Shown: positions 1 to 64,000 of the stretch, in pieces
How the letters are laid out: the number at the start of each line of letters is the position of its first letter
Numbering within the stretch: position 1 is the stretch's first letter
Assembly (NCBI GenBank): GCA_943704425.1
Contig: CALSCP010001679.1
Span: 83,430-147,429, forward strand
Direction: 5' to 3'
Source of the DNA: Ministeria vibrans ATCC 50519
Taxonomy: Eukaryota; Protista; Filasterea
DNA length: 64,000 nucleotides
Made by a program: the position numbers and the translations under genes
The notes under the pieces: generated by a model
The model's input: only the letters and a program-made list of their open reading frames with translations
Databases searched by the model: none
What the model was told of the DNA's origin: nothing

Positions 1-229
1 ATGCAGAGGTCTTCGGAGTGCGTTGTCGCCATGTAGGCGCGCCATTGTGACTCAAAAGTACCCCTCCCTTCTTCAGGCTCCTCGTTCGCGAAGCAAGCCT
101 ATGACAAGAAGATCAATACACAATAAGACCAAAGAGGTTGACGGTATCTGAATGAGTGCTTACTTCGGAAACGGTTGAGGGTTTTCTCAAGGGCGACGGC
201 GGAGGCGCTTGCGGTGCAAGTCGTTCCAT
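1..229 (-). CDS. 5' part of an unidentified spliced gene running off the left edge (exons ~229-164 and 98-<1)
   Basis: ATG at 229 gives MERLAPQAPPPSPLRKPSTVSE, then a GTAAGC donor and CATAG acceptor. The frame stays open to base 1 (ACFANEEPEEGRGTFESQWRAYMATTHSEDLC). No recognisable domain. Confidence 0.35.
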
Positions 230-460
230 TAGAATGTCGGTCGAATTGACGAGGCATGCAGCTGCACAGCGAATGCGAGACAGTCAGCAGATCACTCCAA
301 AAGCGCATTCGAGGCGCCAGAGTGGCCCAACGGCGCACCCTGGACACAAAACAACCCCTCCACACAACATCATAACACACACCACTAATGTACATGCGTC
401 ATCCGACACACCATATATATCGCGTTTCGATAACACCCAAAGTCAACGCCTGAGAGGTCA

Positions 461-470
461 NNNNNNNNNN
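461..470. other. Assembly gap (N x10)
   Basis: Run of n; true length unknown. Confidence 0.99.
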
Positions 471-1607
471 CACAGGCCGAGTACAAGGATACTTTCAAGC
501 CTACTCCTCCGCTTCATCAACACCCCCCTTGCGGCGCCTCCGTCTGCGTCTGCCGCTGAGCCGGCGGCCCGCTGGCTGCGCGTCGGTGCTCTCGTGCGCT
601 TCCTGGTAGGCTTCCTCGCGACGTACGTTGTCTTTGCGCTCGCGACCGCCATGCTCTTCGCCTCGTCCGTTGCCGACGGCGCCCGTCTCGGCTTTGGCGC
701 CCTCTTCATGGCTGCTGGCTTTCTGGCCTGGTCGGGCCGTCTCGATCCGCTTGCGCTGCCCGTCTTTGCCGATCCGCTGCTCATGGGCTTCTCGTATGCC
801 CTCCTCGTCACCGTCAACCCCTGCACCGTGCCCTTCCTGGCCTTTGTCCTCTCCCTCCACACCCACCATGCTCTCCCGGCCCTCCTGGCCTTTGGCTGTG
901 GCCTCGTCTCGCCCGCCGTTGCCTTTGCGATCATCGGCCGTTCGGCTCTCTCCTTCTTCCGCCGCAACGCACAACTCCTCAACCGCCTCAACCGCCTCAT
1001 GAACATCGTGCTCTTCTGCAGCGGCATCTACGTCGCCGCCGGCACCTGGCTCATCACACCAGCCAACACCGTCGTCAGCGGCGTCTGTCTCATCGCCTCA
1101 CTGCGTCTCCTCTTCACGCGCTCCTTCGATCCCGCTCTGCCCACCACTCGCTGGCGCCAACTCGCCCTTGTGCTTGCCTGCACCACCACCTCCATCTTCA
1201 TCACCCTCTGCCCCCTGCCCTTCCTCCACGACCAGTCTCGCCACGCCTTCATCGCCCTCGTCCTCAACACCGACCCTAGCACCAGCCACTCAGACGACTC
1301 CTTAGACACCGACGACGACGACTCATGGCTCGCCACCGTCAACACCACCACCACTGCGACAGACCTCAACGTAACCTCCGACACACCTACGCTTACCAGT
1401 GACTCAACTCTTCCCTCTCTTCTTCTCCCTTGCGACCCCCAGACGTCACTCAGTCCCACCGGTGGCTGTGCTCCAATCGACTTACTCGATCCATGCGATA
1501 CATGTCAAGTCTGTCTTGCGCTCTATCTGCTTGCCGTCGTCTCCGTTGCGCTCTCGCTTGCAATGCACTTGAGGGCCACTCTCAAGAAACAAGCATTGCC
1601 CACGTAG
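471..1607 (+). CDS. Polytopic membrane protein with a CcdA/DsbD-like transmembrane redox domain; 5' end lost in the gap
   Basis: Eight or more hydrophobic helices. GFSYALLVTVNPCTVPFLAFVL...LLAFGCGLVSP...RLMNIVLFCSG resembles the second PC-motif half of CcdA/DsbD-beta. There is an acidic Thr/Ser loop and a C-terminal CDTCQVC before the last TM. Confidence 0.6.
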   Translation, partial: HRPSTRILSSLLLRFINTPLAAPPSASAAEPAARWLRVGALVRFLVGFLATYVVFALATAMLFASSVADGARLGFGALFMAAGFLAWSGRLDPLALPVFADPLLMGFSYALLVTVNPCTVPFLAFVLSLHTHHALPALLAFGCGLVSPAVAFAIIGRSALSFFRRNAQLLNRLNRLMNIVLFCSGIYVAAGTWLITPANTVVSGVCLIASLRLLFTRSFDPALPTTRWRQLALVLACTTTSIFITLCPLPFLHDQSRHAFIALVLNTDPSTSHSDDSLDTDDDDSWLATVNTTTTATDLNVTSDTPTLTSDSTLPSLLLPCDPQTSLSPTGGCAPIDLLDPCDTCQVCLALYLLAVVSVALSLAMHLRATLKKQALPT

Positions 1608-1795
1608 AGGAATCATTGCAAGAAAGATCAATATTGTACTTTAGTATTAGTGATGATTTGTATTTGTGCTCTTTTGCACACACACACACATACCTTTTGT
1701 TTGGGATTGATAGTAAACTAACTATGACTTTTGTTACATAAAATAACGCAAATGTCTTCATTCTCACACAATACATATCCTGTTCTCTTTATTAC

Positions 1796-3241
1796 TTACA
1801 AATAGGGCAAAAGTGGCTCTCTCGTCTGCACTTTGCGCTCTCTCTTTTTGCGTTCCGTTTCCGTCAGCTCAGCCAATCGTACTTTGCGCTCCCACAAACT
1901 CACTTTCCGGCGCATTTCCGTCACTTCCCCCTTCAATCGCACATACTCAATCACATCGGGCGCTCGATGCGTTTCCCGCATTTTCCGCTCCCTCTCGTTC
2001 ACTCGTTCCGCTCTTTCCCGCTCCTTTTCCGCTCGACCTAATTCCGTCTCAATCCGTCCAATCAGATCTTTCCGCTGCTCCAACTCACTCTGGGCCCTTT
2101 CGCTCGTCCGCAGTGCTTGTTCTAGCTCCTCTTTCAGTCGCCCCAATTCCTGTACACCCAAATTAAGAATATAATATAATAACAATATTCATTAATTTTT
2201 ATTTTTATGATTGGTTCAATTTATTTTGTTGATTGTGTGTGTTTTAAATGTACCTTTTGTGACTTTGACGCAATCACTTTCAATCGACTCGTTTCTGCAT
2301 TTTTCTGCTTCACAATTTCATGTCGTTCATCAATTTCAATGCGCATCCGATCCATATCGACCGCATGAAGAACCTTAAAAAAAATTAATCATATTCGACT
2401 GTAACATCCATGTCATTTTTTTGTACCTCTCCCTTCTCCTCCTTTTCTTTGATCAATTGAAGCGTGCGCAAAATCTGTCCTCTCAGTGTTCCATTGCGCA
2501 AGCGCAGCTTTTCAATGGTTCCGTCGCGCTGGCGTTGCTTCTCTTCGTGAAAGCGGATGAGTCGCTCGGCCGACACTGCGCCACTTTGACTGGTGCCCTC
2601 CGCCGCCTTCCGCTCAAGACTACGACGGAAATCAAACTCAAACATGCGCTGATCCAGCGTGGACTGCTCGTGTTCTTCGCACACAGACCGAAGAGTCGAA
2701 ACCTACAAGTGAAATATACAATTATATTATAAGAATGATGATCAATGATGTAATGTTATTACTATCATTTATAATCATAATACTAAATGATTCTCTCTCT
2801 CCGATCTTCTTTACCTGTCGTTGCATCTGCTCCTTTGCTCTCTTGTGCAGCTTCTGAAGACGTTCAAGTTCCCCATCGGCAATGAGAAACTTCTGCTCAA
2901 ACGTCAGAGTGAGCTCGTCACACTGATCGTCCGAGACTGAATCAACAGTCTCGTGCATGCGCTGCTGTTCCTGCTCTCGCGACGCTGTCGACACATTGTC
3001 CCACGTTTCGTCGTCGTGCCCGCTTGCTAGATACGACTCAAAAAGTTGATTCTCAAGCTCAATCTCCTGCGAAATATATAAAAGCGATGGTTGCCAAGGA
3101 AACCAATGTGTGTGTGTTTGTTTTTACCTTATTGCGCCTTCGCGCATCCTCTAACATGGCCTCCAATTCACCCGTGGGGTACTGGTCCAACGTGGCCGTA
3201 AGGTCAACGAGTGTTTGCTCAGTTTCTTTGATTGATGTCAT
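1796..3241 (-). CDS. CCDC113: Cilia/flagella coiled-coil protein CCDC113/CFAP263 (DUF4201); exons 3241-3128, 3066-2815, 2702-2427, 2373-2254, 2149-1796
   Basis: Motifs ELENQLFESYL, LTFEQKFLIA, LHAVDMDRMRIE and PDVIEYV...SLWERKVRLAEL match the CCDC113 family. All introns are GT-AG and phase 0. Confidence 0.85.
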
Positions 3242-3308
3242 TGTACAAACAGAAAAAATAATAAAATCCAATCGATTATCAGAGAAGAAAAATTGTACAT
3301 TGTAGTGA

Positions 3309-6300
3309 TCAACTCTCTGGGTCCGTTCCGTACTCACTCTCGTCGGTGCTGAAATTCACATCGAGCAACGGCGCACTCAGCTCTTTCTTGACGACGTCGG
3401 CATACGTGAGCGGACACAACACTCCCTCTGCGTCTCCCACCGCCTCCTCCCCCTCCTTTGTGTTCTCGTCCACTTTCTCTGTCGGCATGGATGTGTTGCG
3501 TATCGTCTCAACACTCGCACGAATAGGACGGGGCAGGCAGAAGCGGAATGGGTAAAGGAGACGCGCAAGACGGAGGGTCTCCGACGAGTCCTGGAGCACG
3601 TCGCGCGCACAGCGAAATGCCTCGAGAAAGTGCGACATGTCACTCTGAAAGCACTCAGTGGTCAGTTTGTCGGGCGACGAGAGGGTAAAGAGCAAATTGG
3701 AATAGTGCATAACATAGCGACGGGTCGCAGTCAGACGCAGAGTGGCATCGACCATCAAGTGGCGCACAGTCGAGCGCAACAGGTCATTCTGCGCAAACCG
3801 CAGTCCGTCAAAGGTCAACAATGACTCCTCCACTAGCCCAAAGAGCAGTTCTTCTGTCTCCTCCACAGGCAGCGCAAAGACCGAGGCAGCCGCACACGGG
3901 TCAAACGGAGTGGCAAAGATCGAAAGAAGCATCATGGAACTCTGAACGAGAGAGAGAGTCAGTATATCACGAGATCGATGAAAGAGTGAAAAGGACCTTT
4001 TGCTCTTGTTCGAGCAGATTGAACGTCTCAATGAGCCCAATGGATTCGGCGAGTTTCGCTTTGGGGTGATCTGCAGACTCATCGGGCGCACTGAGGCGCG
4101 CAAGAACACCCTCAATGCGACTGAGTGAGAGGCGTTTAAGCTGCGAGCTGAGCACACGAATGGCAAGTGGGAGGAAAGACGCAGCACGAGCAAGTTGGAG
4201 GGACAGCGAAGCAGTTAGGGATGGTAGGAAATAATGCACGAGCGACAGACTAGTAAAAGTGATGGAGAAGGGAAAACGAACAGAGAGAGAGAAAGAGAGA
4301 ACGTGATGGAATTGAGTAAGTGATTGACTAAAGTGTGTGTTTTTCTACCTTGATTCCTCTGATAGCTCACCAATTCGCCTAAACCACACACACACAAAAA
4401 AAAAAACAATATTAAGCAAAAAATAATAATAACGATAACTTTGGTACAGATTGAGTGCGTTTGGCGCAAAAGACTCAATTTCAATGCGACGCCGCGATGT
4501 CACCAACACAAGAGCATCGTGTGCGCGCGGAAGAAGATCCTATGTTGACACACAACATTCATCATCAAACACCAAAAAAATTATTATGGTCAAAGTGCGT
4601 GACTCTTACAGTGACAAGAGAGAGATTGGAACAGTTTTCAATCACAAGAATTGAACGTTTTCCGCTAAACACGTGGTTGTATTCAGAGCGAATATGCCCA
4701 CTGTCCTTTCGATCAATGTGCTACAAGAGAGAAAATTCAATTCGATAAATTAAAACTTGATTCGTTTGATCACTTGTTTTACCTTTTCCGGGAATTTGGT
4801 GTGAATAATAATCGTCATAGCGTCTTCAATGGATAAATACTGGAGCAAAGATAGAGAGAGAGAGAAAGGAAGGAGAAAGAAACAAAGTGATAAAGAGAGA
4901 GAGAAAGAAAGGAAGGAGAAAGAAACATAGATAGAGAATAAGTAGTTAATCTATTGCAAAATCGACAAAATTAAAAGACGAATAATTTAATGTACTTTGT
5001 CGTTTTCAAACCCTTTGAGACTGACAAAGAGCCAATTGTGCGGGAAAATGGGTCTGAAACGCTCAGCCAATCTCTGAGCGAGAGCGGATTTACCCGCACC
5101 GGCAGGACCAAAGAGACAGACCACGTGACAGCTCACGCGCGAAGACGAAAAGACGCGCTGTTCAATCAACTAACAGACAGCAACAGAAAAGTAAGAAGGG
5201 ATAAGGAACAACAAAAAGAGATAGAGGAAGGCAGGGAGGGAGAAGAATCGTAAAGGAAGAGAAAACAAACGAGAAAGCGTGAGGGTCAAAATTGGCACAA
5301 TAATGAAACACACAAAGATAAATTAATACTACTAATCCTACATGACAATCAGGTAGATAGAAAAAACTTTACACGTAGTATTGTAAAATGACAACCCGGC
5401 ATAAAAAGGGGGTTTGTTTGTACCTTAATTTCGGATTCTCTGCCAACCAATTCCGGCGAGACAATCTCAGTGTCCTCATTCGCACTTGCGTTGACTTTCC
5501 ACGCGCGAGACAGTCTCTCTTGCACAAGTGACACATCTAGTACCTGAAATAGCCAATAATTAAAGAGGCTTCTGACGCTTCGGTGGATCAGATTGTGCTC
5601 TCACTTCAACAGAGCCGTCGCGTTTGATGAATGCGTGTCCTGTGTTGTTGAAGTAGACGGGCGAAATTCCCTTCGAGACATGAATCTCGAGAACAAAGAA
5701 GTCCGGTTGGTCGTCTGCGTTGTACTCGCGACGTCCCTTGCGCTGCTGCTGCTGGTGGTGCTTGGACGACGCAACTTCGTCAATGTACATCTCAATCTCG
5801 TCGTCGTGTAGTCGTGCGCCTTTGCGTCCCTTTTTGCTTTTGATTGGGGATGTGGGTGATCGAGCTTGCTGGGGATGGTGGGATCGTTGTACAGGTACAA
5901 GGCGGACGCGCAACAATGACGGATCAACCTACAACAGAGTCTGCACAGTGAACTTATCACTGGAGTTTCATACCTGAGGACGAAACTGCCCAATCTACAA
6001 AAGCGAATGCAACAAATGAGTCCAACGCACCCCCAATCGGTTGCCAGTGCACCCAAGTACCTGTGAGTCGATAGTCAAGTGGATGTCGTCGCGCTGCTTG
6101 CGCGTAAGCAGCATTCCGCGCACAACGCCATTGTCTACACACCACACGAACTCACATCGACCAAACACCCACTAAGCACCACATTCCGCGCACCTTCAAT
6201 GCCGCAGTACAACGTCCCGCCGTCCGTATTCTACAAAGACGCCCCAGGAGTCAGCCGCAGTGCCGTGGGAGCGCACAGAGAGCGTACGAGAAAGGCATTG

Positions 6301-6438
6301 ACATATTTCTTGACGTGCACAGCGACAAGACCCGACGTGCACCGCTTGAACTCATGGTACCGGTCCTCCTCCATCACCACTCGCTCCCCTTTGACATAGA
6401 AATCACGTTCGTCCATAACGACAAAAATTAGGAGAAAG

Positions 6439-6472
<34 letters not shown>

Positions 6473-7203
6473 GGCTGACACGAGAAAAAAAAAAGGAAGA
6501 ATAAGGAGTGAGACGTACGGATGGGGTCAGCGGGGAGGGAGGGGGGTAAGAAGTCGTGGAGGAAGTGGTGGTCCAAGTCCATGGGGTCGGGGTGGTCGGG
6601 GGCGGACAGGGGCGGACTGGCTGCCGCTGTCGTCGGGTTGGAGACGGAGCTGCGTCGGGAGCCAAAGCTCGACGGCGTCTCGTCGTGCGAGCAGCCCGCC
6701 GTCCATGCCCGCACGTCGCTCATCCGGTCGCACCACGACGCTACACCATCCCGTTAGTATTGCGCAGCCGATGAGTCACGCGATGAGAAACGCTTTAAAA
6801 AAAATTTTTTTTTCACACACACACACAGAGACAGAAGGAGACGCAACAACCACTCGGACTCCATACCGGTCTGTAGCATAGTGGTCCAGTACGCAGGGGC
6901 TGACGTGCTATCCGTGAAGGCGCCTTTCCTTCGTTTCTATAAGCAGAGTGTTTAATATATTCAGCGTGTCGCATTTTTTTTTTTTTTTTTGAAAAAGCAA
7001 TGAGGAGAGCGTACGGAGAGGGAATGAGGGAGGGAGGCAGGATCGACATCTTCGGGGGCAGCATCGTCGAAGGTAGACGAGCGGCGTTTGTGCGAGCGAC
7101 GGCACGAGATGGAGATAGGGAGACTCGAGCCAAAGGCGGGCGCGCGCTCTTCGGGCGGCGATGCGGACGTCCACGAGCCGCTCGAGGGCGAGGGGGTATC
7201 CAT
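3309..7203 (-). CDS. Schlafen AlbA_2 nuclease domain fused to an NB-ARC/AP-ATPase STAND NTPase and winged helix, ~835 aa; exons 7203-7015, 6936-6867, 6740-6519, 6388-6288, 6230-6194, 6134-6061, 5994-5974, 5928-5605, 5543-5424, 5169-4996, 4839-4783, 4720-4610, 4539-4448, 4378-4349, 4249-3997, 3941-3309
   Basis: The spliced frame reads EEDRYHEFK..KYVNAFL|NTDGGTLYCGIE|DNGVVRG..RDDIHLTIDSQ|IGQFRPQ|VDP..AFIKRDGSVE (AlbA_2). It continues LVGRESEI, Walker A GPAGAGKS, Walker B ILVIEN, sensor-1 LLP..VLVTSRR, LRIGELSEE, FLPLAIRV, and wHTH LSIF..PFD..AAASV..LVEESLL..RFAQNDLLR. Exon lengths sum to 2508 nt, in frame. The first three exons are less certain. Confidence 0.85.
6439..6471. repeat. Poly(A)/poly(T) tract inside an intron
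   Basis: About 33 consecutive A on the + strand. Confidence 0.9.
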
Positions 7204-7346
7204 GGAGGGCGCGGGGGGAGGGCTGTGGTGGACGGGTCTGTGGCTTGGTTGAGGCGATGGGGAGACAATATTTGATTGAAATAAGGATTCATTTATTTGG
7301 GATTTTGGGTCGAATGACAAATTATTATTGATAAAGGTTGACGATT

Positions 7347-7347
7347 T

Positions 7348-7378
<31 letters not shown>

Positions 7379-7408
7379 TAATAATAATAATAATAATAAT
7401 AATAATAG
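7347..7408. repeat. (AAT)n microsatellite, intergenic
   Basis: About 20 AAT units with one interruption. Confidence 0.95.
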
Positions 7409-7551
7409 TGTTATAATACGGCGGTCTATCCGCTGTCGGTGGAAGTATTGTGCTGCTCAGCCTGCTCTTTGTTTTGTACACGTTTTGTATGAACAGTATA
7501 GTACAATCTTACTTTTTTTCGTATTATAGAATACAATAATATTATTATGAT

Positions 7552-10500
7552 TTACATCCATTTGTGGGCATACGACGTGGCAAGTTTGGACCAAGAAGAG
7601 ACGGCGGAGCCCTTTGAAGAGGAAGCAGATGTCGCATCGCATACCGTCGAGATAACTTCGGATCGCTCTTCCGGACTAAACTTGAGCAGCTCTGCCAGCA
7701 CTGGCACCACTGCCGGTCGTCCCTTGGCATCCAATGCAAACTTCAACACCACATTCTGAAAAATAGAGAGAGAAATAAGGGAGACAAGCAAACAAAGTGA
7801 GTGAGAGAAAGAAAGAAAGGAAGGAGAAAGAAAGAAACAAGAGAGAAACAAAGTGATGGGAAAGAATCAAGATTATACAAAAGGGAATGAGAAAACCAAT
7901 GATCGAATAGTGAAATAAAATACTATAATTATATTATTACCTTGAGATACTCAAGGTTGACCGACTCCTCTTCGCGCTTGGCATTGCGCTCGAGGCGACG
8001 AATCTCCTCCTTGAGAACCTTCTCCTGCATCAATGCACGCCCCACATCTTGCTCATACTCATGGACCATTTCCCGCAGTCGCGCAATTTCCTCCCGCTCA
8101 GCCTCCGCCAGAGCCGCAGTGCCCTCATCATCGAGCCTTGTGCTACTCTGAGCTGAGTCGCGTCCTGTGCCATTGCGTACACCCTTTGTGAGCAGACGCG
8201 AAAGGAACACAGATGGGTTGAGCACAGCACCAGACAAGCGCGTGCTCTCCTGCGTCTCCGGCTCACGCCCACTTGTATCGTGCTCCTCCGCACTCGACTC
8301 AGATTCTACCCCACCCTTCTTCTTCTCCACACTCTGCTGCTGTCTCAATCGCTCCTGATCCCTCAACCGCTCCAACTGCTGCTGCAAGTCCACCGCCTCA
8401 CTGCGCATCTTCCGCACAAGCTCACCCGAACGCGTCTCCCGCTCCACAGCCTTGGCCTCGGCTGCCGTCACGCGCGCCCCCATTGCCGCCAACTCAGTCG
8501 CACGCGCACTCAATTCTCCTTCCATCTCGTGCATTCGCGTGCGATACTTGCCAGCCGCACTCTCACTCGTCACAACAAGTGCCTCGCGCGCTCGCACGGC
8601 CTCGTCCCGCTCTCGCTCCGCCCGCGACACCCGTTCCTCCACCTCCTCCTCGAGTGCCACCAGTCGCTCGCACGTTCGCTCCAGCTCCCCTCGTGTCACC
8701 GCCACTTCATTTTCCAACTCCCGTACGCGCCCCGTCGCCGCCACAAGTGCCTCAAGTGAGGTGCGCGACGTAGACGACAATGGTGTCGACGGTGCACTGC
8801 CAGACTCCACCACCACGACGCGTGTTGCCTCTCCCTCCGTCTCCACTGCCGCCTCCTCCACAACCGAAATGGTCTCGGCGTCCCGCTGTCGCTTAAGCAC
8901 TGCCTGAGCTCGCACCTGGTAACTGCGGTACTCCTCACGGACCCCGTCGAGCTCCTCTTGCACCTCCGTTGCGCGTTTCCGAGCGCTCCGCGCACCCAAC
9001 TCGGCCGACTCCAATTGCACCTGTAGCTGCGCTGTACTCTCAGCCGTCGTCACACGCAATACATCATACTCCTCACGCACCCGCTCATACTGCTCACGCG
9101 CCTCTGTTGCACTCGTCTCCATCACCGCCATCTTGCCTTTGAGGTCATCCACTTCCCGTTTGAGTCGCACGAGCAGGCCGCGCATTTTCGCTCCCTTGTC
9201 CGTTGTCTCCACATGCGCTGCAGTCTCTCCCGCCAACTTCTCCCGCAACACCCGTGCCTCCCCCTCCGCCGCATCACATGCACTTGTCTTTGCCGCCAAC
9301 TGCGCTGCAAGCGCCTCGACACTCCTCGAGGCGTCCTCCAACTCCAACTGCAACATCGACTGTGCACTCTGCACGCTGCTCGCCTGTCCTTCTTTCTCCC
9401 TTTCTAATTCCCCAATGCGTCGCGCGCTCACCTCCAACTCAGCCACAAGCGTTTCCACTCGTGCCTCAAGTGCACCACACTCGCGCATTTTCTCCTCCAC
9501 ACTGCCCTCCAGTGTCCCCACAAGTCGCTCGGCCGTCGCAGCGCGTTCCTCTATAGCACTTGAAACAGCTTGGGTCTCGTGCATCGCCCGCTCGTGCGCC
9601 TCACTCGTCTCTTCCAGCTCGCGCACTCGCGTACGTAAAAGCCCAATTTCTTCTTCAGTGGGCGCCACACTAGTTGTGAGTGGAGTCTCATCGACTGTTC
9701 TCCGGTCACTCAGTTGCGCCTCCAGCTCTGCAATGCGCGACTCGCTCGTCTGCTGTTCTTCCTCAAGTCGCGCCTCTAGCTCTGCAATGCGCGAATCACT
9801 CGTCTGTCGTTCTTCCTCAAGTCGTGCCTCCAGCTCTGCAATGCGCGACTCGCTCGTCTGCTGTTCTTCAAGTCGCGCCTCCAGCTCTGCAATGCGCGAA
9901 TCACTCGTCTGTCGTTCTTCCTCAAGTCGTGCCTCCAATGCAGCAACGTCCCCAACACTCGCCAACAGTCCCTCTTTGGCGCGCGTCGTTTGGGCCTCGG
10001 CAGTCGTGAGCGCCTCTTGCAGAGCAATGAGAGCCGCACCGTCGTGTTCGATCGCACCGTCGCCCTCCGCTTCCTTCTCCTCGACAGGCGATCTCCTTTG
10101 CAGGGCCTTAATTTCATCCTGCAATGCCGCAATCTTCTCTTCGGCAGCTGTGGCAGCTGTGGCAGCAGCAAGCGTGGTACTGGCAGCGAGTGCCTGTGAC
10201 TGGGCGAGCGACTCTTCGAGGTGCTTGATGCGATGCGCATCCTCAACCTGCTCTGCTGCGGCCGCCTCAAGACGTTCGACGGTCTCTTGGCGAAGCCTCC
10301 GCTCCGACTCAAGCTCGGCGCTCTTCTCTTGCAAGTCGCTCTTTGTGTTGGCCAGAGTTTGCTTCAGCGTGAGCAGTGCACGCTTCATTTTCGCATTGAG
10401 ATCATTGACGCGTGTTAGTTCTGCGTCCGGCACTGTTGCGTCAGCTGTCGTTGTAGTTGTAGGGGTAGCGGAAGGATGAGAAGAAGAGGACGAGGCGGCG

Positions 10501-11015
10501 CTTGGCGGTGGCGTAGCGTGCTCGAGAGAAGCACATCGCGCGGTGGCCTCGTCGTACTTGACCTTGAGCTTTTGCAGCATGAGCGTTTGTCGTCGAATGT
10601 GCGCATGCAGTTCTTCTTTGGTGCTGTCGGCGCCCGGTCCGCCAGAGCGGCGCAGCGATGACGAGGCGGGTGAGACGGGTGCAGACTGTGGCACAACAGC
10701 CTGTGGCGTACGGCGGCGCGGTGGTGTAGCGGCGTGGGGGCGAATGGGATGGAAGCCATCGTCGTCGTCGTCGTCGTCGTTGTCCTTCTTGTCGCCCTTA
10801 TCGCGGTTGCCGTCGTCATGGGCGCTCTTGGCAGCCACGTCCGCGTGCGCATTGCTGTGGCCCTGCGTCACGCCAATGGCTGGCGGGGGAGCGTGGGCGG
10901 GCTCGTCATCATGGGTGGGTTTGGCCATGTTGGATTTCGTCGCTTTGCTTGGCGACACTGCCCCATCAATGTCTTTCTCGACGTCTCGCAATGCATCTCG
11001 AATTGCCGAGAACAT
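7552..11015 (-). CDS. GRIP-domain golgin (GCC/golgin-97/245-like long coiled coil); exons 11015-7941 and 7755-7552
   Basis: About 1000 aa, mostly heptad coiled coil, including EYRSYQVRAQAVLK. The C-terminal GRIP domain reads VNLEYLK|NVVLKF..VVPVLAELLKFSPEE across a GT-AG intron. Confidence 0.9.
9716..9937 (-). repeat. Coding tandem repeat, about 4 x 57-60 bp (ARLEEE[R/Q]QTS[D/E]SRIAELE), ABAB pattern
   Basis: Directly visible in the DNA and in the golgin translation. Confidence 0.9.
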
Positions 11016-11212
11016 TGTTAAGCCAAGAGGCAAAAGCCAGAAAGATTTGATCATTGATGAATGATGATCAGCAATCGTCTCACTCTCACTTTAACAGTTG
11101 ACTCTCCGTTTTAGTCTTCTACTTCTTTTTCCCCCCTTTTTTGAGCTTACTGCTTCATTTTGCAGTTCTTGCCTTTTTTTTTCGATCGAGTCGCTTGGAG
11201 GTCAAAACAGCC

Positions 11213-12111
11213 ATGAGCGATCACGAAGGGGATGTAAGTGCTTGGCGTTGACTGGTCGTTTGCTCACCTCCCGCCCTTGCCTCCCCTGCCCTTTCCTGAT
11301 GTGTAGGGCAACGCAGAGGAGCATGAAAAGTACGACTACTCTGCCCTTGGCCGGCATCGCTTTAAAATCGAGGTAGGCTGACGCTCAACACAAAAACGTC
11401 GTTTGATGCTGTTTTTTTTTCTCCCTTCCTTTTTTTTTTTTTCTCTTCGTTCGCAGAAACTCATGAAGAACATTGAGAAGCCCGTGTTTATTGCCGAACA
11501 GAGAAAGCCCAAGGAAGGGGGTATCCTGGCGCCGCGTGAGAACCGCAATGTTCAAGGTAGGATTAGCAAAGGGAAAAGAGAGAGACAGAGAGAATGTGTG
11601 TTAGTGTGTTTGTGTGTCTTAATTCATTGTGTGTATATGTTCTGTGTGTAGGATCAACTGCGGGTGCTGGCAGTGGCGAGTTTCATGTGTATCGACAGCT
11701 GAGGAGACGCGAACAGGCTCGTCAGGGGTACATGAGACATCAGACGATGGTGGAGGAAGCAGACCAGAAGTTTGAAGAGAAGCGAGCAGCGATTCAAGCG
11801 CAGGAGGTACCCATTGGCCTACTTGTGCACTGTTGGTCTTGACACGTTTCTTGTGACGCGCGTAGGAGTATGCACGAGCAAAGAAGCGACTGAAGCGTCA
11901 AAGAAAGAAACAGGGCAAGCGGAAGGGTGGCAAAGGGAGCGGAGAAGGAGAGGACGACGACGATGATGATGATGATGAGGACGGAGCCGATGGTGCGGGT
12001 GCGTCGAAGCGGAAACGATCTGAGGGGGGAGCAGACGGTCGTCGTGATGATGGCGATGACGATGATGGTGGGGCGGTCCACGAGCAAGTGTTTACTATTC
12101 AGAGAAAGTAG
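11213..12111 (+). CDS. PRKRIP1: PRKR-interacting protein 1 homolog (DUF1168, spliceosome factor); exons 11213-11233, 11307-11372, 11457-11556, 11652-11806, 11866-12111
   Basis: KLMKNIEKPV...RNVQ|GSTAGAGSGEFHVYRQLRRRE signature, followed by a basic tract and an acidic tail. Confidence 0.92.
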
Positions 12112-12457
12112 AAAAAGAAGCGAATGTAAAAGTTGTTAATTGTTTTGATCATATCATCCTTATAGCTGTTCTCTCTTCTATCTACGTCTGAGGAGTTCTC
12201 ACTGGCATTTACATAAGTTAACTCAATTTATGGAGACATTAGGTTAATAATTATTTTTCATCATCCACATTGACTGGAGCAACGCAAAACACAAATGGGG
12301 CAAATCAGGACATTTTTCAATGCACCCATCATCGTAATAAGAACCCAGCGTTAACCGGCAAATTTAAATATTTCGCACAACAATTATTCAATCAATCAAA
12401 AATATAATTATTATTCGAAATTGAACTGAAACTTTTTCTCACTTCTTTTTATTCACC

Positions 12458-13328
12458 ATGGACATGGACGGTATCAGTGCTGCGGCCGATAGCCTGGCAA
12501 AAGAATTTGCCGAGCAGAAGGTACTGTTGGAGCGCGAAATGCGATTGAGAGAAGTGCTCAAGGTGAGAACGACGAAAGAACGACACGAAAACGACAAGCA
12601 ATCCATTAATCAAAAAGTAATCCATCCATGCGTCTAATGGGGTGGTGCTCTAGGTTAGAGTTGCTCTGAATGAAAAGAAACTGGCGGAAATCAAGGTGAT
12701 TACTTCTTTTTTCTCTCTCCATTAATATATTCTTTGACTCGCCGCCAAAATTCTCGTTGCATTCATATACTGCAGATTGAAAACGCTCGCATCGAGTCAG
12801 CGTGTCTTCAGAGCGTCTCCGATTGTGAGGCACTTGCTCTTGAAATCAAAGAGCACCTTGATGAAATTGAGCAAAAGACCCAAGCGATTGCAACGCAGCG
12901 AAGTTTGCAGCGACGAGACGAAGAGTTGAAAAATCGACAGAGGTACCACAATTGCAAAAAAAAAAAAAGCACAGCAAACACACAAAAAATAGTTGGGTAG
13001 ATACACTCTTTACTAATTGCGTTACAAAAGAGGCTACGCGGTTCTTCAGGAAAAGATTCGGATGCACGCGCAGGAGCGACTGAAAACAAGCCAAAAGCTG
13101 GCGTGTGAGAGTGCGGCAGTCGCAACCGCGCAGGCGCGACTGGACCAAACGCGTTCGCTGTTTGCTTTGCTTCCGCAAAAGGCGCAGCAGTCGTTGGAGG
13201 ACGATATTTCGACGCTCGACGCGTGTGTGATGCTGCTGGTCGACGAAAAGAGCGATTTGGAGCGACAGACGGCGTTTCTCAAGACAGAGTGTGCGACGCT
13301 CTTTCAAAAGTTAAAAAGTCGCCGATAA
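12458..13328 (+). CDS. Uncharacterised coiled-coil protein (~200 aa); exons 12458-12562, 12654-12695, 12776-12942, 13031-13328
   Basis: GT-AG introns keep a continuous heptad-rich frame. Family not recognised. Confidence 0.65.
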
Positions 13329-13339
13329 TTGGTGCATTG

Positions 13340-14667
13340 TTACAGAAGGGAAAAGCGGATTTGCAGTGAAACATGATCAGAGGGGATGTGTTCGTTTGGT
13401 GCGGGACCGTATGGAATCAATTGACTGAGACGCAGAAGGCGACGAGTCTGGTAGGAGGAATAAATAGGAAAAGGCTGTTAGCGATGCACAAGTATAATAT
13501 TAATTATAAACAGTTTGTTGTACGTGAGTGATGCGAAGCGAGGGCGACAAAAGTGCATAGTCGACGTAGCGAGCGTCTTCGGGGGAGATAAACGTGGTGA
13601 CGGGCGGGTCTGGGTCATCGTAAGCGGGGACGGGGTAGGCCGAGCGAAGTGGAGAGAGGGCCAAGGCGCCTGCACGTGCGTCGACGTGATCGCCGTGAAG
13701 ACCAAGCGTGCGGAAGTGTGCTGTAAGGTCCTCCTACACACACATATATATACAAGGGAATGTCTGAGAGAAGAGGATCCTTGATTGGTGCAACAAAGTG
13801 TTGTACCTGACGAACAATTTGACGAGCTGAAAGCTCCGCCTGTGTGTGGTGTCCCGAGAAGAGAGCACGGATGGAACCGATGTACTCAAAGGAACCTTCC
13901 GTGATGAGTTGATACAGAGGCGAGTGGGCGACAATATTAAAGTCGCCACACAACATCTGATGGGGGGTTTCATGGGCGGCGGCGATTTCGTCAATGGCCG
14001 CGCGCAGACGAACGTACTGGAGCAACTTGATGTCGCCCCGTCGTGGATTGTACAGAAGATGGGTGGTTGCCAGCACAAGTGGCGGTGTCGATGGAGGCAT
14101 CTGGCGGTCGCGTAGAACCACAGCAAGAGCAACGTTCTCGCGCTGCAAATCATCGGGTAATGCCTGAAACAAGTTCGAGAGAGAGAGAGAGCAACGTTGA
14201 GTAGGAAATTAAGAGTGACGCAAGGTGTGCCATACTTCAGAGCCGAGCCAAATAGAGTGGTGCGCGACAAGATCAAAGCGCTCGGGGCGGTAGAAGATGG
14301 CACAGCCGTCGGGTTTGTCGCCGTGACGATTGTAGTGCAGGCCGACAAAGCCACGTCGTCCCAGCATCGGTTCAAACCAACGCTGAAACGCACCCTCTTC
14401 GCACTCTTGCAAACAGACGACATCGGCCCGTGCGTCGATGATGTCGCGCAGCAGAAGGCGGCGGCGGTTGTTCCAAGCCAAGTTGTCGCGTCGCGTGTGC
14501 GTGTACAAGAAGCGATGATCTTGCAAAAGCCGATCGCTCAGAACATTCAGCGACACGAGTGTCGCCGGCCGATCGACCGCGTGTGTCCGCGGCTCTCGCG
14601 ACGGCACCCACTGGCGTCTGAGTTCGACAGGGACGGGATCGGGCGGGGGACGTGCTCGTCGCGCCAT
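13340..14667 (-). CDS. ANGEL: Angel-family EEP (CCR4/nocturnin/Angel) phosphoesterase; exons ~14667-14236, 14163-13807, 13733-13524, 13447-13340
   Basis: SLNVLSD..H..LY, DVVCLQE, DGCAIFY, Angel-type THLLYNPRRGDIKL, LCGDFN, VDY and PSDH motifs. Start codon uncertain. Confidence 0.88.
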
Positions 14668-15118
14668 TTGCTCAAACCCTTCTCGTCCCAACGGTGCCAC
14701 CTGGTGCAGTAGCCGGCGCGATCCCGTGCAGCGTCTAGCGAAGTGCTGAAGAGACAATATCGTGTTTGAGGAAGAGAAGACTGGACTCACATGAGTGAGT
14801 ACTGAGTGATAAAAGTCACATCGCACTCACACTGCAAACCACTCATCAGTGTCGAATGTGTATTGACGTGCACAGCCACCACATCCGAATAACACCCATT
14901 ACCACATATGCCACCAATACGATTAGCGTGTATCTGTGGCGCGATCATTCATCGACCATGCGATCTCCCATCACATCGCATTCGTCACTAAAAAAAGACT
15001 CAGTCGAAGAATGAATAAAAACAAAAGAAAAAAATCGATTCACCATTTTTCGTCTCTCGAACACAATTGGACTTCACCCTTCGCCAACGGTCCTCAACGG
15101 ATTTCACAACACTTCACA

Positions 15119-18100
15119 ATGACAACATCGGCACAGACGCCCGCCATGACGGGCCACAAATACGCAATTGTCATCGGACGAACATTTTTCAACTCGAACA
15201 CGCTCGAGCTTGATACGCTACCAGGGGTCGGGGCGACGGTGCGCAACATGGCGGTTGNNNNNNNATGACGGGCCACAAATACGCAATTGTCATCGGACGA
15301 ACATTTTTCAACTGGAACACGCTCGAGCTTGATACGCTACCAGGGGTCGGGGCGACGGTGCGCAACATGGCGGTTGACCTTGTGCGCAACGGGTTTAAGA
15401 CGGTCGTGCTCGCAGACACGCGCATGGCGCTGTCGCAGCGCTCGTTCGACTCGCCGACGCTGGAACAACACTACGTCGACTTTGCGGTCGATGCGACGCA
15501 GACGCAGAAGCTGTCGTGGGTGCAGGCGGACACGACACGCCCACACATCCGCACGGCACTCGTTGGCCTGGCTGCCATGGGCTCTGGGCACCTGCCGGGT
15601 CCGCTCGACGACTTGGTCATTTACATCTGCTCGCACGGCGTCCTCAACGCCAGCGACGGCTCGTACGGCGCAGCACTCGCCGACGTGCGCTGCACCAAGC
15701 CGAGTGTCACCGATGCGAACGGCGACGTTGTGCACCCCGCCCAGTATGCCGACGCGTACACGATGGAGCAGTTGCGCGACGACTTGTGCGTCGAGCAAGA
15801 GCAGCGCTGGCGCAACACTCTTGTGGTGCTCGACACGTGCCACTCGGGAGGGGCGTTTGATGCGACGGAGGTGTCGTTGCGCGACTGTGGCACGCAGAAC
15901 ACGCACGACATGCAGAGGGTGTTCCAGAAGGAGTCGTACCAGTGCTTGGCGGCGGTGCCCTGTTCTGCGTCGGCGTTTTGTCTGGAGCGCGGCACGGTGC
16001 TGCACATGGCGCTGCGACGAGCATGGCTGTCGCCTGGTGGCGATGGTGGGGCGTTTGCGCGAGCGCGCGAGGGAGCGGCGCGGTGGGCGACAATTGGACG
16101 CGTGGCGGACCGTGTCAATGTGGAACTGACGTCGCTGATGACGGAGATTGTGCAGAAGATGCCGGCGCATCTGAAGGAGCCGGACGACGCGTACTTCTTC
16201 CGACAGACGTGTCTGTTGGGCCGACTGCCGTGGCGCGTGGCGCACAACACGGGGGAGTTTGTGGTGTTCAACGGGAAGTACACGGAGCGCAACAAGCTGG
16301 CCATGGTGCCTGGTGTGCCGGCGAGTTTCACGGGACGCGCGAAGGAGTTGAGGCAGTTGGAGGCGCGACTGAAGCAAAGTGGGACTGCGGCGATTGGGAA
16401 CGTGACGGTGTCGGCTGCGGGCGGAGTGGGCAAGAGCACACTGGCAGCGGAGTATGCGCGACGGAATGCGCATGAGTACCACTGGATCGTTTGGGTGCGG
16501 GCAACGAGTGCGACGACGATGATGGGATCGTATCGGGAGGCAGTGCGGTACATTCCACTGAAGCATGTGGATTTAGCGAACGCAACGAATGAAGAGGTGG
16601 TGGGGGCAGTGAAGGAGTGGCTGGCGCACGAAGGAGGATGGTTGATGGTGATGGACGGATGTGATGCGATCACAGAGGAGATGAGTGAGATGATGCCCGG
16701 TGGCGTGATGGAGGGGAAGGTGGTTGTGACGACACGATTGCGTCGTGTGGATGAGTTGGGGGCGTTGTTTGGAGGAGGAGATGCACCGTTGCAGTTGGGG
16801 GTGTTTGACGAGGAGGAGGGAATGGAGTACATGCGCAAGCGACTGGCGGGTCGAGCAGATGAAGATGAGGAGGTGCAGAAGATTGTTGCAAGGTTGGGAG
16901 GAATGCCACTGGCGCTTGAGTTGGCGGCAGCATATCTGGTGGAGACGCCACATGTGAGTGCTGGAGAATATGGCGCACGGATGGAGACAGACATATTGGG
17001 GACGTTGAAGAGGCGGAATGGAGCAGGGGGGTTGGAGGATCGTGTTGTGGCGACGTACGAGCCGGGTGTTGCTCGGGCGATGGAGATTGGCGGGCGGGAG
17101 ATGGTGCGGAAGATGGTTGGAGTGATGGGGTTTTTGGAAGGGAGTGGGATGGAGGTGGAGGTGCTGCGGCTGGTCGTGGTGGGGGAAAGGAAGAAGGAGA
17201 AGGTGGAGGAAGACGAGTTTGACGTTGCACTTGGTGCGTTGTGTCGACTGTGTGTGGTTGATGTGAGCAAGAGTGTGGTGTCGATGCATCAGTTGGTGCA
17301 GGATGTGTGTCGGGTGGTGGCATTTGGAGATGAGGAGGAGATGTGGAGGGAGTTGCAGAGGATGGGGAGCGTGTTGGAAGAGGAGATTGGCAAAGATGCA
17401 CATATTTATGAGGATATGGAGTGGAGTCGACGCGTGGGAGTGCATGGAACGCGAGTGATGGAGTGGGCGTGTGCTGAGGTGGGGAGAAGGCGGAGGGGTG
17501 GAGAGACGGAGGAGTACGGCGATGGTGTGGTGTGGCTGGGAATTCGGCTGAGTGTCGTGTGGAGATTTTTGGGAATGTATAAGTTGGCTCGGAGTGCGGC
17601 TGAGAGTGCGTGTGATTGTGTGTGTGATAAGAGGTGTGCGCTTGCTGGGAGTGCGTTTGGGACTCTAGGCGATGTTTGCAAGTACCAAGGGGAGTATACG
17701 CGAGCGTTGGAGGTGTATGGTTGGGCAGTTGCGATTCAAGAAGAGAAGCTGGGGACAGATCATGCTGAGACTGGCGACACATTGAACAACATGGCCATTG
17801 TGTTTCGGGCACAAGGAGACTACAGTCGTGCTCTTGAGTACTATGAGCGTGCTCTGACCATCTGTGAGAAGTCTGTTGGTCCCGACCACCCATCCACAGG
17901 CGACACATTGAACAACATGGCTGTTGTGTTTGAGGCACAAGGAGACTACAGTCGTGCTCTTGAGTACTATGAGCGTGCTCTGACCATCCGTGAGAAGTCT
18001 GTTGGTCCCGACCACCCGTCCACAGGCGACATATTGAACAACATGGCCATTGTGTTTCGGGCACAAGGAGACTACAGTCGTGCTCTTGAGTACTATGAGC

Positions 18101-19770
18101 GTGCTCTGACCATCTGTGAGAAGTCTGTTGGTCCCGACCACCCGTCCACAGGCGACATATTGAACAACATGGCCATTGTGTTTCGGGCACAAGGAGACTA
18201 CAGTCGTGCTCTTGAGTACTATGAGCGTGCTCTGACCATCTGTGAGAAGTCTGTTGGTCCCGACCACCCGTCCACAGGCGACATATTGAACAACATGGCC
18301 ATTGTGTTTCGGGCACAAGGAGACTACAGTCGTGCTCTTGAGTACTATGAGCGTGCTCTGACCATCTGTGAGAAGTCTGTTGGTCCCGACCACCCGTCCA
18401 CAGGCGACATATTGAACAACATGGCCATTGTGTTCGAGGCACAAGGAGACTACAGTCGTGCTCTTGAGTACTATGAGCGTGCTCTGACCATCCGTGAGAA
18501 GTCTGTTGGTCCCGACCACCCATCCACAGGCACCACATTGAACAACATGGCGAATGTGTTCAAGGAACAAGGAGACTACAGTCGTGCTCTTGAGTACTAT
18601 GAGCGTGCGCTGACCATCAAAGAGAAGTCTCTTGGTCCCGACCACCCATCCACAGGCAACACATTGAACAACATGGCGAACGTGTTCAAGGCACAAGGAG
18701 ACTACAGTCGTGCTCTTGAGTACTATGAGCGTGCTCTGACCATCCGTGAGAAGTCTGTTGGTCCCGACCACCCATCCACAGGCAACACATTGAACAACAT
18801 GGCTGGTGTGTTCCAGTTACAAGGAGACTACAGTCGTGCTCTTGAGTACTATGAGCGTGCTCTGACCATCTTTGAGAAGTCTGTTGGTCCCGACCACCCA
18901 TCCACAGGCCAGACATTGAACAACATGGCCATTGTGTTCGAGGCACAAGGAGACTACAGTCGTGCTCTTGAGTACTATGAGCGTGCTCTGACCATCAAAG
19001 AGAAGTCTCTTGGTCCCGACCACCCATCCACAGGCACCACATTGAACAACATGGCGAATGTGTTCAAGGAACAAGGAGACTACAGTCGTGCTCTTGAGTA
19101 CTATGAGCGTGCGCTGACCATCAAAGAGAAGTCTCTTGGTCCCGACCACCCATCCACAGGCAACACATTGAACAACATGGCGAACGTGTTCAAGGCACAA
19201 GGAGACTACAGTCGTGCTCTTGAGTACTATGAGCGTGCTCTGACCATCCGTGAGAAGTCTGTTGGTCCCGACCACCCATCCACAGGCAACACATTGAACA
19301 ACATGGCCATTGTGTTTCGGGCACAAGGAGAATACAGTCGTGCTCTTGAGTACTATGAGCGTGCTCTGACCATCAAAGAGAAGTCTCTTGGTCCCGACCA
19401 CCCATCCACAGGCCAGACATTGAACAACATGGCCATTGTGTTCGCGGCACAAGGAGATTACAGTCGTGCTCTTGAGTACTATGAGCGCGATCTGGCCATC
19501 TGTGAGAAGTCTCTTGGTCCCGACCACCCATCCACAGGCCAGACATTGAACAACATGGCTGGTGTGTTCCATGCACAAGGAGACCGAACTCGTGCCCTCG
19601 ACTATTGGCAACGTGCTTTGACCATCCGTGAGAAGTCTCTTGGCCCCGACCACCCGCACACCAAGCAAACCCGCAAGTCCCTCAGTGCCCTCCATCCTAC
19701 CGCACAACCCGCATGCCTCACCAACTCAACGAAGCCCCCAAACCAATCTGCCGACTGTATCATACTTTAA
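15119..19770 (+). CDS. NLR-like protein: caspase-like peptidase C14, NB-ARC/STAND, 15+ TPR repeats (42 aa) and a C-terminal CaaX. Intronless; the 5' end is duplicated across a gap, and the intact ORF runs 15265-19770.
   Basis: His/Cys dyad VIYICSHG...VVLDTCHSG. STAND motifs FTGR, Walker A AAGGVGKST, WLMVMDG, VVVTTR, GGMPLAL and SMHQLVQ. Kinesin-light-chain-type TPR units TLNNMA.VF..QGDYSRALEYYERALTI.EKS.GPDHPS. Ends CIIL*. Confidence 0.93.
15146..15376. other. 112-bp direct duplication flanking the N gap at 15258-15264 (probable scaffolding overlap)
   Basis: 15146-15257 equals 15265-15376 except for one base (TCG vs TGG codon). Confidence 0.85.
17770..19659 (+). repeat. Tandem array of 15 x 126-bp TPR-coding units
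   Basis: Exact 126-nt period. Units 3-5 are identical in protein, and units 7-8 recur as 11-12. Confidence 0.97.
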
Positions 19771-19841
19771 TTGCACACACTACTTCTGTTTTACACACCC
19801 TCCCTCTCACGTACTCACTCTCTTCTCCTCTTGCCGCACTC

Positions 19842-20734
19842 TCATTCATCGCCCGCCAAAGGCACAAACATCGATCTCTCGCGCGCTTCGGGTTTCTCCA
19901 ACTCAAAATGGTACATCAGACGAAACACAAGGGCTGCCACAGCAGACACGAGAAAGAGCAGTGAGCCGACACAGAATTGCCACACTCCCGCAACTTCCAC
20001 AGAGGCAAACAGAAAGCAGGTGGACCCAGTCACAAAGAGCACACAGCCCACAATAGTCGCCGTGAAGGCCGCCATGTGCACCCAGTGGTACCGTTGCAGC
20101 GACGCCGGCGGGATCGTCGAGAGCACCCGATCCGCCCGACACCAATCGACCATCGCCACCACCACATAGTACGCTGAGTCCACAATGAAGATATATGTGC
20201 CCGTGCGCGTCGCTTTGGGCCCCTCCTTGGGAAAGAACAGACAGCTGCCAATAAAGAAGCCAAAGTTGGCAACGCAGTAGAGCAAGGGCAGTCGCTCGAC
20301 AGGCACGCGCGGTCGCTGAGTCGTCGTCAGGAGCCACTGCTCTGCGCCTTCATCGTCGTCTGGCTGCGACCCACTCGGGCGGTACAGCTCAATCCAGTCC
20401 CACGTGCTCGCCATCAGAAAGGCCAGCGACCCGATAATGAACAGATCCACACCTGCAGCAGAAGGAGATGAGCAAAAGCGGAACGTGGCAACAAAAGCGA
20501 AAACGGGATTGAGCGACACCCAACCGATTGTGTCGTACCGATTCCCTCGAGATGAGCAAAGCGCGGAAAGAACAAGACGGAGCCTATGATGAAGGCCAAG
20601 GAGCCAATGACATACAGGCAGCCGTTGCCCAGGTGCGCGGCCAGGCGGTCGGCCTGTGGCAGCAGCAACAGTGCACTGGCACATCGCATCTGCCGTGTCG
20701 TCTCATTTGACCCTCGCGCGTCTTCCGCCGACAT
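19842..20734 (-). CDS. Multi-pass membrane protein with three YrhK-like helical hairpin repeats; exons 20734-20539 and 20452-19842
   Basis: Repeated F(I/V)xGSxLF/GxxxFIxGS motifs (AFIIGSVLFFP..G|VDLFIIGSLAF; FFIGSCLFFP; FVTGSTCFL..GVWQFCVGSLLF). One GT-AG intron restores the frame. Confidence 0.75.
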
Positions 20735-21237
20735 TCTCACCGCGACTGGCACACACACAAACGTATACTCTCCCGATTTCTTCCACTGGTTCCATATACA
20801 ACCCAAAAGCACGCGGTACAGAGGAGTGAGAGAGAGAGTAGACCAAATCAATTAATGAGTAAAAAAATTGTGACTATTTTTTGGATCGGATCGCCGATCG
20901 ATCACTGATCGATGAATGAATATCTCTGAGTAGAGACAAATGTGAGTATATGAATAATGATTTTCCAAACGAAAGTCCCAAATATTCTTTAATCTTTTGA
21001 CTTTTGGTGAGTTTCATTTATCATGATAATAATTATAAAAATAATAATTAATAATAATTATTCGGGAATAAGAAAATAATAAATTATTTATTATAATGTA
21101 TTAATGATACAATAATATAATTATTCATAATTAGAAGAAGAAGAAGAATACAACTTGTTTATTAATGATAAATTATAATTATATTAATTTATTAAAAATT
21201 ATTATTATTTTATTTTATTTATGACAATAATGTTACT

Positions 21238-23425
21238 TTACACAATCGGAAAATGCTCAACGACAGACGGCAACGGTGTGTCATCAGAGTCAGGCATCTG
21301 AGGCAACGCCATGCTCAACGAAAAGTACACATCTTTGGGTGACACATTCACCGTGAACACAAGCAACTGATCAAGTGAGACAGGCAACAGCTCTTGCAAC
21401 GGCAGCGACGCCTGGGTCGCCGTCTCGCCCGACGACGCAAACAACTGCGGCACCACCGTGCCATTCTGTGACACAAGCGCCACCGATCCGTCCGCCGCCG
21501 CAGTCAGGTTCCACCCAACTGAAAACGATACAACTGCCACAGTGGCACTCTTGCGCACTGCATTCAGTCCTCGCACAGCGAGTCCCCGCAGCTCATCCAC
21601 GATGGGCACGTCCACCGCAGAACCCACAGTCGCCCACATGCCCGCTCGATTCCGCACTCGCCCGATCACTCGAATCACTCGACCCGTCTTCCTCTCCTCC
21701 TCTTCATCGACTCCACGCATCGCCACCATATTCACCAAATCTCCATTCTCAAGCTTGATACTCTCCACCAGTCGTGTCACAGTGTCATTCACACGAATCT
21801 CCACTGCATCCACTCCGCTCTCGGCATCGGTGCACCCCACGAGACGCACAGCAAGTCGGTCACGCCGGTGCACCCACTCAGGCGCCACCAGCCCACCCGA
21901 GCACAGCGGACCCGTCGCATCCGCACGCACCCCATTGCTCCGCAAGTGTACTGTGTCTCCCTCACTACCCACACCCACTTCCACTCGCGCTTCGTACTCC
22001 ATGTTGTGCACCAGTGCCAGTCCCTCCACCTGTGCCGCATACGCTGTCAGATTCCGCGCAAGTGGTCCCGCCACAAGCACGCCCGTTTGTTTCTCATGAA
22101 ACGACACAGTCACCATCGGTGCACCCACAAACAGCTGTTCGTTGCCCAGCGACGCCACCGCCGCCAACCAGTGCACCCCTAGCACCCCTTGCGACGCATC
22201 CACCACATCGATATCATTCGGCGTTGCACTTGCCGTTGTCGTCGTCCCGTTTTGCCCCGCTGTGTCCACCACAGCCTCAAAAGGTGACTGCACCAACACT
22301 CGCCGGACCCGTCCAGCAGCTTTGCTCCATCCCGTCGCCCACAGTCCCGCTCCATTGCGGCACTGCACTCGCGCACGGTACGACACCCCTTCGTGGAACA
22401 CCTCCGTCGCACTCACGACTGCACCATCCATCGAAACAGTTGCCACCCGCCCTCCGTCCACCACCCACACCGACACGTCCTGGCCGTCCACGCCACTCTC
22501 GCTGTCACTGCACGCCTGCCAGGTGACCATTGCATGCGTCCCATTCGCAACGGTAAGTGACACGTTGGCCACAAACGGCGCACTCGTGTCCACGCGCAGC
22601 GGCGCACTCGTCCCATTCGTCCACGTGATGCCATCGCACGCCAAAGCACGCACAAACGCACGCACACTCGCATTCTGTGGCGTCCGCTGCCACTCGTCCG
22701 TCAACGACACAGATGACACGTCGCTCAGTGGCACAGCCTGTTCTGGAATCAACACTTGACCGGTAGCATCCTCTTCGAGTCCCACCAACACCTGCTGGCG
22801 GCACTGACCCGCACCAAAGGCTCCACCATGCCAGCTCACAGTCACCGCCCCACCACGCATCAAGAACCCACTCGAGGTCGCCAGGGGACCCAACAGAACA
22901 CGCGTCTCCGCCATGCCCACGCATGGAACCATGCCCGTCGCTTGCACCGCTGGCACCACCGTGCTCACATCACTGCAAACGTGAACAAGCCCCCCATCGT
23001 CGTACTCTGCCAGCACGCACGCCACAATGGGCTCCATGCGTACTACCAACACATTGGCAACGACCACCGTGGTACCATCCGCAACACCGCACTGCTGGCG
23101 CACCTCAGACTTGCCCACCAGTTCAATACACGTCCGTGACTCGACCGGCTTGGCTCCCCATCGTGCACCCGCCAATCCCGTCACATTCACCGACACGTCC
23201 ACTCGAAGCGCCGATGCACAATCACTCGCCCACGCCCCTTGTGGCTCCCACGACACAATCGATGTACGCGGCGCACTCGCGGCGAGAACTATGGGAACAC
23301 CAGCAACGTCTTGACACGCAAGCTGACGCACCAGTCCCGCAGCATTCTCCACGCGCACCGTCACATACACGCGTGTGTCGTCCGAGTGCACACTCACCTC
23401 GTCCGCCGCCACACACACGTCCACA

Positions 23426-23466
<41 letters not shown>

Positions 23467-26400
23467 CGCCGTGGCCACCGCCTGAGCTAGCTCATCGGAC
23501 GAAAGCGCACGCCACGACACTACGTCGTCGTCGCTGCTGGCACGCCCCACCGCATAGCGAATGGCCACAATCGGACTCGCACTGTCCGCCACAGAGCCAA
23601 TGGAAAAGAGGGGTACACAGTGCGACGCGTTGCTCGAGCCTAGACCAGGCACACGCACCGCCTCCGCGCAGTTCAGAGTCACCGCGTCAGCACTGGTAAA
23701 GTCCACACGGAACGACCCCGTTCCATTCGACGTGCCGCAGTCGCCACAGTGACTACACACCGTCGCCACCAAAGTACACTCATCGCCGTCACTCAACACC
23801 TCTGCCAGCGGCATATGCGTCTCCGTCACCAGACCCGTCGCCACAACACCACTCTCCACCGGCACCTCGATACGTCCCGAGATGGAACACTCCACAGCAA
23901 CAGACCAGTTGGCAGCGCGAGCACACGCGCACGAGCGCACACCCATTTTCACAGTGTCCCATCGCACTCGCAACCGATCCGTGTCACGCAAATACCCATC
24001 ATCTTCGTTCACTCCCACCATACTTGCGGACACATTCACCGTATTGCACGCTGCCACAATGGACGACGACGTCACGTTGTGCCGCACAGCACCACCGACG
24101 CCATTCACAACCCGCACCTGCAAAGAGTACGTGTGACAGGCACGCACAAACTCGCTCACGGCCGTCATCGAGTACACAGACGCCTCAACACTCTCCGACA
24201 ACACAACCCACTCGGAGACTTCATCCACGCCTACCAGTCGCACCGACACCTGTGCCACACCCGACTCCACATCACGCGCGTCCAACTCAAGCATCACATC
24301 ACTCGTGGCATTCTCCAGCACACACTGCGTCGAACCAAACAACCGGGCGCGCAGCACCACGGGCACGGTCCAGTCAAGGACCACTGCTCCCTCAGGACGC
24401 AACTCGCCATTGACCACGGGCAACGCTCGTGTCGTCGACTCCTGCTCGCTCACCGTACACACACACACCCACGTATCGCCATCGTCGGTCGCACTTGCAC
24501 AGGGGCCACAGCCACCAACAACAATCTCTCCATCGCGCTCACGCACAAGATTCACCGTCAGACTCGCGTCTGTGGTCACGACAGTCACGTTTACCGCCAC
24601 CTCGCCCGTCTCAAGCAAACGCGACTCGCTTTGCACCGACAACACTGTCTGTGACACGCGAGACGTTGGTGCCACAGGCGCACCTGCACTCTCAAGCACG
24701 CCCACCAGTCCCGCAGCGTTGGTTGCCGTGCACGACACCGTCGTTGACCCATTCACGCCCGACACACGCACAGGACCCAGTGTCAGTCCATGGCCCACAT
24801 TGCTGCGTCCATCTCCGCGCATCGGTCGCATCGGCACACGTCCCACAAGACTGCCCGCGTCCGTCTGGCACACATACGCAAGCATGCCGCTCTCCTCGTC
24901 CGCACATCCATTGACAAACGCCGTCAACGAGTCCGCACTGGCAATCACCGTGTGCACTCGAGAGTCGCTGCAATTGGGCGCGGTCGTGTCCAGCAACAAC
25001 TGTACCACCGACGCGTCACTGATACGCCCTGCCTCATCCACAGCCACCACCTCGACGCGGTACACTTCCCCTTCGCTTGCAAGCACCGTCGAAGGCACAG
25101 GCCATTCGACACGGCCACCAAAGCGACGCGACGCCGTCACCACACCCGCACTGGTAGATGCAGTCGTTGTGCCCGTCACTGCGCTCACAACGCGCACCCT
25201 GTACTCAAGCACGCTGCTCACGTCGTCCGCAAACGCATCCCACACAAGTGTCAGAGCGGAGGCATTTGACGCGACAAACACACGCTCGCCACTCTCGTCG
25301 ATGTGCGCACGTAGCCACGAAACTCCCTGTGCGCAAGAGAGAGGTGACGTGGCATGCGGTGCAGCTGTGTCGATCCACAACGGAATGCTGGTGACCGAAC
25401 GAGCATAGAGCTGGGCCACGTTGCGCACAAGGAATGTCACATAGAGCGCCTGTGCTTCGGGAAGTCGTTCAAATGCGTCGGTCGTCACCACTGTGCCTGC
25501 ACACGTCAATGTCTGTCCTGCCGACGCCGTCACGGTCCAGGCAAGCGCATCACCTGTCAATTGCGCACCGCCGGCCGCCGAACCAATCATAACGAGACCA
25601 TCCACCAGCGCCGAGTCAACGTCTCCAACATGGTTCACGCACACGCTAAGTTGCGTCGCATTGCCATCGTGGCGCAGGTACACTGCCGAGTCGCTCGCAA
25701 CCACATTTTCCATGACACTCGTGCGCCACTGCGCCTGGCCAATCGTCGGCGCCGTTGTGTCGATCACTAGCGCACCCGAAAGCACACGTCGACACCCGCC
25801 GGCGCCGTTGCACGCCACGACAAACGCACGCAAGCGATGCCCATGCGCCAAAACTGGCAGGTCGCTGGGAACACGCAATGCGAGCTCGGTGCGCAGTTGG
25901 ACATCGCGCGCGTACGCCACGGTCCACACAAGCGACCCGTTGGCATGCTGCGTGCCATCGTTCTGCTCAACTTGCACAGAGAAGGCCGCAAGCGGACTCG
26001 CTCCCCCCGACTCAAACAGGTCCCAGCGCACCACTATCGAGTCTGCTTGCGCCTGGCCCACCTCGGCCAGGTCACGCGTGGCATTTTCGCGACGACGCAC
26101 CTCGGCACGGTCCACCGGCACAAAGAAAACGCGTCCTCCGAGGACACCCGCGTCGTCGTGTGTCAGCGCAATGCGCTCGCGAGTAGACACGGTCATGTTG
26201 GCACGATTGGTCGCGTGCAACATCGAATACACCGTCGTACCGGTGATGTTCACGTCGGTACGGTACACTGGTGATGAGGTCGTGGCCGGATTCACATCAA
26301 CGCACGCCTGTGCATCAAGCCCCTCCATACACCAACGTAAACTCGCCAGTCCCGTCTCATCGTCCGCCGCCTCAAACCGCAACCCAACACGAGTCGCGTC

Positions 26401-29400
26401 GCGCGTCCAACGACCCGACACATGCGACACTCCCGTCAACGTGGGTGCCGTCGCATCCGCCACAAACCCATCCGAGGCACGACGCGTCTCCAGACCCCCA
26501 CCATTCACCGCACGCAACCACACATAGTAGCGTGTGCCACTCACAAGCGAGTCGGTGGCAAAGGTTGTCGACAGTGCATACACAGACGCGGCCGGAGTCC
26601 ATGCAATGGCAAAGGCCGACTCGGCAACCGCCACCGTGTGGGGGTCGCTCAGCGTGGTCACAGCAAAGTCGAGACTCACAATGCCCGTTTCGTTGTCGGC
26701 CACCGAGTCCCACGCCACAGTTGTCAGCACTCCCGCACCGACTGCCAAAAACTCCGCATCGTGCAATGCGCCAATGACCGGAGCTGTACTGTCCAGTACT
26801 GCCCCGTCCGATACCACCGCCACAGCGGCCCACAGGCCCGCACCATTGGCAGCACGCACCGAACACGCATAGGCGCGGCCCTCGTCAAGCGACGCACTGC
26901 CAAACGTCACACTCGTCGCTGTGCCCGTCAGCTTCTGCACAGCAACACTCGGCTCGTTGCTCCACGACGCCACCTGTAGCCCCAGGGTGTCACCTCGCAA
27001 CAGTGTCACTTCAACATGCATCACCTGCGAATGTGCGTCGGTAAACAGCGTCGCGGGCCAGCGGCAGGAATACGACGACGCGTCCATAAACCAGTTGCGG
27101 TCGTGCACGCCAAGCCCATCAGCGACGGTCAGACCCGTCGCAATGACGGGCGCGCTCGCGTCCACAAGCACGCCGTCGCTGTACGTCTGCGTACGCAATC
27201 CCGCCGTGTTGCGCAAGTCCAGCATACACCGATACCGCACGCCGTCGACAAGCGTCACGCCCGCAGAAAACACCGCCGTGCCATTAGGCAACTGACTTGC
27301 CGTCAGATTAAGCGCACCCAGTGCACACGACGACGCCTCCGTGCCCACACACACCGTGGCTCCCGCAAGTCCCGAGTGCACATCCTCAACGTCACGCCAA
27401 GCGCATGCCAACTGTGTGCTGTTCGTCTGTGTCTGCCTGTCCGCCATATCGTCGTCGTCACCGTCAACGAGTACACCAACCGTGGGGCGAGTCGCGTCGA
27501 CGAGCAGACCGTCCGTCACAACGGCACTCGTTGATTCCAGCGACGCTCCATTGCGTGCCCACACATGCGCATACACCGTGGTACCTGACGGTACACCGGC
27601 TCCCAGTGCCGGAGCACACAAACAGCCTTGAGCTAGCTCCTGCACGGTGGAGCTGGCCTCCGCCAGTGGCACACTCGCATCCACAGCGCTTGCACTCCAC
27701 ACCACATGGTAGCTCGCCACGGCCGACTGGGCATCGCCAAAGCCCGACCACGACACACACAAATGACTGCTGTTCGTCGACAGGTCAGCGTCCATCGCGC
27801 CACATCCGTCCCATGACGTGCCCGTCGTCGGTGGCGTCGTGTCCACCACTGCGCCATTCGACACGCTGCGTCGTCGCAGTCCCGCCCCATTCACCGCCCA
27901 CACCACCGTGTAGACAGTGTCGCCATCCGCAACGGCACCCGTCGCAAGCGACGTGGTCGCTGAAAGAGTTGTCACGGAATGCACCGCACCCAAATTACAC
28001 GCGTCGGACCCACTACTGTCCACGCACACCTGGTACTCGCTGATGCCCGACTCATCGTCAACACTCGCCTCCCACGACGCACTCACAGCGGCGGTGGACG
28101 GCACAAAGGCCAGGTCAGCACCGTTCGTCGCAGACGGTCGATCGTTCACAGAGAACGCTCCGGGTGAGGTCGTGTCCACTCGGAAGCAGTCCGAGTGAAC
28201 ACGTTCGCTCCAGACTTGCGCTCGCCCGCGCACCTGCACGCGCGTGCACAGCAAGCTCGAGTTCATGCCACCGAGAGCCGCGTTGGTCCAGGTGAACGAC
28301 AGGGGTGATGCACTCGCACTCACCACCGCCCAGTCGAGCACGAGACTCGCGGTAAGTTCGGTGCCACTCGTCACCGACACCCGATACGAATCGAGTGCAA
28401 ACGCATTGGCACTTGTCGCGGCCGTCCACGACGCCGTGAATGTATCTCCCTGCGACACATAGTCGGCGTCCGAGCCGGGGCACGACGCTGACATATCGCA
28501 CACCGACAGTGAGGACACATCGGGCAGCACATTGTCCACGTCGGCACCGTCCGTCATGGCCATCGTCGTCAGGCCTGCACCATTCTCCACCATCACCGTA
28601 GCGTACACGCGCTGTCCATTGGGCAGCGTCAAGCCAGTGAGTGTCGCACACGGCGTGTCATTCTCAACCAGAGTGAACGCCGCCAGCTGCATACCTCCCA
28701 TGCTTGTGCCCAACGCCACTTGCGCCCGCTCCATAAAGCCACTCTCAACATCTTCTGCATCCCAGCACACAGTGTACATTGAGACAAGCGGCCACACGTC
28801 CACGTCGTCCGACGCATCGAGGCCCAGCGACGTTGCATACGGCAAATCCACCACAAAGTTCACGGTGGGAGCAGTCGTGTCGGCCGTGACCAGCACACTT
28901 TGCGAGACCATACGCAAACCCGCCTCGTTCACGGCCGTCACCACAGCGCGGTAGCGTGTGCCGCTCACAAGCTGATGCCCGCAAAACGAGTTGAGATTGG
29001 TGCTCGCCGTCGGCGATGACACTCCTGCATCCGTCACCGCCTGTGTCGCCTCGTCAATCACGTGCACTGTGTACAGCACGTTGGTGTGTGGGTCCACTGC
29101 TTGTGTCCACTGCAGCGATACACAGTCAAGATCGCTCCAGCCCGTGACGCCCTCGTCCGCTCCGCGCACCCACGATACCGAAAAGTTTTGAGGGGGCGAC
29201 ACGTCCGCCACAAACCCATCGGAACACTTCTCGGCTGTGTGACCGACTGCATCGGTCGCACGCACACACACGGTGTAGAACGTTCCCTCGGTGAGCGACA
29301 CCTCGCTCAACAGCATGCCCACATTGGTGGCACTCAGCGGTAGCGACTCGGTGTGCACCGCAGCAGCGATGTTGGTGGCGGAGGGACGCGGGTGGACGCT

Positions 29401-31401
29401 CGCCGTGAGCGACACCACAGCGGTGCCCACGTCGCTTGCGGCCGCCGACCAATACGCATACACCCGCTCCGTGCTCACAACAAAGTCCACATCGCCACCG
29501 CCGACACTCGCGTCGGAACTATCCATCACATCGGTCAACAGAGGCGCTTGCAAGTCCACCAAAAGTGCCTCGGACGCAAGGTGGCCACTGTCGCGGCCCT
29601 GTTGCACGCCCGCCGACGACTCATAAAAGACGCTGAGTACCACTTCGACACCGTCGGCCAGGTTGAACAGGGTGCGCGTATGTGTTACGCACGCTGGCAA
29701 AGGGGTGAGTGCATTTGTGACGCGTGCACCCGCCTGACCATTAATGGCCGCTTCACAAGCGCCGCCGGTGCTCCCTCGATTTGCACACATCCAGTGCTCA
29801 ACGCCACCACAGTTCACCGCGAGACCACACCACGTGATGCTTGCCGAGGCAGACGTGAGCACTCGCGTCGGCAAGCCCGACAGCATTGTCGTCGTCAGCG
29901 GTGCCACGGTCACAGTCGATGCAGTCGTGTTGACGTGTGCCCGCAACGAAGCGTCCGTCGGACACATGTACGTCGCACCCGTACAGTACTCTTGCAGGTC
30001 ACAGGCGTCTGCGAGCGCACCACATAGCGTGCCGGCCGGCTGAAGCCCACGAGGCGGCGCGGTTGCCGACACACCATCGCAGTAGGCGTCAAGCTCGCAC
30101 TTGGATCGACGGGCGAGAGCGAGATGGTGCTCCGACGCGGATCGCAATGGATACGAGACGATCCCTCCACTGCTGTCACAGGTCGGGTCCTTTTCACACA
30201 CTTCAGGTGCACGCGGAGCATTGGTCACAAGTCCCGTGCACGCGTATTCGTCCTTGCACGTCTCTTCATAGGTGCACGAGAGCGCATCGACGCACGATGC
30301 GCCAATGAGCGGACAGTAGGAGAAACTTGGGTCGTGGGGTGCCTCGCACGCAGTGCCCGTGTACGACGGATTGCATCCATAGCACTGGCGCGCCGCTCCT
30401 GGTGCAATGCCCGCCGGGTCGCGCTGGCCTTGGGTGTAGCAGACGCCGTCAATGAGACAGCGGTCGGTGCGCACGCGCACCAGAGGTACATTCGTCCATA
30501 TGCCTCCCGTCGAGCAGGTCGGCGTGAGCGAGCCCGAGTACACCTCCATGCACTCACTGAGTACCGTAGTGGCAAACGTCACGGTGCCCGAGCACGACGT
30601 GGCCGTGCACGATGTCTCAATGGAAACGCAGTTGGGCGACAGTGCAGGACAGGCGACGGTCAGTGGAGGGCAGCAGGCACTGTGGCCCTCTGCAGCAATG
30701 TACGTCGCTGCACACGACTTGCACGCAGTGCCTGCCGTCGAATACTTTTGCGTGGAACACAGCGTACAGGAATCTGTACCACCGCTGCTGCTACGACCCG
30801 CCGCACAGTCGGTGCAGGAAGGTGCGATCGCAGGCGAGTACTTGTACATGGGACACGATGAGCAAACGGTCGCGCCTGCCGCCGCGTACATTCCTGGAAA
30901 TCAAAAAAAAAAATTAAAAAAAAACCACCATCTTATTACTCGTGCGAGAATGGAGAGACTATAATATTTGATATACCTGCAGTACAGTTGGTGCACGACG
31001 AAGCTTTGTCCAACGAAAATTTGCCTCCAGGACACTGCAAGCACGAACCGCTGATAGCCGGCGAATAGCGACCGCCTGTACAGTCAGTGCATCCCGAAGC
31101 AGCCGCCGGCGAATAGGTCCCTTCGGCGCAGCTCAAGCAGGACGAGGGGGTCCCGCCTGAAGAATATGTTCCGGCCGCACATCTGCAAAGGAGTGTGTGC
31201 AGTATGAGAGCAAAATTGACTTGTCTTTAGGCTTTCCACTGTTTGTGGCGTCAACGTACGAAGTACAGTAGGAGCAGGTCGAGGTACACTTAGAACCACA
31301 CGACTTGCAGCTCTTGCAGCCCCAGCACTTGGTCTTGGTGCACTTGTTACAGCTCTGTGCGTCCAAGAAACAGCGAGTCAGATTCGGTCAGACTCACTCT
31401 A

Positions 31402-31433
<32 letters not shown>

Positions 31434-31705
31434 GACATGTGTACCGAGGCACAGCAGTAGCGGCCCGTCTCATACTGTCCACTGGCACATCCAACGGCCC
31501 GCTGTTCGCGAGACAGCGCCCATTGCTCCGAAGGGAACTGTCCAAAGCCAAAGAGCGTTTCGCCGTCGTCGACGTGTTCGTCGACGCGCGTGTGAACCAC
31601 GCCCTCCCTCGCCAGCCCAGCCTGCTCCTCGCCCCCGCCGTCGCCTTCACCCCTTGCCATGGTCACGACAAGCGCCCCAAGGACAACCGTAGCCACCCAG
31701 CGCAT
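21238..31705 (-). CDS. Giant secreted protein (~3405 aa): signal peptide, Cys-rich CxxCxxGxY (TNFR/ephrin-receptor-like) repeats, disintegrin-like units and ~20-25 FN3/Ig-like repeats; exons 31705-31445, 31354-31260, 31182-30977, 30893-21238
   Basis: Signal peptide MRWVATVVLGALVVTMARG. Repeats such as CAAGTYS/CTGGRYS, then CLIDGVCY and CGALADACDLQEYCTGATYMCPTD. Recurrent W..x.D.ESG / NGAGL / SDG..vDxTxP units. No C-terminal TM. Exons sum to 10218 nt, in frame. Confidence 0.85.
23428..23464 (-). repeat. (TCG)n coding microsatellite, poly-Ser
   Basis: About 12 GAC units on the + strand. Confidence 0.9.
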
Positions 31706-31892
31706 CGTGTTTCTTCACAAGAATAAAATTGGCGAGATTTTTGCGCGGAAAGATTCGATTATTTTTTTGCATCACGCGATCTTCATCTCTTATCTATCAC
31801 GCAATAACTTCCATAGTTCAGTATTGACTGATATATTAATTTCTTCTTCGATCCACCCACTGGAGCTTCGCCAGCTTGCCCGATCACGTACC
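31706..31892. promoter_or_regulatory. Putative bidirectional promoter between the two giant genes
   Basis: 187-bp AT-richer spacer between two divergent signal-peptide start codons (31705 on -, 31893 on +). Inferred from layout only. Confidence 0.6.
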
Positions 31893-34800
31893 ATGCGGCT
31901 GGCGTTCCTCTGGCTGCTTGCTGTGGCGCAGTGCAGCGTGGTTGTCGTCGCACATATTTGTCAGCCGTGTGAACCAATCGCCTCGTTCGACTACCACTAC
32001 CGCCAGCAAGGCGGCCTCTCGGGGGCTGCGTGGCACTCACGTGGTGCGGGCGATGTCGCGGTGTCGTGTGTTGCCCACGACCCGGCGCGTGGACTCTGCA
32101 CTGTCGCCGTTGACGTCGCCAACCTTGTCGTCGAGATGCACGCCCACGCTGCCGCCCCTGCGCCCGCCGCGACCCCCCACGCCCGTCGAGACGCTCGTCT
32201 GTACAACATGCCAACGCCTCCGGAGCTCCCGCTCGTCCTATCGACGCCTGCAAAGGCCGCACAGAAAGTCGAGCAAATGCGCCGGGCCATAGACGACGAG
32301 CTGGAGCTCTACCACGACTATATGGCCGCCAGCTTCTCCGTGCGACTCGACACCACGTTGGATGCGGTTCACTCGATTGAAGACGATGACGATGACGCGC
32401 CCGTCCGCTCCGAAGACGACAAGGTGCCAGCGCGCATCCGTCGTGCACGTCGCTCCCTCCGTGCTCACGTAGCCTCTCTGCTTCCCTCCTACCTCCAAGA
32501 CGCGCCTTCTTCGTCCGCCTCCCACGATGATGATGACACTACTTCTCACCATGCGGACGTGTTTGGACGCTATCGTCGTGACACCATTGAGCCCGAGAAG
32601 TGCGACGACAACACTTGTCAACACCACTTTCGTCGTGTGTTTCCCTCGCTTGCCTGGGACCGCGATAGCACTCAGCGCGTCACGGTCGACCGTGAAACAC
32701 GACTCCTCAAAGAGTCCGTACGCACCGACATCTTCACAATGCGACACAAACACGAAGCGTCCTCAACACCACCGCGCGACCACGATCGCTTTGACGCACT
32801 ACACGCACGGCTTCACGCACGCAGCTCCGGTCAGGGCGCCTACTCGAGCCCAGACGACACCGTCGACTACGAAGACGAAGAAGCAGCGGGTGGTTCCAGT
32901 GCAAAGACAGCCACCAATCATCATCATGTGGTGACTACATGGCACCAGGCGTCTCTTGTGCACATTGGCTCGCGGCCCACATCACGCCGCAGCTCTGACT
33001 CATCCTTCTCGACTCCCTCGCCCGCCTCTCGCTGGACTCATCTTGCCGACATGGTCGACACATCGCCCGAATTTGAGGGCATGCCCGCACACACCTGCGA
33101 GAACTGGCTGGTCGACGGTGGCGGTGTCACCGGCCCACGCGTTCACAGCATCTTCTCGCTGCTGTTGCACCCTGAGAAGGCTGCCGACGAAGACGCCCTT
33201 GCCGAACTCGCCTCGGAGACTACAGCACTTCTTGCGTGCGTCCCTGGCTCGCCCAGCGCCCTTGCACAGCTGCTCCCGTGTCACTCGGCACGCTCACTCG
33301 AGTCCGACGGCTTACCCGTCGTCACACGCGACCTCCTTGTGGGAGCGTTCATCACGTGCGCCACCAACGAGTGCCAAATGGAGCTCGCCGAGCTCCTCGA
33401 TTGCTCGGTGGACGCTGCCCTTTCCAATGCGTCCTTTCCTTTTGAGTACACGGTGGACCGTGGCGCGTACGGACGCGCTGGCTCCTCTGCCACGGCTGGT
33501 CCGTGGGCCGTTTTCCTCGAGTCCACACAACATCAGCTATTCAACTTACCCCGTGCACCCATCCCGTCTCTTGCACGCGCTATCCTCAGCGTGGCCACTC
33601 TTCACATCCAGCTGTTTACCGATCTTGTTGCCATGTCCTGGCAACTCGTGGGTCACTCGGCACGCACCGCCTGTGGCAAAGACGCCCACAGCGACGTGTG
33701 TCTCTCACTGGTCACCTCCATTACCGACGCCTCGTCGTATCTCAGCACCGTGCCCGCGAGTGCCGCCGACGAAGTTGTCACTGCGAATATCCTTGGTGCT
33801 GCAGCCGTTGTCGGTCGCGACCACCACCCACGTCTCATTGGTGTGCTGACACACCACTTGAGCTCGCACGAGTCTACTTTTGTGCGCCGCGCCGCTGTAG
33901 AGGCTCTCAGTCGCGACCATGCTTCTGTTGACGTTCAACGGCTGCTCATCTACACGGCGGCAAACTTCAGTCAGGTGAGCCTCGTGCGCAAAATCGCAGC
34001 CGAGTCGCTCCGTACCACCGTCACCGAGCCTGAACTGGTCACGCTGCTGCACGACACACTTGTGAAGGTGCACGCCGATGCACTCGTTGAATCCATGGCG
34101 CTGCATCGTCGCGACAGAGCCCACTTTACCGGCGCGCTCCACGGCGAGGCACCCTCCACCGAAGTCGTGTGCACCCTTGCGCGCACCATCACCGTTCATG
34201 TCGACAAATCCGCAGACGACACCGCTGCCAGTGACGCCATGATGCACTCTCTCAAGAGACGTGTCGCTCTCATGTCGTACAACCGCGAACAGGCTCTTTC
34301 GGTGGCCGCAGACGCGTCGCGCTCCGTCGCCGTTGTGGACTCCCTCACGCGTCAGCGTCGCGACCTCTATGACTTTCTCAAGGCAGTGCGCATCCCGGAA
34401 CGCATCGAACCTCTTCTCGACATCCGCCTCTCCTACTACAAGCTGTGGAACAAGGACATTGGCAATCCTCAGGTGGGTCTGCGTCTGCGCGCCGACGCAC
34501 GCAACCTCGTCAAGTTTGTCATTGACATCTTTGGCGTCGATTTTACGGTGAGCCTTGACAACTTTGTCGAGGCACGTGCCTACGTGTTCACGTACGAGAA
34601 GATTCTTGCCGACGCTCGTGCCATCTTCAAGGCCCAGTTTGTCTTGCTCAATCCACTCATCAGTCTCCTTGAGATTCCCCTTGATGTTGGCCGGGGTACC
34701 GTCCAGTCTGTTGCCACTCGCACCGTCGGTTTCCTCGCCAAATGGCTCGACCGTTTGCGCGAATGGCTCATCTCCACGCTCGGCGATCTCTCCCGCATCC

Positions 34801-37800
34801 CCAGTATCATGTTTGACAGCCTTCCGAAACTGTTTGACTGGCGCTTCAAAACGCTCAAGTCATTCGACCCTCTCGGCTTCCTACGCGGCCTCTTCAAGTG
34901 GCAAGACACGGAGCGCAGCAAGTCGAACTTTGATTGGTGGCGTCTGCGCGACCGCCTCTTCACGTTCCTCCGCAACACCCTGGGTCGTTTGCGTCTTTCG
35001 TGGAACTGGCCCACCTGGAAGTGGCTCGAAAGCAGTATGGAGGAGACACGCGAGCGCTCACGCGGGCCCCTCATCTCGTTTGACTGGTTTCGTCGCCTCC
35101 TCGATTGGATGCGTTCCTTGCCCAAATTAGCGCGTGCTGTTCGCGACGACTCGGGCGGTCCCCTCTCCCTCGGCTTCACCTGTCTCGCGGACATTGGCCA
35201 AGACTTCCGCGACATGTTTACGTCTCTCTCAAACTCCGCTCATATTAGCACGACCATGACCTCGAGTGCCGTCGAAGTGGTCTCCTCCGCGTCCAGCGTC
35301 GTGACCAGTGCAGCGCGAGTCGCCACTGTGCTTGCAGACTCGTCGCTTACACGCGTGCTTGGTCAAATCGACCTCATTGTCAACGCTGACGACAACGCCA
35401 TGACCGCGACTCTCATTGGTGAACTTGTCGTCAACATTGATGAGGCGCTCCTTGATCTCGGTGTGCTCAAACCCGATCAGTGCTCGTGCACGCGCCTCAA
35501 ACCTACTTGCAACGTCACAGCTGATCGATGCACCACGACGAATCCCTGTGCCAACGGTGGCACTTGTGTCAACGAGGGCTTTAGCACGGTGCGCTGTCAA
35601 TGTGCGCCCGGTTTCAGTGGCCCGCTGTGCCGCTTTGCCGTCGAATCAGGAGATGCTCAATGCCCCACATCCGCAAACACCGACGTGTGTCTCAACGGCG
35701 GCACTTGTGTTGACCGCTCGACCACGTCGTCTTCGGCATCGTCGCACCTCGACGTTACTCTCATGATTGACAACTCTGCGTCGATGGGCCAAACGGACAT
35801 GACTCGCGCGCTTGCTGCTGCCCAGTTGCTTGTGGACCGCCTTGGCGACAACGACCGCGTCGCCGTCTACACTTTTGCCCGTTGTGGCGGCTGTGCGTCC
35901 TCTGACAGCCCCCTCAATGTGCCCCTGCTCGCGCAAGCATTCCTCCGTCTGGGCGAGACCGACGTGGGCGGCTCAGGCAAAACGGGACGCGAGTATGTGG
36001 CGGAGACGTTTTCGCAGCGCGTCACGTTTGGCCTCACGAGTGGCAGTACATGGACCGTACTGTGGGATACGCTGCACGAGTCCATCAACTACACCCTCAC
36101 GAATCGTCTTGCTTCCAATCGTCCCATTGTGGTGGCGCTGACGGACGGCGACGACAAGTCGAGCGACACCAATTCGTATGCCAACGACGATTCCGATGAG
36201 TTCCCAGACGGCGACCTGGCAGGCGCAGCCGGACTCGACGATGGCAACCCACGCGACGACTTTGGCGACGCGTATGTCGGTGCGGACGGTATTGACGGCG
36301 GCGTCACGCGTGCTCCGCTGCCCGTCTTCACCATTGGTCTCGGTCTGGGCCCCGGTAGCGAACAGTTGCTCCAAGAGGTGGGGCGTACCAGTGATGGCGG
36401 TGACTATTTCACGGCGATCACCAGCGACGAACTTGCCACAATCTATACGTCCGTGTCGGAGACCATCACCAACCAACACGCATGTGTGTGTCCCGCTGGC
36501 TTTGCCGGAACCCGCTGCGACAAGAGGGTTGACCCGTGTCTCTCGTCGCCCTGCCTCTTTGGCGGTCAGTGCCACGATACACGCGACGGTGCCTTTGCGT
36601 GTACCTGTGCCGCTGGGTTCACCGGTCTGCGTTGCGACGTTAACCTTGCCGAATGTACTTTGCTTGAGACCACCACCACAACAACCTCCTCGAGTTTGTG
36701 TTCCGACCCGCTGATCGCTGATGTCGATCCCTGTGCCGCTTCGCCCTGTGCCAACGGCGCAACCTGCACTCGTCTGGGCTCCAACGTGACGTGTACGTGC
36801 GCTGCCGGCTTCCGTGGTTCACGTTGTCGTTACATTGCGCGAGCTGACGACACCTTTTGCACGAGCGCCTCGTCGCACCGGTGTCTCAGTGACGCCACCT
36901 GCATCGAACGCTCCACCACCGTGTCGACTCCTCTGGACGTCGTGCTGACGCTGGACAACTCGGGTTCGATGAAAGACGACCCGGCCGACATGGAACGTCT
37001 TCTCGAGGCTGCCGAGGCGCTCGTGAGCAGACTCGGCGACGACGACCGTGTTGCCATTTTCACCTTTAACGAGTGTGGCTCGTGCGTCGCTGGGAACGCG
37101 CTCAACACACCGCTGCGCGTACAGAGTCTTGTGCGTCTTGGTGATGCAAGTGCCTCGGCGGGTCTGACCGGCCGCGAGCTCACCATCAAAAACATTCGTG
37201 AACAGGTGGACATTGGGATTGATGGGAGCGGAACATGGACGACGTTGTGGGACACGGTGTACGCTGCAATTGACTTTGCGGTCTCGTCGACCGTGGCTGG
37301 TCGACGCAGTGTTGTCATTGCCATGTCGGACGGCGATGACACGTCGAGTGCCATCAATGGGTATGCGAACAACGACCAGGATGAGTTCCCTGACGGTGAC
37401 GCTGCTGGTGTGCTTGGACTCGACGATGGCAATGTGCGCGACGACTATGGAGACGCGTACGGGGGCGCCGACGGCATTGACGGCGGGGTTTGCAACGCGC
37501 CCGTGCCTGTCTTTGCCATTGGTCTCAGCGGGTTGGGCTTTACCGCTGCCACCGAGCGTGCTATGCGCGAAATGGCCTTGACGAGTGCCGGCGGTGCCTA
37601 CTATGCTGCTGCTTCGAGTGTCGAACTCGCTGCGGTGTACACGTCCGTGTCACAGACCATTGTCACCACACACGAGTGTCTGTGTCCGCCTGGCTTCACC
37701 GGAGACGCATGTGAGACGGATCTCGACGAGTGTCTCTCGTCGCCATGTCAACACGGAGGCACCTGCGTCGACGGCCACGACACATTTACCTGCATCTGTC

Positions 37801-40800
37801 CCGCCGAGTACACCGGCTTAATGTGCCATGTGCTCACACGCCAATGCCACACCACCACGTCAAGTGCCAACACCACATCTTTTGCGTCGCTCTCCTCGAA
37901 CAATGCCAAGTGTCCCGCGAGCGCCACGGGCGTCTGTGACTGCACCAGTCGCGTGGCACTGCGCGAGACACCTCTTGGCAGCGTCATGGTTTTTGCCGAA
38001 AAACTTCTGCGTGTCGTGTCGTGGGCGCGCGAGACCGTCTCCATTGTGTCGCTGATTGAGCCGTTTCGCTCGGCGGCCGCAAAACTTATTAGTTGCCTTC
38101 CCGACCTCTCCTTTGTCGACGTCGGCATCAATGCTATGGTGCATCTGCAGTCGCTTGTCAACAACATTGCCGACTTTGGCCTGAACAAGGTTGCCGAGTT
38201 CACTGGCAAGCTCCAAGTCGCGGCCGACAGTCTCCACACGTGGGCACACGATGCGTCGCTGTCGCTGCAGACGGGCGCCAACGGACTCATTGATAACGTG
38301 GCCGAGGCAGTCGAGGGCGTCTTTGACGAGATTCCCGACATGATCACCAATGTGCTGTCGCCCGTGCGTGTTGTTGTCGACACTTTTGTCAAGTTTGTAC
38401 CCAACATCACTGCCATCGAGGGCCACCTTCGCGACTTCCAAGTGCCCGCCGTCGACGATCTCATCCGCGCGCTCCTTGATGCTTTTGATCTTGACAGTCT
38501 CCTGTCGGATCCCAACTCGGTTGTCGGACGCTTCATTGCGCGCGTTGCCGCTCCTTTACTGCCCGCATTTGATACGGCTCGCGACTTTGTCGATGGCTTC
38601 TCGGATCACACCCAATTTCAGTCGCCCGTCGTCAACAACACGCAAATACACTTGCTCCAGTCGCTGTTGAGCAATGCAAGCACGGTACACGACACGAGTT
38701 CACCCATTCACGATGGAGTCGTAGGCAACACCTGTTCGGCACCCGGTGCTGGCTCACGCAACATCCCAGCCTCCGACGACTTCGACTTGCCCACCGATCT
38801 GCCCTTTGACGAGCTCGGCAAGGCCCTTGACATTGACCTGGTCGACCTCATCATGAGCAAGCTGCGTGAGATCAAGGAGCGCGTTGTTGACTGGTTCAGC
38901 GGCCTCGAGTGGGTCCAGGGCATTGACAGCAAGCTTAAACTGCTGGTGGAGCCGCTCGAAAAGGTCCGTTTGACCCTGTTGGCCATTGTTGACCAGATCA
39001 AGAAGCCGCTGCTGTTCCTCGCGGACATTGATGGCTTTTCGCTGGCACTCAAGGAGACGCTGACAGACACCATTTCGGCGGCACTCAAGGGTGTCATTGT
39101 CGATTTGCGTGCACGCTTCACGACCATGCTCGCCGACGTACGTGCCACCATTGACGGCATTCTCACGGGTGTTTTTGAGCGCACCGAGGGCCTTATCAAC
39201 CGCTTTCGTGGACCGTTTAACACGGTGCTCAACACCATCACGCGCGTTCGTTCCCTCTACGGCAGCTTTGAGCTCATTGCCAAGGACACGCCCTCGGGCA
39301 TGTTTGCCTTTGCTCTGTCGCTTGACTCGAAGACCGCGCAAGTGCTCGATCACGTCGAGTACGGCTCCTTCTTTGCTCTCAATGGCATTCACGACGCCGA
39401 TATGTGGATCGATCGACTGCTCATGCTGCGCGACTGTCTCGGCGACATTCGCTCGCGTGCCTTTGCCACATCGACGCTGTGCGTGCCGGGTCTGCCCTGT
39501 GCCTTTGACGAGTTCCGTGCCACCATCAGTGCCGTGGTGCGTCCCCCCGTCGCCGCACTTCAGACCATTGTGGGCACCGTACGCCGTGCCACTGAGCCTC
39601 AAGTCATTTCGCTTGCGGGTGAGCTTAACACGGTGATCGCCTCGGTGAATGTGGACGTGCTTGCGCGCATCAACTTGGCCACAAGCGCCGCACAAGAGTA
39701 CATGCACAAGTTTGCGTCCTTTGACTTCTCGAAAATCCGCAACTTCTTTACGCGCTCCGACTCGCCGTCGCTCACCCAAGTCATCGACTACATTGACAAC
39801 AATCCACAGTTCCAGAGTGTCCTTGGGTTCATCGACAAGGCCAACGGCACCATTGTCAAGGTGCTCGATGTTGTTGACAAGGCTCAAGGGTGGGTCACCA
39901 AGTTTATGCCTCCTGCGCCCGCCGACCGTCGTCGTGCCACAGACCCGCCCGTCACAGCCGTCGCGCGGATTCTGGAGAAGATCCTCGACTCGGGCGACGT
40001 CTTCGAGAAGGGCCTCGACTTCTTCGACAAGGCCAACAGCGCCCTCGACAAATGGCTCGAGGATCCCCGACTGAAAAAGGTCCGTCCCATCATTGAGGGC
40101 GCCCAGGAGATGCTTGGCAAGGCCGAGACGTTTGTCGAAAAGGCCCAGACGGTGGTGCCCGTTGTCACGCGTGCAATCGGGGATCTTGAAGTGATGCCTC
40201 AAAAGCTGCTTACCATGCTGCTCACCCTCGACATGCCCGACCTCACCACCTTTTTCCCGGACGCCACAAGTGTTCAGGATGCGCGCAACTCGTTGCCTTT
40301 GCCCGCCTACTGCGGCACCGTGCTCTCGACCGATCTTGCGCTTTGCCCGCTGCAGCTTCCCTTTGAAATTGAACCGCTCAATGTGTTGCGGCAAACCCTC
40401 ATCACGTTCAATCTCATGAGCGCCTCGTCGAGTCGCTTTCCACACACCCGCTTTGTTGTACCGGGTCTCTTCCAGGACTACCTGCCGGGCGGCACGGCCA
40501 TCTACACGTACGCAAGCTCGCCTATGCGTTTAATTGTGATGCGCCACGCTCGCACCTTCATGCACCAGCCGTCGGCGCTGCTCGCCATGACCGACGCTGG
40601 CGATGTCATGGCCTTCTTTCGTCTGTTCGAACAGGACGGCGACACACCACACTATGGCAACACGGCGGGTCTTGCCGTCGCTCGCGATACGCTCTGGGTA
40701 TCGGACGGCAGTCTTGACGAGACGACGGGACTGCGTCGCCAACAGCTTGTCTCCTTTAGCATGACGGATGTCCAGGCAGGTCTTGCTCTGGGCGCTGCTG

Positions 40801-43800
40801 GTGGTCCCATCAAACTGGTGTCGACAGGTCGCGTCTCCGTCAGCGCCTACCCCGGTGGTCTGTACTTCTACGCCACCGACAATGTCCTTTTGGTGTGCGA
40901 CGACTATGCTCCGGGCATTGAAGAGCGCGCCGTACCCCTGGGCCATTTGAGTGCAGGTCAGTCGCAAGTGTTCCTATACAATGTGAATCCGTCCACTGGC
41001 GCCATTGCTGCTGGTACGCAGCCTCGTCGCACGTTCAAGGCGGGCCTCAACGTACGCGGTGTGGCACTGACGAGTCGTGCAGGCTTAAACTTGCTCGCGA
41101 TTGCCCGTTGTTCGTACGCCGCCGATTTTCAGTGTCGCCTCGAGCTGCACGAAATTGCCTCGTCGGGCGGCATTCTCACGTTCCAGCCCACATCCAACAC
41201 GCTTGTCAAGACAATTTCGACACCGCGCGGTCTCGAAGACATTGACGGAGATGCCTCGCGCGAGCTTATCGCCACCGTCTTCTCGTCAGCATCGCGCGCG
41301 GTGCTCACAACTGTGCTTGAGGTGGGCGGCATTCCCGACGACCATGCCTACTTGATGCGCGTGCCACCTCTCAAGAATGTCCCTTGGTCCGTGACGGCCG
41401 ACTGGCTGCGCGTGTGTCGTCTTACCCTCACCGGTGGTCTCACCACAGTGATCGACCGCCCGCTGCTCAACCTGGGCGCAAGCGACCTCGGTTCGACCCC
41501 ACTCGGTCCTAATTGCCGCGCCAATATCGGCGGCGATCTCTTTCAGACGCTGCTTGAGGCTATTTCGCCCCAGCAGGCCGAAACACAGTACGAAGATGCC
41601 AAGGTGTACATGTCCAATGTGAACGACCACATCAAGGCCTTTGTCGTGCCTCTGCCCACGCAGCTCAGCGGTCTCCTGCCTAAGCTGGCGCGTGCCGCCG
41701 ACTACCTTGCTTCGTGCCGACTTGCCGTTGGCTCGCGCACCACTACGCTGTCCGATGTGGACGCTGCACTCGCCTATGTGACCGCCTACCTTCCGGAGAA
41801 CTTTGAGTCGCTTGTGGTTGCTGGCCAAACTCGCATTGGCGAAGTATACCGCTTTGCACACAATGTGTTGCCAAGCAAGGTGACTGCCGACGTGTCGTGG
41901 GTGAAGGATGATGCAAGCATCGTCGACAAGGCATTCTTTGATGACACGTGTGCCACCACGTCGCTTGCAGATCGCGTCACGCGTACACACTCAGCGCTTG
42001 CCACATTGCGCGCTCATCTCGCCGATGCAACTGCCTGGAACGCGTCGTCGTGCGCCTCTGCTGGTCTCGACACGCTCATAGAGCAACTTCGTCGCGATCT
42101 CATGAGCTACTCGCCCTCCTCTGTGGGTCTCGTTGTGGGCGCACGCGAGGCAGCCTCGCGTGCTGCCGCTCTCAAGACCGTGGTGGATTCGCGCTTTTGC
42201 AATGGCTTTGACACCTCTCTGTTGTCGCTGCAACAAACTATCGCCAGTGCGCGTGCGGCTGTCGAGCGCACCGCCACGGACGCCGCAGCATTATGTACGT
42301 TCGCCGTTGACGCACTCGACAGTGTACTCTTTTTGCGACTCCCGGCCAGCCTGGCGGACGATATTCGCGCCATGCACGGCTATGCGGGCTCGGCACGCAT
42401 CGACGTGCACGCTTGCTTTGCTTCAAGCACACAGTCGACTGTCAGTGCCGCCAATGCCAAGGTGACGTCCATTGAGTCGCTCCTGGCGCGTTTCCGCCAC
42501 ACCTCGTTTGTCAGCTGCCGTGCCGACATTGTGCAGCAACTTGCAGTGGTGCGCACGGTACTTGCCAATGGCGATTTGGCAACGCGCGGCAACGATGTTC
42601 TGGCGCTCTTCCGCACCGTCGACCAGTGCCTTTTTGCCGGTGTGCTGCCCAGTTCACTGGATACGACTGTCGCCGATCTGTGCAGCACGGTGACATCGCT
42701 GCGCAACTCACTGGACACGCTCAAGGCGAGTGCGCTCTCCGACGAGGTGTCCACCGGCATCTCCAAGTCGGCCAAGTTGCTTGCGTACCTGACGTCGGGT
42801 GATCTCGACCAGGACTTGAGTGAGGAGACGCCGCCTGCAACAAGCGAGCGCAACAAGGACTGTCTGGCGGTGCGCTTTACGCTCATCCAGCGTCAGTACC
42901 ACAAGCTGTTTGACATTAGTGTGCAATTTGTGGTCATTGTTGTGCCAGTTGAGGTGACCGTCCGCGGCTTTCTCTTCTTCCAAGTGGAGCTTGAGGCAGC
43001 GCTGTGTGTGTCCGAACGCCGCTTCGACGTGGCCGTGCTCCCTGGCGCCGGCTTCAAGATCACGGTGAGCGCCGGTGTTGGCAGCAAGTACTTCATCCTG
43101 CTGGGCCTGGAAATCTCGGGCATTGTTGTCGACTTGGTGCTGCGCCCCGTGCTCAGTGCTGAGCTGGTCAACGGCGGCATCTCGCCATGCTTTTCGGTGT
43201 ATCTCGACTCGCGTGGGCTCACGATCTCGCTCATTGCGTTTGTTGAGTCTCCGATTTTCCTGTGCAAACTCGACCTGAGCACTGTGTCGTCGGTGCTCAA
43301 GCGAATCAAGCGTGATCGCCGTGATGTTGGTCCTCTCACCATTGGCGGCTATGAGTCTTCAACGCTCGGTCAGTACGATCCGTATCACGACGACGTCGCA
43401 AGCGAGTCGGCACAGCTGCGACTCTCGGCCGCCGACGCACGCTGGTACAGCAGTGTGGGTGCACTTGCATCGCCGCGACGGTATGGAGTGCAGCGCGAGG
43501 ACCAGAACGATCCGCTCGGCGTTGGTCTCTACCAGTACATTCCGATCCACGAGTACTCCAAGGGCTTGGTGCGTACGCGCCAACGCCGCGGCTTTGGCAA
43601 GTGGGCCAAGAAGGCAGTGAAGAAGGTGTCCAAGGTGGTGACCAAGGTGGGCAAGGTCATTGTGAAGGCAGCAACGCAGGTCGCGCAGTTTGTGCTCGAC
43701 CTCATTCCTGGTTGTGTGCCCACCAACGACAACCGACTCATCGAATGGGCTTTTTTCACGTGGAATCAAAAGAGCGCCAAGTCGTGGCAACTGTTGCGAC

Positions 43801-46800
43801 TGTGCTTTGGCGAACCCGATCGAACGGGACCACCCCAGCCGTTGGTGAAGGCATCGTACGCTGGCGATCGGCTCACCGTCAAGTTCTCCGTGCCGGCCGA
43901 CGACGACTCCGAGGTCAACAAGGTCACTGTGAGCGTGACGGGTGGTACGGCGGCGACGCTCTCGCCCACGGTCAGCGAGTATGTGACCATAGTCACGTGC
44001 AAACACGGCGAGACACTGCATGCACTGGTGACCACCGTGAATGCGGCTGGACTGCGCGCAACCGGTCGCGATACCGCCATCTGTGATCGCAAGCCACCCA
44101 TTGTGCACCGATTGCGCATTGCGAGTGCGTCGTCGGATCTCGCAAACTTGCGTGTGCTCTGGGACGATGCTGTCGACGTTGGCGACTGTTGTGTCTCCTT
44201 GATGGAAGTCACAGTGGTTGTTGCGGGGCGGGGCTACTCGGGCGCAGCGACCCTTGTGAACAGCGATTCGCATGCGGCCGTCTTGGGCAACCTGGTGTTT
44301 GTGTCGGGTGATCGGGTGCGTGTGGTGGCGCGCGTGCGTGACAGTGCCAACAACGAGGCCTTTTACTGGTCCAACGTGTGTGTGATTGACACGGAGCGAA
44401 TCATTGTTGCCACCAACGACACCGACTCGTTTGTGGTGCACCTTCACAATGGACGACGCCACGCGCCCACACAAAATGTGGCAGATCGTCTTGTGGTCGA
44501 GTGGAACACGCCCGAAGTGATGGGACCGTCGGGTGCCGGCAGCTACTCGCTGTGCGTTGGTCTGAGCGAGTATGCGTGCGACGTGCAGCCCCTTGTCAAT
44601 GTGGGTCTGCCGCGCGGCAACTTGTACACTTTGACAGGACTGGAGTTGAATGACACCGTGCGCTACTTTGTGAGTGTGCTGCCGGTGAGCGGTGCGGGTC
44701 TCAATGCCTATTCCATGGGCACAAGCGCCGGCATTGTCATTGACTTGGTGGCGCCCACGTTTGACGTGGTCGTGGACGGTGATGCAACAGTCGACGTCGA
44801 CTACTGGTCACTTGTGTCGTCTGTTGCCGCTCGCTGGGAAGTCTTTGATGCGGTCACGCCCGCCGCACTAGTCACTTGCTCGTTATCGACGCGCGACGTG
44901 GTTCCCCTCTTTGGACAGGTGCTCGCCGAGACGAGTGTACCGGCGGGCTCGACGAGCGCCCGTCTGCCTACGACTCTGTTGCCGGCGCATCGGTATCGCA
45001 CGAGGGTGTCGTGCCGCGACGAGGCTGACAACGAGGTGACGGCCGAGACTGACGGTTTCGTGGTCGATGTCACCGCTCCCCTTGAGATTGGCGACGACCT
45101 TGTGTTTCTGGGCGGCGAAGCGGCCACCGACTGGGCCAATGGCGATCCGTCGCGACCCGCTCATTTTGTGGGCACAACCAAAGCAGACGCACTCGCCTTC
45201 TCGTGGATTCCCACCATTGAAAATCTCTCTCCGCCCGTCTCGTATCACCTCTGTGTTGGCTCGGCGCCCGAGTTGTGCGACATTATCTCGGCTGTGTCGC
45301 TGAACAACGCAACGCGTGCCGTCGTACGCAGCGACCTTAACGTCAATGTGACGCTGCTGCACGGTCAAGTGTACTACGCTACGGTGTTCAGCTCGAACCT
45401 TGCCAATCTTACGTCCGTCATGGTGTCGCGCCCCATTGGCGTTGATCTCACACCGCCCTACGTGGCACAAACACCCAAGACGACTCTGGCTGATGTGGGC
45501 TCCGGCAGTCACAATGGATTCACGTCGAATGCGCGCCGCTTTGCAATGCGTGTACACAATGCCATGTTTGATCGTCAGAGTGGCCTTGCCGAGTGTCGTG
45601 CCGCCTTCATTTTGGGCGATGAGTGCTCCAGCGCAAATGTAGTGTCACCGTTGCTTGTTGTAAACATTTCAGTGGCATCTGTGGTTGAGCGTTACGTCTT
45701 GGAGACACTGCCAAGTGGCACACGCGTGCGCGGTCTTCTCCAATGCACCAATGGTGCCCGCCTCACCATGACCGCCTGCACAGCGGGTGTCGTTGTCGAT
45801 CGAACCGCCCCCGAAATTATCAACCTTCGCGAGGTGGGTCTGAGTGCTGTGCACTCCCGCGACAACGTCGACTTTGTTCACAGCATGACGGGTCTTGCGG
45901 CAGTGTTTGGTGTGCGCGAAGCGGAGAGTCTCGTCGCGAATGTGTCGGCGTGCCTTGTCTCGACGCAGCGCGGTCTTCTTCGTTGCGAGACGGTGTCAGC
46001 TGTATCCAACGACGCCGACGAGTACGTGTGGCTTGTGCCAGCGGACCTGAGCAGCACGTTTGTGAGTGGCGAACGTGCCTTTGTGGAAGTGACCGCGGCG
46101 AATGTTGTCGGCTGGAAGGCGCGTGCGTCTTCGGACGGTGTTGTGCTCGACACAAGTGGCCCCGTGCTGCGCGACGCCTTTGTTGGACGGTCTTCTGTGA
46201 GCATTGGGGCGTGGAACGAGCTGACGGGCATCGACGTGCGCGTTGATGCAAGCGATCCCGAAAGTGCCATAGCACTGGTGCATGCCTACGTGGAAGTGAT
46301 GGACGGCCAGACGCAGTCGGTCACAAGCGCCTCGTGGTCCACAGCGGCGGTAGGGGGCACCTTCACGCGAGTGATTGCCTCGCTGACACAGGGCGCTTGG
46401 CACCGTGCACACATCGCCGTCACCAATGGTGCGGGTGTGCGCAGTGCAAACGACATACTCATTTCGAAACGCTTCTTTGTCGATGCCACCGCGCCGGTGG
46501 TGTCGGGACACCCCGAGTCGCTCGTGACGCCCTCTCAATCGCGTGTGTTCTCCGCAACGCGTCTTGGTCTGCCTGAGCTTGCATTGCCAACTGCAACCGA
46601 TCTTGAGAGTAGCGTGCGCGAACGTGAAATGCTCGTGTACACGGCACAGCTGGTGAATGACAGTGCGGACGCGTCGCTTGCGTCCAACTGGTCGCCCCTG
46701 CAGCTTTTGCGGCGCGTCACTGTTACACCATTCTTTGCCACGGTGACCATTAGTTTCAGCAAGACGCCAGTGCCAGCGGGTGCCACGCTGATCGTGCAAA

Positions 46801-49800
46801 TGCTCGCCGTCAACAACAACGGTCTGTCCACCTTGTCGCAGGCGCTGGCCGTCACCGTCGACACATCACCTGCTACCGTGAGCCCACCGCGTGTTTGGGG
46901 CACGGCGATATCCGCCGATGCGACTCGCAGCGTCTACATGGTGGTTGACACGAGCACGTCGACACCTGTCGAGCTGTGCTTTGCCGTGGACGCTGTCGAC
47001 AGCGAGAGTGGTGTTATTCAACTTGCGATTGAGGTGGGTACCATTGCGGATTCTTCTGCGTTTGGTGTGTCATCGCTTGTGGCTGCGACAGCTGATCCCG
47101 CTACCAGCACCAAAGTGTGCGTTTCCGGCGATGCATCGCTGCTCAACAGTGGCGTGGCATTGTATGCCACGGCCATTGCCACCAACGGAGCTGGTTTGGG
47201 CTCGCTGGCGCGCTCTGCGCCCCTCTTCGTGGACAACACGCCTCCCGACACGAGCGCTGCGGTCGTCACGTTGTCGCCGACGGGACTTCAGGCTGTGCCC
47301 TTTACCTGGTGGGACGTGTCGTTTACACACGCGAGTCCTTGTGTCTCGGTGGTGGGTGTGAGCGAGCCCGAGTCACGCATTGAGCAGGCGTGGGTGAACA
47401 TTGTCATGGTGAACACATCGCAAGTGGTTGCACGTCTTACGCTGAGTGACATGCAAGTGGCCGGGCGCACGCAGGCGTGCTTTGCCTCGCACCTTGTTGC
47501 CGCTCAGCATCTCGTGGCCGGCTTTGTCTACCGTGCCGATGTGATTGTTGAAAATGCTGCGGGACTGAATGCATCTGTGAGCTCGACCGAGTTCCTTGTC
47601 GACACAAGTGCTCCTCGAGCTCCCACTGCCGTGGAGCTTGTGTTGACCGACGGGACACTGGTGGGCTCGTGTGCACCGCTGAAGCACAGTCTGACGGTGC
47701 GTTGGTCGGGCGCGTACGATGTCGAGAGCGCCTCCCTTGCAACATCCATGGCATGGACAAGCGTGGTGAACAACAAGATTGCCACGCCCGACCTGGAGGC
47801 CTTTCAGCCTGTCGTGAGCACGGCGAGCACAAGCGAGTTGTCATCGCCGCTGTTTGTAGATGGCATGCAGCTTGTGGTGTGGATTCGAGTGCGCAACGCG
47901 GCTGGTGCCTACACCATGGCACGCTCGCAAGTGGTGCGTCTCGTGAACGCCGCTCCCGAGATTGTCTCGCTCACTCTGGCCTCGGCAAATACGTCAACAC
48001 GCACGTGCACCACCAACGCCACTCACCTGCGCGTTCACTGGAAACTCAATAGCGCACGAGCGTCGTCGCTTTGCGGTGGCACGCGCATCGTGCTGTCGGT
48101 GGGCACCACACGCGGTGCTCACGATCTTGTTGCGGGCGGCACAGCCTACGCTGCTGCTGACTGGGCCGACAACGAAGCGTATGCGGACGTGCCTCTTGTG
48201 AGTGGCATCTCGAGTGGCGATCGTTTGTACTTGTCGGCGAGCGCCTCCTCGGTCGGACTCACAAGCGTGCTCGAAGTGGAACGGAGCGTTGTGGTCGACA
48301 CGACGCCGCCCGTGTCGTCGTTTGCGTCCTCCTTTACAATTGCGCAGGCACGCCAGTCGTGTGGCACGACCGCCTCTGCGTGGCATGTGTCGCGCTCAGA
48401 CACACTGGCCATGTCATGGGATGCACCCGTGGACACCCACAGCAGTGTCACCAAGGTGTCGCTTTCGTTCGGATCGGCAGCCGGGCTGGACGATGAGGGC
48501 ATCTGGTTGCCAGCGACCCCTTCCACCACACAGCTCATTGTGCCCCTGTCTGTCTCATGGACGCGAGTGTATGTGCGGATGGAGGCGTGGAGTTGTGATG
48601 GTGCACTTGTGCAACGTGAAGATTTTGGTCCAATTGTGGTACATGCGGACGATACCCTGGCACTCACCACCGCATCACTGTCGCTGATGCCCACCTCGGC
48701 TGTGCAGGGTCACCTTGACCGTATCATGGTGAACACAAGCGCACTGGCTTTGTGGTCTGCCGCACACGAAATTGAGTCGCTTGTCGCTGTGGTTGCAGAC
48801 GCTTCGTGTGTGGTGGCGCCCCAGGCCATTCGCTACGCTCTCGAGAGCAGTGCGTCCACCGTCACCGTCCCCGGCGTGCTTGTGAACGGAGTGCATGCCA
48901 CAGTGGTGTTCTACGCGACACTCTGTAGCGGTCTTGAACTCGCACCGGTGTGTTCGTCGCCCGTACACGTGGTGGCGGGTGCACCGTCTGTTGCACGCGC
49001 TACCTTGTCAGCCAATGTTGTTTCTGTCAACGATACACTTACTGTGAGTCTGTGGAATGTGTCACACGCCGTACTTACGACGGGCTTTTCGGTGAGTGTG
49101 GTTGCGTCGCGTGCCGGTCAAGCACCATGGGAGGTGGCAAGTGTCGCCTCGTTTGACGAAGGCAATTTCAATGTGAGTGTTGTGTCTCCGGTTGCAACTG
49201 CTGGCACAGTGTCACTCACGGCGCGTGTGTGTTCACTAGCGACAGTGTGTGTCTACCACGACTTGGGTGTGGTCACGGTGGACGCCACCGCGCCACTTGA
49301 CCTTGACTTTGATGTCGAAGTGTTCGGCTCGAACCGTTCGTCGCTTGCCGTCGCTGTGTCAGGTGTGGCGCGTGACGAAGAGTCCCGTGTAGCAAGCTGC
49401 AGTGCGCGCCTTGATGGCACATCGGCTGTCGAGTGGACACTGCTTGCTATCGACGGTGGTCAGGAGCTCACGGGACAAGTGACGCCCATCGACTGGTCGC
49501 AGGAGTCGCACACCGTCAATGTGAGTGTTTCGTGTCGCAACGGTGCCGGCCTGGACTCGGCCTGGACGCATGTTGCCTCGGTAAATGCGTCGCTCTTTGT
49601 CGAGTCATTGCCCACGGCCATTCTCTCTTCGCCTGTTCTGACTCAAGTAGATTCGGTGACAGTGAGCTGGCGTGCAGCGCAACTGGGCTTCCAACGTCCC
49701 ATTAGCTATGCGGCGACCATCGCAGTACGCGACGACCAAGGCGAACGTGTGTATCACGCAACAGAACTGGCATCGACACGTCGCAGCTGGACGACACTGA

Positions 49801-52800
49801 TTCGCAGTGTTGACCAGCCCCACATGGGTGAAGTTGTGCGTGTTCGTGCGAACGTGACGGCACACTTTGCCGATGGGCTGGCACTTCAAGGTGCGGGTGC
49901 CGAAGCCATTGCCTTGACACACCACAAATGGGTGTCGGTGTTATCCGATGCGTATGTGGCACGTACAAGTAATGTGACAGGCATCATTACGCTCCCGTCG
50001 AGCGCCCCAGGTGCGTCTATTCGCTCCCACTTGACGGTGGGACACCTGCCGGGTTCGTCGAGCGTCGGTTCAATTGTGCACACGCGCGTGAATGCGTCGT
50101 GGACTGTAGGTATGCCTGTAGGCGAGACAGCTGTCTCCGGTGAAACTGTCTTTGCGTCGATGGGCGCGTGCTTTGTCGAAATGCAACGTCCGTGTGCCGA
50201 TGCTGTCACACACTCACTCACTGTCGACGATAGTGCCCCCCTTGGTGAAATTGTGCCGACGCAAGAGTGGCAGAACAATGCGACGCATCTTGCGACGTCT
50301 CTTGTGGGCGTGCGGGATCCTGAATCAGGTGTGGAGTCGTGTACCGTAACACTGAGCGATTATAATACGACGCGTGTCTTGGGTACACACGTGTCCAATG
50401 ATGGCTTCAAGTTGCGAGAGACTGTGCACGTGCCGTTTACGATGCCCCTGACCGAATTGACGCGTGTTCGTGTTGGTGCCGTGTGTGTGAACAAGGCGGG
50501 TCTTGTCGCCGCACTTGTGACCAACACTGTGGTCACTGTGGTGCCCGATGAGCAACCTATTGCGCTGGCAAATTTGACTATGACGACGAGCAGTGGCTCT
50601 GTCGAGTGTGCGACCGAACGCAGTGTGGTCGATGTCACGTGGGTTGTGCCTGACACTACAACTCTTGCGCGTCTTGCGTCGACATCGTTTCAGTTCTCGC
50701 TTGCCAACTCGATCTCTGCTGTTTCCAGCGTCGACTTTGAGTGGATTGATGTGCACGATGGACACGTCTCTGCGGTGCTTGAGTCGTCACATGTCGGCAC
50801 TGTGTATGGCTATATGCGTCTTGTGAGTCGCACGGGCGTCACACACATACAACAAGTGGGGCGACCACTCATTGTGGGCGGTGCACTCTCGACACAGACT
50901 TCGTTTGGCCTCACATCCGTCTCCATCGAGGCGGCGTCGGGTGCCTCTTGTGTTGACAGCTCGCTGTCTTTGCTCACGGTGCGTGTGCAACTTCCATCGC
51001 TCGCTCTGTGTGCCCTTCAATTTTTGGAGGTGTCAGCGTCGCTGCGCACTTCCGACCAAGTCTATGTGGTATCACCGAGTGTGCACAGCGTCGACGAGGT
51101 TAGCGCAGAGGCACAAACAAACGAGACGAGCACTGTGTTCCTTAAAGTGCGTCTGTCGGACGTACTGCGCGCCTCCAATGCTGGCAGTCGCCGTGTGTTG
51201 CAGGGAGCGCAATTGCAAGCGACAGTGACGGCACGAGGCGGCGTCACGTCGAGCACAGGTGGCGCACCCGTCATGCTTAGTGACTCGCTCTCGAGCAACA
51301 CAGTGACGCTGTCGTCACCGGCCAACATGCGTGCCATGGTGGTGCATGTGGAAGCGTCGCGATCCGACAGCAGTGTTGTCGCCCCAGTGCCCACACCTGC
51401 GTATGTGCCAGTGCTTGTGGATGCCAGCGGGACGGTAACACTCTCGCTGCGCTGGGTTCACAGCATGGAGGCGATGGCAAACGAGGTTGAGTCTATCCTG
51501 GTGGCGCTTGTAGACGATGACACGCGCGAGACAGTTCTCGAGTACGCAACGGCCTCCCTTGAGCACAATGCGACACGGGCTACTGTCGTCTGGCCGGCGA
51601 CACTTGCGTCGGCGCAGGGTCGCGATCTTCGCCCCATTGTGCGCTTCTATTGGTGTACAGGCGAAGCGGTGGATGTGGAGACGATGGCGCGTGTGCGACT
51701 CGACGGCTCGGCACCCGTCGTGGGCGAGGCACGTGTGCGTGGCGACGATTCCCGCTCTGACGGACGTCCTTTGCAGGTGGCTCAGTTGCGACGCGACACG
51801 CTTCTCATTGATGTGGCCCGTCTTCGTGATGCAGCTACCTTTGTTGCTAACGTTGTCGTGTTGATTCGCGATGCGACTGCCACCGAGGAAAGCACGGGTG
51901 CCTGCCTCGATGAAGCCTCAGCTGACGATCCTGCTGTTCAATCTGCCGTCTACGATGCGACTGTGGGAGTGGTTCACGCTGCACTTGCACACCCGTTAAG
52001 CTTGAACAAGGCATACACAGTGACGCTGTGGGCGCGAGACTCGGTGGGTCTCGTGTCGAATGCCACTTGTGCTGGCGTTGTCTATGTGGAGACACTGAAC
52101 GCAACTGTGGCTGGCAGTATCGAGCTGACCACAACGACCATGCTCGCGTGTACCTCCAATGCAGCGACCGGACGCACACTGCTCAGTTGGCCGGCGCTTC
52201 TGACGAACCCAGACGCAGCGTACAGTGTTGGGCTGCGACTTGTGGTGGCGAACTCCATGCTGGTGACGCCTCTCACCCGTTGGCTTCCGGTAGGTGCGGT
52301 TCAGGCGGTAAATGCGTCGCTTAGTGCGGGTGTGTACGCCGTGAGTGTGGTGGCGCAACACAAGACGCGCGCCTCGGTGGTTCTACGCGGTACTTGTGTC
52401 GTACCTGTTGTCGCGGATTCGCTTCAGCCTTTTGTGGGCGAAGGTTGGAGCGATGCAGAGGATTTGCAGTGGATCTCGTCGACGGCCCAACGTCTGCCGG
52501 TGCACTGGCAAGGATTTGCATCGAGCACTGTCAGCTGCACACTTCGTGTGAGCTCTAATGTGTCGGTTTTTGGTCTGAGCGAAACAGTTCCCGCTTCCTC
52601 TTCCGGTCTGATTGTGGTCAACGTCTCGTCGCTCGCGAGCGACACCAATGTGTTGGCGCTCTACGTTACGCTTGAGTGTCAGTTGAGTGACGGACGCACG
52701 CAACGTGCCACGTCCAATGGCGTACGCATCGAGCAGGCCTCAACGAGCGCCAGCGCAGTCTCGGTGGAGCGCACTGTGGTGGTGCGCGGTGAACTCGCGC

Positions 52801-55800
52801 TGGTGCGTGTAAGCTGGCTCGCCGAAAACGACGAGTTTGCGTCGGTGGCGGGTGTTCATTTGTCTGTGGACGTAGGCGATGGTTTTGCCCTTGCTGGACC
52901 GGTGTGGGACACGCGCGCCGCAGGTGTGGTTGAGCTGGCACTGATGTACGCTCACAATGGCTCCTTTGTGACCCCCACATCGGCACATGGACTTGTTGCA
53001 AGTGCCACTGTGACACCTGTGAGCGCAGTGGGTGCGTCTGGGACGCCACTGACGTCGATTAATAGCACTCTGGAGCACACAACGCCTAGTGTGTGGGGTG
53101 TGACGCTGAATACAACACTGACCGCGTCGACTCGTACGGTGAGCGTTGCCTGGCAATCGCATGGCGGTGACCAAACATGGATCAACGTGGAGGACGCCAC
53201 CAGTGCGACAGTGCTGTCACGCACGGACGTTTTGGGTGAAACGTTCACATCAGCGGTGGTAGCTGTGCCCGTATCGGCGGGCGTCGACACTCGCGTGAGC
53301 GTATGTGTGGGAATGCACAGTGAACAGTCGACGTGCGCCTCGATGCGTCTTCCTATTGATACCTCGGCGCCCTTGGTGTTGGGTACCATTCCCATTCGTG
53401 GCAAAACAGTCGATGGCGGGACTGTGTTTGTGAATGCCTCTGAGAGTGTTCAAGTGCTTCTTTCGCGTGCCATGGTAGACCCGGAGTCGATGTTGACGCG
53501 CTGCTACGTCGGGGTGCGCTGGGAGGGCAATGCCAATGTGGACGACAGTCAAGTGTCTACGATTGAGGTAGCCGCTGCCGCCACACTGGTGGTACCGCTA
53601 GCGGACCTGCTGGTGAATGTCTCTACGAGTATGGTGGCGGATGCGCGACTTGAGATCACCTGTGCAAACGAGTGGCAACTCACCGCAGAGTCGACAACCG
53701 ACACCTTTGTGATTGTGATGGGTGATGCGCCAGTGTCGGCCAGCGTGCGTGTGGCCCCGACTGGCGTGGGCAGCGACTCAGTTTTGGTAAACGCCTCGCT
53801 TGGTGTTGCTGATGCACTGGTAGACGCGCCTCTAACAGTACTTGTGAACGCCTCACTCGTGGGCGGTGGTTCGCAGGCGCGTCTGCGGTCACTGGTCAGT
53901 GGCGTTGACGTGTACGTGCACAGTGCCGCGAGTGGTGAGTCACTGGGAGTGTGGTCGCTCAATGTGAGCCAGTGGCTTGAGACGGGCGCTGTGTCAGTGG
54001 TGCTTCCGCCGAGCGTGCACCTGCTTGTGGGCAACACGTCGGCCACAGTGAATGTTTTTGTTGCCATTTCCGTGGCCACGTCGCCAAGGCGTATCTGGTC
54101 GAGTGCTCTCGCGCAGCTGCGTTTGCATGCGCGCGTGCACTCCGCCACGCATGTGGTGCATAGCGTTGCTTTTTCAAGTGCGATTCAGAAGAGCCAGTGG
54201 GCCTTTGCCGTGTCGTGGTCGCTTCACACGAACACCGTGCGTGGCAACACTGGTTTTGAGTGTGCCGTGCGATCCCTTGCGGTGTGTCTTGGTTTGCGTC
54301 GGTTTGAGTGCGACCTGGTGTCGTTCCGCGAGGTGTCCCTAGGCGCCTCGGGCACGACAGTGCACGCTGCGAACATGGTGGTGGCCGGCACAAGTGTGTA
54401 TGCGACGGTGCGTGTCGAGGACTGTTGGGAACGACGCTCGTTTGCGGTTGCCGCGCAGCCAGTACTTGTCGATCCCACGGGCCCAGTGTTCACGGGTGGT
54501 GTTCGAGTACGTGTCAACGCATCGGATGTGGCTGCTTTGCTGATGGGACTGTCTGTGACGCCCGCTATGACAAACAGTGTAGACACGGTGCGTCGCACGG
54601 AGGAAACGCTTCTGGTAGAATGGGGACCTGCGTATGACTGGGAATCGGGTGTTGTGTGCAACGCTTCGCTTGTGTTGAGCAACACCACGACGTCGGTGCT
54701 GGACATTGACGAACTTTCGATGGCGGGAGATGGCACGCAAGTGACCACGTTCAATCTGAGTGCGATCCCGTTGGAGCACGGTGCACGCTTTGAGGTGCTC
54801 ATTATGTGTACGAATGGCGCTGGTGATGTGGCGTCGCGTCGCTCGTCCACCGTGACCATTGATGCCCTGCCCCCCGTGTGCGGTGACGACGGCACTGGCA
54901 ACCAGAACAGCACAGTGTTGGAGTGGCGACGTCCAATGCGTAGCGCGTCGACGCCTGTCTGGCTGGAACGCATGCAAGCGTATGTGTGGGACGGCACGGG
55001 TATCATGAGCTACGCGTCGACGGTATTTGACGACGCGAGTGAGGGGACGCCTTCGTCGCTTGCCGCTACCTGGCTTACAGTGGATGAGCAGGTGTTGTCA
55101 AGCACCGAGCAAGTGTGGTCGACGGCTGTGGGACGTGCTGGGAGCACTGCCTCGGCCGCTGTGCGTCTCAATGTAACGGACATCTGGTCGAACCTTACTC
55201 AAGATGGTCGAGCACACCAGCTTGCTGTCACTTCGCTGGACTCGGCTGGCTACGCATGTGCGCACGCTGTGAGCATTGCGCTGGACACCAGTGTGCCGCA
55301 AATGAAGGCAATGGAGAGCCCACTTGCTGCTGTCGAGGCTGTGCAGGCCAACGTGTCGTTTGTGGCCGACGCCGAATGGCTGACGGTGAACAACGTGCCT
55401 GTGTTCTACGACGACGAGAGTGGCGTCAACGAGGTTGTGGTGGAGGTGCTTGACGAGGGGCGCTACTCGGCGTGCAACCGCAGTGCAGCCGCCGAGGCGC
55501 GCGTGGCCCTACTGCGTGCCGACGACACGTCACTTTTTGACTCGACCAACCTGCGCAGTGTCAACGAGAGCGAGCCTTCAAGTTTACTTGTGAGTTCTGT
55601 GAATGCAACAAATGCCCAGGTGCCTGTGAGCACCAGTCTCGTGGTGGGCTCGACGGTCGTTGTGGTCGACTCGTGGAACTCGTCGCTGGCCATTGCTAAT
55701 GGTTCGGTGCTGGTGGACACGGCCTTGCGCACAGGCCATGCGCACCGCGTGCGCGTGTGGGCGCGTGGTGTTGCTGGCAAGTCGGCGTATGTCCAGGCCG

Positions 55801-58790
55801 AGTGGGTGGTGACGACGACGGAGGAGGAGCCCGTGGCGGGTCAGGTTGCGGTCGCGTCCGAAACCCATTCGATTGTGCGCAACAACGTCTTGTACGTAGG
55901 TCCGCAGGGCGCTGCGGTGGTGCGCTGGCGTGAAGCGTGTGTGGGTGTAGAGCAGGCGCCGGTGAATGGCACAAGTGAGGCGGCGCTTGCCTTTCAGGCG
56001 GTCGATGCTCCGCTGGACTACTTTGTGGTGCGCCTGCATGATGCGCTGCTGGTGCAACGCGAGCACGTTGACGGCGGAAATAAGACGAGCGAGGGACTGC
56101 TGTACGAGGTGAATGTGACGGCAAATGCATGTTGCTCCAATGTGTTTGGATGCGGCACGAATGAGTGTGAGCGCTCTGTGGTGATTCCGCTGAGCGCACT
56201 GCCCGACGATGGCGAGGCCCTTGTGAGTGTGGAGGCTGTGGATCGCAGTGGGCGCGCGGCGGCGACGTACTCGGGCACGAGTGTACGTGCGGTGCTGACG
56301 GGTCCACAGGTGGCCCACGACGACGTGGTGCTGCTCGACGGTGACGAGCCGACAAGTCTGCCCACACGCTACTTCTGCCACGCGTCTGGCTTGACGGGAC
56401 GCGTGACGTTGCCGGTCGAGGAGCGCATGGACGATGGACCAGTGCGTGTGCGAGTGTGGGTGGGCAGCGATGAGTTCCTCGACAACAAGCAGGCACCCTA
56501 TGTGCTTCGTGAGGCGACGACGGGAAACGACACGACAGCTCTGGTGCAATTGCCCGACTTGACGTTCCCCGGGCGCAACGAAGGCGAGTTTGTCTTTTTG
56601 ACGGCCGAATGGACCAACGAGCTCAACCTGACGACGGTGCACACTGCGCCAGCGCTCATTCTGTGCGGCGCTCCGTTTGTCGTGGCGAACGGTACGGTGC
56701 TGGATGGGGTGTCAGGGGCGGATGTGGATGAGGTGGGCAATGCGGCGTCGATGGCCTTCCGCCACGGCCATGTGTTCAACGTGAGTGCGTGCTTTGCGTG
56801 GGAAGTCATGTCCGTGTTTACCAAAGACGGCGGCATGCTGCTCTTCCCGAGCCTCGAGGCCGCTGGCGAGCTCATCTACTGCGCCGACCTGCAGTACGAG
56901 GCAATGGTGACCACCGACCCACTGGCGAGTGTGCCCGACATTAAGAACTTTACGGACATTGGCAATAAGCCGTACTTTGGCATGGACCTTGTGGCGCCGC
57001 ATCTGCTGCAAAAGGACCAGTTAACTTTTGTCTGCGTGCGCGCTGTCACCGAGCACGGTCTGCAGTCATCAACGGTGTGCTCGGACGGCGTTGTGCTGGG
57101 CGAGCGGCAGTGGCAGCAGAGCAACCGCACGTCGGGTACCGTGATTGTGGATCAGGCGAGCGAGTGCTTCTTTGTGGCGTTTAGTGATGTGGAGGACACG
57201 GCGGTGGCCGCCGCGACGCGCTGTGCGTCCACCAACGAGACGAACTCGAACACATCGGCAGCGGCCCAGATTACGCTTGAGGCGGGTACCGTCGACGACG
57301 CATACATGTTCTACTTGCGCGAGAGCAACTTTACTGGCCTGGACTGTGTTACCGCGCACGATGTGGTGGCGCCCGGTGGCGTGGCGTGGACGCTCGGTGC
57401 GCGCTTCATGAACGGCAGCGAAGCGCCCGACTTGGTGCTGCATCGACCTGTGCGTGTTCTTGTGGTGTTCAATCTTGACGGTGCGCACGACCATCAGTTG
57501 CTTGCGGGCGAGCAGCCCGAGCTAGTGTATCTGAGTGGGCGTGCAGGCGATGAGTGTGTGGGAGCGGGAGCGACGTGTCCGCTTGCGTCGCGCTGGCAGT
57601 GGTACGAGCAGGCGATGAACATGCTTGTGGTCGATGTGTGTGCGCTGGGCACGTACACCTTTGTGTACACCAAGACACGCGTTGCCTTCCGCAACGAAAG
57701 TGCCGACTACACTGTGAGCTGTACAGCATTCCCCGATGAGCCACTCGATGCCTTTGGCTCGCCCGTCGCCTACCTCTCCCTCTCGCCGGTCGACACGCTC
57801 GCGACCAACGTGTCGCTCTTTGCCAATCTCACGTGCCATCCGCGCATCACCAAGCGCACGTCGGTTGCACTTGATGGCTTTGAGTATGGCGTGGAGCAGA
57901 CAGTGACGCTGACGGACGAGTGGGGTCCGATCGTGCGCCTGCACAACGACACGCTTGTGTTGGAGTCACGAAACATCACACAAACGACTCTCGCTGACGG
58001 CACAGTGGTATGGCAGGAGATGTTCGAGGACTGTGATGGCGACTGGCCAGACGCAGTGGTACGGGACTGGAGCGCATTCAATGTCACCGACGACTGCTAC
58101 GCAGAAGCTGATTTGCTCTTTGAACCGGTCACCATGGTGACGGGCGGCGCTGATTGTGGTGCTTGGCGTCGCTACGTGTTCCGCGTCGCTGATCCATGTG
58201 GCAAAGCGGCGACGCTGCATGTGGAGCAGCTGCGGCCCGAATCGGTCACGCTGATGTCGTTGGAGAGTAATAGCGGAGACGCCACGACCAGTGTGGCAGT
58301 CATTGGGTACATATGCGTGGGGATCTTGCTTTTCGCAGTCATTGTGCTCGTTGCGGCGGTGCAGTGGCAGAAGCAGAAGGAGAGGAGGCGAAAGCACGGG
58401 CGACTGGACGATGTCGACGCAGCAGCAGACGAGGCGGACTATGCAGCGGCGCTCAAGGCAGTCTCCAAGCCGGGTGTACTCGAGTGGACGCGACGCGAGT
58501 CGAGTGAGGCTGAGGCCGAGATGCACAATAGTCTTATGGACCTCCGTGGAGCATCATCGACCAGCATGACACGGCTGTTTGACTCGCGCCAGTCTGAGTC
58601 ACAGCTGAGCTTTGACAATGTTGTTGTGGCCAATCCGGCGTATGTCGCCGGCGCTATGAGTGCTTACGAGGGGAGTAATTATGAGGAATGCGCTGCAGAT
58701 GGTATTGCGTGTGACAGCGACACGTTTTCACCCGGTGCCTTTCAGGACATTCGAGACGAGTGGAAACGACGAGAGAGTCGCGGTTTTTGA
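31893..58790 (+). CDS. Giant type-I membrane protein (~8965 aa, single ORF): signal peptide, lipid-transfer (vitellogenin_N/LLT)-like region, amphipathic helices, EGF plus 2 VWA, propeller-like region, ~30-40 FN3/Ig-like repeats, TM and NPxY tail
   Basis: Stop-free for 26.9 kb. Signal peptide MRLAFLWLLAVAQCSVVVVA at 31893; the upstream ATG at 31659 overlaps the opposite gene. HEAT-like VRRAAVEALSR. EGF CxNGGTC motifs. MIDAS DNSAS and DNSGS with TDG/SDG. DxESG/NGAGL/DxTxP repeats from ~43830 to 57100. TM 58293-58367. FDNVVVANPAY at 58611-58643. Confidence 0.9.
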   Translation: MRLAFLWLLAVAQCSVVVVAHICQPCEPIASFDYHYRQQGGLSGAAWHSRGAGDVAVSCVAHDPARGLCTVAVDVANLVVEMHAHAAAPAPAATPHARRDARLYNMPTPPELPLVLSTPAKAAQKVEQMRRAIDDELELYHDYMAASFSVRLDTTLDAVHSIEDDDDDAPVRSEDDKVPARIRRARRSLRAHVASLLPSYLQDAPSSSASHDDDDTTSHHADVFGRYRRDTIEPEKCDDNTCQHHFRRVFPSLAWDRDSTQRVTVDRETRLLKESVRTDIFTMRHKHEASSTPPRDHDRFDALHARLHARSSGQGAYSSPDDTVDYEDEEAAGGSSAKTATNHHHVVTTWHQASLVHIGSRPTSRRSSDSSFSTPSPASRWTHLADMVDTSPEFEGMPAHTCENWLVDGGGVTGPRVHSIFSLLLHPEKAADEDALAELASETTALLACVPGSPSALAQLLPCHSARSLESDGLPVVTRDLLVGAFITCATNECQMELAELLDCSVDAALSNASFPFEYTVDRGAYGRAGSSATAGPWAVFLESTQHQLFNLPRAPIPSLARAILSVATLHIQLFTDLVAMSWQLVGHSARTACGKDAHSDVCLSLVTSITDASSYLSTVPASAADEVVTANILGAAAVVGRDHHPRLIGVLTHHLSSHESTFVRRAAVEALSRDHASVDVQRLLIYTAANFSQVSLVRKIAAESLRTTVTEPELVTLLHDTLVKVHADALVESMALHRRDRAHFTGALHGEAPSTEVVCTLARTITVHVDKSADDTAASDAMMHSLKRRVALMSYNREQALSVAADASRSVAVVDSLTRQRRDLYDFLKAVRIPERIEPLLDIRLSYYKLWNKDIGNPQVGLRLRADARNLVKFVIDIFGVDFTVSLDNFVEARAYVFTYEKILADARAIFKAQFVLLNPLISLLEIPLDVGRGTVQSVATRTVGFLAKWLDRLREWLISTLGDLSRIPSIMFDSLPKLFDWRFKTLKSFDPLGFLRGLFKWQDTERSKSNFDWWRLRDRLFTFLRNTLGRLRLSWNWPTWKWLESSMEETRERSRGPLISFDWFRRLLDWMRSLPKLARAVRDDSGGPLSLGFTCLADIGQDFRDMFTSLSNSAHISTTMTSSAVEVVSSASSVVTSAARVATVLADSSLTRVLGQIDLIVNADDNAMTATLIGELVVNIDEALLDLGVLKPDQCSCTRLKPTCNVTADRCTTTNPCANGGTCVNEGFSTVRCQCAPGFSGPLCRFAVESGDAQCPTSANTDVCLNGGTCVDRSTTSSSASSHLDVTLMIDNSASMGQTDMTRALAAAQLLVDRLGDNDRVAVYTFARCGGCASSDSPLNVPLLAQAFLRLGETDVGGSGKTGREYVAETFSQRVTFGLTSGSTWTVLWDTLHESINYTLTNRLASNRPIVVALTDGDDKSSDTNSYANDDSDEFPDGDLAGAAGLDDGNPRDDFGDAYVGADGIDGGVTRAPLPVFTIGLGLGPGSEQLLQEVGRTSDGGDYFTAITSDELATIYTSVSETITNQHACVCPAGFAGTRCDKRVDPCLSSPCLFGGQCHDTRDGAFACTCAAGFTGLRCDVNLAECTLLETTTTTTSSSLCSDPLIADVDPCAASPCANGATCTRLGSNVTCTCAAGFRGSRCRYIARADDTFCTSASSHRCLSDATCIERSTTVSTPLDVVLTLDNSGSMKDDPADMERLLEAAEALVSRLGDDDRVAIFTFNECGSCVAGNALNTPLRVQSLVRLGDASASAGLTGRELTIKNIREQVDIGIDGSGTWTTLWDTVYAAIDFAVSSTVAGRRSVVIAMSDGDDTSSAINGYANNDQDEFPDGDAAGVLGLDDGNVRDDYGDAYGGADGIDGGVCNAPVPVFAIGLSGLGFTAATERAMREMALTSAGGAYYAAASSVELAAVYTSVSQTIVTTHECLCPPGFTGDACETDLDECLSSPCQHGGTCVDGHDTFTCICPAEYTGLMCHVLTRQCHTTTSSANTTSFASLSSNNAKCPASATGVCDCTSRVALRETPLGSVMVFAEKLLRVVSWARETVSIVSLIEPFRSAAAKLISCLPDLSFVDVGINAMVHLQSLVNNIADFGLNKVAEFTGKLQVAADSLHTWAHDASLSLQTGANGLIDNVAEAVEGVFDEIPDMITNVLSPVRVVVDTFVKFVPNITAIEGHLRDFQVPAVDDLIRALLDAFDLDSLLSDPNSVVGRFIARVAAPLLPAFDTARDFVDGFSDHTQFQSPVVNNTQIHLLQSLLSNASTVHDTSSPIHDGVVGNTCSAPGAGSRNIPASDDFDLPTDLPFDELGKALDIDLVDLIMSKLREIKERVVDWFSGLEWVQGIDSKLKLLVEPLEKVRLTLLAIVDQIKKPLLFLADIDGFSLALKETLTDTISAALKGVIVDLRARFTTMLADVRATIDGILTGVFERTEGLINRFRGPFNTVLNTITRVRSLYGSFELIAKDTPSGMFAFALSLDSKTAQVLDHVEYGSFFALNGIHDADMWIDRLLMLRDCLGDIRSRAFATSTLCVPGLPCAFDEFRATISAVVRPPVAALQTIVGTVRRATEPQVISLAGELNTVIASVNVDVLARINLATSAAQEYMHKFASFDFSKIRNFFTRSDSPSLTQVIDYIDNNPQFQSVLGFIDKANGTIVKVLDVVDKAQGWVTKFMPPAPADRRRATDPPVTAVARILEKILDSGDVFEKGLDFFDKANSALDKWLEDPRLKKVRPIIEGAQEMLGKAETFVEKAQTVVPVVTRAIGDLEVMPQKLLTMLLTLDMPDLTTFFPDATSVQDARNSLPLPAYCGTVLSTDLALCPLQLPFEIEPLNVLRQTLITFNLMSASSSRFPHTRFVVPGLFQDYLPGGTAIYTYASSPMRLIVMRHARTFMHQPSALLAMTDAGDVMAFFRLFEQDGDTPHYGNTAGLAVARDTLWVSDGSLDETTGLRRQQLVSFSMTDVQAGLALGAAGGPIKLVSTGRVSVSAYPGGLYFYATDNVLLVCDDYAPGIEERAVPLGHLSAGQSQVFLYNVNPSTGAIAAGTQPRRTFKAGLNVRGVALTSRAGLNLLAIARCSYAADFQCRLELHEIASSGGILTFQPTSNTLVKTISTPRGLEDIDGDASRELIATVFSSASRAVLTTVLEVGGIPDDHAYLMRVPPLKNVPWSVTADWLRVCRLTLTGGLTTVIDRPLLNLGASDLGSTPLGPNCRANIGGDLFQTLLEAISPQQAETQYEDAKVYMSNVNDHIKAFVVPLPTQLSGLLPKLARAADYLASCRLAVGSRTTTLSDVDAALAYVTAYLPENFESLVVAGQTRIGEVYRFAHNVLPSKVTADVSWVKDDASIVDKAFFDDTCATTSLADRVTRTHSALATLRAHLADATAWNASSCASAGLDTLIEQLRRDLMSYSPSSVGLVVGAREAASRAAALKTVVDSRFCNGFDTSLLSLQQTIASARAAVERTATDAAALCTFAVDALDSVLFLRLPASLADDIRAMHGYAGSARIDVHACFASSTQSTVSAANAKVTSIESLLARFRHTSFVSCRADIVQQLAVVRTVLANGDLATRGNDVLALFRTVDQCLFAGVLPSSLDTTVADLCSTVTSLRNSLDTLKASALSDEVSTGISKSAKLLAYLTSGDLDQDLSEETPPATSERNKDCLAVRFTLIQRQYHKLFDISVQFVVIVVPVEVTVRGFLFFQVELEAALCVSERRFDVAVLPGAGFKITVSAGVGSKYFILLGLEISGIVVDLVLRPVLSAELVNGGISPCFSVYLDSRGLTISLIAFVESPIFLCKLDLSTVSSVLKRIKRDRRDVGPLTIGGYESSTLGQYDPYHDDVASESAQLRLSAADARWYSSVGALASPRRYGVQREDQNDPLGVGLYQYIPIHEYSKGLVRTRQRRGFGKWAKKAVKKVSKVVTKVGKVIVKAATQVAQFVLDLIPGCVPTNDNRLIEWAFFTWNQKSAKSWQLLRLCFGEPDRTGPPQPLVKASYAGDRLTVKFSVPADDDSEVNKVTVSVTGGTAATLSPTVSEYVTIVTCKHGETLHALVTTVNAAGLRATGRDTAICDRKPPIVHRLRIASASSDLANLRVLWDDAVDVGDCCVSLMEVTVVVAGRGYSGAATLVNSDSHAAVLGNLVFVSGDRVRVVARVRDSANNEAFYWSNVCVIDTERIIVATNDTDSFVVHLHNGRRHAPTQNVADRLVVEWNTPEVMGPSGAGSYSLCVGLSEYACDVQPLVNVGLPRGNLYTLTGLELNDTVRYFVSVLPVSGAGLNAYSMGTSAGIVIDLVAPTFDVVVDGDATVDVDYWSLVSSVAARWEVFDAVTPAALVTCSLSTRDVVPLFGQVLAETSVPAGSTSARLPTTLLPAHRYRTRVSCRDEADNEVTAETDGFVVDVTAPLEIGDDLVFLGGEAATDWANGDPSRPAHFVGTTKADALAFSWIPTIENLSPPVSYHLCVGSAPELCDIISAVSLNNATRAVVRSDLNVNVTLLHGQVYYATVFSSNLANLTSVMVSRPIGVDLTPPYVAQTPKTTLADVGSGSHNGFTSNARRFAMRVHNAMFDRQSGLAECRAAFILGDECSSANVVSPLLVVNISVASVVERYVLETLPSGTRVRGLLQCTNGARLTMTACTAGVVVDRTAPEIINLREVGLSAVHSRDNVDFVHSMTGLAAVFGVREAESLVANVSACLVSTQRGLLRCETVSAVSNDADEYVWLVPADLSSTFVSGERAFVEVTAANVVGWKARASSDGVVLDTSGPVLRDAFVGRSSVSIGAWNELTGIDVRVDASDPESAIALVHAYVEVMDGQTQSVTSASWSTAAVGGTFTRVIASLTQGAWHRAHIAVTNGAGVRSANDILISKRFFVDATAPVVSGHPESLVTPSQSRVFSATRLGLPELALPTATDLESSVREREMLVYTAQLVNDSADASLASNWSPLQLLRRVTVTPFFATVTISFSKTPVPAGATLIVQMLAVNNNGLSTLSQALAVTVDTSPATVSPPRVWGTAISADATRSVYMVVDTSTSTPVELCFAVDAVDSESGVIQLAIEVGTIADSSAFGVSSLVAATADPATSTKVCVSGDASLLNSGVALYATAIATNGAGLGSLARSAPLFVDNTPPDTSAAVVTLSPTGLQAVPFTWWDVSFTHASPCVSVVGVSEPESRIEQAWVNIVMVNTSQVVARLTLSDMQVAGRTQACFASHLVAAQHLVAGFVYRADVIVENAAGLNASVSSTEFLVDTSAPRAPTAVELVLTDGTLVGSCAPLKHSLTVRWSGAYDVESASLATSMAWTSVVNNKIATPDLEAFQPVVSTASTSELSSPLFVDGMQLVVWIRVRNAAGAYTMARSQVVRLVNAAPEIVSLTLASANTSTRTCTTNATHLRVHWKLNSARASSLCGGTRIVLSVGTTRGAHDLVAGGTAYAAADWADNEAYADVPLVSGISSGDRLYLSASASSVGLTSVLEVERSVVVDTTPPVSSFASSFTIAQARQSCGTTASAWHVSRSDTLAMSWDAPVDTHSSVTKVSLSFGSAAGLDDEGIWLPATPSTTQLIVPLSVSWTRVYVRMEAWSCDGALVQREDFGPIVVHADDTLALTTASLSLMPTSAVQGHLDRIMVNTSALALWSAAHEIESLVAVVADASCVVAPQAIRYALESSASTVTVPGVLVNGVHATVVFYATLCSGLELAPVCSSPVHVVAGAPSVARATLSANVVSVNDTLTVSLWNVSHAVLTTGFSVSVVASRAGQAPWEVASVASFDEGNFNVSVVSPVATAGTVSLTARVCSLATVCVYHDLGVVTVDATAPLDLDFDVEVFGSNRSSLAVAVSGVARDEESRVASCSARLDGTSAVEWTLLAIDGGQELTGQVTPIDWSQESHTVNVSVSCRNGAGLDSAWTHVASVNASLFVESLPTAILSSPVLTQVDSVTVSWRAAQLGFQRPISYAATIAVRDDQGERVYHATELASTRRSWTTLIRSVDQPHMGEVVRVRANVTAHFADGLALQGAGAEAIALTHHKWVSVLSDAYVARTSNVTGIITLPSSAPGASIRSHLTVGHLPGSSSVGSIVHTRVNASWTVGMPVGETAVSGETVFASMGACFVEMQRPCADAVTHSLTVDDSAPLGEIVPTQEWQNNATHLATSLVGVRDPESGVESCTVTLSDYNTTRVLGTHVSNDGFKLRETVHVPFTMPLTELTRVRVGAVCVNKAGLVAALVTNTVVTVVPDEQPIALANLTMTTSSGSVECATERSVVDVTWVVPDTTTLARLASTSFQFSLANSISAVSSVDFEWIDVHDGHVSAVLESSHVGTVYGYMRLVSRTGVTHIQQVGRPLIVGGALSTQTSFGLTSVSIEAASGASCVDSSLSLLTVRVQLPSLALCALQFLEVSASLRTSDQVYVVSPSVHSVDEVSAEAQTNETSTVFLKVRLSDVLRASNAGSRRVLQGAQLQATVTARGGVTSSTGGAPVMLSDSLSSNTVTLSSPANMRAMVVHVEASRSDSSVVAPVPTPAYVPVLVDASGTVTLSLRWVHSMEAMANEVESILVALVDDDTRETVLEYATASLEHNATRATVVWPATLASAQGRDLRPIVRFYWCTGEAVDVETMARVRLDGSAPVVGEARVRGDDSRSDGRPLQVAQLRRDTLLIDVARLRDAATFVANVVVLIRDATATEESTGACLDEASADDPAVQSAVYDATVGVVHAALAHPLSLNKAYTVTLWARDSVGLVSNATCAGVVYVETLNATVAGSIELTTTTMLACTSNAATGRTLLSWPALLTNPDAAYSVGLRLVVANSMLVTPLTRWLPVGAVQAVNASLSAGVYAVSVVAQHKTRASVVLRGTCVVPVVADSLQPFVGEGWSDAEDLQWISSTAQRLPVHWQGFASSTVSCTLRVSSNVSVFGLSETVPASSSGLIVVNVSSLASDTNVLALYVTLECQLSDGRTQRATSNGVRIEQASTSASAVSVERTVVVRGELALVRVSWLAENDEFASVAGVHLSVDVGDGFALAGPVWDTRAAGVVELALMYAHNGSFVTPTSAHGLVASATVTPVSAVGASGTPLTSINSTLEHTTPSVWGVTLNTTLTASTRTVSVAWQSHGGDQTWINVEDATSATVLSRTDVLGETFTSAVVAVPVSAGVDTRVSVCVGMHSEQSTCASMRLPIDTSAPLVLGTIPIRGKTVDGGTVFVNASESVQVLLSRAMVDPESMLTRCYVGVRWEGNANVDDSQVSTIEVAAAATLVVPLADLLVNVSTSMVADARLEITCANEWQLTAESTTDTFVIVMGDAPVSASVRVAPTGVGSDSVLVNASLGVADALVDAPLTVLVNASLVGGGSQARLRSLVSGVDVYVHSAASGESLGVWSLNVSQWLETGAVSVVLPPSVHLLVGNTSATVNVFVAISVATSPRRIWSSALAQLRLHARVHSATHVVHSVAFSSAIQKSQWAFAVSWSLHTNTVRGNTGFECAVRSLAVCLGLRRFECDLVSFREVSLGASGTTVHAANMVVAGTSVYATVRVEDCWERRSFAVAAQPVLVDPTGPVFTGGVRVRVNASDVAALLMGLSVTPAMTNSVDTVRRTEETLLVEWGPAYDWESGVVCNASLVLSNTTTSVLDIDELSMAGDGTQVTTFNLSAIPLEHGARFEVLIMCTNGAGDVASRRSSTVTIDALPPVCGDDGTGNQNSTVLEWRRPMRSASTPVWLERMQAYVWDGTGIMSYASTVFDDASEGTPSSLAATWLTVDEQVLSSTEQVWSTAVGRAGSTASAAVRLNVTDIWSNLTQDGRAHQLAVTSLDSAGYACAHAVSIALDTSVPQMKAMESPLAAVEAVQANVSFVADAEWLTVNNVPVFYDDESGVNEVVVEVLDEGRYSACNRSAAAEARVALLRADDTSLFDSTNLRSVNESEPSSLLVSSVNATNAQVPVSTSLVVGSTVVVVDSWNSSLAIANGSVLVDTALRTGHAHRVRVWARGVAGKSAYVQAEWVVTTTEEEPVAGQVAVASETHSIVRNNVLYVGPQGAAVVRWREACVGVEQAPVNGTSEAALAFQAVDAPLDYFVVRLHDALLVQREHVDGGNKTSEGLLYEVNVTANACCSNVFGCGTNECERSVVIPLSALPDDGEALVSVEAVDRSGRAAATYSGTSVRAVLTGPQVAHDDVVLLDGDEPTSLPTRYFCHASGLTGRVTLPVEERMDDGPVRVRVWVGSDEFLDNKQAPYVLREATTGNDTTALVQLPDLTFPGRNEGEFVFLTAEWTNELNLTTVHTAPALILCGAPFVVANGTVLDGVSGADVDEVGNAASMAFRHGHVFNVSACFAWEVMSVFTKDGGMLLFPSLEAAGELIYCADLQYEAMVTTDPLASVPDIKNFTDIGNKPYFGMDLVAPHLLQKDQLTFVCVRAVTEHGLQSSTVCSDGVVLGERQWQQSNRTSGTVIVDQASECFFVAFSDVEDTAVAAATRCASTNETNSNTSAAAQITLEAGTVDDAYMFYLRESNFTGLDCVTAHDVVAPGGVAWTLGARFMNGSEAPDLVLHRPVRVLVVFNLDGAHDHQLLAGEQPELVYLSGRAGDECVGAGATCPLASRWQWYEQAMNMLVVDVCALGTYTFVYTKTRVAFRNESADYTVSCTAFPDEPLDAFGSPVAYLSLSPVDTLATNVSLFANLTCHPRITKRTSVALDGFEYGVEQTVTLTDEWGPIVRLHNDTLVLESRNITQTTLADGTVVWQEMFEDCDGDWPDAVVRDWSAFNVTDDCYAEADLLFEPVTMVTGGADCGAWRRYVFRVADPCGKAATLHVEQLRPESVTLMSLESNSGDATTSVAVIGYICVGILLFAVIVLVAAVQWQKQKERRRKHGRLDDVDAAADEADYAAALKAVSKPGVLEWTRRESSEAEAEMHNSLMDLRGASSTSMTRLFDSRQSESQLSFDNVVVANPAYVAGAMSAYEGSNYEECAADGIACDSDTFSPGAFQDIRDEWKRRESRGF

Positions 58791-58865
58791 CAGGTTTTCA
58801 CTGCCGCATGAAATTGTATTATATTTTTAAGTTTGTATCATAAAAATAATAGTAATAAAAAACAA

Positions 58866-58930
58866 TAATAATATTATTATTATAATTATTATTATTATTA
58901 TTATTATTATTTATATAATTATTATATATA
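58866..58930. repeat. (TAT/AAT)n low-complexity tract, followed by the N gap at 58959-58968
   Basis: Seen directly. Confidence 0.85.
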
Positions 58931-59129
58931 AAAAAGTCGTCTCTCGTTCGTTTTTTTTNNNNNNNNNNTTTTTTTAGTAATTCTTCAGTCGCTCTCTCGA
59001 TCGTCATCGACTCACTGTTGATCAACAAATAAATCATCATTTCAGTTGCAGTATCGTCTTTTCTTCTCTCTCTCTCTCTCTCCCTCTCGACGTCTCGCTC
59101 CGGCAACGCATCGGTGCGGAGTAAGAAGG

Positions 59130-59495
59130 ATGATTCATTGCGTTTGGGTGGGTCTTCTTTTCGCTCTGGCCCGAACGACCACCGTCGATGCATTTTGCGA
59201 AAGCAGCCCCTGCACCATGCATGGGTTTTGCGACGAGGCCCTTGCCGTGTGCGACTGCGATGCAGGCTACACGGGCGTTGCGTGCGAATCCTTTTTTGAC
59301 ATTTGCCTTTCGTATCCCTGTCAAAACGACGCACGCTGCATTCGCGGCACCAACGCAACCACCAAGGAGAATCAGCTTGTTGACATTGATCCCTACCAGA
59401 CGGGAGACGATACGCTCTTTGGCGCAGGCATATTTTCCAGTTCGCGGTATCGATTTTTTTTTTTCCCTTTCTTCCCCCCTTTTTTTTTTTTTTCC

Positions 59496-59532
<37 letters not shown>

Positions 59533-62500
59533 CTCATTAGACAACGCCTTCTTCTCCCGGCCTCTCTCCTCTCCGTTGTGGGCCTTGCAAGTGGACCCAT
59601 CCACTCGTTGGCCTACAACGTCCGCGACTTCGACGGCTCAGTTTCAGAGACGACCATCAAAATTGCGCGAGTCGACTCGACCGTCACGGAACTCACATAC
59701 AATCTCTCTGCCATCGTCCTCTCGTTCACAACCGTCGCCGCGCTCACCAATCCTCCCTCTGGCATTGGCTGGCGCACCCACCTCTTCAACGTGCAGCCGT
59801 TTGTCTACGACGGACGAAGCGGGCTCGTGTTCGAGCTGTGTTTCCGCGCAAGTGCCGACGCGCGCCACTTGGTGCAGTCTGTGGACATTCCGGGAGGGAA
59901 CCTCGGCTTCTTTACCAAATCACTTGAACCTGCTTGCTCGGTGACGTCCAACCCCTTTCTTGTGCGCGACGCTCCTGTGTTGCGCCTCAACGCAACCGTA
60001 GTAGAGCCGCAGAGCGCCAACGCTCAGCTCTTCAGCTGTGTGTGTCTCGCAGGGTACACGGGAGCCGTGTGCGAGACGGACGTGGACGAGTGTGCGTCAA
60101 GTCCGTGCACCAACGGCGCCACTTGCACCGACGAAATCGACCAGATTACCTGCACGTGTCCACTTGGCTTTGTCGGCGCTGCGTGCGAGACGGACATTGA
60201 CGAGTGCGAGTCGTCGCCCTGCTCCAATGGCGGTTCTTGCTCTCAAGGTTCCAGCACCGACCTATTTCAGTGCTTTTGCGCGGCCGGCTTTACCGGAATT
60301 ATGTGCGAGACGGACTTGAACGAGTGTGCATCCAACCCTTGTGTCAATAATGGCACGTGCTCGCAGAGTAGTACACCCGATATGTTTGTGTGTGCGTGTC
60401 CAGCGGGCTTTACGGGTGTTTGCTGCGAGAGTGATGTCGACGAGTGTGCATCGTCACCCTGTGCCAACGGCGCATCGTGTTTGCACGCTGTTGGTGTTGA
60501 TGCTTTTGCCTGTGCATGTGCAACAGGCTTTACTGGCTCGCGGTGCGAGACTGACTTGGACGAGTGTGCCTCGTCGCCGTGCCTCAACGGAGCAGCTTGC
60601 CACCAGGGAGCGGCACCCAACTTGTTTGTGTGTGTGTGCTTGGGCGGCTACACAGGAGATGTGTGCGAGACGGACGTGGACGAGTGTGCGTCGAGTCCGT
60701 GCAGCAACGGCGCCACTTGCACCAACACAGTCAACCAGTTTATCTGTCTGTGTGCGTCTGGGTATTCTGGGAACCAGTGCGAGACGGACATTGATGAGTG
60801 TGCAAGCTCACCTTGCGATACGGGACGGTGTGAAAATGCTCTTGGTGGCTTCTTATGTCACTGCCCCGCTCGCTATGTGGGGCGCACTTGCAGTGTGGAA
60901 GAGATAGCGCCTTTACTTGTCGGTTCGTTTGCGGGAACCATTGCATTTATTGTCTTGGGTGTAGTTGCCTGGAAGCTCCAACAAAGATTCTACTGCTTTC
61001 TTAACATGCGCCAAGTGCACACATTTATGTTGCGTCTTTCACCGTCCATTTACCCAGAAGTGGACGACACCGGCCAAGGGCAACTCTTTTCTGTTGGCAG
61101 CAATGTTAACTCCTTTTTCATCCACCTTATCACTCCTTTGACTGTCATTAACCTACTATTCTGCAAAATTGTTGTACGGCCCACTCCGCAAAATACTAAT
61201 ATTCGGCTTATTCCTGGCGCCATAAAAGTAACCCGAAACTGCACTATTTTAAAATGCGAGCGCTTCAACGAAGTGGGAATAGCTGGGCCGTTTGTCGCCA
61301 AGATTTTGAAAAGCGAAAATCCTGAAGTCCTCGCTGCTAATAAGTAAGTCTTCAATGAATATTAATAATAATGACAGTACTATAATAATAATAATACTAA
61401 TTATTACTATTATTATTATTGTTATTATTATTATTATTATTAATTTATTCTTATAATTATTATTATTCTATTATTATTATTATTATTTCAAGAAATGAAA
61501 TTTCAATGACGCGACGATTGGGACTATTTTCCAAGTACTGTGTGCACATAATGGGATTTGCCAAGTGCCCAATCTTAAACAACATCACCGAGAAGATTAT
61601 TGTTATGCCGTTTTACCGCAACGGGTCTTTGGAGGTAAACAGAAACGACAAACACAAACAAGAATAAGGTCCATGTCCATTGTCCATGTCAACTTTCCTC
61701 ACATAATAATAATAAGAAGAAGAAGAAGAGGAAGAAGAATATAACCCATTAATTATTAATGATACAATCATGATAATAATCATGATAATAATAATAATAA
61801 TAATATTGTTATTGTTTTTTGCCTGGTTTGTATTTTTTTCAGAACTTTCTGTACACATCAAACCAAACGTCCACCGAAACCGTAAACTTTGAAAAACGGG
61901 TAAGGAACAACTGTGAACATTAAACAAAATATTGGACCTTTTGATTGGTGTTTGTAGCTTTCATTTGCCTGTCAGATTCTTGAGGCAGTGGCATATTTGC
62001 ACTCGTTCAAGATTGTGCATCGGTACCAAAAAGAATAAATTTAGAATGACTTACTTTCGTCTCTTGCGCTATAATTATGTACTGATTATCTTCATAGCGA
62101 TTTGGCGCTGCGCAATGTGATGGTAAGTGACGATGGTTTACGAGTTCTTCTCTTTGACTACGGCCTGTCGTGGTTAATCTCGGAGACTACAGACGGTGAA
62201 CGAATTAGGTAGCAACACACACAATTCTCCCATGAATCTCAAATCTAATTGAGATCTGCTTATATTTCTCCCATAGCGCTTCAGCATTGGCGCGCCTTCC
62301 ACCCGAAGCGGATCCATGGTTGAGGGATGTGTGCCATGCTCAAATTTCACTCAAGGACAATTTAGAGAAACAACTAGAGACGAGTTCCGAGGCGATATCA
62401 GACATGGTGATGAAGGAAAACAAAATCTACCGGCACGGTGTCACGTTGACCGCATCCGACATGTACAACCTCGGCATTCTATTGTGGTGCATGTTTCGTA

Positions 62501-63063
62501 CGAGTTCGCAATTGTCGTTGGAAGAACAGGAGAATGAGGGTATTGAGAGGTCAAAAATGCTGGTGAGTCAGCTGGTGCCGATCTGCAATGGCGACGGAGT
62601 AAAGTTGCCGGATTGTATGTCCTACTCGATTGACGAGCAAGTGCAGCCCAACGAACATCTCCGCAATCAGCTCAACGACCAAGGCGGGTTTTGTACGTTC
62701 CTGTAAGTTTACGGAACAACTAGCGCATTGTTATGACACGCAAAGAGAAAAAAGTTCTGACTTGCTAACGTTTTTTACCCACATATATAGCGAAATTGTT
62801 TTCCTGTGGTGTCATGTGACAAACCCACGCCAGCGCCCGTCTGCGTCGCGTCTTCTGGCGTATTTCCGTCAGTTCCAGTCGGAGAAACGGTGGAATGGCC
62901 TGAGGCTGAGGGACCCTGTGCAAGGCATGCCTGTGATAACCAGGCATCGCTCCACCAAAACTACGGAGGAGGAGGATGAAGCGTTTCGCGCATTCTTTAT
63001 CTATCAATGGGTAAACTAAATTATTCTATTTATTACTTTTCTTCTTCTTCTTCTTCTTCTTCT

Positions 63064-63143
<80 letters not shown>

Positions 63144-64000
63144 ACCTGTTTTCTCTCTCATTTCCTTCAGGAAAAGAAACAGGCCTGGAATTTGTTGCGC
63201 ACGGAGATTGGGAAGAAATATCCTTTAGCTCTTGAAATTCGCCAACTGGAGGAGAATCTAAGGAGAGAAAGGAGCAGATCACCCGCAGAAGCAATCAATA
63301 GAGAGCTCGAAAGCAAGCGAAGCGATTTTTTCAAAAAGGAGAAGGGTAAGAAGGGTAAGAACATACTAGGCCTCCTTGCAAGGAATTTCGAGACCCCCCT
63401 TCTCTTATGCGTCAAGCCCCGATCGGATCTCGCTTTTTACCTCGAGCCCGTCCCCCCCGAATCATCCGCCGTCGTGGCTGCCCCTCCTTTGTCTGACCCT
63501 CCTCGTTTTCCGCCTCCTGGCTCGGCTGGCCCTTCTTGTTCTCACCCATCTCCTCCTGCAACTTCTTCGGCCGCGAGGAAACCGACATCGAGTACTCCTC
63601 GCCCGCATCCATCTGTTTGCGACCGAATGCAGGCAGAGGGCAACTCATTCAACTCAAAGGCAAATGGTGATAACTGCAGCGAGGAGGCGGATCAGCAAAC
63701 ACCCACTCAGGACTCTAGACGTCTCAAGGGCAAGGCCCCGCGCAAAGCCACTTCTACATCTACCACTTTAACTGGCTCAGGTGACCCCATCGCATCACAG
63801 CAGCAGCCACCTGAGTGCCCTTCTTCTACACTCCCACCTTCAGTCTCAGCTGATCAAACGGTGGAGTCGTCCTCTTGTCTCTCACATCAGCATGCAACGG
63901 CTCTTGGTCAGCAAACCTCACACACCTCGAAGTGCAATAACATCCGCATGGAAGAGTTGACCGACTCCAAAGCTGATAAAGAGTTGACCGACTCCAAAGC
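59130..64000 (+). CDS. EGF-repeat receptor tyrosine kinase-like protein, 3' incomplete; exons 59130-59446, 59541-61343, 61493-61634, 61843-61899, 61958-62022, 62098-62207, 62277-62702, 62791-63010, 63171->64000
   Basis: Signal peptide MIHCVWVGLLFALA, 9 EGF domains (7 Ca-binding DxDEC-type) and TM LLVGSFAGTIAFIVLGVVAW. The spliced kinase reads FVAKIL, NEISM, IVMPFYRNGSLE, QILEAVAYLHSFKIVHR|DLALRNVMV, DYGLS, RLPPEA, SDMYNLGILLW and C..NPRQRP. A Pro/Ser tail stays open to the window end. Confidence 0.87.
61360..61490. repeat. (AAT)n/(TAT)n microsatellite-rich intron
   Basis: Seen directly; similar tracts at 61705-61810. Confidence 0.85.
63040..63136. repeat. (TTC)n plus (CT)n microsatellite in an intron
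   Basis: About 9 TTC followed by about 34 CT units. Confidence 0.95.
63952..64000 (+). repeat. Start of a 27-bp coding tandem repeat (ELTDSKADK)
   Basis: aagagttgaccgactccaaagc occurs twice, 27 bp apart, and is truncated by the window end. Confidence 0.7.

Follow-up and report, generated by a model that had tools for sequence, protein, structure and literature searches.

Ministeria vibrans ATCC 50519, a small marine eukaryote, carries, on the minus strand of the window (the whole 64,000-nucleotide stretch of DNA that was analysed), a real, expressed and spliced gene with a single open frame. In our estimate the chances are about even that this single-copy gene of 13 coding exons codes for an NLR-like protein of 684 residues, in which an AlbA_2-type nuclease domain is combined with an NB-ARC STAND switch. 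In this layout, residues 1–195 are AlbA_2-like, an NB-ARC-type STAND NTPase would extend over residues ~225–530, and the last ~150 residues are helical and acidic by prediction.

Contigs of the RNA runs X1, X3 and X6, which derive from three independent studies, and of the DNA run X19 were aligned to positions 3000–7250 of the window. The RNA contigs outline one minus-strand transcript from 6425 to 3279, and splice joints occurred in the three RNA runs only, with none in DNA run X19. All joints read CT..AC on the plus strand, i.e., GT..AG on the minus strand, and this holds for every intron. All exons are covered by a single contig of 2,119 nt (X3 record 11), which reaches from 6425 to 3276. 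The coding part extends from 6416 to 3309; its 13 exons, designated A to M, add up to 2,055 nt (684 codons plus the stop codon) with consistent phases in one open frame. The 5′ end of the transcript enters a poly-T tract (6426–6479), and poly(A) addition occurs at ~3279, where a contig of run X1 ends in an unaligned T20 stretch. A sequence-only reading of this DNA had proposed a gene of 16 exons starting at 6388; the RNA gives 13 coding exons instead, because exons E and M are each continuous, and the coding part begins with the ATG at 6416. Its proposal that nuclease-like and NTPase exons belong to one gene was borne out, as both lie on one spliced transcript in one open frame in runs X1, X3 and X6. 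The micro-exons of 21, 30 and 37 nt are likewise all seen in RNA contigs, and the 254-nt intron 5170–5423, which had been named as the weakest link, is spliced out in all three RNA runs. A search of the own genome for a close paralogue did not find one, and terminal repeats sought around the 6.3-kb block holding the gene yielded low-complexity matches only. This block may be an intron of the upstream gene; an N gap lies at 461–470.

The AlbA_2-like region is split over five exons of 7–108 residues. Exon A (6288–6416, residues 1–43, start ATG at 6416–6414) contains the sequence E17-DRYH-E22-F-K24 (residues 17–24; 6345–6368), which corresponds to Ex4(E/D)xK, the motif published in the sequence logo of Schlafen domains from prokaryotes (PMC13056530). 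Its distance from the N-terminus equals that of the acidic pairs E15/D20 of RorSlfn5 and E14/D19 of Avs9 (PMC12680541); a hand estimate from the composition of exon A puts the chance of an Ex4ExK occurrence in this exon at about 1 in 10. Exon B (6194–6230, 37 nt, joints 6230/6288 and 6134/6194) codes for residues 44–55 and supplies the first base of the codon for D56 (NTDGGTLYCGIE), which is completed by exon C (6061–6134, 74 nt, residues 57–80, beginning NGVVRG). Both nuclease motifs named from the sequence are thus present in the spliced product, the Asp of GIED being D56 in the stretch GGTLYCGIE-D-NGVVRG across the B/C junction. The pattern GG..G.ED.G..G following the catalytic motif presumably fits the PF04326 consensus. 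By position, candidate downstream acidic residues are D56 and, also in exon C, D71, D72 and D78; the acidic site of Avs9 includes D45 and E65, and three to four acidic residues form the site in SLFN and SAMD9 proteins (PMC12680541). E17, E22, K24 and D56 are considered candidate catalytic residues. Exon D (5974–5994, 21 nt, residues 81–87, joints 5994/6061 and 5928/5974 (cut +2)) is followed by exon E (5605–5928, residues 88–195), which would form the C-terminal part of the domain. Exon E contains a basic, Q/H-rich, low-complexity insert of ~60 residues as well as the strand-like stretches FFVLEIHV (5677–5700) and AFIKRDGS (5611–5634).

In a search with the Atlas language model, PF04326 was the only named family among the nearest clusters of exon E (score 0.88) and exon A (0.86), both scores lying below the value of 0.9 under which the tool regards a result as a lead only. 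Searches of single exons for AlbA_2 in Pfam, NCBIfam, PADLOC and PDB sequences gave no match, and PF04326 (cut-off 25.3 bits) matched none of the single exons A, C and E and gave no hit in a six-frame scan of the own genome. The AlbA_2 domain claimed from the sequence is made likely by the Ex4(E/D)xK motif and by the PF04326 leads from two exons, but not by profile searches of single exons. Among 1.84 billion representatives, phmmer with exon E found nothing but a genomic fragment of 76 aa from this same exon (P0001) and spurious FG-GAP/RTX repeat proteins; scans of metagenomes for relatives gave no match, a word-indexed search with exon A produced no candidates, and tblastn of the exons against plasmids and phages returned nothing meaningful. 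An FG-GAP reading of residues 64–102 of exon E was rejected, as the E-values are sums of 4–7 weak repeat matches, the FG-GAP models of Pfam miss the exon, and the Atlas lead is PF04326. The matches of exon A to phrog_933 (E 0.01) and of exon E to phrog_22815 (E 0.054) concern families of unknown function, the latter matching only Bacteroides among the control genomes, and the nearest phage tblastn matches of exon A lie in srh genes of T4 type (E ≥ 2); all of these were treated as chance. The N-terminal region of 195 residues probably represents a divergent AlbA_2/Schlafen-like, putative nuclease domain.

The assignment of the C-terminal half to an NB-ARC-type STAND module with a wHTH, lacking a repeat sensor, is supported by motifs and profile alignments. 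Exon F (5424–5543, residues 196–235) is a linker ending in LVGRESEI, a sequence of the kind that usually precedes the P-loop of STAND proteins. Exon G (4996–5169, residues 236–293) carries an intact Walker A motif, GPAGAGKS (residues 256–263; 5086–5109), with K262, and was matched in Pfam by AAA_16 (2.8e-5), NACHT (5e-4) and NB-ARC (0.021). An NB-ARC profile was built from 23 ORFs of the own genome, whose PF00931 E-values are as low as 2.2e-31. Exon G scored 18.5 bits against this profile (positions 41–69), with an hhalign probability of 95.9%. Exons G, I, J, L and M align to it collinearly at profile positions 41–69, 126–136, 151–163, 205–245 and 325–418, respectively. The summed exon score of 26.4 bits, as compared to –26.8 ± 8.5 for shuffled sequences, was reached in none of 400 shuffles, and neither was the collinear order; the control exons A and E did not match the profile. 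In the six-frame genome scan with PF00931 itself (cut-off 23.5 bits), the locus was not listed.

Exon H (4783–4839, 57 nt, residues 294–312, joint 4720/4783; positions 911–967 of X3 record 11) precedes exon I (4610–4720, residues 313–349), whose Walker B-like sequence SILVIEN (4634–4654) aligns to LLVVDG in the profile stretch RRWLLVVDGVW, with E340-N341 in place of D-D, at a score within the shuffle range (37 of 400). Exon J (4448–4539, residues 350–379 plus two bases) contains the sensor-1/RNBS-B-like LVLVTSRR (4489–4512), which aligns to kllVTTR of the profile (positions 151–163) with a score reached by one shuffle in 400. Exon K (4349–4378, 30 nt, residues 381–389, joint 4249/4349), with its ELSEE stretch, would mark the start of ARC1. 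Exon L (3997–4249, residues 391–474) carries the GLPL-like FLPLA (4162–4176), followed by ARC1 and the start of ARC2, and scored 6.7 bits at profile positions 205–245 (0 of 400 shuffles). With hhalign, exons J and L gave P values of 0.01 and 0.009, respectively. Exon M (3309–3941, residues 475–684 plus stop) aligns to the wHTH/ARC2 region of the paralogues, at profile positions 325–418, with 1.1 bits (8 of 400 shuffles), and its QND stands where the NB-ARC genes of the same genome have an H-containing motif, i.e., at the MHD position. Of the full NB-ARC series with wHTH that had been read from the sequence, Walker A, LVTSRR (4489–4512), FLPLA and a wHTH-like stretch ending in FAQNDLL (3777–3797) are thus present, while SILVIEN stands at Walker B and QND at the MHD position. 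Since these two positions depart from canonical NB-ARC sequences, the switch may not cycle normally. Pfam matches to TPR, WD40 or LRR were not found in exon M, and the ~150 C-terminal residues after the wHTH are predicted to form helices and an acidic tail without repeats. Modelled on its own with AlphaFold2, exon M gave helices only in an unreliable model (pLDDT 39.6), which was not used for fold searches. Scans of bacterial and archaeal genomes for the STAND half, performed with exon M, revealed no close relative.

[quoted passage not shown] The combination of a Schlafen-like domain with a STAND NTPase is known from these animal proteins and from the bacterial proteins Avs9 and bNACHT34. The AlbA_2 site of SAMD9/SAMD9L cleaves tRNA-Phe and shuts down translation (PMC12680541), and their NTPase is most similar to that of Apaf-1, according to Mekhedov et al. 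(PMC5445408). The Ministeria protein would share their logic, in which an NTPase switch governs a nuclease of the Schlafen type. [quoted passage not shown] The present protein, with only 684 residues, has none of these parts, and no exon had a Pfam match to SIR2, TPR or OB; it would resemble the SAMD9 family in function without belonging to it. Avs9 likewise has an N-terminal AlbA_2 domain, with the acidic site E14, D19, D45 and E65, followed by a STAND NTPase, and its expression kills cells in dependence on the AlbA_2 site (PMC12680541); unlike the Ministeria gene with its 12 spliceosomal introns, it is bacterial and contains SIR2, TPR and OB parts. In bNACHT34 and other bacterial NLR-related proteins, an N-terminal Schlafen RNase effector is also placed on a STAND NTPase (10.1101/2022.07.19.500537), but their NOD is of the NACHT type, whereas TSR, FLPLA, the wHTH with a motif at the MHD position, and the profile matches point to NB-ARC here. 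The Ex4(E/D)xK nuclease motif is shared with mammalian SLFN11/12/13/14 and with prokaryotic Schlafen defence proteins such as the hexameric RorSlfn5, which cleave tRNA as antiviral output (PMC13056530); those proteins, in contrast, are fused to SF1 helicase, Ig-like, histidine-kinase-like, HTH or DUF262 parts and have no STAND NTPase. Within the own genome, the NB-ARC-TPR genes (e.g., window 15265–19770) contain the same kind of NB-ARC module with collinear motif matches, but are intronless ORFs of 700–2,200 codons with TPR arrays, whereas the present gene has 12 introns, no repeats and a different N-terminal domain.

By analogy to SAMD9/SAMD9L, Avs9 and bNACHT34, a trigger would allow ATP binding and oligomerisation of the NB-ARC module, which would draw the N-terminal nuclease domains together; the clustered domains would then cut tRNA or rRNA and thereby halt translation, in what would be an immune or suicide response of the cell. 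From the same comparison, we infer that the protein may possess nuclease activity and may act in immunity or suicide. Sensing of the trigger may fall to the short C-terminal region; alternatively, the trigger may be relayed by a partner, for instance one of the many NB-ARC-TPR proteins of the genome. Since it lacks a sensor itself, the protein could be a shared executioner, similar to a helper NLR and switched by NB-ARC-TPR sensors. That it has this role, and that the fusion of a Schlafen/AlbA_2 nuclease with an NB-ARC switch arose independently in a lineage of protists, as a further separate origin beside those of animal SAMD9/SAMD9L and bacterial Avs9/bNACHT34, appears distinctly unlikely to us.

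Three other readings of the gene were weighed. The N-terminal domain might be AlbA_2-like but serve as a nucleic-acid-binding sensor or regulator, making the protein a MalT-like STAND switch which reports foreign or damaged RNA or DNA, with the output provided by another protein. AlbA_2 domains were indeed first read as DNA/RNA-binding modules (PMC5445408), most Schlafen-type domains of prokaryotes have HTH or histidine-kinase-like fusion partners (PMC13056530), affinity to nucleic acids could be raised by the basic insert of exon E, and Pfam searches of single exons revealed no other candidate sensor domain in the protein. We nevertheless think this unlikely, given that the acidic Ex4ExK motif and the downstream Asp are kept and that a position at the N-terminus, before the NOD, is the usual place of the effector in Avs, bNACHT and SAMD9 proteins (PMC12680541, 10.1101/2022.07.19.500537). 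It is also rather improbable that the 195 residues represent a lineage-specific orphan domain with coincidental Schlafen-like motifs, in which case the gene would be one more NB-ARC protein. This would agree with the uniformly blank AlbA_2 profile searches at the exon level, with the yield of an own fragment and spurious FG-GAP proteins for exon E among the 1.84 billion representatives, and with Atlas scores in the lead-only range. Single exons of 12–43 residues, however, are too short for the filters of HMMER, two non-overlapping exons independently lead to one Pfam family out of thousands, and the published catalytic motif lies as far from the N-terminus as would be expected.

A relic of an NLR, in decay or with a dead switch, which is transcribed and spliced but devoid of a working NTPase cycle or output, would account for the IEN at Walker B, the QND at the MHD position, and the lack of both a sensor repeat and a paralogue in the genome, as well as for an alternative joint in run X1 (5169/5544) which would truncate the frame. 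Yet the frame of 684 codons is intact across 12 introns, three micro-exons included, splicing is identical in three studies, and the P-loop is intact. Five codons differ among the three RNA sources, none of the differences creating a stop and three being synonymous, counts that are too small for a test. We consider such a relic very improbable.

The preferred reading, an AlbA_2-type nuclease under an NB-ARC switch, bears on the distribution of Schlafen-type nucleases under STAND control. A survey of 2025, seeded with SAMD9/SAMD9L and Avs9, found none in plants, fungi, algae and protozoa (PMC12680541), and a design of Schlafen/AlbA_2 plus STAND/NB-ARC has not been reported from protists in the literature surveyed. 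STAND-controlled Schlafen-type tRNA nucleases are now seen as an immune module common to bacteria and animals. If the N-terminal domain is not AlbA_2, the gene would be one more orphan-headed NLR-like protein. If it is AlbA_2, the division of the domain into micro-exons would explain why six-frame and exon-level searches miss the gene, and Ministeria would add a protist example that is compact and relies on another type of NOD, namely NB-ARC. The combination would then occur more widely, or have arisen anew more often, than one would conclude from surveys of annotated proteomes, and the protein of 684 residues would offer a small model for a STAND switch that gates a Schlafen nuclease.

No single open reading frame was found across the gene locus in this eukaryotic source genome (29.7 Mb in 2,860 contigs); on the minus strand, short coding pieces lie in three frames, separated by AT- and CT-rich spacers with GT and AG at their ends. 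A search of public runs with window 3200-6800 returned about half of the sampled words in nine runs from three studies, the share expected if these runs contain exons only, while DNA runs contain 95-98% of the words. Three RNA-like runs (X1, X3 and X6, from three studies with three organism labels) and the DNA run X19 were compared with window 3000-7250. No splice joints were present in X19; all joints of the RNA runs are of the type CT..AC on the plus strand, i.e., GT..AG for a minus-strand gene. A contig of 2,119 nt from X3 covers every exon from 6425 to 3276, an X6 contig links exons E to I, and an X1 contig terminates in a T run at 3279, corresponding to a poly(A) site 30 nt past the stop codon.

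The RNA joints and contig arithmetic yield 13 coding exons (A-M) of compatible phase, with GT and AG at every intron; translation of each exon in its own phase gives an open frame that begins with the ATG at 6416 and, after 684 codons, reaches the stop at 3311-3309. The sequence-only reading had proposed 16 exons, but exons E (5928-5605) and M (3941-3309) are uninterrupted in the RNA, and the low-complexity insert of exon E is therefore coding. The predicted micro-exons of 21, 30 and 37 nt are real, being exons D (5994-5974), K (4378-4349) and B (6230-6194), and the 254-nt intron 5170-5423, singled out beforehand as the weakest link, is removed in X1, X3 and X6 alike. The N-terminal and NTPase halves therefore form one gene. 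The sequence observation has been confirmed, and its interpretation is borne out in part. Only five codons vary among the three RNA sources; the frame survives all of these changes, three of which are synonymous. Immediately before the start codon, the minus strand carries a run of about 54 T (6426-6479); the transcript contig starts within it, and the contigs of every run, DNA and RNA alike, are interrupted at this tract. X1 alone contained an additional contig joining 5544 to 5169, with the E/F intron retained and exon F (5543-5424) skipped. Its frame would end 14 codons past exon E, giving a product consisting of the N-domain only or a non-productive isoform.

In Pfam searches, exon G (5169-4996) alone matched P-loop and STAND families, namely AAA_16 (2.8e-5), NACHT (5e-4), nSTAND3 (0.0027) and NB-ARC (0.021); the remaining exons are too short for such searches. 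At least 29 long intronless ORFs of the same genome exceed the PF00931 cut-off (top match 2.2e-31), and 23 of them were used to make a profile against which the exons of the gene were scored one by one with all filters off. Exon G matched positions 41-69 (18.5 bits), exon I (4720-4610) the Walker B stretch (126-136), exon J (4539-4448) the kllVTTR stretch (151-163), exon L (4249-3997) the glPLAl stretch (205-245, 6.7 bits), and exon M the winged-helix stretch (325-418). The summed score of the five exons, 26.4, was reached by none of 400 residue shuffles (-26.8 +/- 8.5, maximum -4.4), and none of the 400 shuffles was collinear as the exons are. Hhalign returned the identical exon order, with a probability of 95.9% for exon G and P of about 0.01 for J and L, and found no match for the control exons A (6416-6288) and E. 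Based on the profile scores, the shuffles and the hhalign order, we file the C-terminal half as a STAND module of the NB-ARC type, which departs from it at Walker B (IEN instead of DD) and at the MHD position (QND). The approximately 150 residues past the winged helix have no TPR, WD40 or LRR match in Pfam. A single-sequence fold of exon M (pLDDT 39.6) was too poor for use.

Direct reading of residues 1-195, encoded by exons A-E, reveals E17-x4-E22-F-K24, the stretch GGTLYCGIE-D-NGVVRG spanning the junction of exons B and C (6134-6061), which presumably fits the PF04326 (AlbA_2/Schlafen) consensus, an insert of some 60 residues, basic and rich in Q and H, and FFVLEIHV...PVYF...AFIKRDGS. Ex4(E/D)xK is the logo motif of 5,930 prokaryotic Schlafen domains in a 2026 study, in which RorSlfn5 was inactivated by E15A/D20A (PMC13056530), and the site of Avs9 comprises E14, D19, D45 and E65 (PMC12680541); the Ex4ExK motif of the gene is as far from the N-terminus as these sites are. 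When exons were searched separately in a protein atlas, PF04326 was the only named family among the nearest clusters of both exon E (0.88) and exon A (0.86), scores which count as leads only in this atlas. Single exons gave no AlbA_2 match in Pfam, NCBIfam, PADLOC and PDB sequence searches, nor did a six-frame scan of the whole genome with PF04326, and among 1.84 billion representatives exon E had no relatives beyond its own fragment. Residues 64-102 of exon E (5620-5737) share 38-42% identity with single units of bacterial FG-GAP/VCBS repeat proteins. The phmmer E-values of down to 5e-14 are inflated because 4-7 repeated matches are summed, and the Pfam FG-GAP models do not match, so we take this similarity to be due to chance. 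Affiliation of the N-terminal half to AlbA_2 is likely, albeit unproven.

No paralogue of the gene was found in its own genome, and none of the at least 29 long intronless NB-ARC ORFs has a detectable AlbA_2 part. One of the neighbors, 9 kb away on the opposite (plus) strand, is an NB-ARC-TPR ORF of 1,501 codons (15265-19770) with an NB-ARC match at 16342-16941 and 16 TPR_12 stretches. The minus-strand ORF 7929-11054 (1,041 codons) had no Pfam match at E <= 0.001. In contrast to the intron-rich gene, three giant ORFs of 9,043 (31659-58790, plus), 3,217 (21238-30891, minus) and 719 codons (59188-61347, plus) are intronless; their domains (EGF, VWA and fibronectin type III) make up an extracellular-matrix-like repertoire.

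RNA contigs delineate an upstream minus-strand gene (exons 7250-7015, 6936-6867 and 6740-6519), whose donor 6519 (GT 6518-6517) is spliced to acceptor 261 (AG 263-262) in contigs of X1, X3 and X6. Both sides of the joint are single-copy. It implies an "intron" of 6,257 nt enclosing the AlbA-like/NB-ARC gene, a coiled-coil gene (about 3240-1800, minus) and a GC-rich ORF (471-1607, plus), in a block edged by an N gap (461-470) and the 54-nt poly-T tract. Either an intron of 6.3 kb houses the three genes, or scaffolding has misplaced the block.

The gene is transcribed into one mRNA with a single frame; the encoded P-loop is intact, and the NTPase half is related to NB-ARC genes. The protein would oligomerize in a nucleotide-dependent manner, which would bring the putative nuclease domains together and activate them; the output would be cleavage of tRNA or rRNA, leading to translation arrest and cell death. 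Given the lack of a sensor and the unusual residues at Walker B and MHD, three scenarios can be envisaged: the protein may be triggered via its short C-terminal region, it may be triggered by a partner NLR, or it may no longer cycle.

The sequence-only reading knew of no characterized eukaryotic protein with this architecture; however, SAMD9/SAMD9L of animals already join AlbA_2 to a STAND-like NTPase, closest to that of Apaf-1 (PMC5445408), and their AlbA_2 site is reported to cut tRNA-Phe (PMC12680541). In bacteria, Avs9 is laid out in the same way, and its AlbA_2 site mediates cell killing (PMC12680541); bNACHT34 carries a Schlafen RNase at its N-terminus (10.1101/2022.07.19.500537). Full-text searches of the published literature found no description of an AlbA_2-NB-ARC protein, and a 2025 survey that started from SAMD9/9L and Avs9 detected no proteins of their kind in plants, fungi, algae or protozoa (PMC12680541). 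If the AlbA_2 assignment is true, a protist protein that pairs AlbA_2 with NB-ARC and lacks SIR2, TPR and OB parts would therefore represent a new variant in a new lineage, rather than a new kind.

Follow-up and report, generated by a model that had tools for sequence, protein, structure and literature searches.

The window, by which we mean the whole stretch of 64,000 nucleotides from Ministeria vibrans that was analysed, contains a complete intron-free open reading frame. Its predicted product has a caspase-fold domain, an NB-ARC NTPase module and a long tandem array of TPR units, followed by a short tail (Table 1). The TPR region covers residues 795-1466 and the three parts follow one another in the effector-NOD-repeat order of tripartite receptors. 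The gene is transcribed: exact-match contigs of run X1 fall on the frame 15265-19770, and X1 can be regarded as RNA because it contains a neighbouring gene in spliced form. The CaaX-like motif at the end of the tail also ends two other members of the family (contigs C1193 and C1997).

Table 1 Features of the gene and its predicted product (window coordinates)
Feature	Position	Strand	Evidence
Complete intron-free ORF, 1501 aa: predicted caspase-fold domain, NB-ARC NTPase, TPR array, short tail	15265..19770	+	ORF list, translation, Pfam
Predicted N-terminal caspase-fold domain, aa 1-345, with His124 (SHG) and Cys192 (DTCHSG)	15265..16299	+	AF2, Foldseek, Atlas
NB-ARC / STAND NTPase module, aa 360-700	16342..17364	+	PF00931 and motifs
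Degenerate capping TPR unit (unit 0)	17647..17772	+	Partial HMM match, identity, AF2 helices
Fifteen highly similar 126-bp / 42-aa TPR units	17773..19662	+	TRF, frame, AF2
C-terminal tail ending CIIL (CaaX-like) and stop codon	19663..19770	+	Translation

The NB-ARC module matches PF00931 with an E value of 1.4e-11 and a score of 44.6 bits, above the Pfam gathering cut-off of 23.5. The P-loop (GGVGKS, residue 386), Walker B (LMVMDG, 460), TTR sensor (489-491), GxP (GMPLAL, 546) and MHD-like (MHQ, 674) motifs are all present, and they are unchanged across nine paralogs. At the level of sequence, this supports an NLR-like STAND protein in which the array forms the putative sensor-type domain at the C terminus. 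When the full protein was used as query, the nearest full-length matches were bacterial NB-ARC-TPR proteins; all matches were to bacterial and fungal proteins of this architecture with 24-31 % identity, and no close relative was found. A profile search returned 146 proteins below 1e-30, the closest of which (P0129) has diverged TPRs that do not show high internal conservation (HIC). Metagenome scans with the N-terminal protein and with a 42-nt invariant segment of the unit gave no match. Among other genes of the genome, a GAPDH exon matched one metagenome sequence at 100 % and sequences from animals and bacteria at about 80 %, and an integrin-beta ORF had no match at E values up to 1e-20. LHC genes did not turn up in the fragmented assembly, which makes an alga such as Nannochloropsis unlikely; Thecamonas and Capsaspora are unlikely as well, as their spliced GAPDH should have come first among the named matches.

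The N-terminal domain had to be assigned by fold search, because searches at the sequence level gave no caspase match: Pfam, the profile PF00656 included, returned nothing at E values up to 1, and a sequence search of the PDB found no match even with a nine-sequence profile. An AF2 model built from nine paralogs had a pLDDT of 72. Foldseek placed the MALT1 paracaspase and caspase-7/-3 on top of its matches to this model and also matched caspase-1 and legumain, the caspase-fold matches having E values of 2.5e-7 to 1e-5, a probability of 1.0 and TM scores by target of 0.55-0.63. In the Atlas, the clusters nearest to the domain were bacterial Peptidase_C14. On the basis of the model, the domain is predicted to have the caspase-hemoglobinase fold, and the SHG and DTCHSG motifs come after predicted strands 116-128 and 184-191, respectively. 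The candidate His-Cys dyad is incomplete in two paralogs, C2675 having no His and C837 no Cys, and protease activity is therefore not universal across the family.

A sequence-only reading of this DNA had described the repeats as 15 units of 126 bp, and this was borne out. TRF found a single array at 17773-19655 (period 126, 14.9 copies, 92 % matches, zero indels), and 15 units of 42 residues, spaced 126 bp start to start, are in frame with the open reading frame, although both the number and the order of the units rest on one assembly with at least 24 breaks at this repeat. We number the unit from G1 to T42, one less than in the earlier reading, which began one codon earlier. Mean amino acid identity is 88.9 % among units 1-14 and 86.9 % among all 15 units over 630 aa. 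The units had been described as almost identical even at synonymous sites; near-identity holds for units 1-14, which share on average 92.7 % of their nucleotides, but the synonymous sites are not invariant, the scaffold pS of these units being 0.09. Most of this comes from codons 8, 11 and 40, the first two of which follow the adjacent variable codons. As assembled, units 3, 4 and 5 do not differ from one another, and units 7 and 8 recur unchanged as units 11 and 12, in agreement with the triplication and the recurring pair reported earlier. The extra changes ascribed to the end of the array are seen in unit 15, which is only 78 % identical to the other units. Upstream of unit 1, the capping unit has 46 % nucleotide identity to unit 1 and is helical in the AF2 model.

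With Pfam scores of 1017 bits for TPR_12 and 684 bits for TPR_10, the units belong to the 42-residue TPRs of the kinesin light chain (KLC) type. The AF2 model of the array (pLDDT 87) predicts a regular alternation of helix A (P40-A13) and helix B (Y17-S34), of 16 and 18 residues, and Foldseek matched it to KLC1, OGT and CTPR.

The homogenisation noted within this array extends to many loci. One common 42-residue unit underlies at least 16 arrays, in a genome that holds about 29 NB-ARC genes, and 15 or more paralogs have arrays that differ from one another. Units are as similar between arrays as within them, with only a modest excess of nearest neighbours from the same array (0.30 compared to 0.095, p = 0.003). 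The TPR scaffold pS was 0.135-0.18 in five of six paralog pairs and 0.29 in the sixth, the C1832 pair, which was compared over 2 units; it does not track the N-terminal pS of the same pairs, which ranged from 0.095 to 0.66. The idea that variants reassort between units also held, as no linkage was seen among the variable sites and 76 units carry 62 different four-site codes. The variants of codon 9 are, on the other hand, linked to the synonymous state of codon 8 (Cramer V 0.87, p = 0.001). Linked synonymous neighbours together with free reassortment indicate a shuffling of variants that are old. In its N-terminal part, the C1077 copy is 95 % identical to the window gene, and the first five units of this copy share none of the variable-site codes of the units in the window, which points to fast turnover of the codes. 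A diversity-generating retroelement was considered and rejected: the changes in the variant codons involve all four bases and often two or three positions, different loci have the variants in common by descent, and no template-like second copy is present beside the gene.

Variation within the unit is concentrated at codons 2 (D/N/Q/T), 9 (I/N/G/V), 12 (R/K/E/Q/A/H) and 31 (C/R/K/F), which are hypervariable, and is moderate at codons 3 (T/I), 13 (A/E/L) and 35 (V/L). These seven codons are the positions listed in the sequence-only reading. They contain 15 of the 23 variable nucleotide columns of units 1-14 (hypergeometric p = 2e-9, calculated for codons picked post hoc). The 61 units of the 15 other arrays provided an independent check, and codons 2, 9, 12 and 31 ranked first there as well. 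Across all 76 units from 16 arrays, entropy was 2.3-2.4 bits at these four codons and at most about 1 bit elsewhere. The selection check that had been proposed gave pN well above pS at the variable codons: pN was 0.50 at the four hypervariable codons compared to a pS of 0.144, i.e. a ratio of 3.5 (bootstrap CI 2.9-4.2) in pairwise counts on recombining repeats, which differ from a phylogenetic site test. For the scaffold, the pN/pS ratio was 0.27.

The variable codons coincide with ligand-contact positions, as judged by register and alignment. It is known that the canonical concave or ligand positions of TPRs are 2, 5, 6, 9, 12 and 13 (PMC1261162), and the Pfam TPR_1/TPR_2 register is the same as the unit numbering used here. 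When the contacts of KLC1 with JIP1/TorsinA (PMC6214655) were transferred by alignment, K340 fell on position 2, the Asn pairs on 5/6, V305 and L347 on 9, R266 on 12, K309 and N351 on 13, and R327 on 31, the last position being mapped from one homologous complex only. Positions 2, 9, 12, 13 and 31 are in register with peptide-contacting KLC1 residues, and positions 3 and 35 lie outside the known contact positions. A modular code, in which each repeat contributes its own binding unit, had also been suggested and found no support, as solved TPR-peptide complexes hold each ligand residue via neighbouring repeats.

We consider it probable that the array is the ligand-sensing domain of a HIC-class NLR-like STAND protein, in which the scaffold is homogenised and the contact codons are diversified. 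Unequal crossing-over and short-tract gene conversion, acting inside the array as well as between at least 16 arrays, would hold the 35 scaffold codons near-identical from unit to unit, while diversifying selection would favour many alternative residues at codons 2, 9, 12 and 31, and fewer at 3, 13 and 35. The variable codons would line the concave peptide-binding groove, next to the ladder of invariant Asn5-Asn6 pairs. Old variant codons would be recombined into new combinations, and it is by this shuffling that each array would come to have its own binding surface. If other STAND proteins are a guide, binding of a ligand may release oligomerisation of the NB-ARC modules and gather the caspase-like domains, which would then trigger proteolysis, probably as a defence or cell-death response. 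That a ligand activates the protein in this way, and that its role lies in immunity or allorecognition, is what we infer.

Since the units are so similar, a part of what is described here may have been created during assembly. A short-read mixture of many near-identical arrays could give an order, a copy number and some variant combinations that are not real, and we regard this as possible but somewhat unlikely. The unit occurs on about 40 contigs, with at least 24 contig ends inside the repeat; the longest exact repeats inside the array, 319 bp (offset 126) and 298 bp (offset 504), coincide with the reported duplications; and no public contig bridges the array, the Logan contigs from four runs being fragmented by the paralogs. 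The literature on Podospora also states that long reads are required for the reconstruction of HIC domains (PMC13449251). Misassembly would not explain, however, that codons 2, 9 and 12, which lie within 30 bp, are unlinked even at the scale of a read, or that variation falls on the same codons in 16 arrays. The reading frame is also perfect over 1.9 kb within the ORF, and within one large contig the array is flanked by unique sequence to the left and right. That units resemble one another across loci might instead reflect a recent burst of gene duplication, which we reject as most improbable. Such a burst would fit the closest copy, C1077, which is 95 % identical throughout, but the scaffold pS of the TPRs is only 0.14-0.18 in genes whose N-terminal parts have a pS of 0.47-0.66 and an amino acid identity of 21-69 %, and the flat TPR pS includes C2371, a gene with an unrelated N-terminus.

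If conversion homogenised everything, the seven codons could be freely drifting surface sites under relaxed constraint and the protein a scaffold or regulator. TPR surface positions are generally variable (PMC1261162). Neutral drift would nevertheless give pN close to pS, in conflict with the ratio of 3.5, and, if diversity were not favoured, conversion tracts would even out the variable codons along with the codons next to them. The residue sets are moreover restricted and specific to the site, while other exposed helix positions are invariant, and we find this explanation quite improbable. What the receptor would recognise is a separate question. Rather than sensing pathogens, it could serve recognition among conspecific cells (allorecognition when they fuse or mate) or keep guard over an endogenous protein, as the best-studied HIC NLRs, the Podospora genes het-e, het-d, het-r and het-z, are allorecognition genes (PMC13449251) and the window holds nothing pointing to a pathogen. 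Cell fusion biology is, on the other hand, not known for this protist, and at least 15 paralogs with differing arrays resemble a repertoire more than a single polymorphic het locus, which makes a target of this kind unlikely in our view.

Beyond plants and animals, the best candidates for intracellular receptors that evolve fast and serve immunity or allorecognition are the HIC NLRs, which have so far been studied almost entirely in fungi. The receptor design proposed here with its homogenised scaffold lies in an unsampled lineage, in a compact 30-Mb protist genome that combines about 29 NB-ARC genes and at least 16 arrays with a predicted caspase-like effector. The same receptor design would here be joined to a caspase-type executioner within a single chain. 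The finding supports homogenising the scaffold while diversifying the contact residues as a general solution for receptor repertoires. The linkage of variants to synonymous neighbours, together with the free reassortment of sites 9-57 bp apart, provides a concrete handle on the mechanism of exchange. A bolder proposal, which we hold to be improbable, is that a unicellular marine eukaryote, neither fungus, plant nor animal, has a caspase-armed NLR-like repertoire whose TPR sensors undergo continual rebuilding: old variant codons, pooled across the genome, would be exchanged in very short tracts (breakpoints under 10-20 bp), possibly during clonal growth too. If true, this would be gene-conversion-based receptor diversification in a protist, common to NB-ARC and Roc-type signalling proteins.

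By sequence, the closest solved structures are those of the KLC1/KLC2 TPR domain (PDB 3NF1, 6FUZ, 3ZFW), with an E value of 1e-45, 33-37 % identity and 42-aa units in register. In the same register, conserved Asn5/Asn6 pairs bind the peptide backbone and positions 2, 9, 12, 13 and 31 give KLC its specificity. The kinesin light chains differ in that their six repeats have diverged, they lack both an NTPase and a protease, and their function as cargo adaptors is conserved; they show neither homogenisation nor hypervariability. The combination of a caspase-fold effector, a STAND NTPase and superstructure-forming repeats, some of them HIC, is also found in bacterial caspase/CHAT-STAND-repeat conflict systems, as far as these are presented in PMC13449251 (Kaur et al. 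2020 cited therein; CHAT-ATPase-HIC in its Fig. 8c). In contrast to these, the gene described here has an NTPase only 24-31 % identical and lies in a eukaryotic genome, with spliced neighbours and an expanded paralog family.

The sequence-only reading had likened the array to the repeats of fungal NLRs and of Ectocarpus. The Ectocarpus NB-ARC-TPR genes (Zambounis et al. 2012, PMC3341825) are likewise candidate receptors of a protist-grade eukaryote, with shuffling of repeats between paralogs and variable positions. This likeness holds only loosely. The Ectocarpus genes have one TPR per exon, exon shuffling and weak internal conservation, whereas the array studied here is a single uninterrupted ORF of 1890 bp with very high homogeneity, and the TPR-per-exon layout does not apply to it. 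The fungal comparison is the accurate one. The definition of HIC NLRs asks for repeats with an identity of 85 % or more over 100 aa or more (Dyrka 2014, PMC4986451), which the 15 units exceed, and the array matches this class (Dyrka 2014, PMC4986451; Ament-Velasquez 2026, PMC13449251) also in its concerted evolution with exchange between paralogs and, as judged by pairwise pN/pS, in its few hypervariable codons at contact positions. Like Pa_2_10340, PaPnt1/Pa_7_3550 and het-z of Podospora anserina (PMC4986451, PMC13449251), it has an NB-ARC followed by KLC-type 42-aa TPR units that are more than 85 % identical, with a few hypervariable codons, which are predicted to lie on the concave face and in fungi are positively selected. 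In both cases otherwise divergent paralogs exchange repeats, one repeat type is found on varied N-terminal modules, and short-read assemblies fail on such repeats. The differences are that the predicted effector is caspase-fold and not HET, HeLo, patatin or sesB, that the host is a non-fungal marine heterotroph with integrin-beta and EGF/FN3 giants, and that exchange is family-wide, involving 16 arrays, whereas most TPR genes of Podospora have gene-specific repeats.

The gene in the window carries a single tandem array within one ORF (Table). In frame, the array comprises 15 units of 42 amino acids, numbered here from G1 to T42, and the LNNMA motif recurs every 42 residues exactly. Units 3, 4 and 5 are identical, as are units 7 and 11, and units 8 and 12. 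Nucleotide identity among units 1-14 is 87-100% (mean 92.7%), unit 15 shows 78% identity to the other units, and a degenerate capping unit (46%) directly precedes unit 1. Across all 15 units, a total of 630 residues, amino acid identity averages 86.9%. The variable unit codons are 2, 3, 9, 12, 13, 31 and 35; the other 35 codons are referred to as the scaffold. The sequence-only reading, which described near-identical 126-bp TPR units varying mainly at fixed positions, was thus confirmed, with its positions shifted by one codon. One correction concerns the synonymous sites, which are not frozen: scaffold pS within units 1-14 is 0.09, mainly from codons 8, 11 and 40.

No contig in any run examined spans the array, and the longest exact repeats inside it measure 319 and 298 bp. 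Unit number and unit order, given here as assembled, are therefore unverified, and the exact structure needs long reads; the variation pattern at the scale of a read does not depend on them. The 126-bp unit is present on about 40 contigs and at least 24 contig ends lie inside it, a clear sign that the repeat was difficult to assemble.

Variation was assessed with 76 full units from 16 arrays, 61 of them outside the window. Entropy was 2.3-2.4 bits at codons 2, 9, 12 and 31, about 1 bit at codon 35 and 0.6-0.8 bits at codons 3, 13, 29 and 37; at all other codons it was close to zero. The same four codons ranked highest again when only the 61 non-window units were used, which removes the post hoc element of a test on the window's array alone. 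pN and pS were obtained by Nei-Gojobori counting, as uncorrected proportions with bootstrapping over units. For the four hypervariable codons (69 unique units) pN was 0.50 against a pS of 0.144 for all 42 codons, a ratio of 3.5 (bootstrap 2.9-4.2), which multiple-hit correction would increase, whereas the scaffold codons had a pN of 0.040, a pS of 0.152 and a ratio of 0.27 (0.20-0.34). As pairwise counts on recombining repeats rather than estimates from a phylogenetic site model, these values are strong indications, short of a formal test, of diversifying selection at the hypervariable codons, and this part of the earlier proposal holds up.

Pfam TPR_1 and TPR_2 profile positions coincide with the unit positions, and the unit numbering is therefore the canonical TPR numbering. 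On the TPR concave face the hypervariable positions are 2, 5, 9, 12, 13, 33 and 34, and HOP contacts its ligand through positions 2, 5, 6, 9, 12 and 13, Asn6 binding the peptide backbone (Magliery and Regan, PMC1261162). The closest solved homologue of the array is the KLC1 TPR domain (E 1e-45, unit-for-unit alignment), for which peptide contacts are known for JIP1 and TorsinA (PMC6214655). These contacts were converted to unit positions, the residue letters being checked in the KLC1 alignment: K340 falls on position 2, V305 and L347 on 9, R266 on 12, K309 and N351 on 13, R327 on 31, and Asn pairs on 5 and 6. Positions 2, 9, 12 and 31, together with 13, are thus specificity contacts in the nearest structure. 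By alignment register these five variable sites would be ligand-facing, as had been anticipated, while positions 3 and 35 are outside the known contact positions. The invariant Asn5-Asn6 pair corresponds to the backbone-binding ladder.

Scaffold identity is as high between arrays (0.85-0.98) as within them (0.80-0.99), in line with the concerted evolution suggested earlier. Recent duplication could be considered as the cause of this similarity. However, relative to the window's gene, TPR scaffold pS was 0.135-0.18 in five of six paralogs (0.29 in the sixth, C1832, which has two units), while N-terminal pS climbed from 0.095 to 0.66 over the same paralogs. A flat TPR pS alongside a rising N-terminal pS is the mark not of recent duplication but of the exchange between loci that the earlier reading had proposed to look for. 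The flat group takes in a gene with an unrelated N-terminus (contig C2371; L016, 21500-30500), 21% identical to that of the window's gene and with weak Roc/Ras-type GTPase matches below the Pfam cut-offs. This gene, split over two frames (ORFs 2763-3371 and 3416-7720), holds 10 TPR units of the same near-identical type, their scaffold codons being 93% identical to those of the window's units. Nearest neighbours from the same array are modestly over-represented (0.30 vs 0.095, p = 0.003), and the divergence of the end units is consistent with unequal crossing-over.

No statistical dependence links the variable sites, not even codons 9 and 12, which are 9 bp apart, and the 76 units contain 62 distinct four-site codes; the reassortment of variants between units noted earlier is thereby supported. 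Codon 9 is linked to the synonymous state of codon 8 (V 0.87, p = 0.001): of the 21 units with ATT, 19 have GCC, and of the 39 with GGT, GTT or TGT, 38 have GCT. Similar linkage was seen between codons 30 and 31 and between codons 11 and 12. Repeated new mutation was rejected as the source of the variants, since each codon 9 variant keeps its own codon 8 state. The linkage and the independence of the sites together point instead to variants of common descent across loci, reshuffled by very short tracts. Turnover is fast: none of the first five units on contig C1077 carries a variable-site code of the window's units, despite 95% identity in the N-terminal half. This 3.2 kb contig (L002, 1-3213), which ends within the repeat at one end and at the gene start at the other, holds a 95% identical copy of the caspase-NB-ARC part, which may represent either the second allele or a paralog of recent origin. 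Its variants were found in three independent runs, and 13 of the 16 variant letters seen agree with C1077; the copy is therefore real.

Pfam TPR_12 and TPR_10 match across the array, and NB-ARC is found at residues 360-559 (44.6 bits vs a cut-off of 23.5), its P-loop, Walker B, TTR, GxP-type and MHD-type motifs being invariant in nine paralogs. Pfam and PDB sequence searches with residues 1-345, including a nine-sequence profile, gave no match. An AlphaFold2 model of the N-terminal domain from the paralog alignment (pLDDT 72) matches the folds of MALT1 paracaspase, caspases-7, -3 and -1 and legumain (E about 1e-7, probability 1.0), and the domain's ESM Atlas neighbours are bacterial Peptidase_C14 clusters. 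The putative catalytic His124 (SHG) and Cys192 (DTCHSG) are placed after the expected strands. Some paralogs lack a putative catalytic residue (GRG for SHG in C2675, LDSSQIG for LDTCHSG in C837), and some family members may have no protease activity. The TPR model (pLDDT 87) consists of alternating helices A (P40 to A13) and B (Y17 to S34), the nearest structures being KLC1, OGT and consensus TPR superhelices. Matches, motifs and models thus identify a single-chain STAND protein with caspase-fold, NB-ARC and TPR parts, and the receptor-type architecture proposed earlier holds up. The earlier interpretation as a whole is supported in part, non-self recognition and a binding code per repeat being its putative elements. 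Three family members (the window's, C1193/L017 and C1997/L015) have a CaaX-like CIIL C-terminus (...DCIIL, ...TCIIL), which suggests prenylation and membrane attachment; the tails of the other paralogs are unrelated.

The genome assembly (29.7 Mb, 2860 contigs) contains 29 NB-ARC loci and at least 15 near-full-length paralogs (45-93% identity, N-terminal 836 aa as query). In C2583 (L023) and C1883 (L029) the frame of the family's TPR units changes within a few hundred bases, two different frames being used; some arrays may thus be frameshifted pseudogenes or contain assembly errors. Outside the genome the closest protein is P0129, of 890 aa, from an ENA metagenome contig (E 3e-212 against the NB-ARC part); it has about 10 units of the same type that are mutually diverged, so the family also includes non-homogenised members or relatives. 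EGF, FN3 and disintegrin giants lie near the gene. Three integrin-beta domain genes and spliced genes are present in the genome, and LHC genes were not found in the 2860 contigs. Algal-culture and seawater metagenomes are among the runs containing the sequence. The organism is a heterotrophic protist from the sea.

Features in the window (X1, X2 and X13 are public sequencing runs)
Feature	Position	Strand	Remarks
Tandem duplication over the gene's start codon	15146-15377		119 bp, 2 copies, 93%
Caspase-NB-ARC-TPR ORF	15265-19770	plus	1501 aa
TPR array	17773-19655	plus	period 126, 14.9 copies, 92% matches, 0 indels (Tandem Repeats Finder)
CIIL C-terminus	19756-19767	plus	
YrhK-like gene (ORF)	19842-20684	minus	convergent; Pfam YrhK E 2e-20
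GT-AG intron of YrhK-like gene	20451-20536	minus	86 nt; spliced out in X1 and X13, retained in X2
Giant intron-free ORF	21238-30891	minus	3217 aa; FN3, disintegrin-like matches
Giant intron-free ORF	31659-58790	plus	9043 aa; almost no Pfam matches
EGF-repeat protein	59188-61347		

The removal of the neighbouring gene's intron in X1 (joint 20450 to 20537) and its retention in X2 identify X1 as RNA. X1 carries exact paralog-specific pieces of the window's gene, e.g. 16814-16986 with 0 mismatches across the sites differing in C1077. A single X1 contig runs from unit 15 past the stop codon into the YrhK-like gene, and the two transcripts therefore overlap at their 3' ends or were merged there. In one X13 contig position 15145 is followed directly by 15265, leaving a single copy of the 119-bp duplication, which suggests a strain difference.

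The pattern of the window's array is that of fungal NLRs, which have TPR units of 42 aa with high internal conservation (HIC) and positively selected concave-face sites modelled on KLC2, and in which repeat number is polymorphic (Dyrka et al. 2014, PMC4986451). TPR repeats are exchanged between divergent NLR genes, and HIC NLR-like proteins, CHAT-ATPase-repeat examples included, are found in every domain of life and require long reads (Ament-Velasquez et al. 2026, PMC13449251). In Ectocarpus there is one repeat per exon, whereas here the whole array lies in one ORF. What is notable is the lineage, the presence of a caspase-fold effector on one chain with NB-ARC-TPR, the one unit common to the whole family, Roc-type gene included, and the evidence for shuffling of old variant codons. 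The array is of the HIC type already known from fungi, here in another lineage.

Follow-up and report, generated by a model that had tools for sequence, protein, structure and literature searches.

Can a protease, a molecular switch, and a ligand sensor be carried on one polypeptide chain in a eukaryote? This question is raised by a gene of the protist whose DNA is analyzed here. Animals build their cell-death and inflammasome machines from separate proteins, a sensor ATPase and a caspase, which death-fold adaptors join; in bacteria, the two are often fused. The first-pass annotation of the window (the whole 64-kb stretch of DNA analyzed here) had proposed a single chain combining protease, switch, and sensor. 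Domain-by-domain analysis using Pfam, AF2, VIA-align, hhalign, and an NB-ARC profile supported this architecture, with no death-fold adaptor. We consider it reasonably probable that the product of the gene is a cytosolic STAND (NLR-like) receptor with a catalytically competent clan-CD cysteine protease as the built-in effector in the same chain, in which a ligand would induce oligomerization and thereby a defense or death response.

The gene is an intronless and uninterrupted 1,501-aa ORF at window positions 15265–19770 (+ strand), and its chain comprises three parts: a caspase/legumain-fold domain, an NB-ARC, and TPR repeats. The features are as follows.

15146–15264, + strand: assembly join; the first 112 nt of the ORF repeated almost identically (15146–15257), then a 7-N gap (15258–15264)
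15265–16284, + strand: caspase/legumain-fold (clan CD, C14-like) domain, aa 1–340
16300–17334, + strand: NB-ARC (AP-ATPase STAND) module, aa 346–690
17335–17652, + strand: linker from the NB-ARC to the repeat array, aa 691–796; no confident family match, kept among paralogs
17653–19662, + strand: TPR sensor array, aa 797–1466, with a core of 15 tandem 42-aa (126-nt) units at 17773–19662
19663–19770, + strand: C-terminal tail, aa 1467–1501, with CIIL as a CaaX-like box before the stop codon

The start codon at 15265, where the range of the first-pass annotation begins, lies directly 3′ of the 7-N gap. The end at 17330 is that of the NB-ARC only (MHQ, aa 674–676); the range covered the first 688 of the 1,501 residues, and the gene extends via the TPR array to 19770. 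The duplicated 5′ segment differs from the ORF start by one base, so that codon 17 reads Ser rather than Trp. The duplicate and the gap are an assembly join and not a biological feature, and the true N-terminus may include nine extra residues from an in-frame upstream ATG at 15119. The CIIL tail was rejected as a family feature because it is absent from every paralog whose C-terminus was read. A YrhK-like gene neighbors the caspase-NB-ARC-TPR gene. An exact look-up of the 1,501-aa protein and of this neighbor found no record, and records from the organism's own genome are perhaps outside the scope of the look-up.

A Pfam search with the N-terminal 350 aa of the window copy alone found nothing at E ≤ 1, including PF00656, and the caspase assignment therefore rests on the paralog profile, the predicted fold, and profile–profile alignment. 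The AF2 model of the N-terminal domain had a pLDDT of 88.9 and a pTM of 0.90. Apart from the unannotated GSU0716, the Foldseek matches listed were all proteases of clan CD, namely MALT1, legumain, caspases, and metacaspases, and VIA-align matched 207–235 residues of the model to legumain, metacaspase-4, and caspases-3/6/7 (Z 17.0–17.8, rmsd 3.1–4.2 Å). The domain is thus predicted to adopt the α/β caspase-hemoglobinase fold of clan CD, on which the first-pass annotation had made its proposal depend. Only the fold comparison succeeded against the PDB; sequence searches of the PDB with the N-domain, single-sequence and profile, gave nothing meaningful, and a word search with this domain among proteins of 825–2,626 aa returned nothing. 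The paralog profile was also compared by hhalign with a profile of its distant matches, in which Peptidase_C14 was present in four of four sampled. The distant matches are of the bacterial C14-fusion type (e.g., P0153, caspase-nSTAND1-WD40). This alignment gave a probability of 99.9% (E 6e-33), and the SHG and DTCHSG motifs of the family aligned with the canonical HG and DxCxSG motifs of the C14 profile.

Both motifs of the His–Cys dyad, described as intact at first pass, were found in place: His124 in ICSHGVL (15634–15636) and Cys192 in VLDTCHSGG (15838–15840). In the model, His124-Gly125 comes after the strand 116–128, and Cys192 comes after the strand 184–191. From their positions, the two residues would constitute the clan-CD catalytic dyad, and the domain is expected to be proteolytic. 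Asp51 and Asp190 are invariant. The residue at −2 of the catalytic Cys is Asp, which is the metacaspase/paracaspase pattern, whereas animal caspases have Gln at this position. Compared with canonical C14, the domain has a helix inserted at aa 64–79 and a β-hairpin inserted at aa 134–162. The model also has extra C-terminal strands (aa 314–320 and aa 333–335), and these predicted strands could block the dimer interface needed for induced proximity, as in monomeric metacaspases.

The paralogs provided the family assignment. Peptidase_C14 was matched by 12 of 26 paralogs at E ≤ 1 (best 7.4e-7), and three of the paralogs, L016 (24.0 bits), L019 (24.2), and L022 (27.4), exceeded the PF00656 cut-off of 21.4 bits. 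The best-scoring curated family for the domain was the NCBIfam model caspase_w_EACC1 (NF047832), which matched 24 of 26 paralogs with a best E of 4.4e-10; the window copy matched it with an E of 1.1e-4 and 21.7 bits, below the cut-off of 140. The nearest Atlas clusters of the N-domain were all bacterial C14. The parallel with bacterial C14-STAND-TPR fusions drawn in the first-pass annotation is apt, since the best family match of the domain is a bacterial defense caspase subfamily. The caspase domain was probably derived from bacterial EACC1-associated caspase systems.

The NB-ARC was recognized directly by Pfam (PF00931, aa 360–559, E 1.6e-11, 44.4 bits, above the cut-off of 23.5). All of its motifs are intact: the P-loop GGVGKST (Lys390), Walker B LMVMDG (Asp464), TTR (aa 489–491), GMPLA (aa 546–550), and MHQ (aa 674–676). 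G41, K45, and D119 are invariant in the 14 sequences of alignment A2. A single-sequence phmmer search of the PDB with the NB-ARC found nothing, and the paralog profile was needed to obtain matches to solved AP-ATPases, namely AfsR (E 1.9e-18), NRC3 (6.7e-18), ZAR1 (1.9e-17), and Apaf-1 (1.4e-16). The best NB-ARC matches included fungal patatin-NB-ARC-TPR proteins. The module would be expected to oligomerize in a nucleotide-dependent manner. No CARD, DEATH, or PYD family was found in Pfam scans of the whole protein and of the N-terminal 860 aa.

In the C-terminal part, 16 stretches were matched by Pfam TPR_12, and the repeat array contains 14.9 copies of a 126-nt unit with 92% nucleotide matches. 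The variation within the 42-aa units is concentrated at positions 2, 3, 9, 12, 13, 31, and 35. The seven hypervariable codons, which were picked after inspecting the data, showed a dN of 0.64 and a dS of 0.13, compared to a dN of 0.005 and a dS of 0.097 for the other 35 codons. The TPR array is therefore diversified at a few positions within otherwise homogeneous units, and we infer that it binds the ligand.

The first-pass annotation had suggested counting the paralogs in the genome. About 31 paralogous loci on about 29 scaffolds were found to share the N-terminal caspase domain, with interchangeable C-terminal modules: NB-ARC-TPR, NB-ARC-WD40 (L022 combines the NB-ARC with Apaf-1-like WD40 repeats), LRR with a downstream Roc-like ORF, or none. 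In nine paralog pairs, dN/dS was 0.23–0.50, in the caspase and NB-ARC parts alike, and the paralogs are under purifying selection. The window copy is a mosaic with respect to L037, with a dS of 1.6 in the caspase part and 0.41 in the NB-ARC part. The family is marked as lineage-specific because its relatives outside the source organism are nearly absent (one clear relative among 1.84 billion representative proteins). Members of the family other than the window copy were present at 94–99.8% identity in independent metagenome assemblies, and near-identical sequences of such members occur in the metagenome samples SAMN09406010 and SAMN09406036. The paralog family, the bacterial EACC1-type affinity combined with the near absence of relatives, and the pattern of selection and TPR hypervariability are new beyond the first-pass annotation.

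We also searched for possible substrates and partners. The window yielded no gasdermin-like gene, and gasdermin PF04598 had no match in the genome; the control genomes gave no match either. EACC1 (PF19953), for which the model is short, had no match in the whole draft genome at E ≤ 0.1. Upstream of the paralogs, no small ORF occurs repeatedly, and the only recurrent neighbors, large or small, around the paralogs were the Roc-like ORFs that lie downstream in the LRR subfamily. Also on the scaffold of the window copy are genes for an EGF-repeat protein and a giant fn3 protein, along with a 9,043-aa ORF, and scaffold C2175 carries a paralog together with a full-length intronless HSP70. A search with a single exon of actin showed 97–98% identity to the cytoplasmic actins of bilaterians and 96% to a dictyostelid actin. 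The HSP90, EF-type GTPase, and tubulin genes in the genome are split by introns or N-gaps.

The absence of any pathogen-related context in the window bears on the function of the family, which might be regulated proteolysis apart from defense and death, that is, developmental or stress signaling, or conspecific self/non-self recognition like that of fungal heterokaryon-incompatibility NLRs. Allorecognition is the role of fungal STAND proteins with homogenized, hypervariable repeats (PMC4986451), and the DnaK-like chaperones fused to some bacterial EACC1-caspase modules hint at stress roles. However, the large recombining paralog family, the hypervariable sensor positions, and the effector-switch-sensor modularity typify conflict systems. 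In addition, allorecognition itself counts as a conflict function, and therefore this explanation overlaps with that of a defense or death receptor. We regard a role apart from defense and death as rather unlikely.

The state of the catalytic residues in the paralogs is relevant to another explanation, in which the caspase-fold domain of the fusion serves chiefly for recruitment or as a scaffold and, upon oligomerization, pairs with and activates free caspase-only paralogs in a two-tier cascade, as CARD–CARD pairing does in the apoptosome. Caspase-only short paralogs do exist, such as L017 (364 aa) and L028 (275 aa), and His or Cys has been lost in three fused copies, L012, L018, and L020:8031. 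Many effector-position caspase domains are catalytically dead in related bacterial systems, and dominant-negative or regulatory roles have been proposed for them (Kaur et al. 2020, PMC7159879). In contrast, the window copy has both residues, as have 23 of 26 paralogs (His in 24 and Cys in 24), although a pure scaffold would need neither, and the short forms show only 27–36% identity to the window copy in tblastn alignments. A scaffold role appears quite improbable to us. Bacterial contamination or an assembly artefact, either of which would make the gene foreign to the eukaryote genome, is extremely improbable, because, although the gene has no introns, a 5′ end with an N-gap and a duplicated segment, and bacterial closest families for its caspase and NB-ARC-TPR parts, it shares its scaffold with the eukaryote-type genes listed above, its paralogs are spread over the genome, including the HSP70-bearing scaffold, and recur in the independent metagenome assemblies, and it is no more than about 25% identical to any bacterial protein.

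Returning to the receptor with a built-in protease, we compared this design with known systems. In "System 4" of Kaur, Burroughs, Iyer & Aravind (2020, PMC7159879), a constant N-terminal caspase is combined with some 50 different C-terminal modules, STAND NTPases among them. The present family resembles these EACC1-associated systems in that a constant N-terminal caspase-superfamily domain is joined to exchangeable C-terminal modules, among them STAND NTPases and repeats that form superstructures. It differs from them in its eukaryotic host, in the low score of the window copy (21.7 bits against 140), in the inserted helix and β-hairpin, in the Roc-type modules, and in the EACC1 partner, which was found neither upstream nor genome-wide (in a draft genome and with a short model). 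The logic from sensor to STAND to caspase has been demonstrated experimentally with KrAvs12 of Ktedonobacter racemifer; this caspase-Avs12 senses a phage protein and then cleaves a pore-forming partner (2025 preprint from the Gao laboratory, PMC12642450).

A Peptidase_C14-type domain, an AP-ATPase, and repeats in one chain also characterize bacterial proteins that fuse a metacaspase or orthocaspase to NACHT, NB-ARC, WD40, or TPR (Asplund-Samuelsson et al. 2012, PMC3501461). However, their profile similarity to the family is only at E about 1e-6 to 1e-9, and they are prokaryotic and mostly few-copy, whereas about 30 genes occur here in one eukaryote. Fusions of this kind were reportedly described by Koonin and Aravind in 2002.

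Among eukaryotes, fungal NLRs with CHAT caspase-like or S8 protease effectors cleave fungal gasdermins (PMC12881547), and fungal NB-ARC-TPR NLRs have homogenized hypervariable repeats (Dyrka et al. 2014, PMC4986451). The present gene is likewise a eukaryotic STAND receptor with an N-terminal protease and with TPR_10/TPR_12-type repeats whose units are highly identical except at a few hypervariable positions. In contrast to the fungal proteins, its protease is C14-like and neither CHAT nor S8, its NB-ARC has an identity of about 25% to those of fungi, and neither a gasdermin gene nor a two-gene cluster like the fungal protease-gasdermin pairs was detected, with no PF04598 match in the control genomes as well. 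The source organism itself has no fungal look, judging from its giant proteins of the EGF and fn3 types and from its animal-like actin.

The coupling of an NB-ARC-class switch, similar to that of Apaf-1 in the profile comparison, to a caspase-fold protease recalls the Apaf-1/caspase-9 apoptosome and the inflammasomes, and L022 additionally shares WD40 repeats with Apaf-1. Unlike in these animal machines, the protease is part of the receptor chain instead of being brought in by an adaptor, and the sensor is TPR. By likeness to them, activation by induced proximity would be the natural model. The ligand would be bound by the hypervariable helix-A face of the homogenized TPR array, and this binding would free the NB-ARC from an ADP-locked state and allow it to oligomerize. 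Oligomerization would crowd the N-terminal caspase-fold domains and switch on the His124/Cys192 protease, which may then cut itself or other substrates and lead to a defense or death response. The pairing of a constant N-terminal caspase domain with varying switch-and-sensor modules also occurs in the bacterial EACC1-associated caspase systems, the probable source of the domain.

We rate the gene as a eukaryotic form of a design already known from bacteria and fungi; apart from this family, the fused caspase-switch-sensor arrangement has been seen mostly in anti-phage systems of bacteria. A broader scenario, which we put forward tentatively, is that a bacterial conflict module with a constant caspase and a variable sensor was taken up by a eukaryotic lineage and expanded into a repertoire of at least 30 protease-armed receptors with STAND and Roco-like switches, in which the caspase-only paralogs perhaps form a second tier. 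Such a repertoire would be an innate immune or death system without death-fold adaptors, independent of the animal apoptosome and inflammasome.

The purifying selection and the diversifying sensor suggest that the genes of the family are in use. Dozens of fused caspase-STAND genes in a eukaryote would show the fused state alive within a nucleus. Such a system makes it tractable to ask whether a clan-CD protease that is covalently attached can be activated by induced proximity, what proteases of this kind cleave when gasdermin and EACC1 are absent, and how eukaryotes take up and expand bacterial conflict modules.

The structural and profile analyses bore out the proposal of the first-pass annotation that the N-terminal domain of the receptor (N-domain, residues 1-340) has a caspase-hemoglobinase fold with an intact His-Cys dyad (SHG / DTCHSG). 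The domains were scanned in separate pieces, because the TPR families swamp the whole-protein Pfam output. The window copy taken alone falls below the curated sequence cut-offs for caspase families. Its first 350 residues gave no Pfam match and a weak match to the NCBIfam model "caspase, EACC1-associated type" (E = 1.1e-4), and sequence searches of the PDB using the N-domain as the query found nothing. When the N-domains of 26 paralogs from the same genome were aligned (alignment A1), 12 of them matched Pfam Peptidase_C14 (best E = 7.4e-7) and 24 matched the EACC1-type caspase model (best E = 4.4e-10). The AlphaFold2 model of the N-domain built on this alignment was confident (pLDDT 88.9, pTM 0.90), and the Foldseek matches listed for it were MALT1, caspases, metacaspases, legumain, and the unannotated GSU0716. 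VIA-align of the model with legumain, Arabidopsis metacaspase-4, and caspases-3/6/7 gave Z values of 17.0-17.8 over 207-235 residues, clearly above the stated background of the tool; the identity to metacaspase-4 was 22%. In addition, hhalign of A1 against the profile of distant library matches paired SHG with the HG motif and DTCHSG with the DxCxSG motif. Four of these distant matches were sampled with Pfam, and each contained Peptidase_C14. The hhalign probability was 99.9% (E = 6e-33), a figure that is not fully independent because the template set was gathered with the A1 profile. The ESM Atlas clusters nearest to the N-domain were all bacterial Peptidase_C14.

In the AlphaFold2 model, His124 is located just past the strand 116-128 and Cys192 just past the strand 184-191, a predicted placement that is the canonical geometry. 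The Asp at position -2 of the catalytic Cys is the metacaspase/paracaspase pattern, and Thr stands where the canonical "DA" motif has its Asp. The model also has two extra C-terminal strands, which could, as in metacaspases, block caspase-type dimerization.

The predicted switch and sensor were likewise found. Pfam NB-ARC directly follows the N-domain at residues 360-559 (E = 1.6e-11; 44.4 bits against a cut-off of 23.5) with a complete set of motifs: P-loop GGVGKST, Walker B LMVMDG, TTR, GMPLA, and the MHD-like MHQ. Among 14 family members, no substitution occurs at the P-loop Gly and Lys or at the Walker B Asp. A PDB search using the single NB-ARC sequence of the window copy found nothing, and one using the profile of the 14 family NB-ARCs found AfsR, NRC3, ZAR1, and Apaf-1 at 1e-16 to 1e-18. 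Downstream of the NB-ARC, whole-protein Pfam placed TPR_12 in 16 stretches and matched TPR_10 with an E-value of 5e-213. The array consists of 15 units of 42 residues (126 nt) with nucleotide matches of 92%, and the variation among units clusters at positions 2, 3, 9, 12, 13, 31, and 35. The dN and dS values were 0.64 and 0.13 at these seven codons, in contrast to 0.005 and 0.097 at the remaining 35, a comparison that is indicative and not a formal test, since the seven positions were selected after inspection of the data. In TPR structures, the concave ligand-binding face is lined by positions 2, 9, 12, and 13 of helix A. The restriction of variability to a few positions is the same pattern as in fungal NLR repeats (PMC4986451).

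The receptor gene is one ORF of 1,501 codons (window 15265-19770, + strand) that is free of internal stops and shows no evidence of introns. The range initially assigned to it, 15265-17330, lies inside the gene and spans only the first 688 of the 1,501 residues. A run of seven Ns (15258-15264) immediately precedes the ATG at 15265, and upstream of this gap lies an almost identical copy of its initial 112 nt (15146-15257), in which a single base of the shared part differs, giving Ser in place of Trp at codon 17. We read the duplicate and the gap as an assembly join, and thus the gene may in fact begin nine codons farther upstream, with the ATG at 15119. The C-terminus, CIIL (window 19756-19767), is a CaaX-like prenylation box, which was absent from every paralog C-terminus that was read.

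The count of paralogs that the first-pass annotation had called for gave 36 N-domain matches, corresponding to approximately 31 loci on approximately 29 scaffolds of the 29.7-Mb assembly. Their architectures are as follows.

Architectures of the paralog loci (L, locus; C, contig of the same genome)
Caspase domain then NB-ARC: about 20 loci (18 by phmmer; L016 and L022 by Pfam)
Caspase domain, NB-ARC, and window-like TPRs: at least 9 loci
Caspase domain, NB-ARC, and WD40 propellers, an Apaf-1-like sensor: L022:1525-7053 (-), contig C138, 1,843 aa
Caspase domain joined to LRRs, Roc-like ORF downstream (Roc matches near or slightly under the Pfam cut-off): L020:1791-7866 (C1075), L021:1878-6861 (C2822), L024:1803-7716 (C837)
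Barely more than the caspase domain: L017 (364 aa), L028 (275 aa)

L022 resembles Apaf-1 except that a fused protease occupies the place of the CARD. The LRR ORF of L020 and that of L021 each lie in another frame than the caspase ORF, which they overlap or adjoin; the two ORFs may be connected by an intron or a frameshift. Both catalytic residues are present in 23 of the 26 paralog N-domains, and Asp51 and Asp190 are invariant. The pairwise dN/dS values of 0.23-0.50, in the caspase and NB-ARC parts alike, indicate that the paralogs are constrained coding genes. Between the window copy and the paralog L037, dS was 1.6 in the caspase part and 0.41 in the NB-ARC, a contrast that points to recombination among paralogs. 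Some matches are paired on the same scaffold (C2085:41622-42629 (+) / 97779-98786 (-); C837:26531 / 32288; C1075:24366 / 30402). The C2085 pair is inverted and 55 kb apart, and its two members match the query with the same statistics, suggesting that they arose by recent duplication.

The possibility that the receptor gene is a contaminant is very unlikely, considering the eukaryote-type genes in the window and the short introns splitting the housekeeping genes (HSP90, actin, tubulin, and translation GTPases). A single actin exon, searched alone and not as a joined spliced model, showed 97-98% identity to bilaterian cytoplasmic actin and 96% to a dictyostelid actin, values that suggest an amorphean protist. 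The neighbors in the window are as follows.

Window neighbors of the receptor gene
13615-14826 (-): endonuclease/exonuclease/phosphatase family gene, divergent, upstream of the receptor (Pfam E = 6.4e-10)
19842-20684 (-): YrhK-like membrane protein (Pfam E = 2.2e-20, two stretches)
21238-30891 (-): giant intronless ORF of 3,217 aa with fn3
31659-58790 (+): giant intronless ORF of 9,043 aa
59188-61347 (+): 719-aa protein with five EGF stretches

The products of the last three are animal-style extracellular modules. The endonuclease/exonuclease/phosphatase gene consists of two ORF pieces with a stop between them, probably the trace of a short intron near 14172-14212. Farther upstream, the ORF at 3309-4190 (-) gave no Pfam match. 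The YrhK-like gene converges on the receptor gene, with the stop codons 71 bp apart; as it does not recur beside the paralogs, a functional link to the receptor is unsupported. No recurrent neighbor ORF was found around the paralogs, except for the Roc-like ORFs of the LRR subfamily. The assembly is scaffolded by long N runs (L044:1435-4005 (-), L045, L046, and L058) and contains an abundance of (TC)n/(GA)n-type microsatellites; at exon edges, these translate as poly-SL, poly-ER, and poly-TH.

A word search with the N-domain as the query, covering proteins of similar length, found nothing. An exhaustive profile search, in which 1.84 billion representative proteins were covered, gave 323 matches at E ≤ 1e-3 and only 13 at E ≤ 1e-10, and the top matches were nearly all 91-99.8% identical to paralogs of this genome. 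Another matched protein, P0129, adjoins one such protein on the same metagenome contig, and the metagenome contigs that were traced all come from the same study (ENA ERZ23497041 and ERZ23497376; samples SAMN09406010 and SAMN09406036). The one clear outside relative was P0132, a 557-aa fragment encoded on a 2.2-kb contig (L052; JAOQFC010032800.1) of assembly GCA_025491055.1, with 31% identity over a region that takes in the second half of the caspase domain together with the NB-ARC. This contig could mark the nearest lineage sharing the caspase-NB-ARC family. The more distant matches were ordinary C14 proteins, in some cases as fusions with nSTAND1 and WD40; the best of them, P0134, is encoded on a prokaryote-style contig directly after a small upstream gene. 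The best matches of the NB-ARC-TPR part were only about 25% identical and comprised bacterial TIR-NB-ARC-TPR proteins, actinobacterial "FxSxx-COOH system" TPR proteins, and fungal patatin-NB-ARC-TPR NLRs. Peptidase_C14 was absent from all of them.

In this family, the dyad of the protease fold is conserved, the NB-ARC is intact, the repeats are diversifying, the protease domain is reused in modular fashion, and selection is purifying. We presume that a ligand bound by the TPRs would release the NB-ARC and lead to oligomerization, that the crowding of the N-terminal domains would switch on the protease, and that the activated protease would cut itself or other substrates. A bacterial caspase-Avs12 that senses a phage protein brings about the Cys-dependent cleavage of EACC1, a small pore-former, and in the KrAvs12 model this cut comes after an Asp (PMC12642450). 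Searches of the M. vibrans genome gave no matches to EACC1 (PF19953) or gasdermin (PF04598), and the control genomes likewise gave no gasdermin match.

Fusion of a caspase-type domain to STAND NTPases and/or superstructure-forming repeats is established in bacteria (PMC3501461; PMC7159879). The present family parallels in architecture the bacterial systems of Kaur et al. 2020, in which a constant N-terminal caspase is combined with approximately 50 alternative C-terminal modules, STAND NTPases among them (PMC7159879). In fungi, NLRs with CHAT or S8 protease domains act on gasdermins (PMC12881547). A limited literature search found no account of NB-ARC-TPR joined to a C14-type caspase in any non-fungal eukaryote, and no such family of comparable size. 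We rate the receptor family as a eukaryotic version of the known bacterial and fungal design, with a putative function.

Follow-up and report, generated by a model that had tools for sequence, protein, structure and literature searches.

A candidate convertase-processed loop with a lysine-only amphipathic helix in a giant predicted surface protein of Ministeria vibrans

The linear alpha-helical antimicrobial peptides (AMPs), such as the cecropins, the styelins and the magainin/dermaseptin group, derive from small secreted prepropeptides, and in many AMP precursors an acidic spacer is followed by a multibasic site and then by the cationic helix itself. Cationic amphipathic segments also lie within large multidomain extracellular proteins, as in the cryptides of apolipoprotein B and MMP-19, which proteolysis releases and which usually have no dedicated flanking convertase sites. 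That host-defence peptides are encrypted in this way within large proteins is well documented (PMC8308739, PMC12848717). Furin-type processing is likewise a feature of receptors, including Notch (the S1 site), the integrin alpha chains, MET, the insulin receptor, LRP1 and the FAT cadherins. Finally, in the class I viral fusion glycoproteins and the GAIN/Stachel arrangement of the adhesion GPCRs, proteolysis yields a functional N-terminal peptide on the anchored fragment, which is a hydrophobic fusion peptide in the former and a beta-strand agonist in the latter.

We describe here a loop encoded in a window of 64,000 nucleotides (the whole stretch of DNA that was analysed) and compare it with these systems. 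The segment 43260-43720 sits in frame within an uninterrupted plus-strand ORF of 9043 codons (Table 1), and the order of elements proposed in the initial annotation proved exact in its translation: Cys3869 (43263-43265), KRIKRDRR, a spacer, RTRQRR, a 28-mer and a PGC containing Cys4019 (43713-43715). From its sequence the host protein is assigned a type I topology, with a signal peptide (M79-C101) and one transmembrane segment, which would place both clusters of multibasic sites (aa 3880-3980) in the ectodomain, on the secretory-lumen side. Given the N-terminal signal peptide and the single transmembrane segment downstream, a fragment beginning at G3978 would be the one that stays tethered to the membrane, the side to which the helix had been attributed. 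In overall composition the protein is poor in Lys (1.6%), Arg being 3.6 times commoner, and for its N-terminal region Pfam returned HEAT repeats alone, below threshold, and nothing that speaks for the LLT-like module or the lipid feeding suggested in the initial annotation.

Table 1. Features of the locus, with positions in the window
Feature	Position	Strand	Remarks
ORF of the giant type I surface protein (predicted topology)	31659..58790	+	EGF and VWA domains in first third; FN3-like array in last half
Predicted signal peptide, aa 79-101, and probable true start M79	31893..31961	+	hydrophobic peak at aa 83
RQRR, aa 898-901	34350..34361	+	11 residues before block conserved with P0004
Conserved beta-module, aa 3735-3869	42861..43265	+	six long strands, ending at conserved Cys3869; homologue alignment, AF2
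KRIKRDRR, aa 3881-3888 (K3881-R3888)	43299..43322	+	overlapping R-X-[K/R]-R sites RIKR/D and RDRR/D ('/', putative cut)
Spacer, D3889-V3971, 83 residues	43323..43571	+	net charge -4 to -5; pLDDT <50; in no homologue
RTRQRR, aa 3972-3977 (R3972-R3977)	43572..43589	+	Arg at P1, P2, P4 and P6; RQRR/G
Lys-only amphipathic 28-mer, G3978-A4005	43590..43673	+	charge +9; moment 0.65; nine Lys within 140-degree arc
Hydrophobic continuation, aa 4006-4018	43674..43712	+	AF2 helix to aa 4014, then on to Pro-Gly before Cys4019
Cys4019 and two more strands, to conserved Cys4049	43713..43805	+	re-aligns with homologues (W-x-W ... C motif)
First FN3 domain, aa 4053-4147	43815..44099	+	VIA and Foldseek structural matches
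FN3-like array, units of ~110-125 aa	44100..58292	+	internal similarity to ~aa 6200, again ~aa 7640
Predicted single transmembrane segment, ~aa 8879-8901	58293..58361	+	followed by ~140-residue cytoplasmic tail with NPAY motif

In its architecture the locus comes close to the furin-processed receptors: a giant type I protein carries R-X-R-R in a loop, which may be flexible, of an extracellular beta domain, the same module flanks the cut, the two chains would be expected to stay associated and a bracketing disulfide is possible. It differs from them in that cutting at both site clusters could remove ~85-90 residues of spacer, in that an AMP-like helix would form the new N-terminus and in that the host domain is a beta-module whose family is so far undescribed. 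A single-sequence AF2 model was poor and a model built from five sequences, which is few, was used instead; there aa 3886-3991 have pLDDT <50 as against 70-85 in the flanking module, the first multibasic cluster falls in a weakly predicted helix and the spacer is, on this model, probably flexible. The acidic character of the spacer offsets only about half of the charge of the helix. Further multibasic sites had been listed at 32433, 32568, 34350 and 39927 and all are present; across the protein, overlapping R-X-[K/R]-R matches number 7 where 2.15 are expected (P = 0.006). The RQRR at aa 898-901 has a counterpart in the homologue P0004 (24% identical), in which an RVKR stands 6 residues upstream of the same conserved block, and this shared position suggests that the family is a convertase substrate. 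The genome itself contains two loci that combine Peptidase_S8 with P_proprotein, the kexin/furin-type arrangement, which together with the positionally conserved third site makes cleavage plausible. Downstream of the helix there is neither a dibasic nor an R-X-[K/R]-R site and the polypeptide continues directly into the conserved strands and the FN3 array, so that the helix would remain on a membrane-anchored chain of ~5000 residues.

The helix begins, as had been claimed, exactly after the consensus R-X-R-R (RQRR at aa 3974-3977), and its description as an amphipathic 28-mer with nine Lys and no acidic residue was borne out; it has no Arg either. In a protein of this Lys content, at least nine Lys in 28 residues has a probability of 3.5e-10 for any one 28-residue segment and of ~3e-6 protein-wide, while the exclusive use of Lys for nine of nine basic residues has P ~1e-6. 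By helical hydrophobic moment (0.65-0.70) the 28-mer stands at the head of the 9015 28-mers of the protein, whose net charge likewise peaks in the helix region, at up to +12. Plotted against the angle per residue, the moment has a sharp maximum at 100 degrees, and when the 28 residues were shuffled 200,000 times only 1 arrangement reached the observed value (P = 5e-6); the 3-4 spacing of the Lys residues holds one helical phase across 26 residues, and the mean hydrophobicity is ~0.04. No second segment with a charge of at least +6, a moment of at least 0.5 and no Pro was found in ~32,000 other residues, comprising the host protein, five other long ORFs of the window and six homologues. A genome-wide pattern search for Lys-rich helices gave 110 matches with the stricter pattern, and ten that were inspected were Lys-rich low complexity of the nuclear type with no pairing of site and helix; with a looser pattern at the DNA level, poly-A tracts swamped the result. 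The helix predicted by AF2 spans aa 3979-4014 with a pLDDT of just 42-49, and its placement relative to the beta-module therefore cannot be read from the model.

With the linear alpha-helical AMPs the segment shares a length of 28-37 residues, a charge of +8 to +9 without acidic residues in the first 28, the 100-degree moment, the presence of Gly and Trp close to the N-terminus and a C-terminal extension of hydrophobic character; the acidic spacer and multibasic site ahead of the helix recall the convertase-processed AMP precursors. Unlike AMPs it is embedded in a membrane protein of 9043 residues, at residue 3978, lacks a C-terminal release site, and so would stay tethered, and reaches no family profile at threshold. 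The cryptides offer a further parallel, that of a cationic amphipathic segment within a large multidomain extracellular protein that proteolysis could expose, except that cryptides are released whereas here only the N-terminal side can be cut, and at a textbook site. The term 'cecropin-like' used in the initial annotation thus holds in the physico-chemical sense of a cationic amphipathic helix and fails as a family assignment: a Pfam search at E <= 10 with the 43-mer gave no Cecropin, its two best look-alikes, both sub-threshold, being the Lys-rich N-terminus of T7 gp7.3 (VirionAssem_T7, PF11653; 17.9 bits against a gathering cut-off of 25) and then the AMP family Styelin (16.3 bits, cut-off 27, E 0.013). 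A PDB sequence search at E <= 10 likewise contained no AMP.

Within the queried region, aa 3601-4075, only the beta-module (aa 3735-3869) has detectable homologues; these are metagenomic and 25-33% identical, and the family is known from seven metagenomic proteins. Their sequences align with the strands that flank the loop, and as judged by this alignment the loop is a lineage-specific insertion of ~150 residues, in place of the linker that joins strand 6 to strands 7-8 of the module, which itself sits atop the FN3 stalk. In the homologues that linker has ~30 residues and is rich in Cys and aromatic residues; in two it is strongly cationic (net +11 and +6 over ~50 residues) and has no R-X-[K/R]-R. 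Such linkers suggest that an exposed sticky or cationic element at this position is recurrent. Global alignment with the full-length giant homologues was wrong past the beta-module and was left out. Three fold searches with the five-sequence model found FN3 domains throughout and no match for the beta-module, a profile search of PDB sequences with the module gave weak FN3 monobody matches only, and the ESM Atlas returned unnamed clusters only for the module region and no match for the helix. Between a propeller-like block and the beta-module lies a helical region of ~480 residues, which in the homologue P0005 has ~95.

Conservation of the site and helix in homologues had been set as a test, and its outcome is negative: the homologues that cover the loop position have no loop, no R-X-[K/R]-R there and no helix. 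An exhaustive phmmer search of 1.84 billion representatives matched the beta-module only, and word searches that used the whole protein (over region 3601-4075), the isolated piece or an alignment as query, as well as scans of viral and prokaryotic genomes and of metagenome contigs, gave no homologue of loop or helix; in the organism's own genome a search for a loop paralogue recovered the query itself only. No close relative turned up in the collections searched, so this verdict of non-conservation applies to very distant homologues only.

Two other origins of the stretch were considered and rejected. GC3 across loop and helix runs from 0.60 to 0.83, and each of the nine Lys is encoded by AAG, the preferred codon; such coding-like GC3 and codon usage, with the open frame, rule out a retained intron or other non-coding insert. 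A simple tandem-repeat artefact was rejected because the DNA of the helix has just weak two-copy similarity, of period 12 (2.2 copies) and period 21 (2 copies), and because a 3-4 spacing is unlike a plain repeat. Antisense ORFs had no Pfam match, and Rfam gave none.

The reading that we favour, tentatively and as something short of probable, is that the loop is a lineage-specific, convertase-processed element in which cleavage would uncover a cationic helix that stays tethered and binds to anionic surfaces. We infer that a kexin/furin-type convertase would cut one or both loop sites during secretion, converting the precursor into a two-chain receptor whose halves would be held by the shared beta-module and possibly by a Cys3869-Cys4019 disulfide; the alignment of the strands on both sides of the loop with homologues fits such a cleaved-but-associated design. 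The freed N-terminus of the membrane-anchored chain would then be the cationic helix, pinned C-terminally near Cys4019, and it may act as an electrostatic binder of bacterial or prey envelopes or of anionic lipids, by sticking to them or perhaps also by permeabilising them. In its favour were counted the order of sites and helix, the rarity of such a helix, the surplus of multibasic sites, the low-confidence spacer, the convertase loci, the recurrent sticky or cationic linkers and, although below threshold, the Pfam resemblance to Styelin and T7 gp7.3. Against it were counted the absence of loop, sites and helix from every homologue, with neither a close relative nor a paralogue in which purifying selection on the motif might show, the low pLDDT of the helix, the weakly predicted helix around the first site and the spacer charge that balances only about half of that of the helix.

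A cleavage-independent role has an appreciable, if minor, chance of being the right one. Here the helix would be a structural or polyanion-binding element, its Val/Ala/Ile/Trp face packed on the beta-module and its Lys face offering a fixed cationic patch to glycans, nucleic acid or other polyanions, with the multibasic sites unused or just part of routine two-chain maturation. The strongly hydrophobic strands of the beta-module would suit such packing, and the insertion lies exactly where the linker of the relatives is compact, hydrophobic and Cys-rich, two of them being strongly cationic there without R-X-[K/R]-R. A nine-Lys polar face with no acidic partner is, however, unusual for a packed helix, AF2 confidence is low for the helix and high for the module, and two consensus clusters bracketing an unconserved, low-confidence spacer are difficult to account for unless cutting takes place there. 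The closest look-alike of the helix also belongs in this argument. It aligns over 36 residues with the N-terminus of bacteriophage T7 protein 7.3, sharing a K-K-A-V-K-K-V pattern; the match is non-significant (PDB 9jyz_1, E 1.2, second-best in the PDB search) and the resemblance is one of compositional convergence. The T7 segment is described as positively charged and is reported to contact dsDNA in the tail channel, not membranes (PMC11784390), which was counted in favour of a polyanion-binding element and against the surface- or membrane-binding explanation.

It is rather unlikely, in our view, that the loop has no function and is a tolerated expansion, recent and confined to this lineage, in a huge, fast-evolving repeat protein, with its AMP appearance a compositional coincidence. 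Insertions commonly accumulate in giant surface proteins, no homologue has the loop, the length of the neighbouring helical region differs from that in P0005 and the weak tandem similarity within the helix points the same way. Coincidence would nevertheless have to produce a Lys phase kept over 26 residues, rare among shuffles, which speaks against this origin because a simple 4-residue tandem repeat would lose the helical phase; it would also have to produce exclusive Lys use in an Arg-rich, Lys-poor protein and a helix whose first residue comes directly after a six-residue site containing four Arg, all in a stretch of normal coding usage.

We regard it as very improbable that the loop is an embedded classical AMP precursor from which a soluble cationic peptide is released; the layout of acidic spacer, multibasic site and cationic helix and the documented encryption of host-defence peptides in large proteins would allow it, against which no cut site follows the helix, conserved strands and the FN3 array come directly next and every AMP family match is below threshold. 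The analogy to class I fusogens drawn in the initial annotation, in which cleavage would arm an N-terminal fusion peptide on the anchored subunit for membrane merger, we find hardly credible: the logic of processing is shared, and the layout, with R-X-R-R directly ahead of an anchored chain that opens with Gly-Phe-Gly, resembles that of the cleaved viral fusion glycoproteins, whereas the peptide is cationic (+9, with near-zero hydrophobicity) and is neither a hydrophobic, Gly/Ala-rich fusion peptide nor an agonist in the form of a beta-strand, an FN3 domain rather than heptad repeats comes next, ~4,900 stalk residues separate it from the transmembrane segment, and there is no GPS motif or 7TM region as in the GAIN/Stachel receptors.

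If both cleavage and membrane binding were true, the favoured reading would describe a unicellular eukaryote in which a giant receptor of the adhesion type bears a tethered AMP-like element, and would bring together the maturation of receptors by convertases, the encryption of host-defence peptides and the exposure of N-terminal effector peptides by cleavage. Such a case would further point to a route by which free AMPs might arise from surface proteins and would give a first functional handle on the undescribed beta-module family; were the motif neutral, it would be a mere curiosity in a fast-evolving orphan protein. A bolder extension, which we consider quite doubtful, is that the protein works as a harpoon or contact weapon: a membrane-active helix, armed by a protease and displayed at the far end of a stalk of ~40 FN3 units on the cell surface, would capture or permeabilise bacteria or prey on contact, and the beta-module, whose tip linker is aromatic, Cys-rich or cationic, would mark out a new eukaryotic family of surface proteins with membrane-engaging tips, the tip being converted here to a cleavage-activated AMP-like helix.

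As to the stalk itself, an FN3-like region had been placed just after the helix, and for the first domain this agrees with the structural comparisons. Pfam fn3 is undetected in the sequence and the assignment of aa 4053-4147 comes from the predicted fold, whose model superimposes on the DCC FN3 domain 5x83_C over 90 of 95 residues (VIA Z 11.1, rmsd 2.3 A); tens of additional FN3 entries match it with VIA Z of 9.4-11, and Foldseek also returns FN3.

The stretch of 461 nt sits in a single unbroken ORF of 9043 codons (31659-58790, +), and its translation in frame 1 (+) matches exactly the succession claimed in the initial annotation: a cysteine, KRIKRDRR, a spacer, RTRQRR, a helix and PGC. The further multibasic sites listed there are all present in the protein as well. 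The first ATG of the ORF lies 78 codons 5' of a typical signal peptide (31659-31892); Met79 (31893), directly followed by a signal-like hydrophobic segment, is probably the true start. EGF and VWA domains occupy the first third of the protein and one strong transmembrane segment lies at about aa 8879-8901. Given the signal-like segment and the single transmembrane segment, the predicted product is a giant type I surface protein with aa 3868-4020 outside the cell. A basic stop-transfer cluster, KERRRK, stands immediately past the transmembrane segment, and the cytoplasmic tail of ~140 residues (58362-58787) bears an NPAY motif of the NPxY type. The genome (29.7 Mb, 2860 contigs) is eukaryotic, as judged by a full SSU rRNA match (1750 bits). 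Next to it lie genes for a second giant protein with FN3 domains, for a protein with a TPR array and for one bearing EGF; the strand opposite the stretch codes for nothing, and an Rfam scan gave no match.

Features of the loop and the flanking beta-module (aa numbered from the first ATG of the ORF)
Feature	Position	Strand	Description
Beta-module	42861-43265 and 43713-43805	+	six long strands and two beyond the linker
Cys	aa 3869	+	conserved in homologues
KRIKRDRR	aa 3881-3888	+	two overlapping consensus sites: RIKR then D, RDRR then D
Spacer	aa 3889-3971	+	net charge -4 to -5
RTRQRR	aa 3972-3977	+	Arg at P6, P4, P2 and P1
28-mer	aa 3978-4005	+	starts Gly-Phe-Gly-Lys-Trp
Hydrophobic continuation	to about aa 4016	+	after the 28-mer
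Pro-Gly-Cys	Cys4019	+	probably matches the Pro-Cys of the homologues' linkers

The arrangement of loop and helix exceeds chance. Against the composition of the protein (Lys 1.6%, Arg 5.7%), nine Lys in 28 residues have a probability of 3.5e-10 per window of that length, and that of all nine basic residues being Lys is about 1e-6. When the 9015 28-mers of the protein are ranked, those over this segment take all the top places, both by helical hydrophobic moment, at 0.65-0.70, and by net charge, which reaches +12. Its moment spectrum peaks just once, sharply, at 100 degrees per residue, the Lys residues all lie inside a 140-degree arc and 1 in 200,000 shuffles of the same residues matches the observed moment; the lysines, the peak and the shuffles together uphold the cationic amphipathic helix that had been proposed. 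Under a much laxer filter, no other comparable segment was found in the ~32,000 residues that this protein, six homologues and five further long ORFs of the window add up to. An in-frame intron was ruled out for the segment, since GC3 and codon choice take normal coding values, and TRF detected a weak two-copy 12/21-nt similarity and nothing more; a plain 4-residue repeat would not produce the observed Lys spacing of 3-4.

The single-sequence AF2 model is poor (pLDDT 32) and nonetheless places a helix at aa 3978-4014. With a five-sequence alignment (mean pLDDT 60), AF2 models aa 3735-3869 as six long strands (pLDDT 70-85) and puts a short helix across the first site; beyond the spacer, which has low confidence, come a helix spanning aa 3979-4014 (pLDDT 42-49), two further strands at aa 4019-4049 and, over aa 4053-4147, an FN3 domain. 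That domain is securely identified in the model (VIA against DCC FN3: Z 11.1, 90 residues superposed with an rmsd of 2.3 A; FN3 matches in Foldseek), in agreement with the FN3-like stalk previously placed beyond the loop; further FN3-like units of 110-125 residues each lie downstream. This domain filled every list in the fold searches of the model. Between flanks of beta-module at 70-85, the pLDDT of aa 3886-3991 falls below 50, which is compatible with an accessible loop.

Overlapping R-X-[K/R]-R matches number 7 in the protein against 2.15 expected (P = 0.006), and two loci of the genome combine a subtilase catalytic domain with a following proprotein-convertase P domain. RQRR at aa 898-901 (34350-34361) stands 11 residues ahead of a block conserved with P0004, a distant metagenomic homologue (24% identical) that has RVKR 6 residues ahead of the same block; in another homologue, P0001, RAKR occurs in the N-terminal region. 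RQRR is thus probably a conserved convertase site of the N-terminal region, and this positional conservation suggests that convertases genuinely process the family. We tentatively favour a two-chain receptor, made by a convertase cutting in the secretory pathway, whose exposed Lys-faced helix binds anionic surfaces. The beta-module that both halves share, perhaps helped by a Cys3869-Cys4019 bridge, would keep them joined, and the cut at RQRR would leave the helix as the free N-terminus of an anchored chain of ~5000 residues, to bind anionic surfaces in an adhesive or lytic manner.

In Pfam, a 43-mer of the peptide matched two families, both below threshold: T7 VirionAssem scored 17.9 bits where 25 are required, and Styelin 16.3 where 27 are required. 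Styelin is an AMP family of tunicates, and peptides of its kind arise as prepropeptides (PMC9966394). Cecropin did not match at E <= 10, and a PDB sequence search returned an unrelated lyase (E 0.92), then T7 protein 7.3 (E 1.2), and no AMPs. Since no AMP family matches at threshold, the cecropin-like character proposed earlier holds as a physico-chemical likeness and not as family membership. Nucleotides 43590-43718 encode the same K-K-A-V-K-K-V run as the Lys-rich N-terminus of T7 protein 7.3 (9jyz_1, PF11653), a statistically insignificant likeness that we read as compositional convergence. That N-terminus is described as positively charged and as touching DNA in the tail channel (PMC11784390); a sequence of this sort is not necessarily membrane-lytic. 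A helix fixed in place as a structural or polyanion-binding element, independent of cleavage, is a less probable reading than the two-chain receptor.

Word-index searches and contig scans of viral, prokaryotic and metagenome collections found no relatives, and the genome itself holds no paralogue of the region or the peptide. A DNA-pattern search of that genome likewise gave no second example of the layout: the ten loci inspected among 110 hits of a strict pattern encode low-complexity, Lys-rich proteins of nuclear type that lack a convertase site paired with a helix. Exhaustive phmmer (1.84 billion representatives) returned seven unnamed proteins from metagenomic or SRA assemblies (E 3e-6 to 1.6e-4), with no Pfam match in any of those scanned; each match is limited to query residues 124-270 (aa 3724-3870), the beta-module closing at Cys3869. 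The aligned homologues share the order beta-module, linker, conserved W-x-W ... C segment and FN3 array, and also the upstream propeller-like block (aa 3028-3242); P0001 adds a C-terminal transmembrane segment. In all that cover the position (P0001, P0004, P0005, P0006, P0007/P0010 and P0011) the linker has about 30-35 residues, 4-5 Cys and 16-25% aromatic residues, and its net charge, scored on stretches of ~50 residues, lies between 0 and +11; about 150 residues with a single Cys (4019), which probably corresponds to the Pro-Cys of those linkers, replace it here. Because the homologues carry this short Cys- and aromatic-rich linker instead, loop and helix are lineage-specific, as are both site clusters, and the loop-helix is, on present sequences, an orphan feature of a single protein; the conservation of site plus helix named as a check in the initial annotation was thus not borne out among these very distant homologues. 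A hydrophobic or cationic exposed element nevertheless recurs at this position across the family. That the loop is a neutral insertion we consider unlikely.

As the chain has no basic site after the helix, a free peptide is unlikely to be released, and a released AMP accordingly ranks as very improbable; a fusogen-like device is scarcely credible. For the two-chain receptor, precedents exist in the convertase-matured heterodimeric receptors (Notch S1, integrin alpha, MET), and cleavage-exposed N-terminal effector peptides are a known kind. Encrypted host-defence peptides are known in large proteins (PMC8308739, PMC12848717), and each piece of the loop design matches one of these three kinds. 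What would be new is their combination: an AMP-like helix tethered behind a textbook site, together with a spacer that may be excisable, on an undescribed beta-module topping an FN3 stalk of great length.

Cys, Pro and Gly residues are conserved at set positions of the beta-module, which matches nothing in Pfam, PDB sequences or named ESM Atlas entries and looks like an undescribed domain family. Its other carriers are seven unnamed metagenomic/SRA proteins only, several of them giant (2504-6776 aa) with FN3 arrays after the module; they include P0001, P0004, P0005, P0006, P0007 and P0011. In the linkers (P0001 aa 726-775, P0005 aa 482-533, P0006 aa 1495-1544, P0007 aa 290-341), Trp, Phe and Tyr make up 16-25% against a background of 7-10%, and Cys 10-14%; the P0001 linker carries a strong positive charge, +11 over 50 residues. 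A short F-G-K motif, common to P0001, P0007 and the start of the helix, may be left over from a shared ancestry. On the feeding of lipid to an LLT-like module, suggested in the initial annotation, nothing relevant emerged; in the N-terminal region Pfam finds only sub-threshold HEAT repeats. Near the N-terminus, poly-Asp runs alternate with RIRRARR and RYRR sites at aa 240-310 (32400-32580), a propeptide-like layout. A helical-looking region of ~430 residues with a Cys every ~50-60 (aa 3300-3734, 41556-42860) separates the beta-module from the propeller-like block; P0005 has about 95 residues in this gap, P0001 about 340, and the region is a second large lineage-specific expansion.
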